From Mobula hypostoma (lineage: Eukaryota), in the NCBI RefSeq assembly GCF_963921235.1, contig NC_086108.1:55182001-55246000 (forward strand): a stretch of DNA of 64,000 nt, written 5' to 3'. The notes beneath the pieces were generated by a model. The model saw only the letters and a program-made list of their open reading frames with translations, ran no database searches and had not been told where the DNA came from. This document shows, piece by piece, positions 1 through 64,000 of this stretch; position 1 is the first letter of the stretch; the number at the start of each line of letters is the position of its first letter. A program made the position numbers and the translations under genes.

Positions 1-270
1 TGGAGATGCTGCATTTAATTCCCTCATCTAAGTCATTAATATATATTGTAAACAACTAGGGTCCCAGCACTGAGCCTTGCGGTACCCCACTAGTCACTGC
101 CTGCCATTCTGAAAAGGTCCCATTTATTCCCACTCTTTGCTTCCTGTCTGCCAACCAATTCTCTATCCACATCAATACCTTACCCCCAATACCGTGTGCT
201 TTAAGTTTGCACACTAATCTCCTGTGTGGGACCTTGTCAAAAGCCTTTTGAAAATCCAAATATACCACAC
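1..270 (-). mobile_element. CR1-type LINE, RT fragment
   Basis: ORF 56..268: VYLDFQKAFDKVPH...VTSGVPQGSVLGP, the CR1 ORF2 RT motifs; runs off the window edge. Confidence 0.95.
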
Positions 271-668
271 CTGGGTTGGACTTGGTGTTTTGCAGGAAGG
301 GTTGACAAATTATCTCAAAGTCATGAGGACATGACTAAATGTGGTGGGGGGAGAGTCTGACACCCTGGGAAAGGTTTCACTGCTAACGTAATGGTAAGCT
401 TCCAATGTGCACATTAGACTGTTTCATTAAAATGGGCCCTTTTCTTTTTATTTTTTCTTTATTAGTCAAATTAAAAATTATAAAGCCAAATCATTTATTT
501 GCATATGGTGTACTGTTTGTTATTTCGTGGTACTGATTTGTAACAGGGTAATAAATCATGCAGCATCAACACAAACAAGAGGTTTTGCATCTCAGATTTC
601 ACACGTTTGACGGGGCCAGAGACCGTCTTCCCCAGACTAATGCCGCCGGTCGAACCTGAGGGTTACAT
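271..668 (+). mobile_element. 3' part of an LTR, related to the solo LTR at 25409-26111
   Basis: Ends ...GAGGGTTACA; shares GCATATGGTGTA..TGTTATTT and CATC(A/T)ACACAAAC with the reverse complement of ~25490-25555. Confidence 0.55.
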
Positions 669-689
669 GTATATGTATATCAAATAATT

Positions 690-2375
690 AAGTTAAAATA
701 AGAAGTGCAAAAACAAAAATAAATTTTAAAAAGTAGTGAAGTAGTGTTCATGGGTTTAATGTTCCGAATCGCTGAGTGTGTGCCTTCAGGCTTCTGTCCC
801 TCCTTCCTGACAGTAACAATGAGAAGAGGACATGTCCTGGGTGATTAGGGTCTTTAATAATGGATGTTAACTTTCTGAAGCACCGCTTCTTGAAGATGTC
901 TTGGATACTACGGAGGCTAGTAGCAATGATGGAGCTGACTAATTTTACAACTTCCTGCTACTTACTTCAATCCCTTGCAGTAGCCCCTCCCCACAAACCA
1001 GACAGTAATGCTCTCCACTGTACATTTGTAAAAATTTTTGAGTGTTTTAGGTGACAACCAAATCTTTTTAGACTCCAAATGAAATATGCCCACCACCTTG
1101 TCTTCTTTATAGTTGCATCGATGTGACCAGGTTAGGTTCTCAGAGATATTGACACCCAGGAACTTGAAATTGCTCACTCTCTCCAGTCTATGAGGATTGG
1201 TTCATGTTCCCTCATCCTATCCTTTCTGATGTCCACAATCAGCTCTTTGGTCTTATTAACATCTTCGTCAGGGATGATGCCTAGGCATGGTTCGTCCAGT
1301 GGTACGTCTGTAGAAGTCATTGTCCATCTCTCCTGATTGGTTAGTCCTCATCCAGTCAGGTTTCTGCTTTCCCACTTTGTTTAAAATTGAATTCCAGTTC
1401 TTACTTGGAGAAAGACCTTGTTGTATCATCAGTAAATTCATAGATGGCATTTGACTTATACTTAGCCACACAGTCATGGGTGTAGAGAGAGTAGTGGGCT
1501 ACGCACACATCCCCGTGGTGCACTAGTATTGACTCTCAGCGAGGTGGAGAAGCTATTTCCAATCTGCACAGACTGTAGTCTTCCAGTTAGGAAGTTGAGG
1601 ATCTAGGTGCGGTGGGGGGTGGGGGGTGGGTACAGAGGCCCAGGTTCTGCAGCTTTTCAATCAGGACTGCAGGAATGGATGGTGTTGAGCACTGAGCTAT
1701 AGTCAATAAACAGCATCCTAACATATTTATTTGTATTTTCCAGGTGACCCAAGGGTGCATGGAGAGCCACTGAGATCGCATCTGCCGTAGACCTATTGTG
1801 GTGATACGGTCCAGGTCCTTACTCAGATTGGAGTTAATTCTAACCATGAGCAACCTCTCAAAGGATTTCTTCACTGTAGACTTGAGTGCTACTGGACGAT
1901 ATTTGTTAAGGTAGCTTATACTGTTCTTCTTGGGCACTGGCATACTTTTTGCCCTTTTGAAGCAGGTGGGAACCTCATAGCAATGAGAGGCTGCAAATGT
2001 CTTTGAATACCCCCACCATCTGGTTGGCACAAATTTTCGGAGCCTTACCGGGTTACTCCATCAAGGCCTGCTGCCTTGTAAAGGTTCACCCTCCTGAAAG
2101 ACACCAATGTTGGCCTCCAAGACAGAGATCACAGGGTCACCAGATGCTGCAGGGATCTTCACAGCTGTAGTTCTATTCTCCTTTCAAAGGGAGCATAAAA
2201 CACATTGAGCTTGACTGGAAGTGAAGCATCATTGCCAATCGTGATGTTGGTTTTGCTTTGTAGGAAGTAATGGCTTACGAAACCTGCCAGAGTTGGTGTA
2301 GAGCCAACATTGCCCCTTACCTCTCTCAGAGTTGTTTCTTAGCTCTTGAAATGGCCCTTTGCAAGTCATACCTGA
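690..2375 (-). mobile_element. Rex1/Babar-type LINE remnant (RT and 3' end)
   Basis: VPTCFK...PVPKK...KYRPVALKSTVKKSFERL (1587..2030) and FKFLGVNISENLTWS...FYKCTVESI (962..1177); frameshifted. Confidence 0.85.
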
Positions 2376-2805
2376 ATTAATTCAGTGGCTCGAAATGAAC
2401 GATTTTCAATCTGTGCTATTAATTTCTGACAGATGTCTCTTAATGCATCCATTCAATTTGTACTTGATCAGAGTTGCTATTTAATAGTTCAGTAATATTG
2501 TAAATATATTGGTTGATTAAGCATTCTTGCAGTTGACATAATGCACTGTGGGTTTTCTGTAAAAGTACTTAAATGGTATACACATCACACCATGAAGTAT
2601 ACACATTTATCTCCTGGCTCCTTGTTTTGATTTCAATTAGTTTTAATGTTTTAAAGATGCAAAACATAACAGTGATGATCAGAAACTTTTAAATGAACCT
2701 GAGACAAATACCTACATGTTGAAGTGCGGCGAGATGTTCGAGTTTAAAAGAAGAGCAGCGAGAAATAACGTACACCAGACCAATCCAGATTGAAAAGCGA
2801 ATCCT

Positions 2806-5519
2806 GGCAGGAGGATGGGAACAAGTATGAGTATGAGCTGAGGATGCGCTAGCAGCTTTACATTTAAATGATGGGTGTAACACGAATGTAAGGAATAACA
2901 AGCCAATGATTAGGTACGCATGGAGACAGAGCAAAGAGTTAAATTGTACCACAGAGGCAAAATTCAAAAGGGCAAAGATGCAGGAGTGAAGGTGCTGTAT
3001 TTTAGTGCGTATAGCATTCAGAATAAGGTGGACAGCCTGGTGGTGCAATTTGAGATTGGTTAGTATGATGTTATGGGCATCATTGAGTCTCAGCTGAAAG
3101 AAAGCCATAGTTGGGGGCTGAACATCAAAGGATATTCTTTGTATCGAAAGAACAGACAGGAAGGACTAGGCGGTGGTGTGGCTCTGTTGGTAAAAGATGG
3201 GATTACATCTTTAGAAAGAGGTGACATAGGGTCAGAGAATGTTGAATCTCTGTGAGTGGAATTAAGAAACAGCAAGAGTGGCCAAGATGTGGGGTTGAGA
3301 TTGCAAAGGGAGCTGGAAAAGGCATGTAATAAGGATAATGTCATAATTGTATTGGGGGACTTCAATATGCAAGGGGATTGGGAAAATCAGGTTGGTGTTG
3401 GATCACAAGACAGGGAATTTGTTGAATACCTATGGCTTTTTAGAGCAGCTTGTACTTGAGCCTACTTATGGAAAGCCTTAGATTTGGTGTTGTGTAGTAA
3501 CCCAGATCTTATTAGGGAGCTTAACGTAAAGTAATCCTTAGGAGGCAGTGATCATAATATGATTGAATTCATACTGAAATTTGAGAGGGAGAAGTATAAG
3601 TCACATGTATCAGTATTGCAATGGGATAAAGGGAATTACAGAGGCATGAGAGAGGAGCTTGCCCAGGTGGATTGGAGGAGGATATTAGTGGAGATGATGG
3701 CAATGCAGAGATGGCTGAGGTTTCTGGGACTAGCTTACAAGGTGCAGGATAGATAGGTCCCACAGAAGAAGTTGTTCTCTAGTGGCAGGTCTAGGCAACC
3801 GTGGCTGACAAGGGATGTTAAGGACTGCATAAAAGCCAAGGTCCCAGAGGACTGAAAGATTGCAAATGTCACTCCACTCCTTAAGGAGTGAGGAAGGCAA
3901 AGGAAAGGAAATTACAGGTCGGTTAGCCTAACCTCAGTGATTGGAAGTGTTGGAATCTATCATGAAGGATGAGATTTCGGGGTACTTGGAGACTAATGAT
4001 AAAACAAGTCAAAGTCAGCATGGTTTCTGTAAAAGGAAATCTTGCCTGACAAATCTGTTAGAGTTCGTCAAGGAAGTAACAAGCAGATGGACAAAGGAGA
4101 GGCAGTGGATGTCATTTACTTGGATTTTCAGAAGGCATTTGATAAGGTGCCACACATTAGGCTGCTTAACAAGATGAAATCCTATGGCGTTACAGAAAAG
4201 ATACTGTCATTGATAGAGGAAAGGCTGACAGGAAGGAGGCAGCGAGTGGGAATAATGGGGGCCTTTTCTGGTCGGCTGCCAGTGACAAGTGGGGCTCCTC
4301 AGGGGTCAGTATTGGGATTGCTACTTTTCACATTGTTTATCAGTGATTTGAATAATGGAATTGATGGCTTTGTGGCAAAGTTTGTGGATGATATGAAGAA
4401 AGGTGGAGGGGTAGGTAGTGCCGAGAAAGCAATGTGATTACAGCTGGACTTAGACAAATTGGAAGAATGGGCAAAAAAGTGGCAGATGGAATACAATGTT
4501 GGGAAATGTACGATAACGCATTTTGCTAAAAGGAACAATAGTGAGGACTATTACCTAAATGGGGAGAAGGTTCAAACATCAGAGGTGCAGAGGGACTTAG
4601 GAGTCATCATTGAAGACTCCTAGAAGGTTAATTTACAGGTTGAATCCGTGGTATAGAAGACAAATGCAATGTTGGCATTTATTTCAAGGGTAATAGAATA
4701 TAAAAGCAAGGAAATAATGCTGAGCAACACACACAAAATGCTGGAGGAACTCTGCAGACCAGCGAGCATCTATGGAAAAAAGTGCAGTCAATGTTTAGGG
4801 TTGAAACCCTTCGGTAGCCTGAAACATTGACTGTACTTTTTTTCCATAGATACTGCCTGACCTGCTGAGTTCCTCCAGCATTTTGTGTGCGTTGTTCAGA
4901 TTTCCAGCATCTGCCATTTTTCTCTTGTTTGAGAGAACCTAAGGCTTTATGAGACACTTGTCTGTCCACACTGGGAGTATTGTCAACAGTTTTGGGTCCC
5001 ATATCTCATAAAGGAGATGTTGTCATTGGAGAGAATCCAGAGGAGGTTCATGAGGATGATTTCAGGAATGAGCAGTTAACATATGAGGAGCGTTTGGCAA
5101 CTTTGGGCCTGCAGTCACTGGAATTTAGAAGAATGAAGGGGGATCTCATTAAAATCTACTGAATGTTGAAAGGACTAGATAGGGTGGATGTGGAGAGGAT
5201 GTTTCCTCTGGGGAGATGTCCAGAACAGAGGGCCCAGCCTCAGAATTGAGGGTAACCCTCAATTTGCAGGGGTAAGGAGGAAATTTTTAGACAGAGGGTA
5301 GTGAATCTGTGGATTGCTCTGCCACAGACTGGACTGGAAGCCAAGTCTATATTTAAGGCGGAATTTGTTGACAGCTTCCTGATTGGTCAGGGCATCAAAG
5401 GATATGGCGAGAAGGCAGGTGTATGGGGTTGAGTGGGATCTGGGATCAGCTATGATGTAATGGCAGAGCAGATTCAATGAGCTGAATGGCCTAATTCCGC
5501 TCCTATGTCTTATGGTCTA
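2806..5519 (+). mobile_element. CR1 LINE with internal deletions (APE, RT, 3' tail)
   Basis: GIIESQLKE...GGGVALLVK, VLGDFN, DFQKAFDKVPH, GAPQGSVLG; tail TCCTATGTCTTATGGTCT. Confidence 0.95.
4724..4930. mobile_element. Short palindromic Penelope-derived insert
   Basis: CACACAAAATGCTGGAGGAACTC...GAGTTCCTCCAGCATTTTGTGTG inverted arms, homologous to the termini of the 26440-31564 element. Confidence 0.85.
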
Positions 5520-5564
5520 AAATGAAACAATGTAGGACACATGCAAAAATTACGTTGTGTAGAC

Positions 5565-6687
5565 TAGTGGTCCCCAACCACCGGGCTGTGGATCGGTACT
5601 GGGCCGCGAGCCGCGAGGAAATGATATGATTCAGCTGCACCTTTCCTCATTCCCTGACATGCCCACTATCGAACTTTAATGCACGCGAGGTCATCGGTGA
5701 CCCAAGACGTGCAAAGGAATGTGTCCGTGACCTATTTGCGAATGTTTCCGGTGAATCTTCCATGTCAGCGCGGGAAAAAGATCAACTCCTCCAGCTTGCA
5801 AATGATGGCGAGCTGAAAAGTATGTTTGACATAACATCTCTGCCAGCATTCCAGATCAAAGTCAAGGCTGAATATCCTGAGATAGCCACGAAAGCACTGA
5901 AAATGTTGCTTCCATTTCCAACATCATATTGCTGCGAAGCAGAGTTTTCTGCGATAAATGCAATGAAAACTAAATTGCGGAATAGACTGGACATAAGGAA
6001 CCCCCTTTGAGTATCTGTCTCCCATCACCCCTTGATGGGACCGTCTTGTTGCAGGAAAACAAGCCCAGGGCTCCCACTGATTCAGCGATATTGGTGTGTT
6101 GCAATGATTTTATATGTTCATATGAGGAAAGTATGCACTGTGTGTTTAATATCCAAACATTTCTTAAAATGTTATGATGCTATTAACTTATAAGTGACTT
6201 ATAATTCAGTTGTCCCCAACGTCTGGGCTGCGAAGAATGCAGCGGTACAGCGGTGGCCGGAACGCACCCAGCACACCTTTAAGAACAAAAGCAGAAATAA
6301 ACAAACTAATTAATTAGGTGCCGCCCGGCAGGTAAATGTCAGTCCAGATCAGAGGCGATTGCGTTCCGGCCACCGCTGTACCGCTGCATTCTTCACGGCA
6401 ATGTATCGGTCCGAGGCCCGGAGGTTTGGGACCACTGTTATAATTGACTTATCACTATATTCATGGGAGGAAAATATGCGCTGTGTGTTTAATATTAAAT
6501 TCATTAGATAAACCCCTTTAGAAACAAAATTGAGTGTATTACCCATTTATAAGTGACTTATAGTTGACTTGTCACCTATATTCCCATCATGATTAACACA
6601 CCCCCACCCCCACCCCGGTCGGCCAGTCCGCAAGAATGTTGTCAATATTAAACTGGTCTGCGGTGCAAAAAAGGTTGGGGATGCCTG
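5565..6687 (+). mobile_element. hAT (Charlie-type) DNA transposon deletion derivative
   Basis: TIRs TAGTGGTCCCCAACC/GGTTGGGGATGCCTG; perfect 8-bp TSD GTGTAGAC (5557-5564, 6688-6695); ORF 5762..6010 is the hAT C-terminal dimerisation region (EYPEIATKALKMLLPFPTSYCCEAEFS). Confidence 0.95.
6207..6437. mobile_element. hAT MITE nested in the Charlie element
   Basis: TIRs CAGTTGTCCCCAAC/GTTTGGGACCACTG; perfect 8-bp TSD TTATAATT (6199-6206, 6438-6445). Confidence 0.93.
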
Positions 6688-8261
6688 GTGTAGACAAAGA
6701 TAAATCGACTGTACAGAGAAGAGAAAAATAAAAAAGTCAAGTTGCAGTTTCAAAAGGAGCACTAATCTGCATTCCATTGATGAAAAATAAGGTAATGATG
6801 AAAATGATACAGGACTGAGTTCCTTGAGATTTACAGCGTGAAAATTAACACGAAACAAGCAATATGGCTTACACGAGAAGTGAATGGCAAATTCATTAAA
6901 ATGGAATTGGATATTGGCTCAGCTGTTTTAGTCATTCCACAAAATTAGTTTGAATGGCATTTTAAGGGCAATAAATGGAAGCCTGCAGGTATCTAAATAA
7001 GAACTTATACTGAAGAAAAGGTAACTCCTGTAGAATGGCATTTGTAACAGTGAAATACAATGAGTCACATTGAGCTTGTATGTGGTAAAAATAGGAGGGC
7101 CAGCATTGTGGACTGTGATTGGCCAACTCAACTACAACTTGGTTGGAGATCTATCCACCATTTGCATGTCATATCCCCTGCAATAGAGTCAACTGAAAGC
7201 AAATTAAGAGAGGTACTTTATGATGCCAAAGTTGTCTCCATGCTCTACAGAATGAACTGTTGCCCAACAGGGGGAAGCAGGTGTTGGTTCCAACTTCTGT
7301 GCCTTTGTTTGGAAAGTGTATTGGACCAAGGAAGGACCATGCTGCTCAGAGGAAGCGTAGAAGTGACGAAAGCAGTAGTCAGACTACAATAATTTTTGTA
7401 GGCAACATATCTGAGAAAGCTTCTGATATGTTAATCGTTAGCTTGTTCCTGTTTCTGTGGGTCTGTTTCTCAATCTCTTGGCATCCTCCATTGGTACTTT
7501 TGTAATCAGCACATTTTCATTTTTATACATATCTCTTTCAACATCTTTTTACTATTTTCATCTTAATTAACCTTCTATTATTTGGCATGTATTGAAATGG
7601 GAAACCATGGAGTATCAATCAGTTACAGCTGAATGAAGAAAAGAAGAAGTAACAAAAGTAGATGGGGGTGAATTGGGTGACTTTCAATTCTCCTAGATGA
7701 TCATTGTATTCATTTCACTTAGTCAAAGATCACAATGAAAAAGACAGCTATCAAATCCTCCTAAATTCATTAATTAAAAATATTCTTAACAAGTCTTCCC
7801 TATTATAGCGTTCAGTTATTTTTCAAATGATACTAAGGAACTCACTTTCTAAACTGTCTTAAAATTACCTATGCATAATTAGATTCAGTATGCTCTTGTT
7901 CCCTTTCTAATCTCTGCTAAAGTAATGATTCCAGTCTCAGGATTTTACGTCCATAACCAATTTCTCCATCTCCATGAAGCAAAACTATTTATTTAGAATC
8001 CAACACATCATTGTGAAATACTGTATATTTCTCAGCATGTATTGAAGAGTTTTAATTACTTCAGCAGTCTTTTATGAGCCTTGGCAACAGAATATTTACC
8101 GCATAGCTGTGGTCAGAATATTCCTTCAACCCGTTAACTTAATACTAAGTTTATATACAAATCAATACTGTCTTGGTAGAATCACATTTTTTTGAATGAA
8201 ACTCTTGAATCTGGAGATAACATAAATATTATCAATACATACCATTACAACCTATAAAGTA

Positions 8262-8790
8262 TACATTCAGTGACCACTTTATTAGGTGCACCTGTACCCT
8301 AGCTTATTAATGCAAACAATCTCTATGCATAAAAACATAAGGACATAGTTAAGAGGCTCAGGTGTTGTTCAGACCAAACATCAGACTGGGGAAGAAATAT
8401 GACCTAAGATGATTGGAATGATCGTTGGTGCCAGATGGGATGGTTTGAGTATCTCAGCAAGTTCTAATCTTCTGGGATTTTCACGTACAACAGTTTATAG
8501 ACAATGGTGCCAAAACAAAAAAAAAATCAAGTGAGTGGCATTCTGGAGGCAAAAAAGCCTTGTTAATGAGAGAGGTCAGTGGAGAATGGCCAGACTAGTT
8601 CAAGCTGACAGGAAGGTGACAGTAACTGAAATAACCATGTGTTACAACAGTGGTGTATGGAAGAGCATCTCTGAATGTACAACATGTCAAACCTTGAAGC
8701 GGAAGGGCTACAGCAGCAGAAGGCCACAAACATACAGTCAGTGGTCACTTTATTAGACATAAGAATGTACAGAAATCTACTATATACCCT
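8262..8790 (+). mobile_element. Tc1/mariner non-autonomous remnant
   Basis: ERGQWRMARLVQADRKVTVTEIT...SISECTTCQTLKRKGYSSRRP (Tc1 HTH region); terminal-type motif TCAGTG(A/G)(C/T)CACTTTATTAG at ~8267 and ~8738. Confidence 0.85.
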
Positions 8791-9570
8791 CTGTAATTTA
8801 ACAATATCCATGGCAGTATGTGCAAATTTTTACACAAGGAGTTAAAAATTAAAACGTAATGGTTTCTTCAAGACCTCTTCACATACAGTCACTGAAACCT
8901 CTACAAGAGATTGTTTGAGCTCAGAGAGCAATTTTTCATATGATACAACCCTTAAAGCAGATAGCAATTATCTGTTCATAGCCAATATTATATATATGAT
9001 GCTGCTTCCTCATTTTGTGTTGAATTTGTTGATTCTCCAGGTACTGCTGGAATACAATCCACCTCTGTACCTCATAATGCACTCTCATTTCGAGTCTTAT
9101 TTGAAACATTTTATGTTGAGTACTCTTGAACAGTAGGCTGATTCCCCCACTTTAGGAAACATCCTCTCCACATCCACACTATCTAGGCCTTTCAATATTT
9201 GATAGGTTTCAATGAGATCCCCCCTCCCATTCTTCTAAACTCCCGCGAGTAAGGGCACAGAGCCATCAAATGCTCCTCAAACTTAAAACTCTTCATCCCC
9301 AGAAACATTCTCCCGAAGCTCCACTGGACCTTCTCCAATGCCAACACATCTTTTCTTAGATGAGGGGCTCAAAATTGCTCCCAAAACTCCAAGTGCAGTC
9401 TGACCAATGCCTAATAAAGCCTCATCCTTACATCCTTGCTCTTATATTCTAGTCCTCTTAAAATGAATCTTGACATTGCATTTGTCTTTCACATCACCGA
9501 CTCAGGCTGAAAGTTAACCTTTAGGGAATACTGCCTAAGATCTCTCAAGTCCCCTTGCACTTCAAACTTA

Positions 9571-9883
9571 GGAAGAATAAACATGAGAACGTCTGTAGTT
9601 GCTGGAAATCCAAAGCAACACACACAAAATGCTGGAGGAACTCAGCAGGCCAGGCAGCATCCATGGAAAAGAGTAAACAGTCAACGTTTCAGGATGAGAC
9701 CCTTCATCAGGACCCCACTCCAGTGCAAAGTCTCTTCCAGGGATGCCTACCCTGAAGAAGTTTAAATCTTCCCTTCGACGGGAGTTCAGTGAAACTCTCT
9801 CTCACTTTTTTATTGTTTACACTTTTCCATGAATGCTGCTTGACCTGCTGAGGTCTTCCAGCATCTGCAGATTTTCTCATGTT
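9571..9883. mobile_element. Penelope-derived short element with inverted ends
   Basis: AAACATGAGAA...TTCTCATGTTT inverted termini; PLE terminal sequence. Confidence 0.8.
9680..9713 (-). ncRNA. Minimal type I hammerhead ribozyme motif
   Basis: Reverse complement GTC-CTGATGA-AGG-GTCTCAT-CCT-GAAA-CGTT-GAC: both core boxes plus stems I and II intact. Confidence 0.75.
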
Positions 9884-12293
9884 TAGAAAATAGGTTATGC
9901 CTTTATTCTTTCTACCAATGTGCATGACCGTACACTTCACTACATTATATTCCACTGCACTTCTTTGCCCATTCTCCCAAGTCATTCTCCTATGTTATTC
10001 TGCAGACTCCCTGCTTCCTTAGCACTACGTGCCTCTCCACTTATCTTTGTATCATCTGTAAATCTGGACACAAAGCCATCAATTCCATCAGCCAAATCAT
10101 TGACATATAACGTGAAAAGAAGACATCCTAAAACAGACCCCTGTGGAACACCACTAGTCACCAGCAGTCAACCCGAAAAGACCCTCTTTATTCACACTTT
10201 TACCTCCTGCCAGTCAGCCACTCTTATGTCCATGCTAGAATCTGTCCAGTAATGCCATGGGCTCTTATCTTGTTAAGCAGCCTCACGTGCAGCACCTTGT
10301 CAAAGGCCTTCTGTAAATCCAAGTAAACAGCATGTACTGCCTCTCTTTTTGTTTATCCTGCTTGTTATTTACTCAAAAAATTCCAACAGATTTGTCAGGC
10401 AAGATTTTCCCTTAAAGAAACCATGATGACTTTGGCCTATTTTATCATGTACCTCCAAATTACCTGAAACCTCAACCTTAATTATCGACTCCAACATCTT
10501 CCCAACCACTGAAGTCATGTTAACTGGCCTGTCATATCCTTTCTTCTGCTTCCCTTTCTGAAAGAGTACAGTGACATTTGCAATTTTCCAGTCCTGCGTG
10601 AACATTCCAGAATTCAGTGTTTCCTGAAAGATCATTACTAATGCCTCTACAATCTCTTCAGCTACCTCTTTCAGAACCCTGGGTGTAGTCCATCTGGTCC
10701 ACGTAACTTATCTACCTTTAAGCCTTGCAGCTCCTCAAGCACCTTCTCCTCAGTAAAGGCAACTACATTCACTTCTGCCACCTGACACTCTTCTGGAACA
10801 CTGCCCATGCCTTCCACAGTGAAGAATAATGCAAAATACCTAATCCTATTATTGGATAGCTTACCTTCATATTTCATCTTTACTCTCCTAATGTTTTTAG
10901 TTGCCTTCTATTGGGTTTTAAAAGCTTCTCAATGCTCTAACTTCCAACTAATTTTTACTATACATGTCTTCTATTTTCCTCTTATGCTGTCATTAACCTC
11001 CCTCGTCACTCACAGTTGCCTCATCCTCTCTTTAGAATACACCTTCAGCCCGTGGTGTATTTATCCTGTGCCAGGCATGTTGCCTCCAGAAACACCAGCC
11101 ACTGATGTTCTGCCGTCATCCGTGCTAGTGTCCCCTTTCAATCAACTTGGGCCATTACCTCTCTCGTGCCTCTGAAGTTCCCTTTTCTGCACTTCAATCT
11201 TCTCCCTCTCAAACTGCAGAGTGAATTCTATCATACTATGATCATTGACTCCTAAGGGTTCCTTCCCTTTAAGCTCCCTAATGAAAACTGGTTCATTACA
11301 AAACACCCAATCCAGAATTGTGTTTTGCTGAGTGGGCTCAAGCACAAGCTGCTCTAAAAAAGCCATCTTGTTGGCATTCTACAAATTCTCCAGGTCATAC
11401 CTGCCCCAGCAGAGATCCCAATGATCCAGAAATCTGAAACCCTGTCCCCTGCACCAGTTCCTCAGTCACCCATTCATCTGTACTATCATCCTATTCCTAC
11501 CCTCACTAGCACATGACACTGAGAGTGATCCAGAGATTACTACCTTGGAGGGCCTACTCTTCAACCTCTTCCCCAATTCACTATACTCACTGCACAGGAC
11601 ACCCTCCCCTTTTCTCCCTATGATGTTGGTGCAATGGTGGAACACAACTGTTGGCTGCTCACACTCTGTCTTGGCAACCGCTCTGAGGCATCGGTGACCC
11701 TAGCACCTGGGGGGGGGGCAACATACCAACTCTTTTGTGGCCACAGAATCTCCTCTCTGTACCCTTGACTATCGAGTTTCCTATCACTGTCACTTTATGT
11801 GACTTTATTCTTCTCTGCTGAGCCAGAGCCAATCACCGTGCCACTGACTTGGCTGCTGTTTCTGTGCCCTGATAGGTCATCCCCTCCCCACCCCCAGAGG
11901 TATACTTTTTGCTGAGGGGAATGGCCACAGGGGAACTGTAAACTATCTGCTTACTCCCCTTACTTCTCCTGGTGCTCACCCATTTACAATCTGAAGCCTG
12001 TGCTCTAGTGATCAATGTCTTTTCAATTTTAAAAAGATAATTTCTAGATTTACATCTTTTAGTTTTCCCAATGTCCAATTTCCTTATTTCTGACCAACTG
12101 GGAAGTGTGGAGTCTCACATGCAGGTAAGTCTCCTTCTCCCTGTGGCTATGTTGTGAAGTTTTCTCTGTTTTAGTTGCCTCCGTCACTGTCACCTCCACC
12201 ACCTCTGCCATTTTCCCTTCAAAACTGGTTTAGAAAAGAGTTATCCATTCATCCATATTTTGTCAAGAGTAAACCTTGTTGTGGCAAGCGACA

Positions 12294-12417
12294 ACAGGAA
12301 TTCTGCAGATGCTGGAAATTCAAGCAACACACATAAAAGTTGCTGGTGAACGCAGCAGGCCAGGCAGCATCTCTAGGAAGAGGTGCAGTCGATGGTTCAG
12401 GCCGAGACCCTTCGTCA
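12294..12417 (-). mobile_element. 5'-truncated Penelope terminal fragment
   Basis: Near-identical to ~26444-26567; 13-bp TSD GTGGCAAG(C/T)GACA (12281-12293, 12418-12430). Confidence 0.92.
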
Positions 12418-12619
12418 GTGGCAAGTGACATTAACTTCATATTTGTGGTGGTGTATCACCATATCAGTGACATACCATTTAGATTTATATTGTAAAGACT
12501 GGAAGAAAATATAAACATCTGAATTCAAATCCTATTCTTGTAGCTCTGGAAATTGGTTTGTCACAAATATCCATTTGTATCATTAGTGCCATTCAAGAAA
12601 ATAGCCTGCTCTTACCTGC

Positions 12620-12960
12620 TCAACTTGATGTGACCAGTCCCACGTGGTTAACTCCAAATTAACACAGCAAGCTACTCATTTATAGCTCATGAATGGACAT
12701 AGGCACTGAATTTGATGTGGCAAAGTAATTCCCTGCCTAAGCAACCTCGTAAAGTCCTCTTCACAAACATTAAAGTCTGTTGTTGCACAAAGAAAGATGT
12801 AGTTTTTGGAGATGCGTCCTCCCAATCACAAGACATTACTGCAGAAACTCCTGAGAGCACTGCCCTCAGCGCAAACATGTTCAGCTGTTTCACCAACGAT
12901 GTTTTTCCTGATAAAGCCAGAAGTGATAACATCCACTTGTACATTACTCCTTGATATAGG
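12620..12960 (+). mobile_element. Ancient LINE RT fragment
   Basis: SSQSQDITAETPESTALSANMFSCFTND resembles a degenerate GVPQGSALGP.IFSCFIND. Confidence 0.6.
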
Positions 12961-13409
12961 TTAATGACTTCAAACAGCAAAGAGAAGTGGTGGGCATTTG
13001 TGTTAGATGTAACTTGTGGGAGTACCGAGAAGGAAGGAGAGGGGATTGGAACCTATGGGATTGCTTTTCTGGGAGCCAGCATAGTGATGGACTAAATATT
13101 TTTCTGTCAGTGGAATTATAAATTAACTCAATATTACTATAGCCATAGCATGTTATTTTTCATACCAGCCTGAGGGTTAGTAACTACTGCTTTAGGAAAT
13201 TGTATTCCGTAATCCTGAGCAACAGTGTCTTTACTGTACAGATGCTCTTTTTTTGCTATTTCCTTTATATTCATAATGTCCAAACCTTCCGCAAGGTTTC
13301 TTCCATGATTTCCCTTTCCAATTTCTCCAATGTTACAATCTTGTGATACCATTTTATAAACCATGGTTGGTCCTCAAATCATGAAATCTCTGACAATATA
13401 ATTTCATGC

Positions 13410-13630
13410 AACAACACACACAAAATGCTGGAGAAACTCAGATCAGGCAAGAATGAAGGAGGGAAATGAATAGTTGATGATTTTGGCCAAGATCCTTTAA
13501 CTGGACAAATAATGAAGGGTCTCAGATGAAAGGTCTTCTTTCCCCTCCATAGATGCTGCCCTGCTGAGTTCCTTTAGCATTTTGTGTGCATTTCTCTGTA
13601 TTTCAAGCATTTGCAGTTTCTCTTGTGTCT
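13410..13630. mobile_element. Degenerate palindromic Penelope-derived insert
   Basis: ACACACAAAATGCTGGAGAAACTCAG ... CTGAGTTCCTTTAGCATTTTGTGTG. Confidence 0.75.
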
Positions 13631-13969
13631 CCAAAGTAATTTCATGTTTTCATTCTGACCTTTGTCTTTGCCTCAATATGTTTGTCAACAACGTGTGTTC
13701 ATAGACTTGCTGTTAAACAGCTCTAACTATCTCTGCTGCTGTGACGTGAAATTTATTTTCAACCAGCTATAAAGTATAAAATTTGTTTTAATGCTCATAA
13801 AGATTTCTTTATAGGGTAGTCTTGATAAGACTTCTGCTTCGGTATTTTGCTTGGTTGTTCTATTAGTCATGTCACAGTTGCACTGAAACATAGATATGTC
13901 TCACTTGCTTCTTTGATGTTACCCCGTGGGAATAGCTGACTTCAGAAACAAAGTGACCGGCAGTGACTT

Positions 13970-14320
13970 GAGGTATATAACTAATCCCTTAAATGGACAT
14001 TCCCTCTTCTCCCCTCTCCCATCAGGCAGAAGATACAAAAACCTGAAAGCACGTACTACCAGACTCAAGGACAGATTCTATCCTGTCGTTATCAGACTCT
14101 TAAATGGACATCTTGTACAATAATAGTAGCCTCACAACCTACGTCATTATGGTCTTGCACTTCATTGTTTATCTGCACTGCACTCTTTTGGTAGCTTTTA
14201 CACTTTATCCTGCATTGTTATCGTTTTACCTTACAATGCAGTGTGTAATGAGTTGATCTGTATAAGCAGTATGCAAGGCAAGCTTTGCACTGTATCATGT
14301 GACAATAATAAACCAACACC
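13970..14320 (+). mobile_element. Rex1/Babar LINE 3' end
   Basis: HSLFSPLPSGRRYKNLKARTTRLKDRFYPVVIRLLN followed by AATAAACC tail. Confidence 0.85.
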
Positions 14321-15361
14321 ATCACTAATAATATAATTAGTCTTCCTATCAAACATAATGATGAATCCCTTACATTATCTTGTTTATTCTTGTCTGGAAT
14401 ATTTTAAGTAATGATTTTACCTCATGGTAATTCAGTTACTTTAATTTTGAAATTTGTGTTTTTCTCGTTATAACTACTAGTCCCAAATGTGATTTATAAA
14501 TATATATTCCTTACATTATTCATTCACCTCAATGTTATGCACACTTTTTTATTACAGTTGTTTTCTTTTCATTCAGACATGGTTTGAATGGAACTGCAGA
14601 AGTGTGAAGGGCTCTGTTTTACTTTGTAAATAGAAAATGTGACCTTGATTCCTACATTTAAAACATCTGGCAGCACCAAACTGACATACTTAAGCTGAGT
14701 GTTTCCCGTAGCAACAGTAGCAGAGTTTCCTGCCGTAACCAGCCTTCATGCTGCTCTCACTCACATGACCCAGACACAATTTCAGAATTCCCTCCCACCA
14801 GTGCTCCTGCTGTTGGTTCACTACTTCTTTAATATAGATGTCTGTTTCCTTCACATTTTAAAGGTAATTTCAACACATGTAGTTAATGTGTATACCTGTT
14901 CAAATGTTAAGTACTGAATGTTAAGTAACTTGCAATGGAAGTTATGAACAATTCCTGCAAACTATGGACTCACTTTCACTGAATTGTCATCTCATGTTCT
15001 CAATAGAGAGATAGATACTTTATTGATCCCAAAGGAAATTACAGTGTCACAGTAGTATTACAAGTACACAGATATTTATTATTATTGTTTCTGTTTTCTC
15101 TTTCTGTATTTGCATAGTTTGTTGTCTTTTGCACATTTGTTGTTTCACTGTCCTATTGGGTGTGGTCTTTCATTGACTCTATTGTGTTTCTTGTATTTAC
15201 TGCGAAAGCCCACAAGAAAATGAATCTCAGGGTTGTATATGGTGACATATATGTACTTTGATAATAAATTTACTTTGAATTTTGAACATATCAATTTATC
15301 TCTCAGTGCACAATCCAAAACATGCAGAAGTTGATGTAACTGATTTTTCAGATCAACGATA

Positions 15362-15800
15362 TACAGTGCCTTGAAAAAGGATCCTGCCCTCAACCCAGTG
15401 TTCACTTAAATCTGTATTACAACCAGGGATATTGATCAATTGAGAATTTTTATTTGTGAATCAATTTCCCATTTTTTTTTCCACAGTAGACCTCCCCACA
15501 AAAAAACAGGGAAAATTTTAAAGCATGAAAAACTAAAAATTTAAAAACAGAGAAGTCAGCAGTTTGAAAGTATTCATCCACCTTTGCTCAGTACCGCTCC
15601 ACAACTAACTTGGTACAGCTTGAGCAATTTTATAAGGAGAAATGGATAAATCTTGTTCCAGCATATTGTGCAAAGCTAGTAGACTTATCCAAAAAGACTT
15701 TTAAAGATAGCTGTGAGAGGTGGTTCAACTATGCACTGAGCGAAGGGGTGGTGAATATTTCTGATTCTCTGCTGATCTCTGGTTATGTGTTCAAACTGTA
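15362..15800 (+). mobile_element. Tc1 transposon remnant
   Basis: TA-CAGTGCCTTGAAAA terminus; LVQLEQFYKEKWINLVPAYCAKLV is a Tc1 transposase C-terminus. Confidence 0.8.
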
Positions 15801-16494
15801 TAGCTTTTAATTATCTCCAATAGCACTGGCTTAAAGTCATTTTAGAATTTCTCTTTATAATTGGACATCAGTTGTCTGAGAGGATGCAAGAAAGTTTACC
15901 GAAGCCTCACATGCATCTGGCCACATTTCAACTAAAAAATTCACTGTCTTATGCTCACATTGACGGCATACCAAGTATCTTTGCTCACTGTTAAAATAAT
16001 GCTATCTACCCAAGAAAACATTTCTGTCCTTTTAAAGTACTAATTGAGCAGCACCTGTACCTTGTTATAGCCAGTGTCATTTCTAATACAGTTAGTTTAT
16101 GACTCATCTTCTATTTTGTATGCCTAACACCCTGACAGTTGTTTAGTTTGACTGTTTATCCATGCTTAATTCTGCATCTGCTGCCTTTATTTTCTTCTCT
16201 TAAGCTCAAGTCTATACTTTAGATCTGTTGCAATGAACTGTAAGCTTATTAACAGGCACAACCTTCTTATGTAGTCATGTACTTTTTTATAAACCTCAGT
16301 CACTTCTTTCCTTTTAATGATCATCAACATTATGAAGAATGCTGTTTGGGTTCTTGAATTTAAACAATGCCCACTGACAGAACTGCAAACTTGCACATAA
16401 GGAGCTGAATGTGTGTGTGGTTTATTCTACATTTTACAAAATGACGTTGCAACACAAAGATCAGTAAATATCACGAACTAACTATCCTGATCCA

Positions 16495-17115
16495 ACCATG
16501 CAGATGCTATGGCAAAGAAAGCATATCAGCATCTACTTGTTCAGGGAGCTACATAAATCTGGCATGGCCCCACTGACCTTCACCATTTTTTACAGGTGCA
16601 CCACAGAAACATCCTATCTGGCTGCATTGCAGCTCGTTATGGCAACTGCTCTGCCTGAGACTGCAAGGAACTGCAGAGAGTTCAGGACACAGCTCAGCAC
16701 ATCATGAAAAACAACCTTTCCTCCATGGATTCTGTCTACACTTCTCATTGGTTCAGTAAAGCAGCTGACATAATCAAAGACCCTTTCCAGCTCATGTATT
16801 CTCTTCTCATCAGGCAGAAGATACAAAGGTCTGAAAATATGTACACCAGGTTCAAGGACAAATTCTATCTTGCTGTTAGAACTGAACAGACCTCTTATAC
16901 AATAAGATGGACTCTTGGCCTCACAATCTGATTGGTCATGGCCTTGGACAATATTGCTTGCCTGTGCTGCACTTTCTCTGTAACTGTAACATATAAAAAA
17001 CATCATTGTTCTTTCCTTCTATTGCCGTAAGGTACTGACGTGAAATGCTCTGTATGGATAGTATGCACAACAGTTGTTCACTGTACCTTGTGAAAATAAT
17101 AAACCAATTTACCAA
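16495..17115 (+). mobile_element. Rex1/Babar LINE 3' fragment
   Basis: LTFTIFYRCTTE..., KAADIIKDP..., RFKDKFY; AATAAAACC tail. Confidence 0.8.
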
Positions 17116-19029
17116 CTTAGTCATATGACATAATCTTGAAAGAAGTAAAATCTTTAAAGAAACAACAGTTTTTCAGGATCAATATTAAATATTCTATATA
17201 TTACAAATATTCTTAAATAGAGATTGTGAGGTTCAGACAAGAATTTGAAAGCACCATGCTTTCTTTATCATGCTTATATTCACATCTGAAACTTCCCTGA
17301 CTTAAGTTTGTTCGATTAAATATTCTTAACAGGATATGTCATTGCTTGGGAATGGAATATTTTTCCAGATTTGCATTAGAGTTCAATACCAAGATTACCA
17401 ATTTATTTTAGGGACAGATTGCAGCTTAGCAAGCTGTCGTAACAAATTTTTGTAGAACATTATATGCTAAACCAGTATATTATTATCATATATTGAAATA
17501 ACTTTTTCAATCATTTTCTGTCATTTGTCCATTATGTAATTATCAGTATCATACTGTAGCTAATTATACCCAAGCATTTACGTCCATAGATTTCATCTAA
17601 ATTTTATTTTGATTTTAATATTTTCATTTTGTGAATGACAAAGATGAATTTATTGCTCATATTTATGCCACACAGACTAAAACTCCCAAATTACCTTCTG
17701 GTAAGGGTTTGGTATTTGACTAACCTATTAGTCAAACATCATTTATGCATTTAAAAATGGCAACCAGAATTTCACATTATGTAAAAATCTCTATTGCTAT
17801 AGAGTCTGAATCATGCTGCACTGAGATGAGCCTTTATAATTATCCTGCCACCAGTATAGTTCACATATACTTTAAACTTTATTTGAAATGAAAATGCAAT
17901 ATATCCATAAAAATAAACTGGAATGAAAGCGTGTGCACGTAGGCACAGCTGTGATGTCTTTAATGTTTGAATATCCTCCCTAACCTCACTATATATGTAA
18001 GAACGTACTAGATATGAATTGAACAGCAAACATAAATAACTAAAGATACAGCAGTGTGTACAGCAGCCAATGACCAACTGTTTGAGCAAGAGGTAACTTA
18101 TAAATTACACTCCCTCAATATTCCCACATTCTTATTTTTATTATGGATTATCTGATAGTGATCTAAAACCGAATCTCAGTATGATATTTCTCCTAGCTCT
18201 TTTTTTCCCATTTCCATGAAAACAGTGTGTTTCAAAATACCATTAAGTGAGATATTTCATGTGGTAACTACTGGGTACTGAACAAGGAGCTTGATGATTT
18301 AATGGGCTAGAAGTGGTATGGTGAATTAAAATACATGGAGTACCTGCACCAGTCTCATCGGTGGTTGTTGGGGAGGGAGTGAATAGGAAGCCATTGTGCA
18401 TTTAAGGGCCTTTTGAAAATATTTTGTCATAATACTCAGTCTGAATTCATGCAAAATGTTTCTTTTATTTTGCATAGGAGGCTAATTTATACTGTTTACA
18501 GCACAATTAATAATGATGGCCTGCTGGGGCCTCAAAGCACTGTAGCATGGAGAGGATGCTCAACAAATTTTGAAGTAGTGACGTACTATAGATACTGCTC
18601 TGTTTTATTCAGTTAATTGGTGCTGCAATTGAAACATTCCTTCTTTTATAACAGTTTTAAATTCAGCCTCCAGTGTTGTTCGATAGATTTATTTTATGTT
18701 TAAAAGCATTCTTGTAAATATGTGCAAAGAATGCAGAATAATAGATAAACAGACTGATAGATACTTCAATAAAATCAACAGAAATAAATTCCACATAAAC
18801 ATTTGCATTTCAAGAAGAGGATATTCTCAAAGAAATTAGAACTGAAGATTGATTTGTCATTTTGGAATCTCTCTGTCATTGTTGTTTGTTGTTTTGAACA
18901 TGTAGTCTTGAATAAATAATCTTTATCCTGAACCTTGTGCTCTCATTTGTGTATTAATGATTTATCAACACCAGTCAATCCATTTTCAATCATTATCGCC
19001 TCCACTGTTTTCACTTATAGTTTCACTTG

Positions 19030-19757
19030 CATATATTACGGATGATAAGAAGCATAGATAGAGTGGGCATTCAGTGCCTTTTTCCCAGGGCAGAAATGGC
19101 TAACATGAGATGGCGTAATTTTAAAGTGATTGGAGGAAATGACAGAGGTAAGTTCATTATGCAGAGAGGGGTACTTGCATGGAATGTACTGCTGGAGATG
19201 GTGGTAGAGGCAGACACACTGGGGACATCTGAGAGGTTTTTAGATTGGCACATGGATGAAAGACAAATGAAAGGCTATGTGAGAGGGAAGGATTAGATTG
19301 ATCTTAGAGTAGGTTAAAAAGTTATGCCGAAAGGTCTGTACTGTGCAGAAATGTTCTATATCCTATGTTCCTAAGGTAGTATCCAAGACATCTTCGGGGA
19401 GTGGCGCCTCAAAAAGATTGCATCCATCATTAAGGACCCCCACCACCCAGGACATACCTTCTTCTCATTGTTACTGTCAGGAGGAAGGTACAGAAGCCTA
19501 AAGGCACACACTCTGCGATTCAGGAACAGCTTCTTCCTCTCTGCCATCTGATTTCTAAATGGACATTGAACCCATGAACACTACCTCACTACATTTTTTT
19601 TGAATTTCTGTTTTTGTGTGACTTATTTTAACTATTTAATACACATATATATGCTTACTTTAATTTCATATTTTTCTATATTTATAATGTATTGCATTGT
19701 ACTGCTGCTGCTAACAAATTTCACAACATACGTCGCTGATATTAAACCTGATTCTGA
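19030..19757 (+). mobile_element. CR1 3' end (~19030-19370) followed by a Rex1/Babar 3' end (~19385-19757)
   Basis: AWNVLLEMVVEADTLGTSERFLDWHM; SIIKDPHHPG...LLSGGRYRSLKAHT; tail ATTAAACCTGATTCTGAT. Confidence 0.8.
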
Positions 19758-20179
19758 TTTGACTTTAATTCTTAGTGATTGTTAGTTGTCTAGCTTGCTT
19801 ATAAAATATTTTAGTAACAGACAAATACAGCTTGCCTGGTATTCTTCCTCATTTCTTTTGTAAGATCAGTCATACCCTTTGTTGACGTGCATGTGCTATT
19901 GTATATCATGAAATTAGGCATCAGTGCAACAATAGCTATGCAATAATAACAGTCAAAGCAATGTAATTCAGATTCATTAATTGATCTGGTAATCTCTTTC
20001 TACAATTCTGTGCTGCAGGAGAGGATATTCAGTGGTCAGAGAAAGAGTGAGAGAAAATGTATAGAGCAGGAGTTCAGGATCTATGTTGACAGGGCAGGCG
20101 GAAAGATAAAAGACAAAGATGGTCTGTTTGGAAACTGGAATCAGTAATGGTTTCATTTAAGGAAGCCAACTAATAAGTA

Positions 20180-20570
20180 CTTTATTGATCCCGAGTGGGA
20201 AATACTTTTGTTACAGCAGCAACATTTAAAAACACACATAGCAGTGTGCAGACTTAACTAATAATATACAGAATAATAATATACATGATAATAATTTACC
20301 AATGTGCAATAATAATGTATGAAATAATAAAGCAGAGACTATTGTGCTATGATGTGTGTTCTCCTGTCGCACAGAGATGAACTGTTGTATATGCTTATTG
20401 CATTTGTTAGGAAAGATTTTCTGTAATGATCCTTGTGACAGTGAAGAAGAATGAGCCTGTTCGAAAGGGTGGACCACTGCTTATTCAGTAGGTCATGGAG
20501 AGGATGTGGCAGATTGTCCATAGTGGATACCAGTTCTTTTAGTAGCTTCTTCTCCACCACTGATGCTGTT
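20180..20570 (-). mobile_element. Rex1/Babar-type LINE 3' end
   Basis: MDNLPHPLHDLL...RLILLHCHKDHYRKSFLTNAISIYN. Confidence 0.75.
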
Positions 20571-20746
20571 GGGTATATACGGTAATGTTTTGTTTGATTG
20601 ACCTTTGGGAAACATGGAGAAGCTTTTCTCAAAAACTATGAGTTAACTAGAATGTTTGTCAAAACAAGTTGTAACATGTTTGATGAAATCAACATGAATA
20701 TCTAGAGATTTCATTTGGAAATATGAATTTGCTACTACTCTATTAC

Positions 20747-21939
20747 TGTCATGGTCCGGTCTGTGAAGTCTATGTTCCGGTTCACGGTCCAGTCCATCGA
20801 TCCTTGTTCCAAGTTTTCCTGTTTTCTCCCTCGTTCTGTTGGGTGCTTTAATTCAGGCACCTGATTCTCATTTCGGTCTGGCACATAAGTACCTCTGCAA
20901 ACCAGCGACTGTTGGCTGGACTGTTCCCTTCCCTTCCCCTTCCTTCTGAAGCCTTTACCTGCGTCCTCGCCTGTAACGCCGGCAGGTTCAACCGCCAGGG
21001 CAAGACCGGGGACTTGCTGTGTCAAGGTAAGAAACAGTCTGTTGTTGTTTTGAATTGTCTCTTTGTGTCCTCGCCTTCGTAGGTAGGTCCAGCTATTTGC
21101 CACTACCTTGAGTTGGGAACTGTCTTTGTGTCCTCGCCTTCACTAGGTAGGTCTGGCCGTTTGCCACTACCTTGTGTTGAGAACCGTCACTTTGTGTCCA
21201 TGCCTCCACTGGGTAGGTCCAGCCGTTTGCCGCTACCCTGAGTAGAGAACTGTCTCTTTGTGTTCTGTGTATAGAAAGAGCCCTGGCTCTTTGTCCTGTT
21301 CCCAAGAAGGGGATCCTGGCTCTGTGTGCTGTGTACGAGTCCCGGCCCTACGTCCTGCTCCCAAGGAGGGGCTCCGGCTCTGTGTTCCATGTTCTTGAGT
21401 TCCAAGTCCAACCTCTGAGGTTCCTGTCTCCCAAAACCAAGTCAAGGCTTCGCGTTCTCGTCCTGTCCATGTGCCTCGCCCAGCCCAAGAGTACCTCACC
21501 CAGCCCTGTGCTGGAGCTCCCTCGTCCAGTGCTGGAGTTCCCTTGTCCTGTCCAGGAGTCTCACATCCAGTCCTGTAGCCACACAATGACGTGTAGCCAT
21601 GTCTTGTCCTGGCCTAAACCCGGATTCCGGTTCCAAGTCAAGACCCAGGTCCCTAGTCCCAACCAAGACCTAGGTTCCGGGTCCTTGTCCAGGGTCTAGT
21701 TCCGGAGTCCCGTGTCCCTAGTCCAGGCTCCTTGTTCCTAGTTCCGTGTCCAGGTTCCATGTTTCTTGTCCATGTCCTAGCCCAGGCCCTGCATCCTAGT
21801 CTCGTCCAGGGCCTGTGTCTATGTCCAGCGTCCTTTCTTCCCCACTTCCCTTGCTTTCTTGACACACTGAGTCCAGTTCCTCGAACTTCAGTGTCTGTAT
21901 CTTCAATTTCGGTTCGCTCCCAATCCCCTCCTTGTGACA
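20747..21939. mobile_element. Solo LTR (~1.2 kb, Gypsy-like)
   Basis: TGTCA...TGACA termini; flanks ATTAC/GTTGC (degenerate 5-bp TSD); pyrimidine-rich internal repeats. Confidence 0.75.
21054..21266 (+). repeat. ~65-bp tandem repeat, about 3.3 copies, inside the LTR
   Basis: Unit AACTGTCTCTTTGTGTCCTCGCCTTCACTAGGTAGGTCCAGCCGTTTGCCACTACCTTGAGTTGAG with variations. Confidence 0.85.
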
Positions 21940-23357
21940 GTTGCACTTCCCATCACCTTACAGAAGGCCTTGAGAGGAACAGTCCAAGGTAACTTGTACT
22001 ATGTGGAAAAGAGAATTATGATTTACTGAGGATTCTGTTTACCACTTTGAGGTCCAAAGGGCATACTCTACACCCTCTCTTTTCCTATCAGAAGTCATTT
22101 GCTGATTAGTTCCATATCAAAGCCACATAACTTAAAGGTGACGTGAAGCTATGCTGGTTATTATTGTCCACTTGCAAATGATACCTGGATCTCGGATTTC
22201 TTTGGGATTCATGTTAATAATGGCAGATAGAGAGCAGGAATTCTGCATTGTCTGACCACCCATTGGAAGCCTAGATCCAAGTCAGCTCTGACATTTTTCC
22301 TTCACAAATGCAATCTTGAATTGCACAGTTTAAAAAATGAATAGTTGAGAGGAAGTGGAGAGAAAAAACAGGGAAGTATTTTAATATCCCCTCTTGACCA
22401 TTAGGCCAAAACTATAGGCAAGTTTTCCATTCCCAAATAAAGAGGATTCTCAAATGCTTCTTTGGATTGATGTGCCTGTTCCGTTTTTGTTTTTTTTTTG
22501 TGCAGGGTGAGGGGATTTGGGGTTGATGATTGTGCTGTCTTTTTTGTCTTTACTGGTTTCATGGCTGCCTGGAGAACAATTTCAGAGTTGTATACTTTGA
22601 TAATAAATGAACCTTTGGATATAAAATTATCACTTTCCTCAGCTTATGTTTTCTGTCTTGTTGAATGATTAAGTGGATTAACAGTACAAAAATTTACATA
22701 CATTTCCATTGAGAAAAAAGAATTAATGAGGATATTCATCCTTGAGGTGTAATAAAAATTAAAAGACATGGTTGAGTAAAATGATGAATAATAAAGAATA
22801 ACATTTACACTGCTAACAACAGGAGCAAATAGCATTATCTGTAATGTGGAAAATTATGATGTTCATCCAATCTTAAGTAGCCTTACAAAAGGAATAATGT
22901 GTAGCAAGAGTTCTTTATGTTCCAATAACATACCCGTTGAAAATTGTTCCTAGAAATTAATGCTATTTTCTTACAGATATTACCTTCAGTTATCCATCTG
23001 GTAGTGTGCTTTGATGGGATTAAGACACTATTGTTCATCTTTCATATAGGGCTAAAATTACACCCCACTGTTTCTTATCGAATCACCACAAGGCTTTACG
23101 TCCTTGGTGGGATTCTGAGCAGAAGATCCAACAGTGAGGAAATTGATATTCCCTTTGAAGGAGATTACCTTTAGACTGAAAGAACGTTAAATGAGTACAA
23201 TAGTAAATGTATCATAATCCTGTGTTTTTAAAATTTGGGGATTAGAATGACAGATTTTGAATGTTATTCCTATTAATATCCAAAACAGTTATAATTCACT
23301 TTTTAAAGTGCTATACACTATTATAGTACCTTTCCCAGTAAACTCCATAAGTTTTAA

Positions 23358-23606
23358 GAGGGCATGGGAAATTAGGCCCTGGTCAGATTAAAGGGACCTA
23401 GAAAGGGGGACCCATTTGATTTTTTTAGGGCCCACAGGAACCAGAGGGGCCCTGTGTGTTGAAGGGAGAATGGCAAATGGAACCCCAGTGGAGTTCAAGG
23501 GATCAGAGGAACCAGGCCCCTGCTAAGTTAAAGGAAGCATGGAAAATAGGCCCCTAATGAATTGGAAAAGGGCATAGGAACTTGTGCCAAGGAGAGTTGA
23601 AAGGGA
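23358..23606 (+). repeat. Degenerate ~33-37-bp minisatellite, about 7 units
   Basis: Recurring GGG..A..GGAA...GGCCC.....GTT(G)AA pattern. Confidence 0.55.
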
Positions 23607-23989
23607 GTGCTGAAAGCATCATTTGGTAAACCAGATTTTGAACCATTGGGATTTTCAAATGGTCAGATTTCAGATTATTGCAGTTTTACTGTATGCCTTA
23701 TAGTTTGCTGCTTCTTTGAAATAATGATCCAAAAAGTAAACTCATTAAATATGTTGCTCATAAAGTATTGCCAATTTCAGTGTGACATCCATTGGCTATG
23801 CCCTAACCATAAGTAGTATAAGGCAAGTTATACTGTAAAATTTCTTGCTCACTTAACACGTGTGCAGCAAAATAGAATCAGTCATTTTGTCTATGTGCTC
23901 CTTTCATCCTTTATGTAGATACCGTTCAATGCTATAGTCAGTGGGTGAAATGGCCAAAAGCAGCTTTCAAATGAAAGTATTATGGAGGA

Positions 23990-24350
23990 GTTGGGTTCTG
24001 AATTTATTTGATCCTACACAGTGTTTTTTGCAAGGTGACTGATGAAGAATGAACCTGGCATTGGCCATGGGGAACTAAACCTTGTGGTCTATCAGAATTT
24101 GAATCTTGAAGGACTGGTAGCCATTCAAAGATGTAAAATGCTTTGAGTTCTAAAGGGAAACCTGAGGCACAACATATGTGCAGTGTCCCATTGCTGAACA
24201 TTTGGGAAATGACAATCATACACCCATTCAGTTCTATTTTATGTGCTGATGGATATAAAGATAAAATTCAAGCATGTCTTTTTTTCCCTTGAAAATAGAG
24301 CATTTCTAACCTCCTGAAATCTCCAGTAAGCAACAAATTAGCCAGATTCA
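23990..24350 (-). mobile_element. Fossil PIF/Harbinger transposase fragment
   Basis: Frameshifted FPNVQ..HCTYV, FTSLNGYQSFKIQILIDHK and ANARFILHQS resemble Harbinger FPNVQGAIDCTH, NRKG.HS.NVQ..CD and HDA.IL.QS. Confidence 0.55.
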
Positions 24351-25408
24351 GAGGTTAGGAAGGTGAGTGTGACAGTGTCCTTGACCTCAGGTAATAAAGC
24401 AGTCTAGCCATGAGTCTAAGTTACAAGGTTTGTTCAAAGAAGAGTGCATATTTTAGTGACAGTATACGTTGTAAACCTCTGAGATGTTGATGCTAACAAT
24501 GCGTCAGAGGCCTGAGTTCCTGTAGATGTTATGGCGATAGGATAATTGACTGACCATTTCATGGCTTTTTCCTCAGGGTGCCCAAACTTGCTGCTTCTGG
24601 GCTAATGCAAATAAGTATGAATCACTATGGAAGCATTCATTACAAGAAGTTTCTAAGTCCTGAAATACAATGGCATTGAGTAGAATTTTTGTGGGCAATT
24701 GGAAATGTTTCTAGTAGGCAATTTCCACTTCCATAGTATTGTGAGGCAGATTGCAGCAGGCAGATGACATTTGAGGCCAAGACCCTTCTTGAGGACTGGA
24801 AAGGAAGGGGGAAGATGACAGAATGTGAACTAATAGGTCATTGTTAGGGGTTGTAAAGCATCAAACTACCACCAGCAAGGTTGTTCTTTATGTTCTTTCC
24901 AAATCATTGGTCTCAAAACTCCTCACTGTCCATGACCTCAGAAGAGCAGATCATAGAAACATAGAAAACCTACAGCACGATACAGGCCCTTCAGCCCACA
25001 AAGCTGTGCCGAACATGACCCTACCTGAGAACTACCTAGGCTTCACCCATAACTCTCTATTTTTCGAAGCTCCATGTAGCCATCCAGGAGTCTCTTAAAA
25101 GACCCTATCGTTTCTGCCTCTACTACTTCTGCTGGCAGCCCATTCCACGCACTCACCACTCTCTGCATAAAAACTTACCCCTGACATCTCCTCTGTACCT
25201 ACTTCCAAACACCTTAAAACTGTGCCCTCTCGTACTAGCATCTAAGCCCTGGGGTAAAGCCTCTGACTATCCACACGATCAATGCCTCTCATTACCTTGT
25301 ACACCTCTATCAGGTCACCTCTCATCCTCCATCGCTCCAAGGAAGAAAGGCTGAGTTCACTCAACTTGTTCTCATAAGGTATGCTCCCCAATCCAGGCAA
25401 CATCCTTG

Positions 25409-26111
25409 TGTAGCCTCCTGGTAAGCCTCAGGCTTGCTTAGCTCACTTTCGTCTAGGGGGAGCAGCCATCAGCCCCGCCAAACTGGATAATCAAGTTTGT
25501 GTAGATGCCGTGTGATGTACCCCACCACGCCAAATAACATACACCATATGCAATTAAATGATTACACTTTATAAGTATTTCTTAGTGATGGGTGAGTAGA
25601 AACAAATACAATAAAGGTGCCAAGTCAGTAACTCTATCAGTTCTGCGCACAAATAATTCGTTGGAGCTCTTACAGAACCAGGTCTCTCTTTCTTCCAGTT
25701 GATGTCTTCCGAACTCCGCCGACCTTCGAATGGGACCACCTTCAGTGGTCGACCAAACGCTCCACACGACTTTGCCCTCATTTCCTCTCCTCGCCGAAGA
25801 CCCTAGGCCTCAGACTCCCGCTCGGGGTCCGTTCCGTCACCCAGCTCACAGCATCGCGTCTCGTCTCTCTGTCCCCATTGCGCATTCTGCCCAAAACCTG
25901 CGAAAACAATAGCTTATAGACACACAAGAAAGAATAACTATCCCAATTGGTTAGCAAATGAGTACAATTCTCGTTATCAGTAATTATAACCAAAACAAGC
26001 TGCTACAGTTAATGCAGCAGTTAACATTACAGAGAAGCCATTTTATTATAACATAACAAAGAAGCCATTTTATTAGCTTTAGCAGTAACATAAAAGAAGA
26101 AACCCCTTACA
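25409..26111 (-). mobile_element. Solo LTR (703 bp)
   Basis: TGTA...TACA termini; 4-bp TSD CTTG/ATTG; removal restores CR1 CATCCTTGTAAATCTCC. Confidence 0.85.
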
Positions 26112-26536
26112 ATTGTAAATCTCCTCTGCACCCTTTCTATGGTTTCCATGTCCTTCCTGTAGTGAGGCGATCAGAATTGAGCACAGTACTTCAAGTGGGG
26201 TCTGACCAGGGTCCTATATAGCTGCAACATTACCTCTTGGCTCTTAAACTCAATCCCATGATTGATGAAGGCCAATTCACCGTATGCCTTCTTAACCACA
26301 GAGTCAATCCACACTGCCAGGAGTCTTTCAATTAACACTATATTCTGCCAACATATTTGACCTACCAAAACGAACCACCTCACACTTATCTGGGTTGAAC
26401 TCCATCTGCCACTTCTCAGCCCAGTTTTGCATCCTATCAGAAAACAGGAATTCTGCAGATGCTGGAAATTCAAGCAACACACATAAAAGTTGCTGGTGAA
26501 CGCAGCAGGCCAGGCAGCATCTCTAGGAAGAGGTGC

Positions 26537-26572
26537 AGTCGACGTTTCAGGCCGAGACCCTTCGTCAGGACT
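26537..26572 (-). ncRNA. Minimal type I hammerhead ribozyme motif (left arm)
   Basis: Reverse complement AGTC-CTGACGA-AGG-GTCTCGG-CCT-GAAA-CGTC-GACT. Confidence 0.85.
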
Positions 26573-26866
26573 AACTGAAGGAAGAGTGAGTAAGGGATTT
26601 GAAAGTTGGAGGGGAAGGGGGAGATCCAAAATGATAGGAGAAGACAGGAGGGGGGGGGGATGGAGCCAAGAGCTGGACAGGTGATAGGCAAAAGGGATAC
26701 GAGAGGATCATGGGACAGGACGTCCGGGAAGAAAGACAAGGAGGGGGGGACCCAGAGGATGGGCAAGGGGTATATTCAGAGGGACAGAGGGAGAAAAAGG
26801 AGAGTGAGAGAAAGAATGTGTGTATAAAAATAAGTAACGGATGGGGTACGAGGGGGAGGTGGGGCA

Positions 26867-27320
26867 TTAGCGGAAGTTAGAGAAGTCGATGTTCATGCCA
26901 TCAGGTTGGAGGCTACCCAGACAGAATATAAGGTGTTTTTCCTCCAACCTGAGTGTGGCTTCATCTTTACAGTAGAGGAGGCCATGGATAGACATGTCAG
27001 AATGGGAATGGGATGTGGAATTAAAATGTGTGGCCACTGGGAGATCCTGCTTTCTCTGGCGGACAGAGTGTAGGTGTTCAGCAAAGCGGTCTCCCAGTCT
27101 GCGTCGGGTCTCGCCAATATATAAAAGGCGACATCGGGAGCACGGGATGCAGTATATCACCCCAGCTGGCTCACAGGTGAAGTGTTGCCTCACCTGGAAG
27201 GACTGTTTGGGGCCCTGAATGGTGGTAAGGGAGGAAGTGTAAGGGCATGTGTAGCATTTGTTCTGCTTACACGGATAAGTGCCAGGAGGGAGATCAGTGG
27301 GGAGGAATGGGGGGGACAAA
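26867..27320 (-). CDS. Uninterrupted GIY-YIG endonuclease domain in the inverted arm; probably not expressed
   Basis: CKQNKCYTC...GVIYCIPCSRCRLLYIGETRRRLGDRFAEH...LEEKHLIFCLGSLQPDGMN. Confidence 0.6.
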
Positions 27321-30300
27321 CCATCTCTCACTGCTCCCCATCTGTAATTTCTTCGGCTCTTCAACTTTTCGACCACACTTTGACTCAGACTCCCTATCAC
27401 AGCCATATATCCTTTCTTGGAACGTGCCTCCGTCGCCAACTTACTCCAGTTGGCTTTAGGATTCGTTTCCGAGCCTCTCAATTTGGACCTTCTGAGGATC
27501 CCAGGTATTCACATTTTATTGACTCTGCCTCTCGCCACTTCTCCCGTCAAGCTCTGAAGGCGACTCTCTCCACCATGAGGAGGTACTTGGTGTCCCTATC
27601 CCAGACCCTTCCACACCTTCGGGACACTTTCTTCGCCGTCTGTAATGGTCCTACCCGTTATTTCATCCTCCGTCGGATTCACGCCTGCAATCGCCATTTT
27701 TTTGACTTTGTCATGTTAGGCAAAGATCGCAATATCCTACAGTTACGGACTCCAGAGCCTGCTGGCCATGAAACTAGCAGGCATGAACTTCAGATTGCGG
27801 CCTCTGCCATTGATCTCGGCGGCTCCAACACCTCAGGACATATTCAAAACCCGGACTCCAGCACCGACCATGGACACCTTCAAAGCAATTGCGCAACCAC
27901 CAACTGCGACTCCAGCCTTGAACTCCAGGCCGGGTCTTTATGTGCTGCTGTTGTGACTCCCGTCTCCCCTTCCCCCACCAATACTCTGCAATCCCATCTC
28001 CTTCAGATCCCACCGTCAGCTCCTGGGCCCTCAGAGGCTCCATCTTCCTCTCACCCCAACCCTCCCCTCTCCACTGACACCCCCAGCCTCCCCCGTCCCC
28101 CCTCTGATCCCAGCTCTCATCCGTGCCGGGTCCTTACCATCCCTTCCGACCTTCAACTGTCGGAGGCAGAACGCTCTGTCCTCAGTAAGGTCCTCACCTT
28201 TGTCCCCCTTCGCCCACACCTCAGCGAGTTCCGTGTTCGCCATGATGCGGAACTTTTCTTCCGCCGTCTCCGTCTCCGAGCCTACTTCTTCGGCAAGGAC
28301 TCTTCCACCCCCACCGATGACCCCTTCTCCCGTCTTCAACCCTCCTCTTCTTCATGGACACCCCGCTCTGGTCTTCTGCCTGCTCTGGATCTCTTTATCG
28401 CTAACTGCCGACGGGACATCAACCGTCTCGACTTCACCGCACCTTGTCCCCATTCCAACCTCACTCCTTCGGAACGCTCTGCTCTCCACTCCCTCCGCAC
28501 TAATCCTAACATTATTAAACCCGCCAAAAAGGGGGGTGCTGTTGTAATCTGGCGTACTGACCTCTACCTAGCCGAGGCACAGCGACAACTCGCGGATACC
28601 TCTTCTTATTTACCCCTCGATCGTGACCCCACTAAGGAGCACCAGGCCATTGTCTCCCACACCATCACCGACTTTATCCGCTCAGGGGATCTCCCATCCA
28701 CTGCTACCAACCTTATAGCTCCCACACCTCGCACTTCCTGTTTCTACCTCCTACCCAAGATCCACAAACCTGCCTGTCCTGGCCGATCTATTGTCTCAGC
28801 TTGCTCCTGCCCCACCGAACTCGTTTCTGCATACCCCGACACGGTTTTATCCCCCCTTGTTCAATCCCTTCCTACCTATGTTCATGACACTTCTCATGCT
28901 CTTAAACTTTTCGATGATTTTAAGTTCCTTGGCCCCCACCGCTTCATTTTCACCATGGATGTCCAGTCCCTATATACCTCCATCCCCCATCAGGAAGGTC
29001 TCAAAGCTCTACGCTTCTTTTTGGATTCCAGACCTAATCAGTTCCTCTCTACCACCACTCTGCTCCATCTAGAGGAATTAGTCCTTACTCTTAATAATTT
29101 CTCCTTTGGCTCCTCCCACTTCCTCCAAACTAAAGGTGTAGCTATGGGCACCGGTATGGGTCCTAGCTATGCCTGCCTTTTTGTTGGCTTTGTGGAACAA
29201 TCTATGTTCCGTGCCTATTCTGGTATCTGTCCCCCACTTTTCCTTCGCTACATCGACGACTGCATTGGCGCTGCTTCCTGCATGCATGCAGAGCTCGTTG
29301 ACTTTATTAACTTTGCCTCCAACTTTCACCCTGCCCTCAAGTTTACCTGGTCCATTTCCGACACCTCCCTCCCCTTTCTAGATCTTTCTGTCTCTCTCTC
29401 TGGAGACAGCTTATCCACTGATGTCTACTATAAACCTACTGACTCTCACAGCTATCTGGACTATTCCTCTTCTCACTCTGTATCCTGCAAAAACGCCATC
29501 CCCTTCTCGCAATTCCTCCGTCTCCGCCGCATCTGCTCTCAGGATGAGGCTTTTCATTCTAGGTCGAGGGAGATGTCTTCCTTTTTTAAAGAAAGGGGCT
29601 TCCCTTCCTCCACCATCAACTCTGCTCTTAAACGCATCTCCCCCATTTCACGTACATCTTGTTACGAGAATACACATAAAATTAAGATGTTTGCTGGCCT
29701 GGGCTAGCATCAGTGGCATCAGCAGTTGGTCTGCCACCTGCCCTCAGGGGAAGGAGAGATAAGGAACAATGGAGCAGCGTCTGGAGATGTGTAATGAAGG
29801 GATGTGGGAGAGAGAGCTGTCTGGAGCGGCTCCCCCCCTTTGAACCCTGAACTGTTTGAAGTGATGGACAGGCGATACCCCAGCAGGGGGATAAAAAGGG
29901 ACAGGTTCGCTAAAACAGACACACACGCCACCCGAGGTAACGAGACCCTGGAAGCGGTGCGCCTCTCACGAGTGGGTGAGAAGTGCCAGACAACGACAAG
30001 GGTGGAAAGGTACGATCAGCGGGAACCCGGTGTGTGTCCGCCCTTGCCTGGGTGCCGGGTTCACTGCAGAGGATCGACCGCATCTGGAGGAGGGGTCACA
30101 GTCGGTGACCTCAGGTGACATCACCAAGGACCCGCCCAAATGCTGTTTGTGAGCCATCTCGCTGGTCTGTGAGTGAAGCCGTTCTGAATGATCAGTTGTT
30201 CCTATTCTATGTCTCTCTTCCCCCACCTTGTCCATCGCCATGGCAACGATTACTGCGAACTGAACTACTAACTGGACTGAACTTTGAGTCATTTTGAAAT

Positions 30301-31180
30301 TGGTCATTTACCCCTAGACAACGATAGAGCTTGATTGATGCTGTTATCTTAATGCTGTGCACATGTGTGTTTATCATCACTGAACTGTTGCATTTATTAT
30401 CCTTTCGATTACTGTGTTGCTTGTTTCTTTAATAAAACTTTCTTAGTTCTAGTACTCCAGACTCCAACTGAGTGATCCATTTCTGCTGGTTTGGCAACCC
30501 AGTTACGGGGTACGTAACAATCTGCTCTCACTCCATCCTCCCGCCACCCCACTAGGAATAGGGTTCCCCTGGTCCTCACCTATCACCCCACCAGCCTCCG
30601 GGTCCAACATATTATTCTCCGTAACTTCCGCCACCTCCAACGGGATCAACCACTAAGCACATCTTTCCCTCCCCCCCTCTCTCTGCATTCCGCAGGGATC
30701 GCTCCCTACGCAACTCCCTTGTCCATTCGTCCCCCCTATCCCTTCCCACTGATCTCCCTCCTGGCACTTATCCGTGTAAGCAGAACAAGTGCTACACATG
30801 CCCTTACACTTCCTCCCTTACCACCACTCAGGGCCCCAAACAGTCCTTCCAGGTGAGGCAGCACTTCACCTGTGAGTCGGCTGGGGTGATATACTGCGTC
30901 CGGTGCTCCCGATGTGGCCTTTTATATATTGGCGAGACCTGACACAGACTGGGAGACCGCTTTGCTGAACACCTACGCTCTGTCCGCCAGAGAAAGCAGG
31001 ATCTCCCAGTGGCCACACATTTTAATTCCACATCCCATTCCCATTCTGACATGTCTATCCATGGCCTCCTCTACTGTAAAGATGAAGCCACACTCAGGTT
31101 GGAAGGAACAATACCTTATATTCCGTCTGGGTAGCCTCCAACCTGATGGCATGAACATCGACTTCTCTAACTTCCGTTAA
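27320..31180 (+). pseudogene. Penelope RT-GIY-YIG ORF, interrupted
   Basis: IIKPAKKGGAVV, FYLLPKIHK, TMDVQSLYTSIP, GVAMGT, FLRYIDD, PFLD open to 29659; then the solo LTR, a frameshift near 30648, TGA at 30940-30942 and a frameshift near 31105. Confidence 0.93.
29660..30519 (+). mobile_element. Solo LTR (860 bp, Gypsy-type)
   Basis: TGTTACG...CGTAACA termini; perfect 4-bp TSD ATCT (29656-29659, 30520-30523); AATAAA at 30431. Confidence 0.95.
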
Positions 31181-31468
31181 TGCCCCACCTCCCCCTCGTA
31201 CCCCATCCGTTACTTATTTTTATACACACATTCTTTCTCTCACTCTCCTTTTTCTCCCTCTGTCCCTCTGAATATACCCCTTGCCCATCCTCTGGGTCCC
31301 CACCCCCCTTGTCTTTCTTCCGGGACGTCCTGTCCCATGATTCTCTCGTATCCCTTTTGCCTATCACCTGTCCAGCTCTTGGCTCCATCCCTCCCCCTCC
31401 TGTCTTCTCCTATCATTTTGGATCTCCCCCTCCCCCTCTCAAATCCCTTACTCACTCTTCCTTCAGTT

Positions 31469-31504
31469 AGTCCTGACGAAGGGTCTCGGCCTGAAACGTC
31501 GACT
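31469..31504 (+). ncRNA. Minimal type I hammerhead ribozyme motif (right arm)
   Basis: AGTC-CTGACGA-AGG-GTCTCGG-CCT-GAAA-CGTC-GACT; GUC cleavage triplet. Confidence 0.85.
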
Positions 31505-33494
31505 GCACCTCTTCCTCGGGATGCTGCCTGGCCTGCTGCGTTCACCAGCAACTTTTATATATTATTTGCATCCTATCAATGTACCATTGTAACCTCTGAC
31601 AGCCCTCCACTCTATCCACAACACCCCCAACCTTTGTGTCATCAGCAAATTTACTAACCCATCCCTTCACTTCCTCATCCAGGTTATTTATAAAAAAATC
31701 ACAAAGCGTAGGGGTCCCAGACAGATCCCTGAGGCACACCACTGGTCACCTGCCTCCATGCAGAATATGACCTGTCTACAACCACTCTTTGCCTTCTCTG
31801 GGCAAGCCAGTTCTGGATCCATAAAGCAAGGTCCCCTTGGATCCCATGCCTCCTTACTTTCTCAATAAGTCTTGCATGGGGTACCTTATCAAATGCCTTG
31901 CTAAAATCCATATACACTACATCTACAGCTTTACCTTCATGAATATGTTTAGTCACATCCTCAAAAAAATTCAATCAGGCTCGTAAGGCACAACCTGCCT
32001 TTGACAAAGCCATGCTGACTATTCCTAATCATATTATTCCTCTCTAAATGTTCATAAATCCTGCTTCTCAGGATCTCCTCCATTAACTTACCAACCACTG
32101 AAGTTAGACTCACTGGCCTATAATTTCCTGGGCTATCCCTACTGTCTTTCTTGAAAAAGGGAACAACATGTGCAACACTCCAATCCTCCAGAACTCTTCC
32201 CATCCTCATTGATGATGCAAAGATCATTGCCAGAGGCTCAGCAATTTCCTCCCTCACTTCCCACCGTAGCCTGGGGTACATCCCGTCCAGTCCTGGTGAC
32301 TTATCCAACTTGATGCTTTCCAAAAGCTCCAGCACATCCTCTTCCTTAATATCTACATGCTCAAGCTTTTCAATCCACTGCAAGTCATCCTTACAATCAC
32401 CAAGATCTCTTTCCATAGTGAATACTGAAGCATCTCCCATTTGGCCCTTCCGAAGATACCTATGTCTGCCTGACCTCAACTATCTTAGCATTATCCTAAT
32501 TATTCATCTGGGTGATTTTTCACTGCTGATTCTCTATCTGAAAGCCCCGCAATCATTGCTCCACATTGATTCTTGTCAATTCTTTAATCTCTGGACATCT
32601 TGCTACTGATTTTACTGCACAAAACATTCCCCCTTGATCCATCCCACTTTCCAAAATATCCCCCCTTCCACAGTCATCTCACCTTGTAACTTTACCACTG
32701 ATGCATTTAACTTTCACAGTGGTGCAATTAAATATGCAAATAGTTGTAGCCTAGAAATAATTAGCTACAAAACATTTAGCACAGAGCGAAACAGGGAAAT
32801 CTGTTTGAATTTTTTTGGCTATCTTTGTTTCATGCCTCAATTACCATCTCCTTTCCCCTTGCATCATTGTCCCTTTTGAAATACTCAATCCTACCCTCTA
32901 CCTTATCAACAATCTCCCTGATTGCTTTCTGCTTCCCTCCCGTATATCCTGTCTCTGTACTTGTTTCAAATCTATTGATTCAGAAATGTTATCAGCTAGT
33001 GCAACATTTTTGTCTGTTATATGATAAAATCTTATAAAAACTGATCACGAAATGCAGTTGTGCTCATTGGTGATTAAATTAAATATGCAAAGACACGTAT
33101 TTAATTTCTGTTTTTGTTCTCAAAATGTGAACACTGCTGCCAACAACGGCATGTACGGTCCAGATCTAATCACTCCAAAATGAGGCAAGTCAGTGTCAAT
33201 CACATATAGACTAGACCGGTAAATGATGGTAGATGACAAAATTGGGAAGGGAGTTTTGCCAACATGTAACTGTTAAACCTTTTAACAGTTCTTAAATGTC
33301 TCTAACATGCAAAAGCACTAAAAAAAAATCAAATTCAATTTAAAAGTTTATTAAACATATTTTAAAAGAGTAGAATATTAGGTAAAAATAAAATCAGAAA
33401 TAAACTTAAGCAAATATTTTTAAAGAAAAACTTAACTTTCTCTTTGCTTCCTAAGTTATTGCCCTTCAGACAGCATCAGAACCAATGAGGACCC

Positions 33495-33735
33495 TAGAGA
33501 CACCACAGACTGCAGATGCTGGAATCTGAAGCAACAACCAATTTGCTGTAGAAACTCAGTGGGCTGTGAGGAATCTGTGGGAGGAAAGTTGTGGACATTT
33601 TGTGTTGGAACCCTGCATCAGGACCCCACAGAGGAAAGTTCAGATGCAAGGTTTCAACCTGAAACATCAAAACTCCTTCCCCTCAGGTGCTGCTCAACCT
33701 ACTGAGTTGCTCCTGTAGATTTTTTTTTTGTTGCT
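33495..33735. mobile_element. Old palindromic Penelope-derived insert
   Basis: CTGCAGATGCTGGAATCT start; degenerate CTGATG...GAAA motifs in both orientations. Confidence 0.7.
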
Positions 33736-33969
33736 GAAACTTAATGAGTTTTGGATTCTGTATAGTCAGACTTAGCACTTGATCTGAATGTGATGCCCTA
33801 ATATAAGTATGGAAACAAGTCTTCTGGGTCATCGAGTCTGCGCTGATTATCAACCACCATTTTCACTAATCCTACATCGATCTCACTTTCTATTCTTCCC
33901 ACATACTCCCAACTCTCTCCAGATTCTACCACTCACCTACACACGAGGATCATTTGACACTGGAATGCC

Positions 33970-35147
33970 TTTTCAGAAAGCCTTTGATAAGGTCCCACAT
34001 AGGAGATTAGTGGGCAAAATTAGGACACATGGTATTGGGGGCAGAGTACTGACAAGGATTGAAAATTGGCTGGCTGACAGAAAACAAAGAGTAGCGATTA
34101 ACGGGTCCCTTTCCAAGTGGCGGGCAGTGACCAGTGGGGTACCGCAGGGTTCAGTGCTGGGACCGCAGCTGTTTACAATATATATTAATGATTTAGATGA
34201 GGGAATTAAAAGTAACATTAGCAAATTTGCCGATGACACAAAGCTGGGTGGCAGTGTGAAATGTAAGGAGGATGTTATAAGAATGCAGGGTGACTCGGAC
34301 AGGCTGGGTGAGTGGGCAGATGCATGGCAGATGCGGTTTCATGTGGCTAAATGTGAGGTTATCCACTTTGGTGGTAAGAACGGGAAGGCAGATTATTATC
34401 TAAATGGAGTCGTTAGGAAAAGGGGAAGCATGACGAGATCTAGGTGTTCTTGTACATCAGTCACTGAACGCAAGCATGCAAGTACAGCAGGCAGTGAAGA
34501 AAGCTAATGGCATGCTGGCCTTCATAACAATTGAGTATAAGAGCAAAGAGGTCCTTCTGCAGCTGTACAGGGCCCTGGTGAGACCACACCTGGAGTACTG
34601 TGTGCAGTTTTGGTCTCCAAATTTGAGGAAGGACATTCTTGCTGTTGAGGGAGTGCAGCATAGGTTCACAAGGTTAATTCCCGGGATGGCGGGACTGTCA
34701 TATGTCGAAAGATTGGAGCGACTGGGCTTGTATACTCTGGAATTTAGAAGGCTGAGAGGGGATCTTATTGAAACATATAAGATTATTAAGGGATTGGACA
34801 TGCTGGAAGCAGGAAGCATGTTCCCGCTGATGGATGAGTCCAGAACCAGAGGCCACAGTTTAAGAATTAGGGGTAGGCCATTTAGAACAGAGTTGAGTAA
34901 AAACTTTTTCACCCAGAGAGTGGTGGATGTATGGAATGCTCTGCCCCAGAAGGCTGTGGAGGCCAAGTCTCTGGATGCTTTCAAGAAAGAGATGGATAGA
35001 GCTCTTAAAGATAGCGGAATTGAAGGTTATGGGGATAAGGCAGGAACTGGATACTGATTGTGGATGATCAGCCATGATCACAGTGAATGGCAGTGCTGGC
35101 TCAAAGGGCCGAATGGCCTACTCCTGCACCTATTGTCTATTGTCTAT
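33970..35147 (+). mobile_element. Young 5'-truncated CR1
   Basis: Long RT ORFs 33809..34507 and 34476..35057; (TATTGTC)n tail. Confidence 0.97.
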
Positions 35148-35162
35148 AATACATTGATCTGA

Positions 35163-35465
35163 AAGTATGGAAACAAGTCTTTTGGGTCATCGAGTCTGTG
35201 CTGATTATCAACCACCATTTTCACTAATCCCACATTGATCCCACTTTTTATTCTTCCCACATACTCCCAACTCTCTTCAGATTCTACCACTCACCTACAC
35301 ACAAGGAACATTTGACAGTGGAATGCCTTTGGAGTGAAACCGACACTTGGAGGAAACCGAAGCACCTGGGGGAAATCCATTTGGTACAGGGAGAATGTGA
35401 AAGCTGCATATAGGAAGCACATTGATCCAGAGTGAATCTGCGAGGTCTGCCACTATTCCACCAAC
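35163..35465 (-). mobile_element. V-SINE/HE1-like SINE
   Basis: GGAGGAAACCGAAGCACCTGGGGGAAATCCA...CAGGGAGAATGTG matches the reverse complement of the V-SINE core. Confidence 0.7.
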
Positions 35466-37517
35466 AAGAATAGACTTGCTGCTGATCTTTGGGTGAACTG
35501 AGATACAGATTGTAAAGGATCAAATGATGTAGAACCCTTGTAAGTAAAGTAACTAAAAGAATAAAAATAGCCTGTTGCGAATTATATATAGACTTCTGAT
35601 AGTAGGCACAATGTGGGATATGAACTACATCTGGAGAGAAAAAACAGGCATGAAAGAAAAATAATGTTACAATGGTCATGGAGGACTTCAATATGCAGGT
35701 AGTCTGGGAAAGTCAGGTTGGCAAAGATTCCCAAGAGAGAAAAAAAAATCTGTAGAATGCCAATGAGATGGCATTTTAGAGCAGCTTGTGGTTGAGCCCA
35801 TTATGTAAAATGTAATTCTGGTTTTGGTGTTGTGCAATTAACTAGATTTGATTAGAGACTTAAGGCAAAGGAACCTTTATGAGGTCATGGCCGTAAAATG
35901 TTAGAATCTACCCTGCAGTTTGAGCATGAGAAACTAAGAACAAGTGTATAGGCATTACAGTTGAGTGAAGGCAACTACACAGACCTAAGAGAGGAGCTGG
36001 CTGAAGTTGGAAGGGGATGAAGGTGGAACAGCAATGGCTGGAGCTTCTGGGGGTAATTCCAAAGACTCATGATAATTTTATCCCAAAGAAAAAGGAACTT
36101 TCTAAAGGGAGGATGAGACAACTGTTACTGACAAAAAAAGTTAAATACTGCATAAAAGCAAAAGAATAGGCAAAAATATTGCAAAAAGTTAGTGGATTGG
36201 GAAGCTTTTATAAAACAACAGAAGGCAACCAAAAGAAGTAATAATGGGAGAAAGAACAAAATATGAATTTCAATCAACTAACAATATAAAAGAGGACACC
36301 AAAAGTTTTTTCAGATATGTAAAGAGAGGCAAGCTTGGACATTGGACCAAAGCAACAGCATCTGCAGGTTTTCTCATGTTGTTTGGACATTAGACCACTG
36401 GACAATGACGTTGAAGAAGTAGTAAACGGGAACAAAAAAATTGCAGAAGAACTGAAAAAATTTTTTGTATTGGTCTTCACTGTGGAAGACACCAACAAGT
36501 CAGATATTGAAGAGAGTCAGGGGTAGAAAGGAGAATAGTTACTATTACTAAGGAGAAAAAGCTTGGGAAGCCAAAAGGTCTGAAGTCACCTGGACCAGAT
36601 AGACCACTTCAGGATTCTGAAAGAGGTAGCTAAAGAGATTGTGGAGGCACTAGTAGTGACTTTTGATTGGCAAAGAGTTGGGAACAGTTTCAGAGGACTG
36701 GAAAATTGTGAATACTACTCTACTCTTTAAGAAGGAGGGAGGCAAGAGACAAAACCTTATAAGCTGATGAGCTTGATACCAGTGGTTGGTAAGATTTTAG
36801 GGCCCATTCTTAAGCGTGAGGATTTATGGTACTTGGAAGCAAGTGATAAATTTGAGCAAACTCAGCATGGTTTCCTGAAGAGGAGATCTTGCCTGAGATA
36901 TCTGTTGAATTATTTGAAGAAATAACAGTCAGGCTAGACAAATGAGAGTCAATGGGTGTTGCTTACTGCGATTTTTAATAGCCCTGTGGCAAGGTATTGC
37001 ATACAAGGCTGCTAAACAAGATAAGAGCCCATGGCATTACAGGAAAGATACTAGCATGAATAGAAGATTGGGTAACTGGCAGAAGGCAAAAAGAGGAAAT
37101 AAGGGAGCCCTTGTCTGTGGTTGGCTGCCAGTGACTAGTGGTGTTCCACAGGGATTGGTGGATTTGTGGAAGATATAAAGATAGGTGGAAGATTTGTGGA
37201 AGATATAAAGATAGTTGGGGGACAGGCAATGTTGAAGAAGTAGGGAGTCTGCTGAAGGACGGACAGGTTGGGAGAATGAGCAAGAAGGGGTAGATGGAAT
37301 ACCGTTTTAGAAAAGTGTGTGGTCATGCACTTTGGTTGAAGAACTAAAGGCTTAGACTACTTTCTAAATGGGGAGAGAATTCAGAAATTGGAGGTGTAAA
37401 AGGGGCTTGGGAGTCCTAGTGCAGAATTCCCTAAAGGTTGAATTGCTAGTAAGGAAGGCAAGGGCAACACTAGCACTCATTATGAGAGGACTGGAATATA
37501 AAAGCAAAGGATGTAAC

Positions 37518-37968
37518 TGTGGGAGTTGCAGTAAGGCAAGGGTTAAAATAATACAGTATCTGGCAAGGATAGAGTGCAGAGAGCCCAGGGAAGAAAGATC
37601 TTCTAAGAGCATAGGTTACTTTTGCACACCAGGGGTCTGCACACAAGATGTGCAATCTAAGTCACACACACCAACTACGAGACAATTGTTTTACTAGGTT
37701 CAAATGATCAGCTGTTGTCAGCTTGTAGTTTCTATTGTGAATGGTGATTGTTTTGGCAAGTAAGACATTTAAACATACGTATTTCACCACTTCTACAACT
37801 GCTAGTCAATTCTGTATAAAAATGGCATTTCTCTGTTCATAATTCAGATCAGTGTGGTGACAGGGGCCAGGCTGTTCTCCTTGTGCACAAGTAAATTAAA
37901 GTGTGGTTGAGTCCTATGAGTGCATGTGATCTAGGTCCAGTTATTTTATTTTATTATTGGCGACAACA
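37518..37968 (+). repeat. ERV 5' LTR
   Basis: CAGTAAGGCAAGGGTTAAAATAAT...TATAAAAATG...GTTATTTTATTTTATTAT...AACA, shared with the 3' LTR. Confidence 0.88.
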
Positions 37969-39429
37969 GTTCCACTGAGATGGCTAACTCTTGATGTCAT
38001 TATATGGGAGAAAAGAATTCAACTCCAGTAGCTAAATCCTAGGCTGCTCATATTTGAGTAAGGGACTGAGTCTGGTGCTAGAATGCAAATTTCCTCTTGT
38101 ATGGGGTAGTCAAGAGACATTAACAGCTTAGTTGCTGACATAGGAAAGCTGGAGCATTAAAAGATGGGTGCCCTGATCTGGCTCAGGTCCTGCAGGAAGC
38201 ACAGGACAAAGGGTTGGGTCCCGCAGGAAGTGCAGGAAAATTAACTCTGGTCCTGATTGGGTCCTGCAGGAAGCACAGGAAGAAGCTGCCATGATTCAGG
38301 GTGGTTCATGTGCAAAGTTACCCTGGTCCAGGTCACGTCACGCAGGAAGCATAGAAAAAGTTGCCTTGTCCAGGTCGAGTCCAACAAGAAGCACAGGAAA
38401 CTTTCAGTAAGTGTGTGGTTAAAAAAGGGAAATTCTGAAATGTGTGTGCTTGTGTACGTATTTATATGCACCCTGATTGTGTATGTGCAAATGGTGGCGT
38501 GAAAGTCTCCTGTCCCCAGACCTCTGAAGGATTCCAATAGTGTGCATCATAGACCAGAAAGCATTACATATGTTGAGAGGTATGCTGTATGGAGGAATGG
38601 ACTAAATGAGTGTCTGTTGGCACGTTGTTAGAAAAAGGAAAATGTGCGAAGACTTGTGGCCTGTGTTTGTTCAATGCAGGAGTGAAATACAAAAATGGTC
38701 AGATGAATTCTGTAAAAAAAAAAGCAGAGGAAGTGAGTTTAAAAGAAGTAAGAGACACAGAAAGGACAGGCAAAGGATAATAGTGTCTACCTCAGTGTTT
38801 GAAAAGAAACATTTGGCACCAGGTTCTAAGGGTGAACTAGATGACTATAACTTGCTGTACCCTGTCTTCTTCGGGCACGGTTTCAATAAAGCCGAGGCAT
38901 TTCTTGAGTATTCAGTGAGGCCTGTGTTCCCAATAGTAATGTAGGAGATCGGAGACAGAGGGGTGCAGAGTGGATGAGACATATGTTGATTTGAGTGTAC
39001 CTTGAACTGATCTAGTCGGAGCTCTAAGAAAATTGTTTCTTCACACTGTATATTGGCACAAAATACATAGGGTCGTACAAAAGATGTCAGCTGGCACTTT
39101 ACAAGCTTAAGTGTCATTTTCTTTGGTTTTACCTCCTGATCTGATATTGGGAAAAATGCTAGTGGATATGCAGTATGTGTACCTCATATGACAGCCGAGG
39201 TGTCACAGCTACCATCCCTCCTGTTCTGCTCAAGCAACTGATCTTTTTTGCATAATTGAAAGGCTGTATCCTTGCAACCAGTACCACAGCGAGTATTTGT
39301 CTAGACTCTGGAATTGCCTTAGACCTGGAGTCCACAGATCCCTTGCTTAATAGTATTAATCCATGTCATGGAAAAGGTTGGGAACCCCGCCTTAGAAATA
39401 GAATATGACAATAGACAATTATGGAAACT

Positions 39430-41470
39430 ATGTGGGCTTCTCATCTCTTCAGGAACCTCGATAAAACACGGTGAATTAACTATAAATCTTTTCTTGTTTT
39501 TTAACTACTTACTGCAATTCTTGTTATAAAATATGTAGAACATAGTAACGAGAAGGATGAAGTAACTGGAGGGAACAAACGAGCTGACTCCTTTGCTAAG
39601 CCAGCAAAAGCAGATCTTTACGGCTACCTAGCACTCCAGTGTGATCAGGCTGCCAATACTTCCCAAATTCTTTTGATGAACTAGTACAATTACAGTGTGA
39701 TGCCTCAGTGGCTAAACAGATGTTATGGACTAAAGAACACTATGTGCAAAACTATAAAGGATAATGGGTATAATCGTAAATGAGAGATTTTTGACCATTG
39801 CAAGAAATGTAGCAGCCACTGTATGATTTGCCAGAGACATAATCCTGAAAGACGCTGCAGGTATCTGCCACCACTGCGTCCACCCCCAGGCAGCTATTTG
39901 TGCATCTTCAAATGAACTTTATGCAGTTACCTAAATGTGTCCGTTGTGATTATGCACATTATTGTATTTGTTATCTCCTTGGGTAAAAGCTTACTCAACT
40001 CAGAGAAGTGATGTAACTGTTGCTATTTTTAAAAAATTACAGTGGACAACAAATTTCTTTGGAAGTGTTGCTTCCTCAGAATTTTTTTTTGTTTATGATA
40101 GATTGGTTGAAGATGGACACATATATAATTTCAGACTACTTCTATCATGTAGGAATTTGGAGAAACAAGACATTAACTTTTATTGAATATAATGCGTTAT
40201 ATTGCATAATGGTGCTGATGCTTTCCAATAGTTCAACAAAGCTAAAAAATGCTTTGTTGATGATTTTCATTTGTACTCAGCATCTAAAGCTTCTCGCTTA
40301 AGTGTCCAACAATAATTAACCAGCATTGATGGATTTCAGTTTCCCTGATAACATTTCTCCATGACCACAATGTTCTGGTGAAACCCTTCACCATGCTCAT
40401 CTCTGACAGTGCCAAGATTTGTATGTAAGATGTCTAAATGGGAATACAGAAAATGAATCTTTAGTGACATGTTGCACTTTATGGTTTTGTATGTGTGAAG
40501 CATGTTGTCAACCAGCTACATGTAGTTTGTGCTCTGTAGTTGCCAAGAAAATTTTGAATAACTTCCTTGAATGCTTTCCATGCGATTTTCTCCTGTCCCA
40601 TTAGAAGCTCTTCGAATTGGCTGTTATTGATGACCTGTTTGAATGTGGACCAACAACAATGTGTTCCTTAATGTTGGCATCAGTTATTCTGACTTAAATT
40701 GTGAATCGAAATAACAAATACAGGAGATTTCAAAATAATGATGCATGATAGGGAAATTTCACAGTGATTTTCATGATCGGTAGCCCAAAATTCATAAGAT
40801 ACACCCAAAGTATTCAGGAAGCAAATCTTTGTTGTATAGTGTTAAGAGAATTTATTCCTAGGTTTGGGATCCCTGAGTAAATCTCAAATGATAACAGTCC
40901 TCAATATATCAGTAAAGTTCTATAGGAGTTGACAAAAGCCTTGCAGTGTGAGCATAATTTCACCTGCCCTTACCACTGTCTTACGGGGCAGCTGAAAGAC
41001 AGAGCAGGGCCCTGAAATTAAGGTCAGTAAATTGCAAAAGAAGACCAAACAAAGGTGGCCAGAAGTGCTTCTACTGGCCCTTGTGGCACTGCATTGCACT
41101 CCAATTTGTGTAACAGGCCCATCTCTGGATGAGGTAGTTTTGGAACGTCCCATGAGCTTGCCAGTCTATTTAATTAGACAGATGAACATTTATGAGTGAA
41201 AGCATGTTGCATTATTGTTTAGCATTAACACAAGTTCTTAAAGGTTCCCGACAACAGGGTCAGAAGGTCGTGCTGGCTGCAGAGTGCCACACATACCAGC
41301 TAGGAGATTGGGTACTAGTGAGAATGAAACTTGGATACGAATGAACTGCCTGGAGCCCTGCTGGGAAGGTCTACGCTAACCGTTGTTGACCACATATACC
41401 TCTTTATATGTCCAAAGAAAGCCAATGTGAATACACACCTCACACGTTAAGGCAGTGGAAACACCAAACC
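39430..41470 (+). pseudogene. pol: ERV pol remnant (RNase H C-terminus and integrase)
   Basis: GLLISSGTSIKHG, GNKRADSFAK, CMICQRHNP, HLQMNFMQLPKC, WVKAYST, REFIPRFGIPE, WPEVLLLAL, EPCWEG, IHTSHVK. Confidence 0.9.
40040..40841 (-). mobile_element. Chapaev3-like (CMC) DNA transposon derivative
   Basis: 3-bp TSD TTA (40037-39, 40842-44); TIR CAGTGGACAACAAA / TTTGTTGTATAGTG; CNMSLKIHFLYSHLD...LGTVRDEHGEGFHQNIVVMEKCYQG...NYCW. Confidence 0.8.
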
Positions 41471-41499
41471 AGGGAACAGGTGGCCAGAAAAACCTTGAT

Positions 41500-42720
41500 G
41501 GCAATGATCGATAGACTGAATCCTTCATCTTTGCTATTCGTCACCTTAAGTAATCACTATGCATCATAAAGACATAGGTAATATCAGCATCTATTTTCTC
41601 TGAAAATGCGGAATTATCTTATGATGGTAATACTCCTAACACTTTTCTTCAACTTAGTTATGAATATGTGTTGTGTACTAACCAGTCAGGTTGTTAGGTG
41701 TGCTCTAGAAGGCCTATACCTTCAGAAGGTCAATTGCCCCAACTTGTTTCCACTCCTGGATTGTAGTGGGTTTGATTCTGTGTTTAGTTTGATAACAAAC
41801 CAGGAATGGTAAAAGGAGCAGGGAATGGCACTGCCCATAGGAATGACTCTTGCCATGCAACTGTCTTAAGGGGTTGTATCAACCTATCCACAATGGATTG
41901 CATAACTTCCAGCTCTAAAGCTGCTTCATAAGGATAAGGGTGAAGTTTGCTATCATAACCACCAAGGGGTTGGACGAGACTTGGGTAACAGTACATGCAA
42001 TGTCTATACTACTGGTGACCCTCCGAATCCCATTAACAGTATTTAACTGGGTATGTAATCATCAGGGCTATCAATGGCTGCCAGAAGTATCCTCTCTACA
42101 ATAGGATTTTTGACCTGAACCAAAGCCATGGAGGGGTGGTTGTTATCTGGCCTACATAGTACTGTATAGAGTATGTACCACCTGCCTACTCTCTCCCTAC
42201 ATTTACTTTGTGTGGCTACCATCGGAGGACTACAGAGACTGAGCATTTCTGGATTGTAGTGCTCCCGTTCTGGGGATCTGCCAGACTGGCTCATGAGAGG
42301 ATCAAGTGCCTGAGTGCTGGAGATATTGGCTACATGGTACGAGCCAGACCATCAATGACATTACTGCTAAAATGTTGGCAATCTTCACTGTGGCCCGTCA
42401 ATTCAATTGGCACTAGACTTCTTGTTGGCTGAGAAGGCTGGTGCTAGGAATGTCCCTGATACAGCTGAGAACATCACCAATCTAGCTGTGCACACCCAGC
42501 TGGATGCTGATACGATTAAGAAGACCGGAAAAGACTTATGTAGGACTCTGTCATCACCATGGGCATCCTTTTGCTGATTTCACTCTTTACAAGTCGTAGT
42601 AATACTCCCTGCTGTTTGTAATATTCATTGTAATCTCTTGCCTGAGATTACTCTGTGGAGTGATGGTCACCAGGCAACTTCCTCCATCATGGTCAAACAG
42701 TCAACTGTTCCTGTTGAAAC
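41500..42720 (+). pseudogene. env: ERV env remnant
   Basis: WRGGCYLAYIV; EHFWIVVLPFWGSARLA; immunosuppressive-domain-like TAKMLAIFTVARQ/QLALDFLLAEKAG at 42363-42442. Confidence 0.85.
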
Positions 42721-42788
42721 CGTCACAGAGTTCAGAGGCTCTGTGCTATTGAAATTCAGTAAATTTGTGGTTTCCTCTGCAGGGCAAA

Positions 42789-43265
42789 AAGGAAGTTCCA
42801 GTAAGGCAAGGGTTAAAATAATTTGTAGGCAAGGGTAGATTGCAAATAAAATGTTGACAGGCCAGGTAAGAAAGGTCTTTGAAGAGCATAGCTTTTCTTT
42901 GCATACCAGGGATCTGCACACGAGATAATCAATCCAAGGCATATGCACCAACTAAAGGATAATTGCTTTACTAACTTCAAAATATCATTGGTTGTCAGCT
43001 TGTAGTTTCTAGTCACACCTGCATCGTGAATGGTTATTGTTCTTACAAGTAAGGAATTCAAACATATATAGTTCAGCAAATAGATAATATCTGTAACTGC
43101 AAACCAATTAGGTATAAAAATGACATTTCTCTGTTCATAATTCAAAACAGCGTGGTGACAGGGGTCATGCTGTCTCCTTATGCACAAGTAATACAAAGTG
43201 TGGCTGAGTCATAGGAATATGTGTGTTCTAGGTACAGTTATTTTATTTTATTATCAGTGATAACA
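42789..43265 (+). repeat. ERV 3' LTR
   Basis: Homologous to the 5' LTR; preceded by the purine tract AGGGCAAAAAGG; 5' boundary approximate. Confidence 0.85.
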
Positions 43266-44048
43266 TAATGCTGAGGCTTTATAGGGCATTGCTCAAACCA
43301 CATTTGGATATTGTGACCACTTTTGGGCCCCTTATCTCAGAAAATTTGTGCTGGCCTTGGAAAGGAGGTTCATAAGAATGATCATGGGAATGAAAGGGTT
43401 AATACACAGGGAGCATTTGAAGCCTCTGGTCCTGTACTCAAGATTAAAAGGATGAGGGGGCATCTCATTGAAACCTACCGAATATTGAAACACCTGCATA
43501 GAGTGGATGTGGAGAAGGTGTTTTCAGTAGTGAAAGAGTATAGGACCAGAAGCTACAACCCAGGATAAAAGGCTATCCTTTTAGAAAAGAAATAAGAAGG
43601 TGATGAATCTGTAGAATACATTGCCACAGATGGCTGTGGAAGCCTATTCATTGAGTATACTTAGGGCAGTGTTTGAGAGGATCGTGATCAGTGAGGATGA
43701 CAACAGTTATGGGGACAATGCAGGAGAATGAGGTTGAGAAGGAACAGTGCATCATGGTGGAGTGGACTTAACAGGCCGAATGGTGTGATTCTGCTCCTAT
43801 GTCTTATAGTGTTATGGATATTGAAGGTTTGGCCCAAAGTAAAATTCTAATGGAATCTGCCAACAAAGCCGTTCATGCAACTACACCTTATATAGATTAT
43901 TGCTGAGGATACCTTCCTTAATCAAAATGTCATGTGCTATATGAGATATCCAATAAGACACCTTGGATTAAGTTAATAGACCTCCTGGTCTTGGAGAAAG
44001 ATTGTTGATTGTGCAAGTACTTGTGAATGCCAGAGTTCTAGAGATTCT

Positions 44049-44127
44049 TTATGTCAACACCAATAATACAATAACACCAACAACACCAATGAGACCGACT
44101 ATTGTTACTGGTGTCCCCTTGAGCATT
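44049..44127 (-). CDS. Candidate last coding exon (hydrophobic tail)
   Basis: Acceptor tcctctttccag, phase 2; MLKGTPVTIVGLIGVVGVIVLLVLT*. Confidence 0.35.
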
Positions 44128-44259
44128 CTGGAAAGAGGATGTCTTGGATGTCCTTCTTTTCCAAAAAGCAATTGCAGAATTATGAAATGGACAGCAGAGA
44201 AATGGGCCCTTTTGACTCCCAAACCCTTGCATTAGGTCTGTTTCCTATCTAAGTACTTA

Positions 44260-45030
44260 ACCAAATGTCTTTTAAACATTGTAATACTGTCTGCCTCTAT
44301 CCCCTCCTTTGAAAGCTCTTCCAGATGACCACTACTCTGTGTGAAAAACTAACCCCTTGGACCACCTTTAAATTTTTCCCCTCTCACCTTAAACCCTATT
44401 GCTTTAGACTGCACTGCCTAGGGGAGAAGATTCTGGGTATATGTCCTATCTATGTCCCTCATAATTTCATAAACCTCTACATGGTAGCCCTTCAGTTTCC
44501 AGCATTCAAATGAGAACAAATCCAGACATGAGAAAATCTATAGATGCTGGAAATCCAAGCAACACACACAAAATGCTGGAGGAACTCAGCAGGCCAGGCA
44601 GCACCTCAGCCTGAAATGTCGACTATACTCTTTTCCATAGATGCTGCCTGGCCTGCTGAGTTTCTCCAGCATTTTGAGAATAAACCCAGCCTATCCAATC
44701 CAGGGGGCATAGTACCTATTTCCAAGCACCTTAAAACTGCGTGAGATGTCAGAGGTAAGATTTTCACACAGAAGGTGGTGGGTGCATGGAATGCACTGCT
44801 GGCAGGAAGCGGATACAATAGGGTCTTTTAAGAGCCTCTTAGATAGGTACATGGAGCTTAGAAAAATAGAGGGCTATGTGTTAGGGAAATTCTAGGCAGT
44901 CTTTAGAATAGGTTACATGGTCAGCACAACATTGTGGGCCAAAGGGCCTGTAATGTGCTGTAAATTTCTATGTTCTGTGTTCTCTCCTTATAACTACAGT
45001 GCTCCATCACAGGCAAAATTCTGGTGAACC
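44260..45030. mobile_element. Mosaic of CR1 3' fragments (both strands) with a Penelope-derived insert at ~44527-44675
   Basis: CR1 3' motifs plus AAATGCTGGAGGAACTCAGCAGGCCAGGCAGC inverted arms. Confidence 0.8.
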
Positions 45031-45130
45031 TCTTCAGCCTAACAACAGGTTTCCGGTCTTATTGTACACTCTGTAACAGTTTGTTTAGAGAGCCCTAGGC
45101 CTGCCAGAATTGAAGATTTAATTTACTTAC

Positions 45131-45218
45131 CCTGTATACTGCATGGGGTAGGGTCTGAAACCATTCCTATTTCTACAACTGTTATCTTCTTCCTCTTTGT
45201 TTTCTAACTGGTGTGTAA
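45131..45218 (-). CDS. Candidate coding exon (88 nt, phase 1 to 2)
   Basis: cttttctaacag acceptor; AGG|gtaagt donor; only one open frame (THQLENKEEEDNSCRNRNGFRPYPMQYT). Confidence 0.55.
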
Positions 45219-45532
45219 CTGTTAGAAAAGCCCACAATCATCACACAGGAACATTGCAAGGATCACTTTCACATTTCACAACAGTATGCAGCCAGTACAA
45301 AAATACTGAAGTAAACTGGAACACAAAGCATACAACGTAATACAGGCAGAATGTTTCCTAAAGCTCGGGTTTAGCCAAGAGCACAGTAACAGAAATTCTT
45401 CTTTTCTGACTTTGTCCACCCACTGTTTTGAACAGATTGTGGAGCTGACAGTTACAATATGGAAAGAGACAAGAAAAAATATTTTTACTGTGTCATTTGA
45501 CCTCAATCTGCATATATTAATGAGGCTCGCAC

Positions 45533-45619
45533 CTGGTTCTGGCTGAAACTTTCTACCTAAATTAAGGTTATCTTGGAAATCTAAATAGTGGTTTAGCTGT
45601 GACGTTAGCACAGAACCAT
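45533..45619 (-). CDS. Candidate coding exon (87 nt, phase 1 to 1)
   Basis: ctttctatttcag acceptor; CAG|gtgcga donor; GSVLTSQLNHYLDFQDNLNLGRKFQPEP. Confidence 0.5.
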
Positions 45620-47134
45620 CTGAAATAGAAAGCTATTCACCAATGTCAGTTTTAACTAATATATTGCTGCTTCTTGCAGAATATATGCTTGTTATGGAAA
45701 CTCTTAATATGACCTGTCAGCATTTATCACCCATGGAGTTGAAAAAAGATTCCATAAGGATTGTATCGGTACTACTGTACAAAAATAGCTCATTGCCCCA
45801 TTTCTAATAGTGGGCTCCAAAGCATGTAATTATTCTTTTCTACTGAGTTCAATAAATCAGCATCACAGATTACAATAGTTTATGATTTAAGACAATCAAA
45901 ATAGACTTAATGATTAATTAGAATTAGATACAGAAGTTGACGACAATGAAAATGACTCTTCCTACACAATAGGTGACATTATTTAACATTTTTTTTAATA
46001 ATGATACACTCTCAATTAATAATTTGGGAATATAAGATCCCAAGGAGAAGAACTGACAAGGCCAAAATTTGTTACCTGTCTTTAACTGCCTTTGGTAAGG
46101 AACTGCTCTCTTCCATTGCTGTTCGGTAAGGAGTTACACATTTTGATCAAGAAATTGTGAAGAAGCAGCAAAGTGAGTCCGAGGGTAATCTGTCGCCATC
46201 AGAGATTCATAATGTAATTGTAGTGGTTCCTGCGTTTTCACTACATGTACTTCGGGATGTTTGGGATGCGATATTGAAAGAAAATTACTTAGTAGGTGAA
46301 GTACATGTAGCATTTGGTACGTTCTGCAGCCTATGTGGAGTGAGAGTACAGTTAAGGTGATGATGGGCTGTCAATCAAGCTATGCATGTCCTGCTGAGTT
46401 CCTCCAGCATGTTGTGAGTCCTGCATGGAGTAGAGTCTTCTTGGTCGAGGTTTACGTTGCACTATTCCAGGTAATAAAGAGAATGCCAACATACTTATAG
46501 CTTGTACAGGGATATTTCTGTTGCATACCCAACTTCTGAACTATTATCTTGGCCACATTATTTTGGTTACCAGCCTATTAATGTATTGGACTTTAATATG
46601 TGGGAGCTAATGATAAGCATGTCTTTGAATATCAAGTTGGATTAATAAGAACTTCTCTTGTTAGGGCCAGTCATTGCCTAGTTCTTGTGTTTCGTAAATG
46701 AATTTGACATTTATCCACCCATACTTGAATAGGTTGAAGAGTTGCAAATGGAAAATACATTTTGTGATTACAAATGAAAAGGACCACTTCTGACCTTATG
46801 ATGAAAAGAAGGTCATTGATAAAATAGCTGAGGGTGGTTGGGTCTTAAACACTTTGCAGATGAACTCCACAATAATGATCTGGGCTGGGATGTTTTACTT
46901 TCAATGAGCACAGCCATCTTCCTTTGTAGTAGGTATGACTACAGCTAACAGAGAATTGTCTCATTTATTTCCCGTCCTTAATTTTATCAAGGCATCTTTA
47001 CATCACTCCCAGCAGATACTGCGACTGAACAACCAGCCTTTGACTGCTGTTATATTCATAGTAATTTTATGATAGCTTTAGATTTATGTTAATATTATAG
47101 TTTCAATTATAACATAATTTTCTTTTGTTTATTA

Positions 47135-47525
47135 ATCTTTTTATTGATTTAAAAAGAGCATATATAAAAACAAGAGGAGAATTATCTCAAATATATCAAT
47201 CACAATACAAACAGAAAGTGAAATAGACATTATCAAAATCATACATAGTATTAAGCTAATATGTAGTATATAATAAAAAAGACAGTTAATTTTCCTCATC
47301 AATTCATGGAGAGAAAAAAAAACTCTAAATTTTTAAATGAAGAAAAAAAAACCCACTACACTATACGAGAAAAAGAAAAAAAAGGGACTAGGCAGAAAAG
47401 AAAGACTTTCTGATCAAATCTAAAACTTCGAAAAAAAAAATAATTGGAAGAGTAATAAATCAAATCAAATCAAAATATTGAATAAAAGGTCACCAGATTT
47501 GCTCAAATTTAAAGGATGTATAATT
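47135..47525 (-). mobile_element. L1-type LINE 3' end
   Basis: FKFEQIW*PFIQYF resembles a fish L1 ORF2 C-terminus; T-rich UTR, then AATAAA. Confidence 0.65.
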
Positions 47526-47799
47526 TTATACTAGGTTTGAAATTGGTATAATTAACTCTAAGATTTAGACAAAGTCACGTAGAGTTGCGAGAGGCAAGCT
47601 TACCGAGATTTATTGTAAAATGATCAAGAAATATAATGGCAAACATTAGAGGAGATAAATTCATAAATCCCAATGAATATATTTTCTTTTCAGGAATAAA
47701 TTAATGGAAAATTGGTACATCCACAAGTAATTAGAGAAGTTGAGCACAGTATTTAATTAAATCAAAAGCTTTACAATTTACCATAAAGTGTTGTGAAAT

Positions 47800-50520
47800 A
47801 TTTAAAAATCAATAAAGAATTATCAAAAATGCAAAAGAAGATAATGGTAGAGCTTTTACAAGTCTGCGAAAAGAAATGGATTGGTGAAAGTAAAATTTCA
47901 CTCCTTAGAGGTGAAAACTGGTACAATTATAATAAATAATATGTGAATGACAGACACATTAAATGAATAGATTGTGTCTTCACAGTTGAAGACATTAAAG
48001 ATGAATGAATTTAGTAGTTGAGAGGGGTGGCAACAAATGTCTACTCTGCCACAGTTGAGCCAGAGGTGCCTGATGGGACAGAAGTGTGGATAATTTGTGA
48101 GGTGCTGTCTTCCTTTGGACAGTTATTCAAGGAAATTATGTTTAAGTATTTAAGTATGTATATAAGGCCGAACTACTTGCTTTGGATTTTCACAGAACAT
48201 CTCATGATTTGCTACATAAGATGCTATTATATAAGAACAGGTCCCTTGAATAAGATGGGATAATATGGATTGGAGACTGGTTAAAGGACAGGAAACAGAG
48301 ATTTAGAAGTGATAAATGACTTATTACAGTGTAAGTGCTGAAAAATCAGAGGCCTTGATGCTTTACTATCTATACTTCTTCACCTATGACTTAGACGAAG
48401 GGACCAAAAGTCCCAGATTTACTATGAATGCATGACAAAATTGTTATGGAGTTTCTGTGGATGCTTCAAAAAGGTTGCAAATAGATATAGACCAATTATT
48501 TGATTGTACAACAAGTTGGCAGATTAACCATGTTGGCAAGAGTGTGAAGTTATTAATTTAGCTGAAAGAAAGGAAAAGCGGAGCTTTAAAAAATCATGAG
48601 TGATCAATTAATGTTGGCTATTCTGGACCTTAGGATGTAACTATGAAAATGGACAAGGGAGAGCCAGTGGATATAGTACACCTGGACTTTCGGAAACCCT
48701 TTGATGAAGTCCCACATAGGAGATTAGTGGGCAGAATTAGGGCACATGGTATTGGGGGCAGAGTACTGACATGGATGGAAAATTGGCTGGCTGACAGACA
48801 ACAAAGAGTAGCGATTAACGGGTCCCTTTCGGAATGGCAGGCGGTGACCAATGGGGTACCGCAGGGTTCAGTGCTGGGACCGCAGCTGTTTACAACATAT
48901 ATTAATGATTTAGATGATGGAATTAAAAGTAACATTAGCAAATTTGCCAATGACACAAAGCTGGGTGGCAGTGTGAAATGTGAGGAGGATGTTATGAGAA
49001 TGCAGGTTGACTTGGACAGCCTGGGTGAGTGGGCAGATGCAGTTTAATGTGGATAAATGTGAGATTATCCACTTTGGTGGTAAGAACAGGAAGGCAGATT
49101 ATTATCTAAATGGAATCAAGTTAGGAAAAGGGGAAGTACAACGAGATCTAGGTGTTCTTGTACATCAGTCAAAGAAAGCAAGCATGCAAGTACAGCAGGC
49201 AGTGAAGAAAGCTAATGGCATGCTGGCCTTTATAACAAGGGGAATTGAGTATAAGAGCAAAGATGTCCTTCTGCAGCTGTACAAGGCCCTGGTGAGACCA
49301 CACCTGGAGTACTGTGTGCAGTTTTGGTCTCCAAATTTGAGGAAGAACATTCTTGCTATTGAGGGAGTGCAGCATAGGTTCACAAGGTTAATTCCCGGGA
49401 TGGCGGGACTGTCATATGTCGAAAGATTGGAGTGACTAGGCTTGTATACTCTGGAATTTAGAAGGCTGAGAGGGGATCTTATTGAAACATATAAGATTAT
49501 TAAGGGATTGGACACGCTGGAGGCAGGAAGCATGTTCCCGCTGATGGATGAGTCCAGAACCAGAGGCCACAGTTTAAGAATAAGGGGTAGGCCATTTAGA
49601 ACGGAGTTGAGGAAAAACTTTTTCACCCAGAGAGTGGTGGATATATGGAATGCTCTGCCCCAGAAGGCTGTGGAGGCCAAGTCTTTGGATGCTTTCAAGA
49701 AAGAGATGGATAGAGCACTTAAAGATAGCGGAATCAAAGGTTATGGGGAGAAGGCAAGAAATGGATACTGATCGTGGATGATCAGCCATGATCACAGTGA
49801 ATGGTGGTGCTGGCTCGAAGGGCCAAATGGCCTACTCCTGCACCTATTGTCTATTGTCTATTATTGACATTTTTAATTGCCCCTCAACTAACTGGCTTGC
49901 TGGGCCAGGTCAGAGTGAACCAATTTGAATTTAGGGTGACAAATCAGCCAAATTGGGAAAGGCCAGTAATTTTCTTTTATAACAATAGCTTTATGGTCAG
50001 CATTGTTGCTAACAGCTTTTCATTCCAATTTAATACTTTCAATTTATATTCTCTAGGGATTTAAACTCTTGTCTTCCAGCCAATGTTTCTGGATACTATT
50101 CCCATGATTAGACCACATTTACCACCTTACACACATGTTAGCTTAGAAAAGCAAATCTTTTTAGAATGTCTGAGGTAACACATCTGGACTGCCTTGCCCA
50201 GTAAACTTACGGTGAAGAAGGTTGTTCTTGCATTAGGATGCGTGTGACAAAGAGATTGATTTCTGGTATATAAGAAATATGTGGCTTAGAAAGACTTAAA
50301 AAGTAACCTTTGCGAACTTCATAAAGTTGGCAAAGTTGATTTTAAAAGACTATTATCCCGATCGGAGAGTTAAGAATCTGCTCTCAGGATAAGGAGTTGA
50401 TAGTCTAGGACTGAAACAAAAAGAAATGCTTCCACTCAAAACTTTGTGTGGCTTTGCAATTTTCTGCCTGGAGTCTGCAGGGATGCTGGTCAAGGAGTGC
50501 ATTTAAGACTGAAGGATATC
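47800..50520 (+). mobile_element. Very old CR1-like LINE relic surrounding a young CR1
   Basis: Degenerate TTCACAGTTGAAGACA, GACTTAGACGAAGGGACC and CAGGATAAGGAG motifs in CR1 order. Confidence 0.55.
48631..49862 (+). mobile_element. Young 5'-truncated CR1, same subfamily as 33970-35147
   Basis: ORFs 48643..49771; (TATTGTC)n tail; closely similar to the 34-kb copy. Confidence 0.97.
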
Positions 50521-51484
50521 ACGAAGAGAGCCTTCGGAATCCTTTAAAGGGATGAAGGCGTGTTCTGTGGATGGTGATCTGTAGAACGTGGAAGTTGATG
50601 AGATTGTAGTGAGTATGAAAGGAATCCATTTCTTATGGAGGGAGGAGGAGCCTTTCATTCAGAATTGTGGAAAAAATGTTCAGAAAGATTAAGGCCTCTA
50701 TCATTAAAATGTAATTCAGTAGTGTAACTCAAGGAAGCAAAGAATTTGACAAAAAGCAGTGAAATTTGGATGGAAATTTCCAATTGGAGGTCAGAATATG
50801 AATGTACTGGAAAAAGGAGTGAGGTTGATGAAGAGGGGAGATGGAATCCTAGGACTGGAATAAAGCATGTTCCATAAATTACAAGAGGAAGTCTAGCTAG
50901 GATCTGCATGGATTTCTATAGTGAAACCTTTCACTTAGAGGAAGTGAGTGGAGTCAAGGGAGAACTTTTTCAAATTTTCTGCTGCAGAGAATTGCTGTAA
51001 ACAAGACTATTTGGTCTCTGTTCATTGAAGGTGTGAAGTTCTGGTCTTTTGCTTTTAATTTGTATGACCAAATACTATGTCTGCAATTACATAAATGTAT
51101 AACTTTATAAGTCATCCACACTCATTCTCTCCCATTTGACATAAACATCAGTCTAAACACAATACAGTTGAGTTTTACTTCACTTTATTCATATTGCCAA
51201 CAAAATCTTTATCCATAACCTTCAGAAACAGTTTTTCAATTTATTCCATGTTACCTTCCAATTTCTATAAACAATAACTTAATTAATGATGCTCTTATCC
51301 TGTACTCGTTCTTCATTATACCTACCCTTGCTGCTGCTCTGGATATTCCATTAATTTCCTTCAGTTCTATTCTCTAGACTTGCTCGCATTTTATATCTCT
51401 TCTCGTTCACCCTTGACTTTTTAAGGCTAATCTTTTTAGGATAAAATTGTATCCAGCTCCCATGGAGTTTCTCACAATGACTCA

Positions 51485-54015
51485 GAAACATAGAAACATA
51501 GAAAACCTACAGCACAACATAGGCCTTTTGGCCCAAAATGCTGTGCCGAACATGTACTTACTTTAGAAATCTCTGACAGCCCCCCACACTATCCACAACA
51601 CCTCCAACCTTTATGTCATCAGGAAATTTACTAATCCATCCCTCCATTTCCTCATCCAGGTCATTTATAAAAATCACGAAGAGGAGGGACCCCAGAACAG
51701 ATCCCTGAGGCACACCACTGGTCACCGACTTCCATGCAGAATATGACCCATCTACAACCACTCTTTGCCTTCTGTGGGCAAGCCCGTTCTGGATCCACAA
51801 AGCAAGGTCCCCTTCGATCCCATGCCTCTTTACTTTCTCAATAAGCCTTGCATGGGGTATCTTATCAAATGCCTTGCTGAAATCCATATACACTACATCT
51901 ACTGCTTTACCTTCATCAACGTGTTTAGTCACATCCTCAAAAAATTCAATCAGGCTTGTAAGGCATGACCTGCCTTTGACAAAGCTATGCTGACTATTCC
52001 AAATCATATTATGCCTCTCCAAATGTTCATAAATCCTGCCTCTCAGGATCCTTTCCATCAACTTACCTACAACTGAAGTAAGACTCACTGGTCTATAATT
52101 TCCTGGGCTATCTCTAATCCCGTTCTTGAATAAGGGAACAGCATCTGCATCCCTCCAATCCTCTGGAACATCTCCCGTCCCCATTGATGATGCAAAGATC
52201 TCCTCCCTTGCCTCCCACAGTAGCTTGGGGTACATCTCTTCTGGTCCCGGAGACTTATTCAACTTGATGCTTTCCAAAGCTCCAGCACATCTACTTTCTT
52301 AATGTCTATATACTCAAGCTTTTCAATCCACTGTAAGTCATCCCTACACCCACCAAAATCCTGTTCCATAGTGAATACTGAAGCAAAGTATTAATTAAAT
52401 ATTAATTAAATAGGTTCACTAGGTTAATTCCTGGGATGTCCGGACTGTCTTACGCAGAGAGGTTAGAGAGACTCGGCTTGTACATGCTGGAATTAAGGAG
52501 ATTGAGGGGGGATCTGATTGAGACATATAAGATTATTAAGGGATTGGACAAGATAGAGGCAGGAAATATGTTCCAGATGCTGGGAGAGTCCAGTACCAGA
52601 GGGCATGGTTTAAGAATAAGGGGCAGGTCATTTAGGACAGAGTTGAGGAGGAACTTCTTCTCCCAGAGAGTTGTGGAGGTGTGGAACGCGCTGCCTCAGA
52701 AGGCAGTGGAGGCCAATTCTCTGGATGCTTTCAAGAAGGAGCTAGATAGGTATCTTATGGATAGGGGAATCAAGGGTTATGGGGACAAGGCAGGAACCGG
52801 GTATTGATAGTAGATGATCAGCCATGATCTCAGAATGGCGGTGCAGGCTCGAAGGGCCGAATGGTCTACTTCTGCACCTCTTGTCTATTGTAAATATCTT
52901 TGCCATCTCCTCTGGTTCCGTATACACTTTTCCACTGTCACACTCGATTGGTTCTATTCTCTCACATCTTATCTTCTTGCTCTTCATATATTTGTAGAAT
53001 GCCTTGGGGTTTTCTTTAATCCTGCTCACCTAGGCCTTCTCATGGCCCCTTCTGGCTCTCCTAATTTCATTCTTAAGCTCCTTCCTGCTAGCCTTATAAT
53101 CTTCTAGATTCTTATCATTACCTAGTTTTTTGAACCTTTCGTAAGCTTTTCTTTTCTTCTTGACTAGATTTTCAACAGCCTTTGTATACCACAGTTCCTG
53201 TACCCTACGACCTTTCTCTGTCTCATTGAAATGTACCTTTGCAGAAGGCCATGCAAATATCTCTTGAACATTTGCCACATTTCTGCCATATATTTCCCTG
53301 AGAATATATGTTCCCAATTTATGCTTCCAAGTTCCTGCTGATAGCTTCATATTTCCCTTTACGTCAATTAACAGACCTAACTTGTCTGTTCCTATCCCTC
53401 TCCAATACTATGGTAAAGGAGATAAAATTGTGTTCACGATCTCCAATATGCTCTCCCATTGAGAGACCTGACACCTGACCAGGTTCATTTCTCAATACCA
53501 GATCAAGTACAGCCTCTCCTTTTGTAGGCTTATCTACATATTGTGTCAGGAACCTTCCTGAACACACCTAACACACTCCACCCCATCTAAACCCCTTGCT
53601 CTAGGGGAGATACCAATCAATATTGGGGAAATTAAAATCTCCCACCACGTCAACCCTGTTACTATTACACCTTTCCAGAATCTGTCTCCTTATCTGCTCC
53701 TCGATGTCCCTGTTACTATTGGGTGGTCTATAAAAAACACCCAGTAAAGTTATTGACCCCTTCCTGTTTCTAACTTCCACCCACAGAGACTCACAGACAA
53801 TCCCTTCATGACTTCCTCCTTTTCAGCAGCTGTGGCACTATCTATGATCAGCAGTGCCATGCCCCCACCTCTTTTGCCTCCCTCCCTGTCCTTCCTGAAG
53901 CATCTAAAGTTTGACACTCTAAGTAACCATTCCTGCCCCTGAGCCATCCAAGTCTCTGTAATGGCCACAACATCATAGCTCCATGTACTGATCCATGGTC
54001 TAAGCTCATCTGCTT
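51485..54015 (-). mobile_element. CR1 LINE (APE and RT, internal deletion)
   Basis: YDVVAITETW, RT ORF 51558..52277, CATAGAAA tail. Confidence 0.95.
52410..52888 (+). mobile_element. Young CR1 3' fragment nested in the opposite-strand CR1
   Basis: ORF 52436..52807 (LRRLRGDLIETYKII...); tail TTGTCTATTG. Confidence 0.93.
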
Positions 54016-54899
54016 GACAACAGCTATATGCCCTTAAAATATTATAAGAATGTGAATTTATGTTGTTAAAGGCAATAGAGTTATGTCTGATTCTAGTTAC
54101 ACCTGATGCCTGCATGCATGTTTTACAAACAGCAAGAGCCATATGTTGAGAATGTTCTTGATGTTCTTATGAACTGTATCCATCAGTATTGAATCCAATT
54201 GTAGTGCACTATAATTTGCTTTGTTTACACAGTTCTTAAAAATCAGATGAAACCAAGCATTTTCTAATGGGTTGTCGTGCTCTGTTTACACAATGCCATA
54301 TTTTTTTGTAATGTCTCAGCAGATTGAGCATGAACTGTAATTCAACATCATTTGCAATTGTACATAAATGGTTTAAATTATCAATGACAATCTAATGATT
54401 GGAGAATGATTTATCCCAGATGATTTTATGTGTATGATGGGTTCCTTAAGGTTGTTTTAGCTAGGGGAGGGGGTAGTGGGGATAAGTTCACACTACTCAT
54501 TAACTGTTTCCAATGGTGTGCACCTCAAATGGCCTCAAACGACCAAGTTCAGCTCCTGGCCATGTGTGGCTTAGCTACCAAGCCTGGCAGACCTGCTCTA
54601 TTGACAGGAAAAGGGGTGAAAGTGAGTTACTGGTGTCTTAAAACCAGTTGCTTCAGGCAGATGTGGTCGGCAACTCATCTAAGGGAAGGAAAACTTTCAT
54701 CTCAAACTTTTTGGAGCATGCACCATCCAATGGTACGCAATAATTCCAGCTGACAACACAATGTTACGCAATAACTCCAGCTCCATCGCTATCGAGCAAC
54801 TCACTGATGGGATAGTCCTGCAGGACTTGATGTTCTTGGTACCCAGCAGTGACTTGCAATCGTAGTAAAAAAAAGACTACAAGATGAACAAACTCTAGG

Positions 54900-56270
54900 A
54901 GAAGATGACGCTAGCGAACAACACAACCATGGACGGTTAAAGAAACTACTTCTTTCACATCTTAATTTTCTTTCAAAATGTGTTTCTGCCACAGTTGGAG
55001 CCTGTGATCAACATTTTGGTGGTGTGTTATTAGGCTGATTGAGCAATCTGGCGCTTTGCTGTCTCGGAGGAGGTTGGTGAGGGGTGCAGACTTTAGGCCA
55101 AGAAGCCTGGAGATGGGGTGTGAGCCCATAATTGACTCTATTTCTCACTGATCTCACTGATTAAAGCATTGAGGAAGATTGAAATCATCGAGGTGAGAGC
55201 AGAAGGCAAGCGGGTGTTCGGCTCTGTCTACCAACAGCGCCTACTGCTGCCAAAGGAAGGTGTCTGCATGTGGTCTCTCTCTCCCTCTTGCTCACTGCTC
55301 CCAGAGGAAGGTCCCTGCGCTTGAATGGTCCCTCTCTCTCCCTCGATGCTGTCGGAGGATGGTGCCAGAGTCCTAGGTCTTAGGCAAGGCTTAATCGACG
55401 TGATTTAAGGATTGGACTCCGTAGTTCATATTATGATGTGTTTCTGGTTTCTAGTTACTCCTTACTTTTGTTGCTATTTTCGGCAATTTTGATAGGGGCG
55501 GCCTGCAGATAATGAATAACACAGCGCTAGATTTAACTAGAACTGAGCTGAACCGAATATGCCTGCATTCTTTTGATTTTGAGTTTTATATTCTGTGTTT
55601 TTTGCCATTTACATGATTTTTTTTTGTGTGTGGAGGGAGTTTCTTTGAATGGTTCCATGGTTTTCAAAGTTCAAAGTACATTTACTATCAAAGTATGTAC
55701 AAGTTGTATAATCTTGAGATTTGTCTCCTTACAGACAGCCACAAAACAAGAACCACAAAAAGACCCATTTTAAAAAAATGACTCACCAACACCCAATGTG
55801 CAGAGAGAGAGGGAAAAAACACAAATCATGCAAACAATAAAATCAACCAATGGCATCCAGGACAAAAGTGAGTCCATAGACACAGAGCAGGCCACATCCT
55901 CAACCTCAATTCAACACACAGCAGGGCAAATCTTCATGAAACCTGCAGACACGAAGCCCAGAAGAGCCTGAGCAGGCCACATCCTCAGCCTCAGTGCCAC
56001 AGACAGCAGAATAAATACTGCAGAGCAGCAAGCAGAACTGGCTCAACCTTCCCCGACACCCAGCCTTTTCAGTCCATCTGGCCCAGTGTTTAAACTGTCC
56101 AAGCACCGGGTTACCCCTCACACTAGGATCTGGGCCCTGGACCCTGCCACCACCTTCCAGCCCGTACCCAACCTCTCCAAATTGGCCCAGCACTTAGATC
56201 AATCAAACCTCAGGGTTGTATACTGCAAACATACTTTGATAATAAAATCTGTGAATCTTTGTATCTTTGA
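54900..56270. mobile_element. Non-coding remnants of Rex1/Babar-associated repeats in both orientations
   Basis: TTCAAAGTTCAAAGTACATTTACTATCAAAG and CAGGGTTGTATACTGC..ACTTTGATAATAAA tails, as at ~15230-15280. Confidence 0.55.
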
Positions 56271-56963
56271 ATACACCGTTGAGTGGACTCGGAGCGGCTC
56301 CTGTGATGAGCATGACGCCATCTTACTGTAGACCTTGTCATTTATCACCCGTGTGCTACATAGAGCATGAAAACAGGCCATTTAGCTCAACTTGATTGCC
56401 ACAGCTAAATGCACATAGAGATCACCCCACTCCATTGATTCAAGCAGACAATCTAATGGCAACACTTCAGTATTGAGGGTACACTACATTATTGGAGGCA
56501 GTCTTCCAAATGACAAGTTTAACTCGTACATTAGGTGATGTGAATGGTCCCATGATACAATCTGAATTCTGATGTTCTATCAAATATCCATTCTTCAACC
56601 AGAAACAAAAGCTACATATTCTTGCCTTTTATTTTCTCGCTATTTAGAGAACCATATTGCATGTAAAATTGCTCTGCCTTACTGACATTACAACAAGGAG
56701 TACATCATAACATTAAATTGTTGTGGTGTGAAAAGGGATATTTCACATAGCAATTGCTGCTATTTCATAGAAAATCTTATTTCAGAAATCTTAACCATAT
56801 CAAATTTCTTATTACTGTATTGCATTTTGTATACGGTATCATTTAGAAATGACGAAGTATTATATCCAACTGTGACACCAAAAGTCACATTTTAAAGGTA
56901 CGAGAAAACCTGTTTCTTTAGCATATATCTTAATTTCAGGACATTCCTATGTTGTTTATAGTT

Positions 56964-59900
56964 AGAAATATAGAAAACCTACAGGACAATACAGGCCATT
57001 CAGCCCACAATGCTGTCCTTATCTTAGAAATTACCTAGGCTTACCCATTTTTCTAAGCTCCATGTACCTATCCAGCAGCCTCTTAAAAGACGCTCCACCA
57101 CCATCGCTGGCAGCCCATTCCACGCACTCACCACACTCTGTGTAAAAAAAACTTACCCCTGACATCTCCTCTGTACCTACTTCCAAGCACCTTAAAACTG
57201 TGCCCTCCCGTGCTAGCCATTTCAGCCCTGGGAAAAAGCCTCTGACTATCCACACATCCTCCGCCGGTCCAAGGAGAGAAGGCCGAGTTCACTCAAACTA
57301 TTCTCACCAGGCATGCTCCCCAATCCAGGCAACATCCTTGTAAATCTCCTCTACACTCTTTTTATAGTTTCCACATCCTTTCTGTAGTGAGGTGAACAGA
57401 ACTGAGCACTGTACTCCAAGGGGGGGTCTGACCAGGTTCCTATATAGCTGCAACATTACCTCTTGGCTCTTAAACTCAATCCCATGGTTGATGAAGGCCA
57501 ATGCACTGTTTGCCTTCTTAACCACAGAGTCAACCAGTGCAGCAGCTTTGAGTGGACTCGGACCCCAAGGTCCCTCTGATCCTCTACACTGCCAAGAGTA
57601 TTACCATTAATATTATATTCTGCCATCATATTTGACCTATAAAAAAATGAACCACCTCACACTTATCTGGGTTGAACACCATCTGCCACTTCTCAACCCA
57701 GTTTTGCATCCTATCAATGTCCCACTGTAAGCTCTGACAGCCCTCCACACTATCCACAACACCCCCAACCTTTGTGTCATCAGCATTTACTAACCCATCC
57801 CTTCACTTCCTCATCTAGGTCATTTATAAAAATCACCAAGAGTGGGGTCCCAGAACAGATCCCTGAGGCACACCACTGGTCACCGGCCTCCATGCAGAAT
57901 ATGACCCATCTACAACCACTCTTTGCCTTCTGTGGGCAAGCCAATTCAGGATCCACAAAGCAATGTCCCCTTGGATCCCATGTCTCCTTACTTTCTCAAT
58001 AAGCCTTGCATGGGCTTTGCTAAAATCCATGCACACTACATCTACTCCTCTACCTTCATCAATGTGTTTAGTCACATCCTCAAAAGAATTCAATCAGGCT
58101 TATAAGGCAAGACCTGCTTTTGACAAAGCCATGCTGACCATTCCTAATCATATTATGCCTCTCTAAATGTTCATAAATCCTGCCTCTCGGGATCTTCTTA
58201 TCAACAACTGAAGTAAGACTCACTAGTCTATAATTTCCTGGGCTATCTCTACTCTCTTGAACAAGGGAACAACACCTGCAACCCTCCAATCATCTTCAAC
58301 CTCTCCGATCCCCATTGATGATGCAAAGATCATTGCCAGAGGCTCAGCAATCTCCTCCCTCACTTTCCACAGTAGTCTGGGGTACATCCCGTCTGGTCCC
58401 AGAGACTTACCTAACTTGATGTTTTCCAAAAGCTCCAGCACATCCTCTTTCTTAATGTCTATATGCTCAAGCTTTTCAATCTGTTGTAAGTCATCCCTGC
58501 AATCGCCAAGATTCTGTTCTGTAATGAATACTAAAGCAAAGTATTTATTAATTATCTCTGCTTTCTCCTCCAGTTTCATACACACTTTTCCACTATCACG
58601 CCTGATTGGTCCTATTCTCTCACATCTTATCCTCTTGCTCTTCACGTACTTGTAGAATGCCTTGGGATTTTCTTTAATCTTGCTCACCAAGGCTTTCTCA
58701 TGGCCCCTTCTGGCTCTCCTAATTTCATTCTTAAGCTCCTTCCTGCTAGCCTGTTAATCTTCTAGATCTCTATCTTTACCTAGTTTTTTGAACTTTTTGG
58801 AAGCTTTTCGTTTCGTCTTGACTAGATTTTCAACAGCCTTCGGACGCCACAGTTCCTGTACCCTACCATCCTTTCCCTGTCTCATTAGAACGTACCTATG
58901 CAGAACACCATGCAAATATCCCCTGAACATTTGCAGCATTTCTGTCATAGTTTTCCCTGGAAACATCTGTTCCCAATTTATGCTTCCAAGTTCCTGCCTG
59001 ATAGCTTCATATTTCCCTTACTCCAATTAAACACTTTCCTAGCTTGTCTGTTCCTTCAAATTGTGATCACTATCTCCAAAATGCTCTCCCACTGACAGAC
59101 CTGACCAGGTTCATTTCCCAATACCAGCTTCTCCTCTTGTAGGCTTTTCTACATATTGTGTCAGCAAACCTTCCCGAACACACCAAAAAAACTCCAACCC
59201 ATCTAACCCCTTGCTCTAGGGAGATGCCAATGAATATTTGGGAAATTGAAATCTTCCACCTCGACAACCCTGTTATTATTACACCTTTCCAGAATATGCA
59301 TCCCTATCTGCTCCTCTATGTCCTTGTTACTGTTGGGAGGTCTATAAAAGACACCCAGTAGAGTTATTGACCTCTTCCTGTTTCTAACTTCCACGCACAG
59401 AGTCTCAGTAGACAATCCTTCCATGACTTCCTCCTTTTCTGCAGCCGTGACACTATCTCTGATCAGCAGTGCCACGCCCCCACCTCTTTTGCCTCCCTCC
59501 CTGTCCTTTCTGAAACATGAAAAGCTTGGCACTCTGAATAGCCATTCCTGTCCCTGAACCACCTAAGTCTCTGTAATGGCCACAGCATCATAGCTCCAAT
59601 TACTGATCCACACTCTAAGCTTTGTTCATTATGCTTCTTGCATTAAAATAGACACATCTCAAATCATCAGTCTGAGCGCGTCCCTTCTCTATCAACTGCC
59701 TATCCTCCCTCTCGCACTGTCTCCAAGTTTTCTCTATTTGTGAGCCAACAGCCCCTTCTTCGGTCTCTTCCGTTTGGTTCCCACCTGCCAGCAATTCCTG
59801 TTTAAACTCTCACCAATAGCCTCAGCAAACCTCCCTGCCAGGATATTTGTCCTCCTCGGATTCAAGTGAAACCCGTCCTTTTTGTACAGGTCATGCCTGC

Positions 59901-60430
59901 CCCAAAAGAGGTCTCAATGATCCAGAAATCTGAATCCCTGCCCCCTGCTCCAATCCCTGAGCCACGCATTTATCCTCCACCTCATTCTATTGCTATACTC
60001 ACTGTCACGTGGCACAGGCAGTAATCCCGAGATTACTACCTTTGAGTTCCTGCTTCTCAACTTCCTTCCTAACTCTCTGTAGTCTGTTTTCACGACCTCC
60101 TCCCTTTTCCTACCTATGTCGTCGGTACCAATATGTACCACGACCTCTGGCTGTTCACCTTCCCACTTCAGGAAATTGTGGATGCGATCAGAAACATCCT
60201 GGATCCTGGCACCTGGGAGGCAAACTACTATCCGTGTTTCTTTCCTACGTCCACAGGTTTGCTTGTCTGACCCCCTAACTATAGAGTCCCCTATTACTGC
60301 AGCCTTCTTCCTTTCCCTACCCTTCTGAGCCACAGGGCCAGACCCTGTGCCAGAGGTGCGGCCACTGTTGGTTCCGCCGGGTAGGTCGTTCCCCCCCAAC
60401 AGTACTCAAACAGGAGTACTTATTGTTAAA
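56964..60430 (-). mobile_element. Near-full-length decayed CR1 including ORF1 SGNH esterase-like domain
   Basis: ORF 59914..60399: VIGDSIVRG...CLPGARI...VVVHIGTDDIG; APE 59203..59562; RT 57833..58690; 3' tail. Confidence 0.96.
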
Positions 60431-61689
60431 GCTGAGTTGGAGAGTTTATTGAGTCATTGTACTTATTGAGCTGTTACCTTAGTTACATTCTTGCATTGTC
60501 ACTTAATTTTTAGAGGAACTAGAAAAACAATTCAATAACGAGTTTTTAAAAGATCCCTTTCATTGCGCTCTTCCAAATCTGTAGGCTAATTTAAGAATTT
60601 ACGTAAAATGTGTTAATTTTGTTCAAGCATAGGACTCAGAAGAGGATAATAATATTATAATTGTATGAATAAATGCATTTTCTAAAGTGCCTCTTCCTGA
60701 AAGATTCCTTATTTTTAGTTGTAGATAAGGTGTAACGTACATCAACAGCAATTATTTTAGGGGAACTGATTCATACTTCAACATTCTGCTTGGGTAGTTC
60801 TTTAGGATCAAGTGTGACTTGTATCCATTCCAGTTCCATTAACTCTGAGATGTCTGACCAGCATTAGTGTTCCCTCCCAGGCCATCACCCCTGGTTATTT
60901 AATTCCAGTCACTGGGCCTCCTCACCTGCCTGTGGGACCAATGGATTTTGTCACGATAAACAATCTGCTAGAGGAACTCAGTGGGGGGGGGGGCATCGAC
61001 TCAGACCAAGAGAGGCCTGCATCGGGCATTTTCATGCCTCACAAGGTGCAGATTGGAAGTCTGTGTGGGGCACCACTCCTCGCACAGACACTAGAGCAAT
61101 ATGTGGTTAAGTGGATTGCTCAAGGACACAAGGAGCTCAGTGGTTGAACAAAATCTGTGGGAGGAATAGAATTGTTGATGGTTCTGGCCAAAATCATGCA
61201 TCACATCCATAGTTTTTTTTTGCTCCAGATTCCAGCAACAGCAGTCTTTTGTGTCTCCAGATTCTGTCACAGATGGGTTGGGTAGATGTACCTGTTGGGA
61301 GGTGCAATACTCCCTCAAACATTTATGCTAGGCTTCTGTGGGCTCTCAAGCTCCAAATGCCCTATTCAATGTTCCTTCTCTATTTTGCATGGTCACCTGA
61401 CAGGGATTCTCATCACTCAACAGGGATCTTGCACTTTTTCAATTGGACTTTACGAATATCCTGTAATTATTTATTTGTCCATCTGGTAATATTTCCAGAG
61501 TTCAGAGTAGACTGTCAATATTAACAGTCTGGTGTCAGGCATGCAAAGAAGACCAGGCCATAGGAAGCAACTGACTGCAATTGTCACCTTAATGCTGGGG
61601 GGTGTTGGTGTGGCAGATTTTGCTGATGCTGGTTTGCTTATCAGTCAACAGATTTCGAGAATATTAGAGATCGTATGGATGGGTTCATT

Positions 61690-61812
61690 ACAAGACCATA
61701 AGACACAGGAGCAGAACCAGGCCATTCGAACCATCAACTCTGCTCTGCCATTTCATTATGGTTGATCCATTTCCCCTCTCAACCCCATTTTCCTGCCTTC
61801 TCCTCATAACCT
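61690..61812 (-). mobile_element. CR1 3' terminal fragment
   Basis: AAGACCATAAGACACAGGAGCAGAACCAGGCCATTCG is the reverse complement of the CR1 tail. Confidence 0.8.
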
Positions 61813-62939
61813 ATAGGACCATATGACATCCACTCCAGTGTTTTACAGTGCTTGCTATTAAGCAACTCATTATATGAACATAATTAAAACCATTTCTGCA
61901 CAGCACAACAGGAGCGTTGTGCTGGGTTTGAAGTCTTGGTCTCCAAGCAGCCGTTTCTTTAGAAGGCTAACGACTTCACTGCAGCATTGATGGTTTTAGT
62001 GAATTGAACCACTGTTTGGTCTATGTATTCCACTGAGCTTTATTGTCAGAGGGTGATGCTGTACAGCAGGGACAGGTGGTGGATGACCTTTATCTTCAGT
62101 GTATTAACTAAGCTTTGCTTCAGGTAACAAGTTGACAATAACAACCTTTCCACATGTCTGGACCCCAAGCACCAAGCTGTTTTCTGTAGCTGGTGACTGC
62201 AGCTGGAGTGCTATTAATCTTAGAGAGTAGGTGATTTACGATGAATGATTTACCACTTGAGCTGTAGATTAGCTTCGTGGCGGCAGATAGTCTGAGCAGC
62301 GACTGTCCTGATGCAGGCTTTTGACCAGAAATGTTAACCATACCATGGCCTTTCCAGCTGCTGCTCCACCCACTGGATCCATCCTGCAGTTTACTTTTTG
62401 CTCCAGAGAGCAGTGTACAGACTTGCATTTTGCTCTGCTGCCACAGCCCAAGGTCTCCAGATGCTTTGACATCGATATCACCGTATTAAATGAAAGATAA
62501 TAGGCAGGTGAGGACAAACTCAGAACTCAACTAATGGGTAAATCTTCTGGAAGGGCACTGTGGGTGGACATGGATTTTCAATGAAAAAGTGAAGGGATGG
62601 AAGAACAATGAGTTAAACAGCATTTGTGGAGGCAAGTCTATTTTTCTGAGAATACAAATTGGATAGGCATGGACGTTGCTGTCAATAATGAGCTAATCCT
62701 ATAACTCAGAATCTCCCCTTGTTGGTCAAGCAAAAGTCTTATGGCCTTCCAACTTACTTTACCAGAGGAACAGTTTGGTAGGGACGTCAGAATTTACACC
62801 CCAATCCTAATTCTTTGGGTGCGGCAATTAATCAACGTTTATTTAGCATTCTTCATCAAAACACATTATCCTGGCAAAATTATAGTACAACATGACGATC
62901 TTGAGGTTTCACCACAGAGTGTTCGTATTTACACATAAA

Positions 62940-63530
62940 TAGACGACTTACCTGCCAAAAAACGGGCAGCAGCCGCTGACGTAATCAGCGTAGCGGAACC
63001 CAGGGCGAGTTAATTGCAAAGCTACGCCCCTTTTCAATGCCTTTGCGCATGTTACTGGTACTACACTTTGCACTTCATTCAAATGCATGCGGAAAACCAG
63101 ATGGAGCTGTCAGAGGGAGACAGATAAATGTACGGCACCTTGCCAGGCTAGAAATGGGGCTGTAAATACAGAGAGCGGCAGGAGACTGTCGCATTGCCCA
63201 GGAACCTGACCTTCCTTAGCAACACTGCCTTCACTTGAGAGTGGGATCAAGTAGCCCGATAGGACACTGGACGTGGAGCGCAATAGCCCGCAGGAACCGG
63301 ACACCACCGCTCGCGTGAGCCAGGCAGCCGGAGAGCAGAGGCTCGAGCTTCAGCTGGACATTCACCAGCAGCACGGGCTCGACTGTTGGACACCGAGAGG
63401 GACAGTCTGACGAGGCTTTCAAACGCTTAGGTTTATTTTTAATCCCACTCTTCGCCACCTCGTTTTCCCACCTTCAGTCCGACGACAACACTTGTCTTCC
63501 GATTCCAAGGTAAGACTCGGGGAATAATCC
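62940..63530. promoter_or_regulatory. CpG island, probable bidirectional promoter
   Basis: CpG-rich and repeat-free; outward-facing donors CAG|gtaagt (minus, GT at 62951-62950) and AAG|gtaaga (plus, GT at 63510-63511); TGACGTAA at 62977, TGCGCATG at 63044, CCTTAGCAAC at ~63214. Confidence 0.75.
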
Positions 63531-64000
63531 GTAGTGTGCTGAGTTTGTGTTCACATTCTTATAGACATAAGCAGATAACAGATGAGCTGCACTGTACGGT
63601 TCCCGGTGAACACTCACAACAAACAATGCACAGTCGACAGAGGTTTCTTCTTCTTGGGCTGCCCTACTTGGGTGCTAGCAAGTACTTGGCTGATCTTGTA
63701 TTTTATTTGTATTCCGTTTTAGTAAATTATCCATTGCCCCTCCCCCTTCCCATCACCCTTGCATCATTTTAAAAGACGTTTTAAAATACACAAATTCCTT
63801 GTGGCCCAGAATGGCACGTGTTGGAATATACACTCCCAGAACTGACCAGCTGAACTCCTGTTAAAATTTTGTGTGTTTTGAAGAGTTTTCTTGTCTTTGT
63901 ATGGTCGCTAGCAATATAGGCTGGAACAAACTCGTGCCTTCCCTCCCTTTCATTGGTTGATAAAGCTGTGCAAACGTACCGACCAGAGGGTGATTTCGAA

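Follow-up and report, generated by a model that had tools for sequence, protein, structure and literature searches.

Predicted minimal hammerhead motifs at both outer ends of a dead Neptune-like Penelope-like element insertion in Mobula hypostoma

The 64,000-nucleotide stretch of Mobula hypostoma DNA analysed here (the window) contains what is very probably a dead insertion of a high-copy, Neptune-like Penelope-like element (PLE), which carries a hammerhead motif at each outer end because both outer ends copy the 3′ end of the element. The same 36-mer is found at 31469-31504 on the plus strand and at 26537-26572 on the minus strand, within a 78-nt identical block, exactly where an earlier reading of the DNA (the sequence-only reading) had located it. 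Both copies are predicted to be the minimal type I hammerhead of PLEs, with an intact core and a palindromic stem III. The same reading had named this class, including the dimer thought necessary for it, and this matches the published descriptions.

The insertion lies in an older LINE and is the product of one event, comprising an inverted copy and a forward unit. This follows from the presence of one 14-bp target-site duplication (26426..26439 and 31565..31578, plus strand), together with an empty paralogous site: the 14-bp target word occurs a single time, at 57703-57716, in a paralogous LINE that is free of the insertion. The left end begins with a PLE ‘tail’ of about 43 nt (26440..26482, minus strand), which is also present in a short copy at 12290-12418 but not at the right end, where the arm extends no further than the position matching 26483. 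It is followed by an inverted, 5′-truncated copy of the element 3′ end (26483..27320, minus strand), consisting of the endonuclease part and the 3′ untranslated region/pseudo-LTR, and 96% identical to 30726-31558. Including the tail, this copy measures 881 nt. It stands head-to-head with the forward unit (27321..31558, plus strand), which is 3.4 kb, tail-less and near full length, without the 5′ pseudo-LTR and approximately the first 15–20 codons (homologs align from about residue 17–24 at 27320-27338). The end of its pseudo-LTR (31505..31558, plus strand) has the tail-less terminus in the loop of a predicted hairpin, and a 6-nt filler (31559..31564, plus strand) leads from there to the duplication. 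A tail at one end and a tail-less end in a hairpin loop fit published work on PLE tails and internal initiation, and the pseudo-LTR pair, the one-ended tail and the target duplication are the structural features expected of a PLE. The arms had been described as terminal repeats. They do include the pseudo-LTR but are not merely repeats, since each also holds about 450 nt of endonuclease coding sequence beyond the terminal repeat.

The coding region is collinear with homologs of 890–950 residues but is broken in this copy. The first open reading frame (27323..29659, plus strand) covers the N-terminal domain and the reverse transcriptase (RT), with YIDD intact and the DKG motif reading KKG, and matches a Chiloscyllium protein at 71%. 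A secondary insertion of 860 bp splits it (29660..30519, plus strand); this resembles a solo LTR, its ends reading TGT...ACA and its target duplication being 4 bp long. The remainder, comprising thumb, linker and endonuclease (30524..31180, plus strand), is interrupted three times, by frame changes near 30660-30675 and near 31100 and by a stop at 30940-30942. The 860-bp insertion, the stop and the two frame changes show that this copy is dead. In the inverted arm, an open but N-terminally cut GIY-YIG endonuclease fragment is found at 26867..27319 (minus strand), with a CX4CxxC linker. Matches to RVT_1 (E=7e-5) and Pfam GIY-YIG (E=3.7e-4), both slightly under the curated cut-offs, point to an endonuclease-containing PLE, as does VIYCVRCSRCGLLYIG followed by EHL and ATH in the translation. 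The linker before the endonuclease, CKQNKCYTC, fits the CX2-5CxxC of Neptune, a pattern common to Nematis.

The motif occupies the pseudo-LTR, in the sense orientation of the ORF, about 290 nt past its stop and 54 nt before the element end. The window contains four matches with up to 3 mismatches, against none in 100 shuffles. In the right copy, stem I is formed by 31469-31472 and 31501-31504, with four Watson-Crick pairs and one G-U. The core consists of CUGACGA (31473-31479), GAAA (31493-31496) and UC (31499-31500), in agreement with the CUGANGA...GAAA...UH consensus, and the vestigial stem III is a loopless palindrome, ACGU (31496-31499). Cleavage is predicted after C17, at C 31500 on the right and at its minus-strand counterpart, C 26541, on the left. 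Stem II, for which at least 3 bp are expected, has 4 bp (31481-31484/31489-31492). It was placed by the sequence-only reading as AGG/CCT; the stem is there, but that register is probably one base off. The stem probably comprises a bulged A at 31480 followed by GGGU/GCCU with a CUCG loop, a register that has a slightly better computed energy with stem I (-6.0 vs -4.6 kcal/mol) and agrees with relatives, in which an A follows the core in 22 of 27 palindromic motifs and pair 10.1-11.1 is G-C or G-U in 25 of 27 (G-C in 21, G-U in 4). In this register the pair is G-U in the Mobula motif, with both the bulged A after A9 and G10.1 present.

Folding models disfavour the active hammerhead fold both alone and in context (pair probabilities ≤0.001), although they leave out the tertiary core and so understate it. 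This is consistent with the low or protein-assisted activity reported in the literature. The scan with hammerhead covariance models suggested earlier yielded no hammerhead among 6 Rfam matches at E up to 5, and exact motif scans of metagenome contigs and of viral contigs gave no matches in either.

The wider family is informative about the motif. Within the window there is a third, short copy of the same subfamily (12290..12418, minus strand; 126/129 identical to the left arm; 8-bp target duplication), which has two changes in the palindrome/core. Only one of ten other aligned copies in the window is free of core mismatches, and three of the ten are without part of the core. A motif search in 98 related loci gave 42 motifs in 35 loci, against 0–1 per shuffle. 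When no palindrome was required, 27 of the 30 distinct motifs beside related RTs were palindromic, with 7 different palindrome sequences. Retention of the palindrome through sequence change means that selection on the motif at the family level is well supported by these comparisons. The 37 palindromic motifs in relatives include 21 that are sense and downstream of the RT and 11 that are sense and upstream. Direct pairs about 3.4–3.5 kb apart flank the RT in two loci (L024 and L084), and a third, L009, has an inverted pair resembling the Mobula layout. In a quick tree of 36 rows of partial sequences (of the 98 loci, 34 were chosen and 33 used, L095 being too short), the RT falls in a 17-row clade (SH-aLRT 98) with loci bearing the motif that Cervera and De la Pena (2014) give for an Acropora digitifera element labelled ‘Neptune’. 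The element would thus appear to be Neptune-like, a placement made through loci sharing the published Acropora motif rather than through named reference RTs. No related RT was found in viral contigs, and no intact direct-repeat source element of this family was seen in the outside DNA scanned for the motif.

It had been pointed out that the two motifs are identical although the arms differ elsewhere. The identity is real, but it is no greater than the divergence of the arms predicts. The arms differ by 26 substitutions and 4 gaps in 831 columns (3.6% of positions), 269 of 805 36-nt windows are identical between them, and there are identical runs of 125 and 124 nt outside the motif. The probability of zero differences in 36 nt is 0.27 at a flat rate and 0.06 with CpG columns weighted. 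The match between the two copies is therefore rejected as evidence that selection acts here, although the CpG-weighted value, together with the retention of all four CpGs of the motif in both copies, may indicate slight locus-level constraint or gene conversion. Among the family variants listed (40 of 164), none of the 38 that lie in the arms falls within the 36-mer, where 1.6 would be expected (P 0.19). Sister families seem to diverge just outside the motif, as suggested by loose ends at 26536 and 26572, both motif edges, among the 6 listed for each of runs X1 and X5.

The arms come from one template lineage, because 25 of these 38 listed in-arm variants are common to both, including one (26721/31327) at which 99% of run X1 depth differs. 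An alternative is that, once inserted, the inverted repeats underwent gene conversion, and that this homogenisation preserved the similarity of the outer arms and of the motif within them. The inner arm is indeed denser in differences (15 in 255 columns, 30726-30980) than the outer (7 in 377, 31181-31558). However, 8 of those 15 fall at CpG columns, and a single source template accounts for the shared variants unaided. We consider conversion rather unlikely, and the functional reading is unaffected either way.

In the preferred reading, that of a dead insertion with two copied 3′ ends, a single source element would have supplied the RNA template for both arms. Reverse transcription would have begun internally, at the initiation sites on either side of the tail, with each target strand using one of them. 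Each outer end would then carry the hammerhead as a copy of the element 3′ end, the two motifs being identical at birth, with mutation yet to reach either. The ribozyme would have been selected in the source element, where, going by the literature, a direct upstream pseudo-LTR would give two sense copies per RNA. These copies may swap strands through the ACGU palindrome, forming a 4-bp shared helix III, and the dimer would cut slowly, probably aided by the element protein. At the present locus the motif most likely does nothing.

The sequence-only reading had argued that, because the motifs are inverted, each strand carries one sense ribozyme, and cleavage would need a trans dimer. The geometry is as described, but the need for a trans partner is probably moot. 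The ORF is broken; a transcript crossing both arms would have its motif masked by the perfect antisense arm (the 36-mer pairs with its own antisense at -76 kcal/mol) rather than awaiting a partner; and the direct pairs in relatives make a dimer possible in cis. Nor is the inverted layout anything special, being a usual by-product of PLE insertion. It is nevertheless worth considering whether the locus yields single-ribozyme transcripts that are cut as trans dimers, either mutually or with transcripts of other copies. On paper, two molecules can form a double hammerhead in trans using standard pairs only, and partners could come from a very abundant family (278,855 contigs of sequencing run X1 aligned to the element). 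A possible variant uses the solo-LTR-like insertion as a promoter: it lies upstream of the right arm and contains forward-oriented TATA-like and AATAAA words, and RNA starting there would be without the antisense arm, whereas RNA reading through both arms would fold back on itself. Against this, the computed energy of the active trans dimer is -9.5 kcal/mol, whereas the most stable inactive dimer reaches -28.3 and a pair of inactive monomers -20. In the literature, even cis dimers cleave weakly in vitro, 8 of 9 frog dimers did not cleave, and no RNA ends were found at the cut site of the anole element. Trans cleavage of transcripts from this locus is thus very unlikely. From raw-read run X21, only 2 reads aligned to the element.

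A different role for the palindrome would be as a dimer-linkage signal acting in trans. If it paired two element RNAs, with one target strand primed at each tail boundary, the product would be the one seen, with two outward 3′ ends, one tailed, within one target duplication. The very many dispersed cartilaginous-fish copies would then also be possible partners in ordinary transcripts; we give this little probability. In its stronger form, which we regard as scarcely probable, the main job of the palindrome would be to hold a pair of element RNAs together on a dimer of the RT-endonuclease; both target strands would be primed at the same time, giving head-to-head insertions. Palindromy does persist despite sequence change in relatives, both outer ends coincide with the two tail boundaries, and the anole protein, a predicted dimer, cuts and extends both strands. 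However, Naiad PLEs, which are without canonical hammerheads, form the same inverted structures, and this counts against dimer linkage. A 4-bp palindrome is also a weak link, the double-hammerhead fold already accounts for palindromy, and the same product could be obtained by reusing one RNA. No proposal of such a role was found in the literature searched, a body to which the dimer study of Lunse, Weinberg and Breaker does not belong. If the palindrome did link two RNAs in this way, that would account for PLE insertions being built head-to-head. Two independent insertions are ruled out by the single target duplication and the shared rare variant, and a non-LTR retrozyme, made of tandem non-coding hammerhead units, by copies that are inverted here and flank a coding unit.

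The element resembles the Neptune PLEs described by Craig et al. (2021, PMC8557442) and Arkhipova et al. (2013, PMC3846280) in having a single ORF with RT then GIY-YIG, a CX2-5CxxC linker and a CCHH motif. Neptune-type insertions in these papers likewise have an inverted 5′-truncated copy at the 5′ end, a tail at one end and a target duplication. In the most typical drawing, a direct 5′ pseudo-LTR separates the ORF from the inverted copy; the Mobula copy has no such pseudo-LTR, nor the palindrome seen at the inversion joint of several rotifer copies. PAc, the Poseidon element of Anolis carolinensis (Frangieh et al., 2024, PMC11167929), is similar in its pseudo-LTR hammerhead and in having two element ends that define the tail, with ends at a predicted stem-loop. 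It differs in belonging to the Penelope/Poseidon clade and in having a start codon inside the ribozyme. The PAc hammerhead cleaved only with protein and was dispensable for insertion in vitro.

Small PLE hammerheads of the same motif class reportedly cleave as dimers, to judge by the title of the Lunse, Weinberg and Breaker study. Earlier publications already cover the class of motif, the idea of a dimer and the placement on opposite strands. The value of this locus is modest: it is a clean example from a family of very large copy number, in which the in-vivo role of PLE hammerheads could be approached statistically. The closest description is that of Cervera and De la Pena (2014, PMC4209133), who report minimal hammerheads in the pseudo-LTRs of metazoan PLEs. 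The Mobula motif shares with these the type I topology, short stem I, loopless palindromic 15.2-16.2 and pseudo-LTR location, and probably the extra base between 9 and 10.1. Their Supplementary Fig. S4A describes a 5′-truncated PLE that retains the 3′ repeat alone and has another motif, on the opposite strand, at its 5′ end, which is the Mobula layout, and opposite-strand pairs are also reported there in Schistosoma. The host here belongs to the cartilaginous fishes, and supplement file 2 of that paper contains no mention of shark, Callorhinchus or Leucoraja. Two smaller differences concern pair 10.1-11.1, which is usually G-C in the published motifs and G-U in Mobula, and stem II, which has 4 bp in Mobula and in the Acropora Neptune motif and 7–8 bp in Schistosoma (PMC4209133).

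The same 36-mer is found at 31469-31504 (+) and at 26537-26572 (-), as the sequence-only reading had claimed, and comparison of the two arms places both copies inside a 78-nt identical block. It contains the hammerhead core, a 4-bp stem I, a short stem II, GAAA, a loopless ACGU palindrome and then C17 at 31500. Stem II is indeed short, but a bulged A followed by GGGU/GCCU is a more likely register for it than the AGG/CCT first proposed. The Rfam scan detected no hammerhead in the 36-mer. A pattern search allowing up to 3 mismatches gave 4 matches in the window and 0 in 100 shuffles. The hammerhead pair is real, and its motif class and arrangement are both already known. Passages of Cervera and De la Pena 2014 (PMC4209133) set out the motif class and the dimer model and report opposite-strand pairs, and an entry in the supplement has a 5'-truncated Penelope-like element (PLE) whose 3' end bears one motif and whose 5' end bears another, on the opposite strand. 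The RT of the window PLE groups with loci carrying the motif that this supplement lists for an Acropora Neptune element, and its CX4CxxC linker fits either Neptune or Nematis.

The 5.1-kb structure is a single insertion into an older LINE, because a 14-bp target duplication (26426-26439 and 31565-31578) encloses all of it, and both flanks match a paralogous LINE (57338-58117) in which the duplicated word occurs once. A PLE tail of about 43 nt (26440-26482) is on the left end and absent from the right end, which lies in the loop of a predicted hairpin. Sections of Craig et al. 2021 (PMC8557442) describe an inverted 5'-truncated copy with a one-sided tail as typical, and note inversions also in Naiads, which are without canonical hammerheads; Arkhipova et al. 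2013 (PMC3846280), in part of its text, reports inverted pseudo-LTRs within target duplications. The forward unit (27321-31558, +) starts some 15-20 codons inside the ORF as judged from full-length homologs, has no direct 5' pseudo-LTR, and encodes an RT with YIDD, the linker and a GIY-YIG endonuclease; the closest named protein relatives are from bamboo shark (71%) and stingray (64%), which makes a cartilaginous fish the probable host. The ORF is split by an 860-bp insertion, changes frame twice and runs into a stop at 30940, and the copy is dead. The 860-bp insertion (29660-30519), the only copy in the window, resembles a solo LTR, with TGT...ACA, 7-bp inverted ends, a 4-bp duplication, a TATA-like word at 29890 and AATAAA at 30431.

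The identity of the two motifs had been thought notable given the divergence of the arms, but it is to be expected. Across 831 columns, 26 substitutions and 4 gaps separate the arms (26483-27320, -, and 30726-31558, +). Of 805 inter-arm 36-nt windows, 269 show no difference, and neither of the two longest identical stretches is in the motif. A stretch of 36 nt would be free of differences with a probability of 0.27, or of 0.06 once the higher rate of CpG columns is taken into account, the second value leaving slight doubt. Among the variants listed, 25 of the 38 inside the arm have the same letter in both arms, including one where 99% of the aligned depth has a differing letter, and the two motifs are therefore copies from one template lineage rather than independent survivors. 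In a per-position comparison of family reads, 0 of these 38 variants were in the 36-mer, where 1.6 would be expected (P 0.19).

The sequence-only reading was right that each strand of this locus has one sense ribozyme; the trans dimer drawn from this is probably moot. In any RNA spanning both arms, the motif would base-pair to its antisense copy (-76 kcal/mol; 78/78 pairs across the identical block). RNA beginning inside the element would depend on a promoter, and the LTR-like insertion is no more than a candidate for one. In folding models, which omit tertiary energy, inactive forms are favoured over the active hammerhead: the lowest-energy monomer (-10 kcal/mol) has its core paired to the palindrome, the active trans dimer is predicted at -9.5 where the best dimer reaches -28.3, and in context the ribozyme helices have a probability of ≤0.001. 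This agrees with reports on minimal hammerheads elsewhere, of an inactive monomer and low dimer activity, with a published assay in which 1 of 9 dimers was active, and with the anole PAc hammerhead, described in part of PMC11167929 as cutting only with protein. Judging from the literature and from relatives, the ribozyme would matter in the source element, where direct repeats would permit a cis dimer; a copy of this family with such repeats did not turn up.

Among 98 loci holding related RTs, such direct motif pairs flank the RT in L024 and L084, L009 has an inverted pair like that of the window, and L094 has one inverted and one direct upstream repeat. A descriptor search found motifs in 35 of these loci, 42 in all, where each shuffle gave 0-1. 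When the palindrome was not required (20 shuffles gave 5 matches in total), 27 of 30 distinct motifs were still palindromic, with 7 different sequences and varied stems I and II. On both results, family-level selection for the motif is clear. The loci appear to be mostly animal DNA within metagenome bins; several bacteria-labelled assemblies (L081-L095) have PLE RTs, some with hammerheads, and are most likely animal host DNA. A hammerhead-like pattern recurs at L003:4056 (-), L039:1904 (+), L061:3769 (-) and L081:382 (-), three times antisense within the RT coding region, and is probably a coding-sequence coincidence inherited by descent. L084 also has a minisatellite (4218-5080) of 14-bp period and internal inverted symmetry, about 700 nt 3' of its 3' hammerhead.

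Two DNA runs have 278,855 and 240,667 contigs aligning to the left arm, with a summed depth roughly a hundredfold greater over the motif region than at the ORF start; these figures are no copy number, but they fit a very large family made up mostly of 5'-truncated copies. Once inserted, the motif decays. Of the three differences in a near-identical 129-bp copy of the same subfamily (12290-12418, -; 8-bp target duplication), two fall in the palindrome, and of 10 other copies aligned in the window a single one keeps its core unchanged. The 5' end of the 129-bp copy is at C3 of the core, not at the cut site. A sister-family copy (9585-9724, -), with an intact hammerhead core and U at position 17, is next to a short end in inverted orientation (about 9810-9865). 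An older sister family is present as very small head-to-head insertions at 4720-4930, 33505-33740 and 44520-44680, each consisting of two short pseudo-LTR ends; the last gives a spurious Rfam hairpin match (44579-44666). Young LINE copies (33794-35330, 48630-49860, 51558-54166 and 57676-59621), 82-97% alike, are related to the LINEs around the PLE insertion. An ORF piece at 59914-60405 (-) has an SGNH/GDSL esterase-like domain (Pfam E=1e-10), and is presumably ORF1 of a CR1/L2-type LINE.
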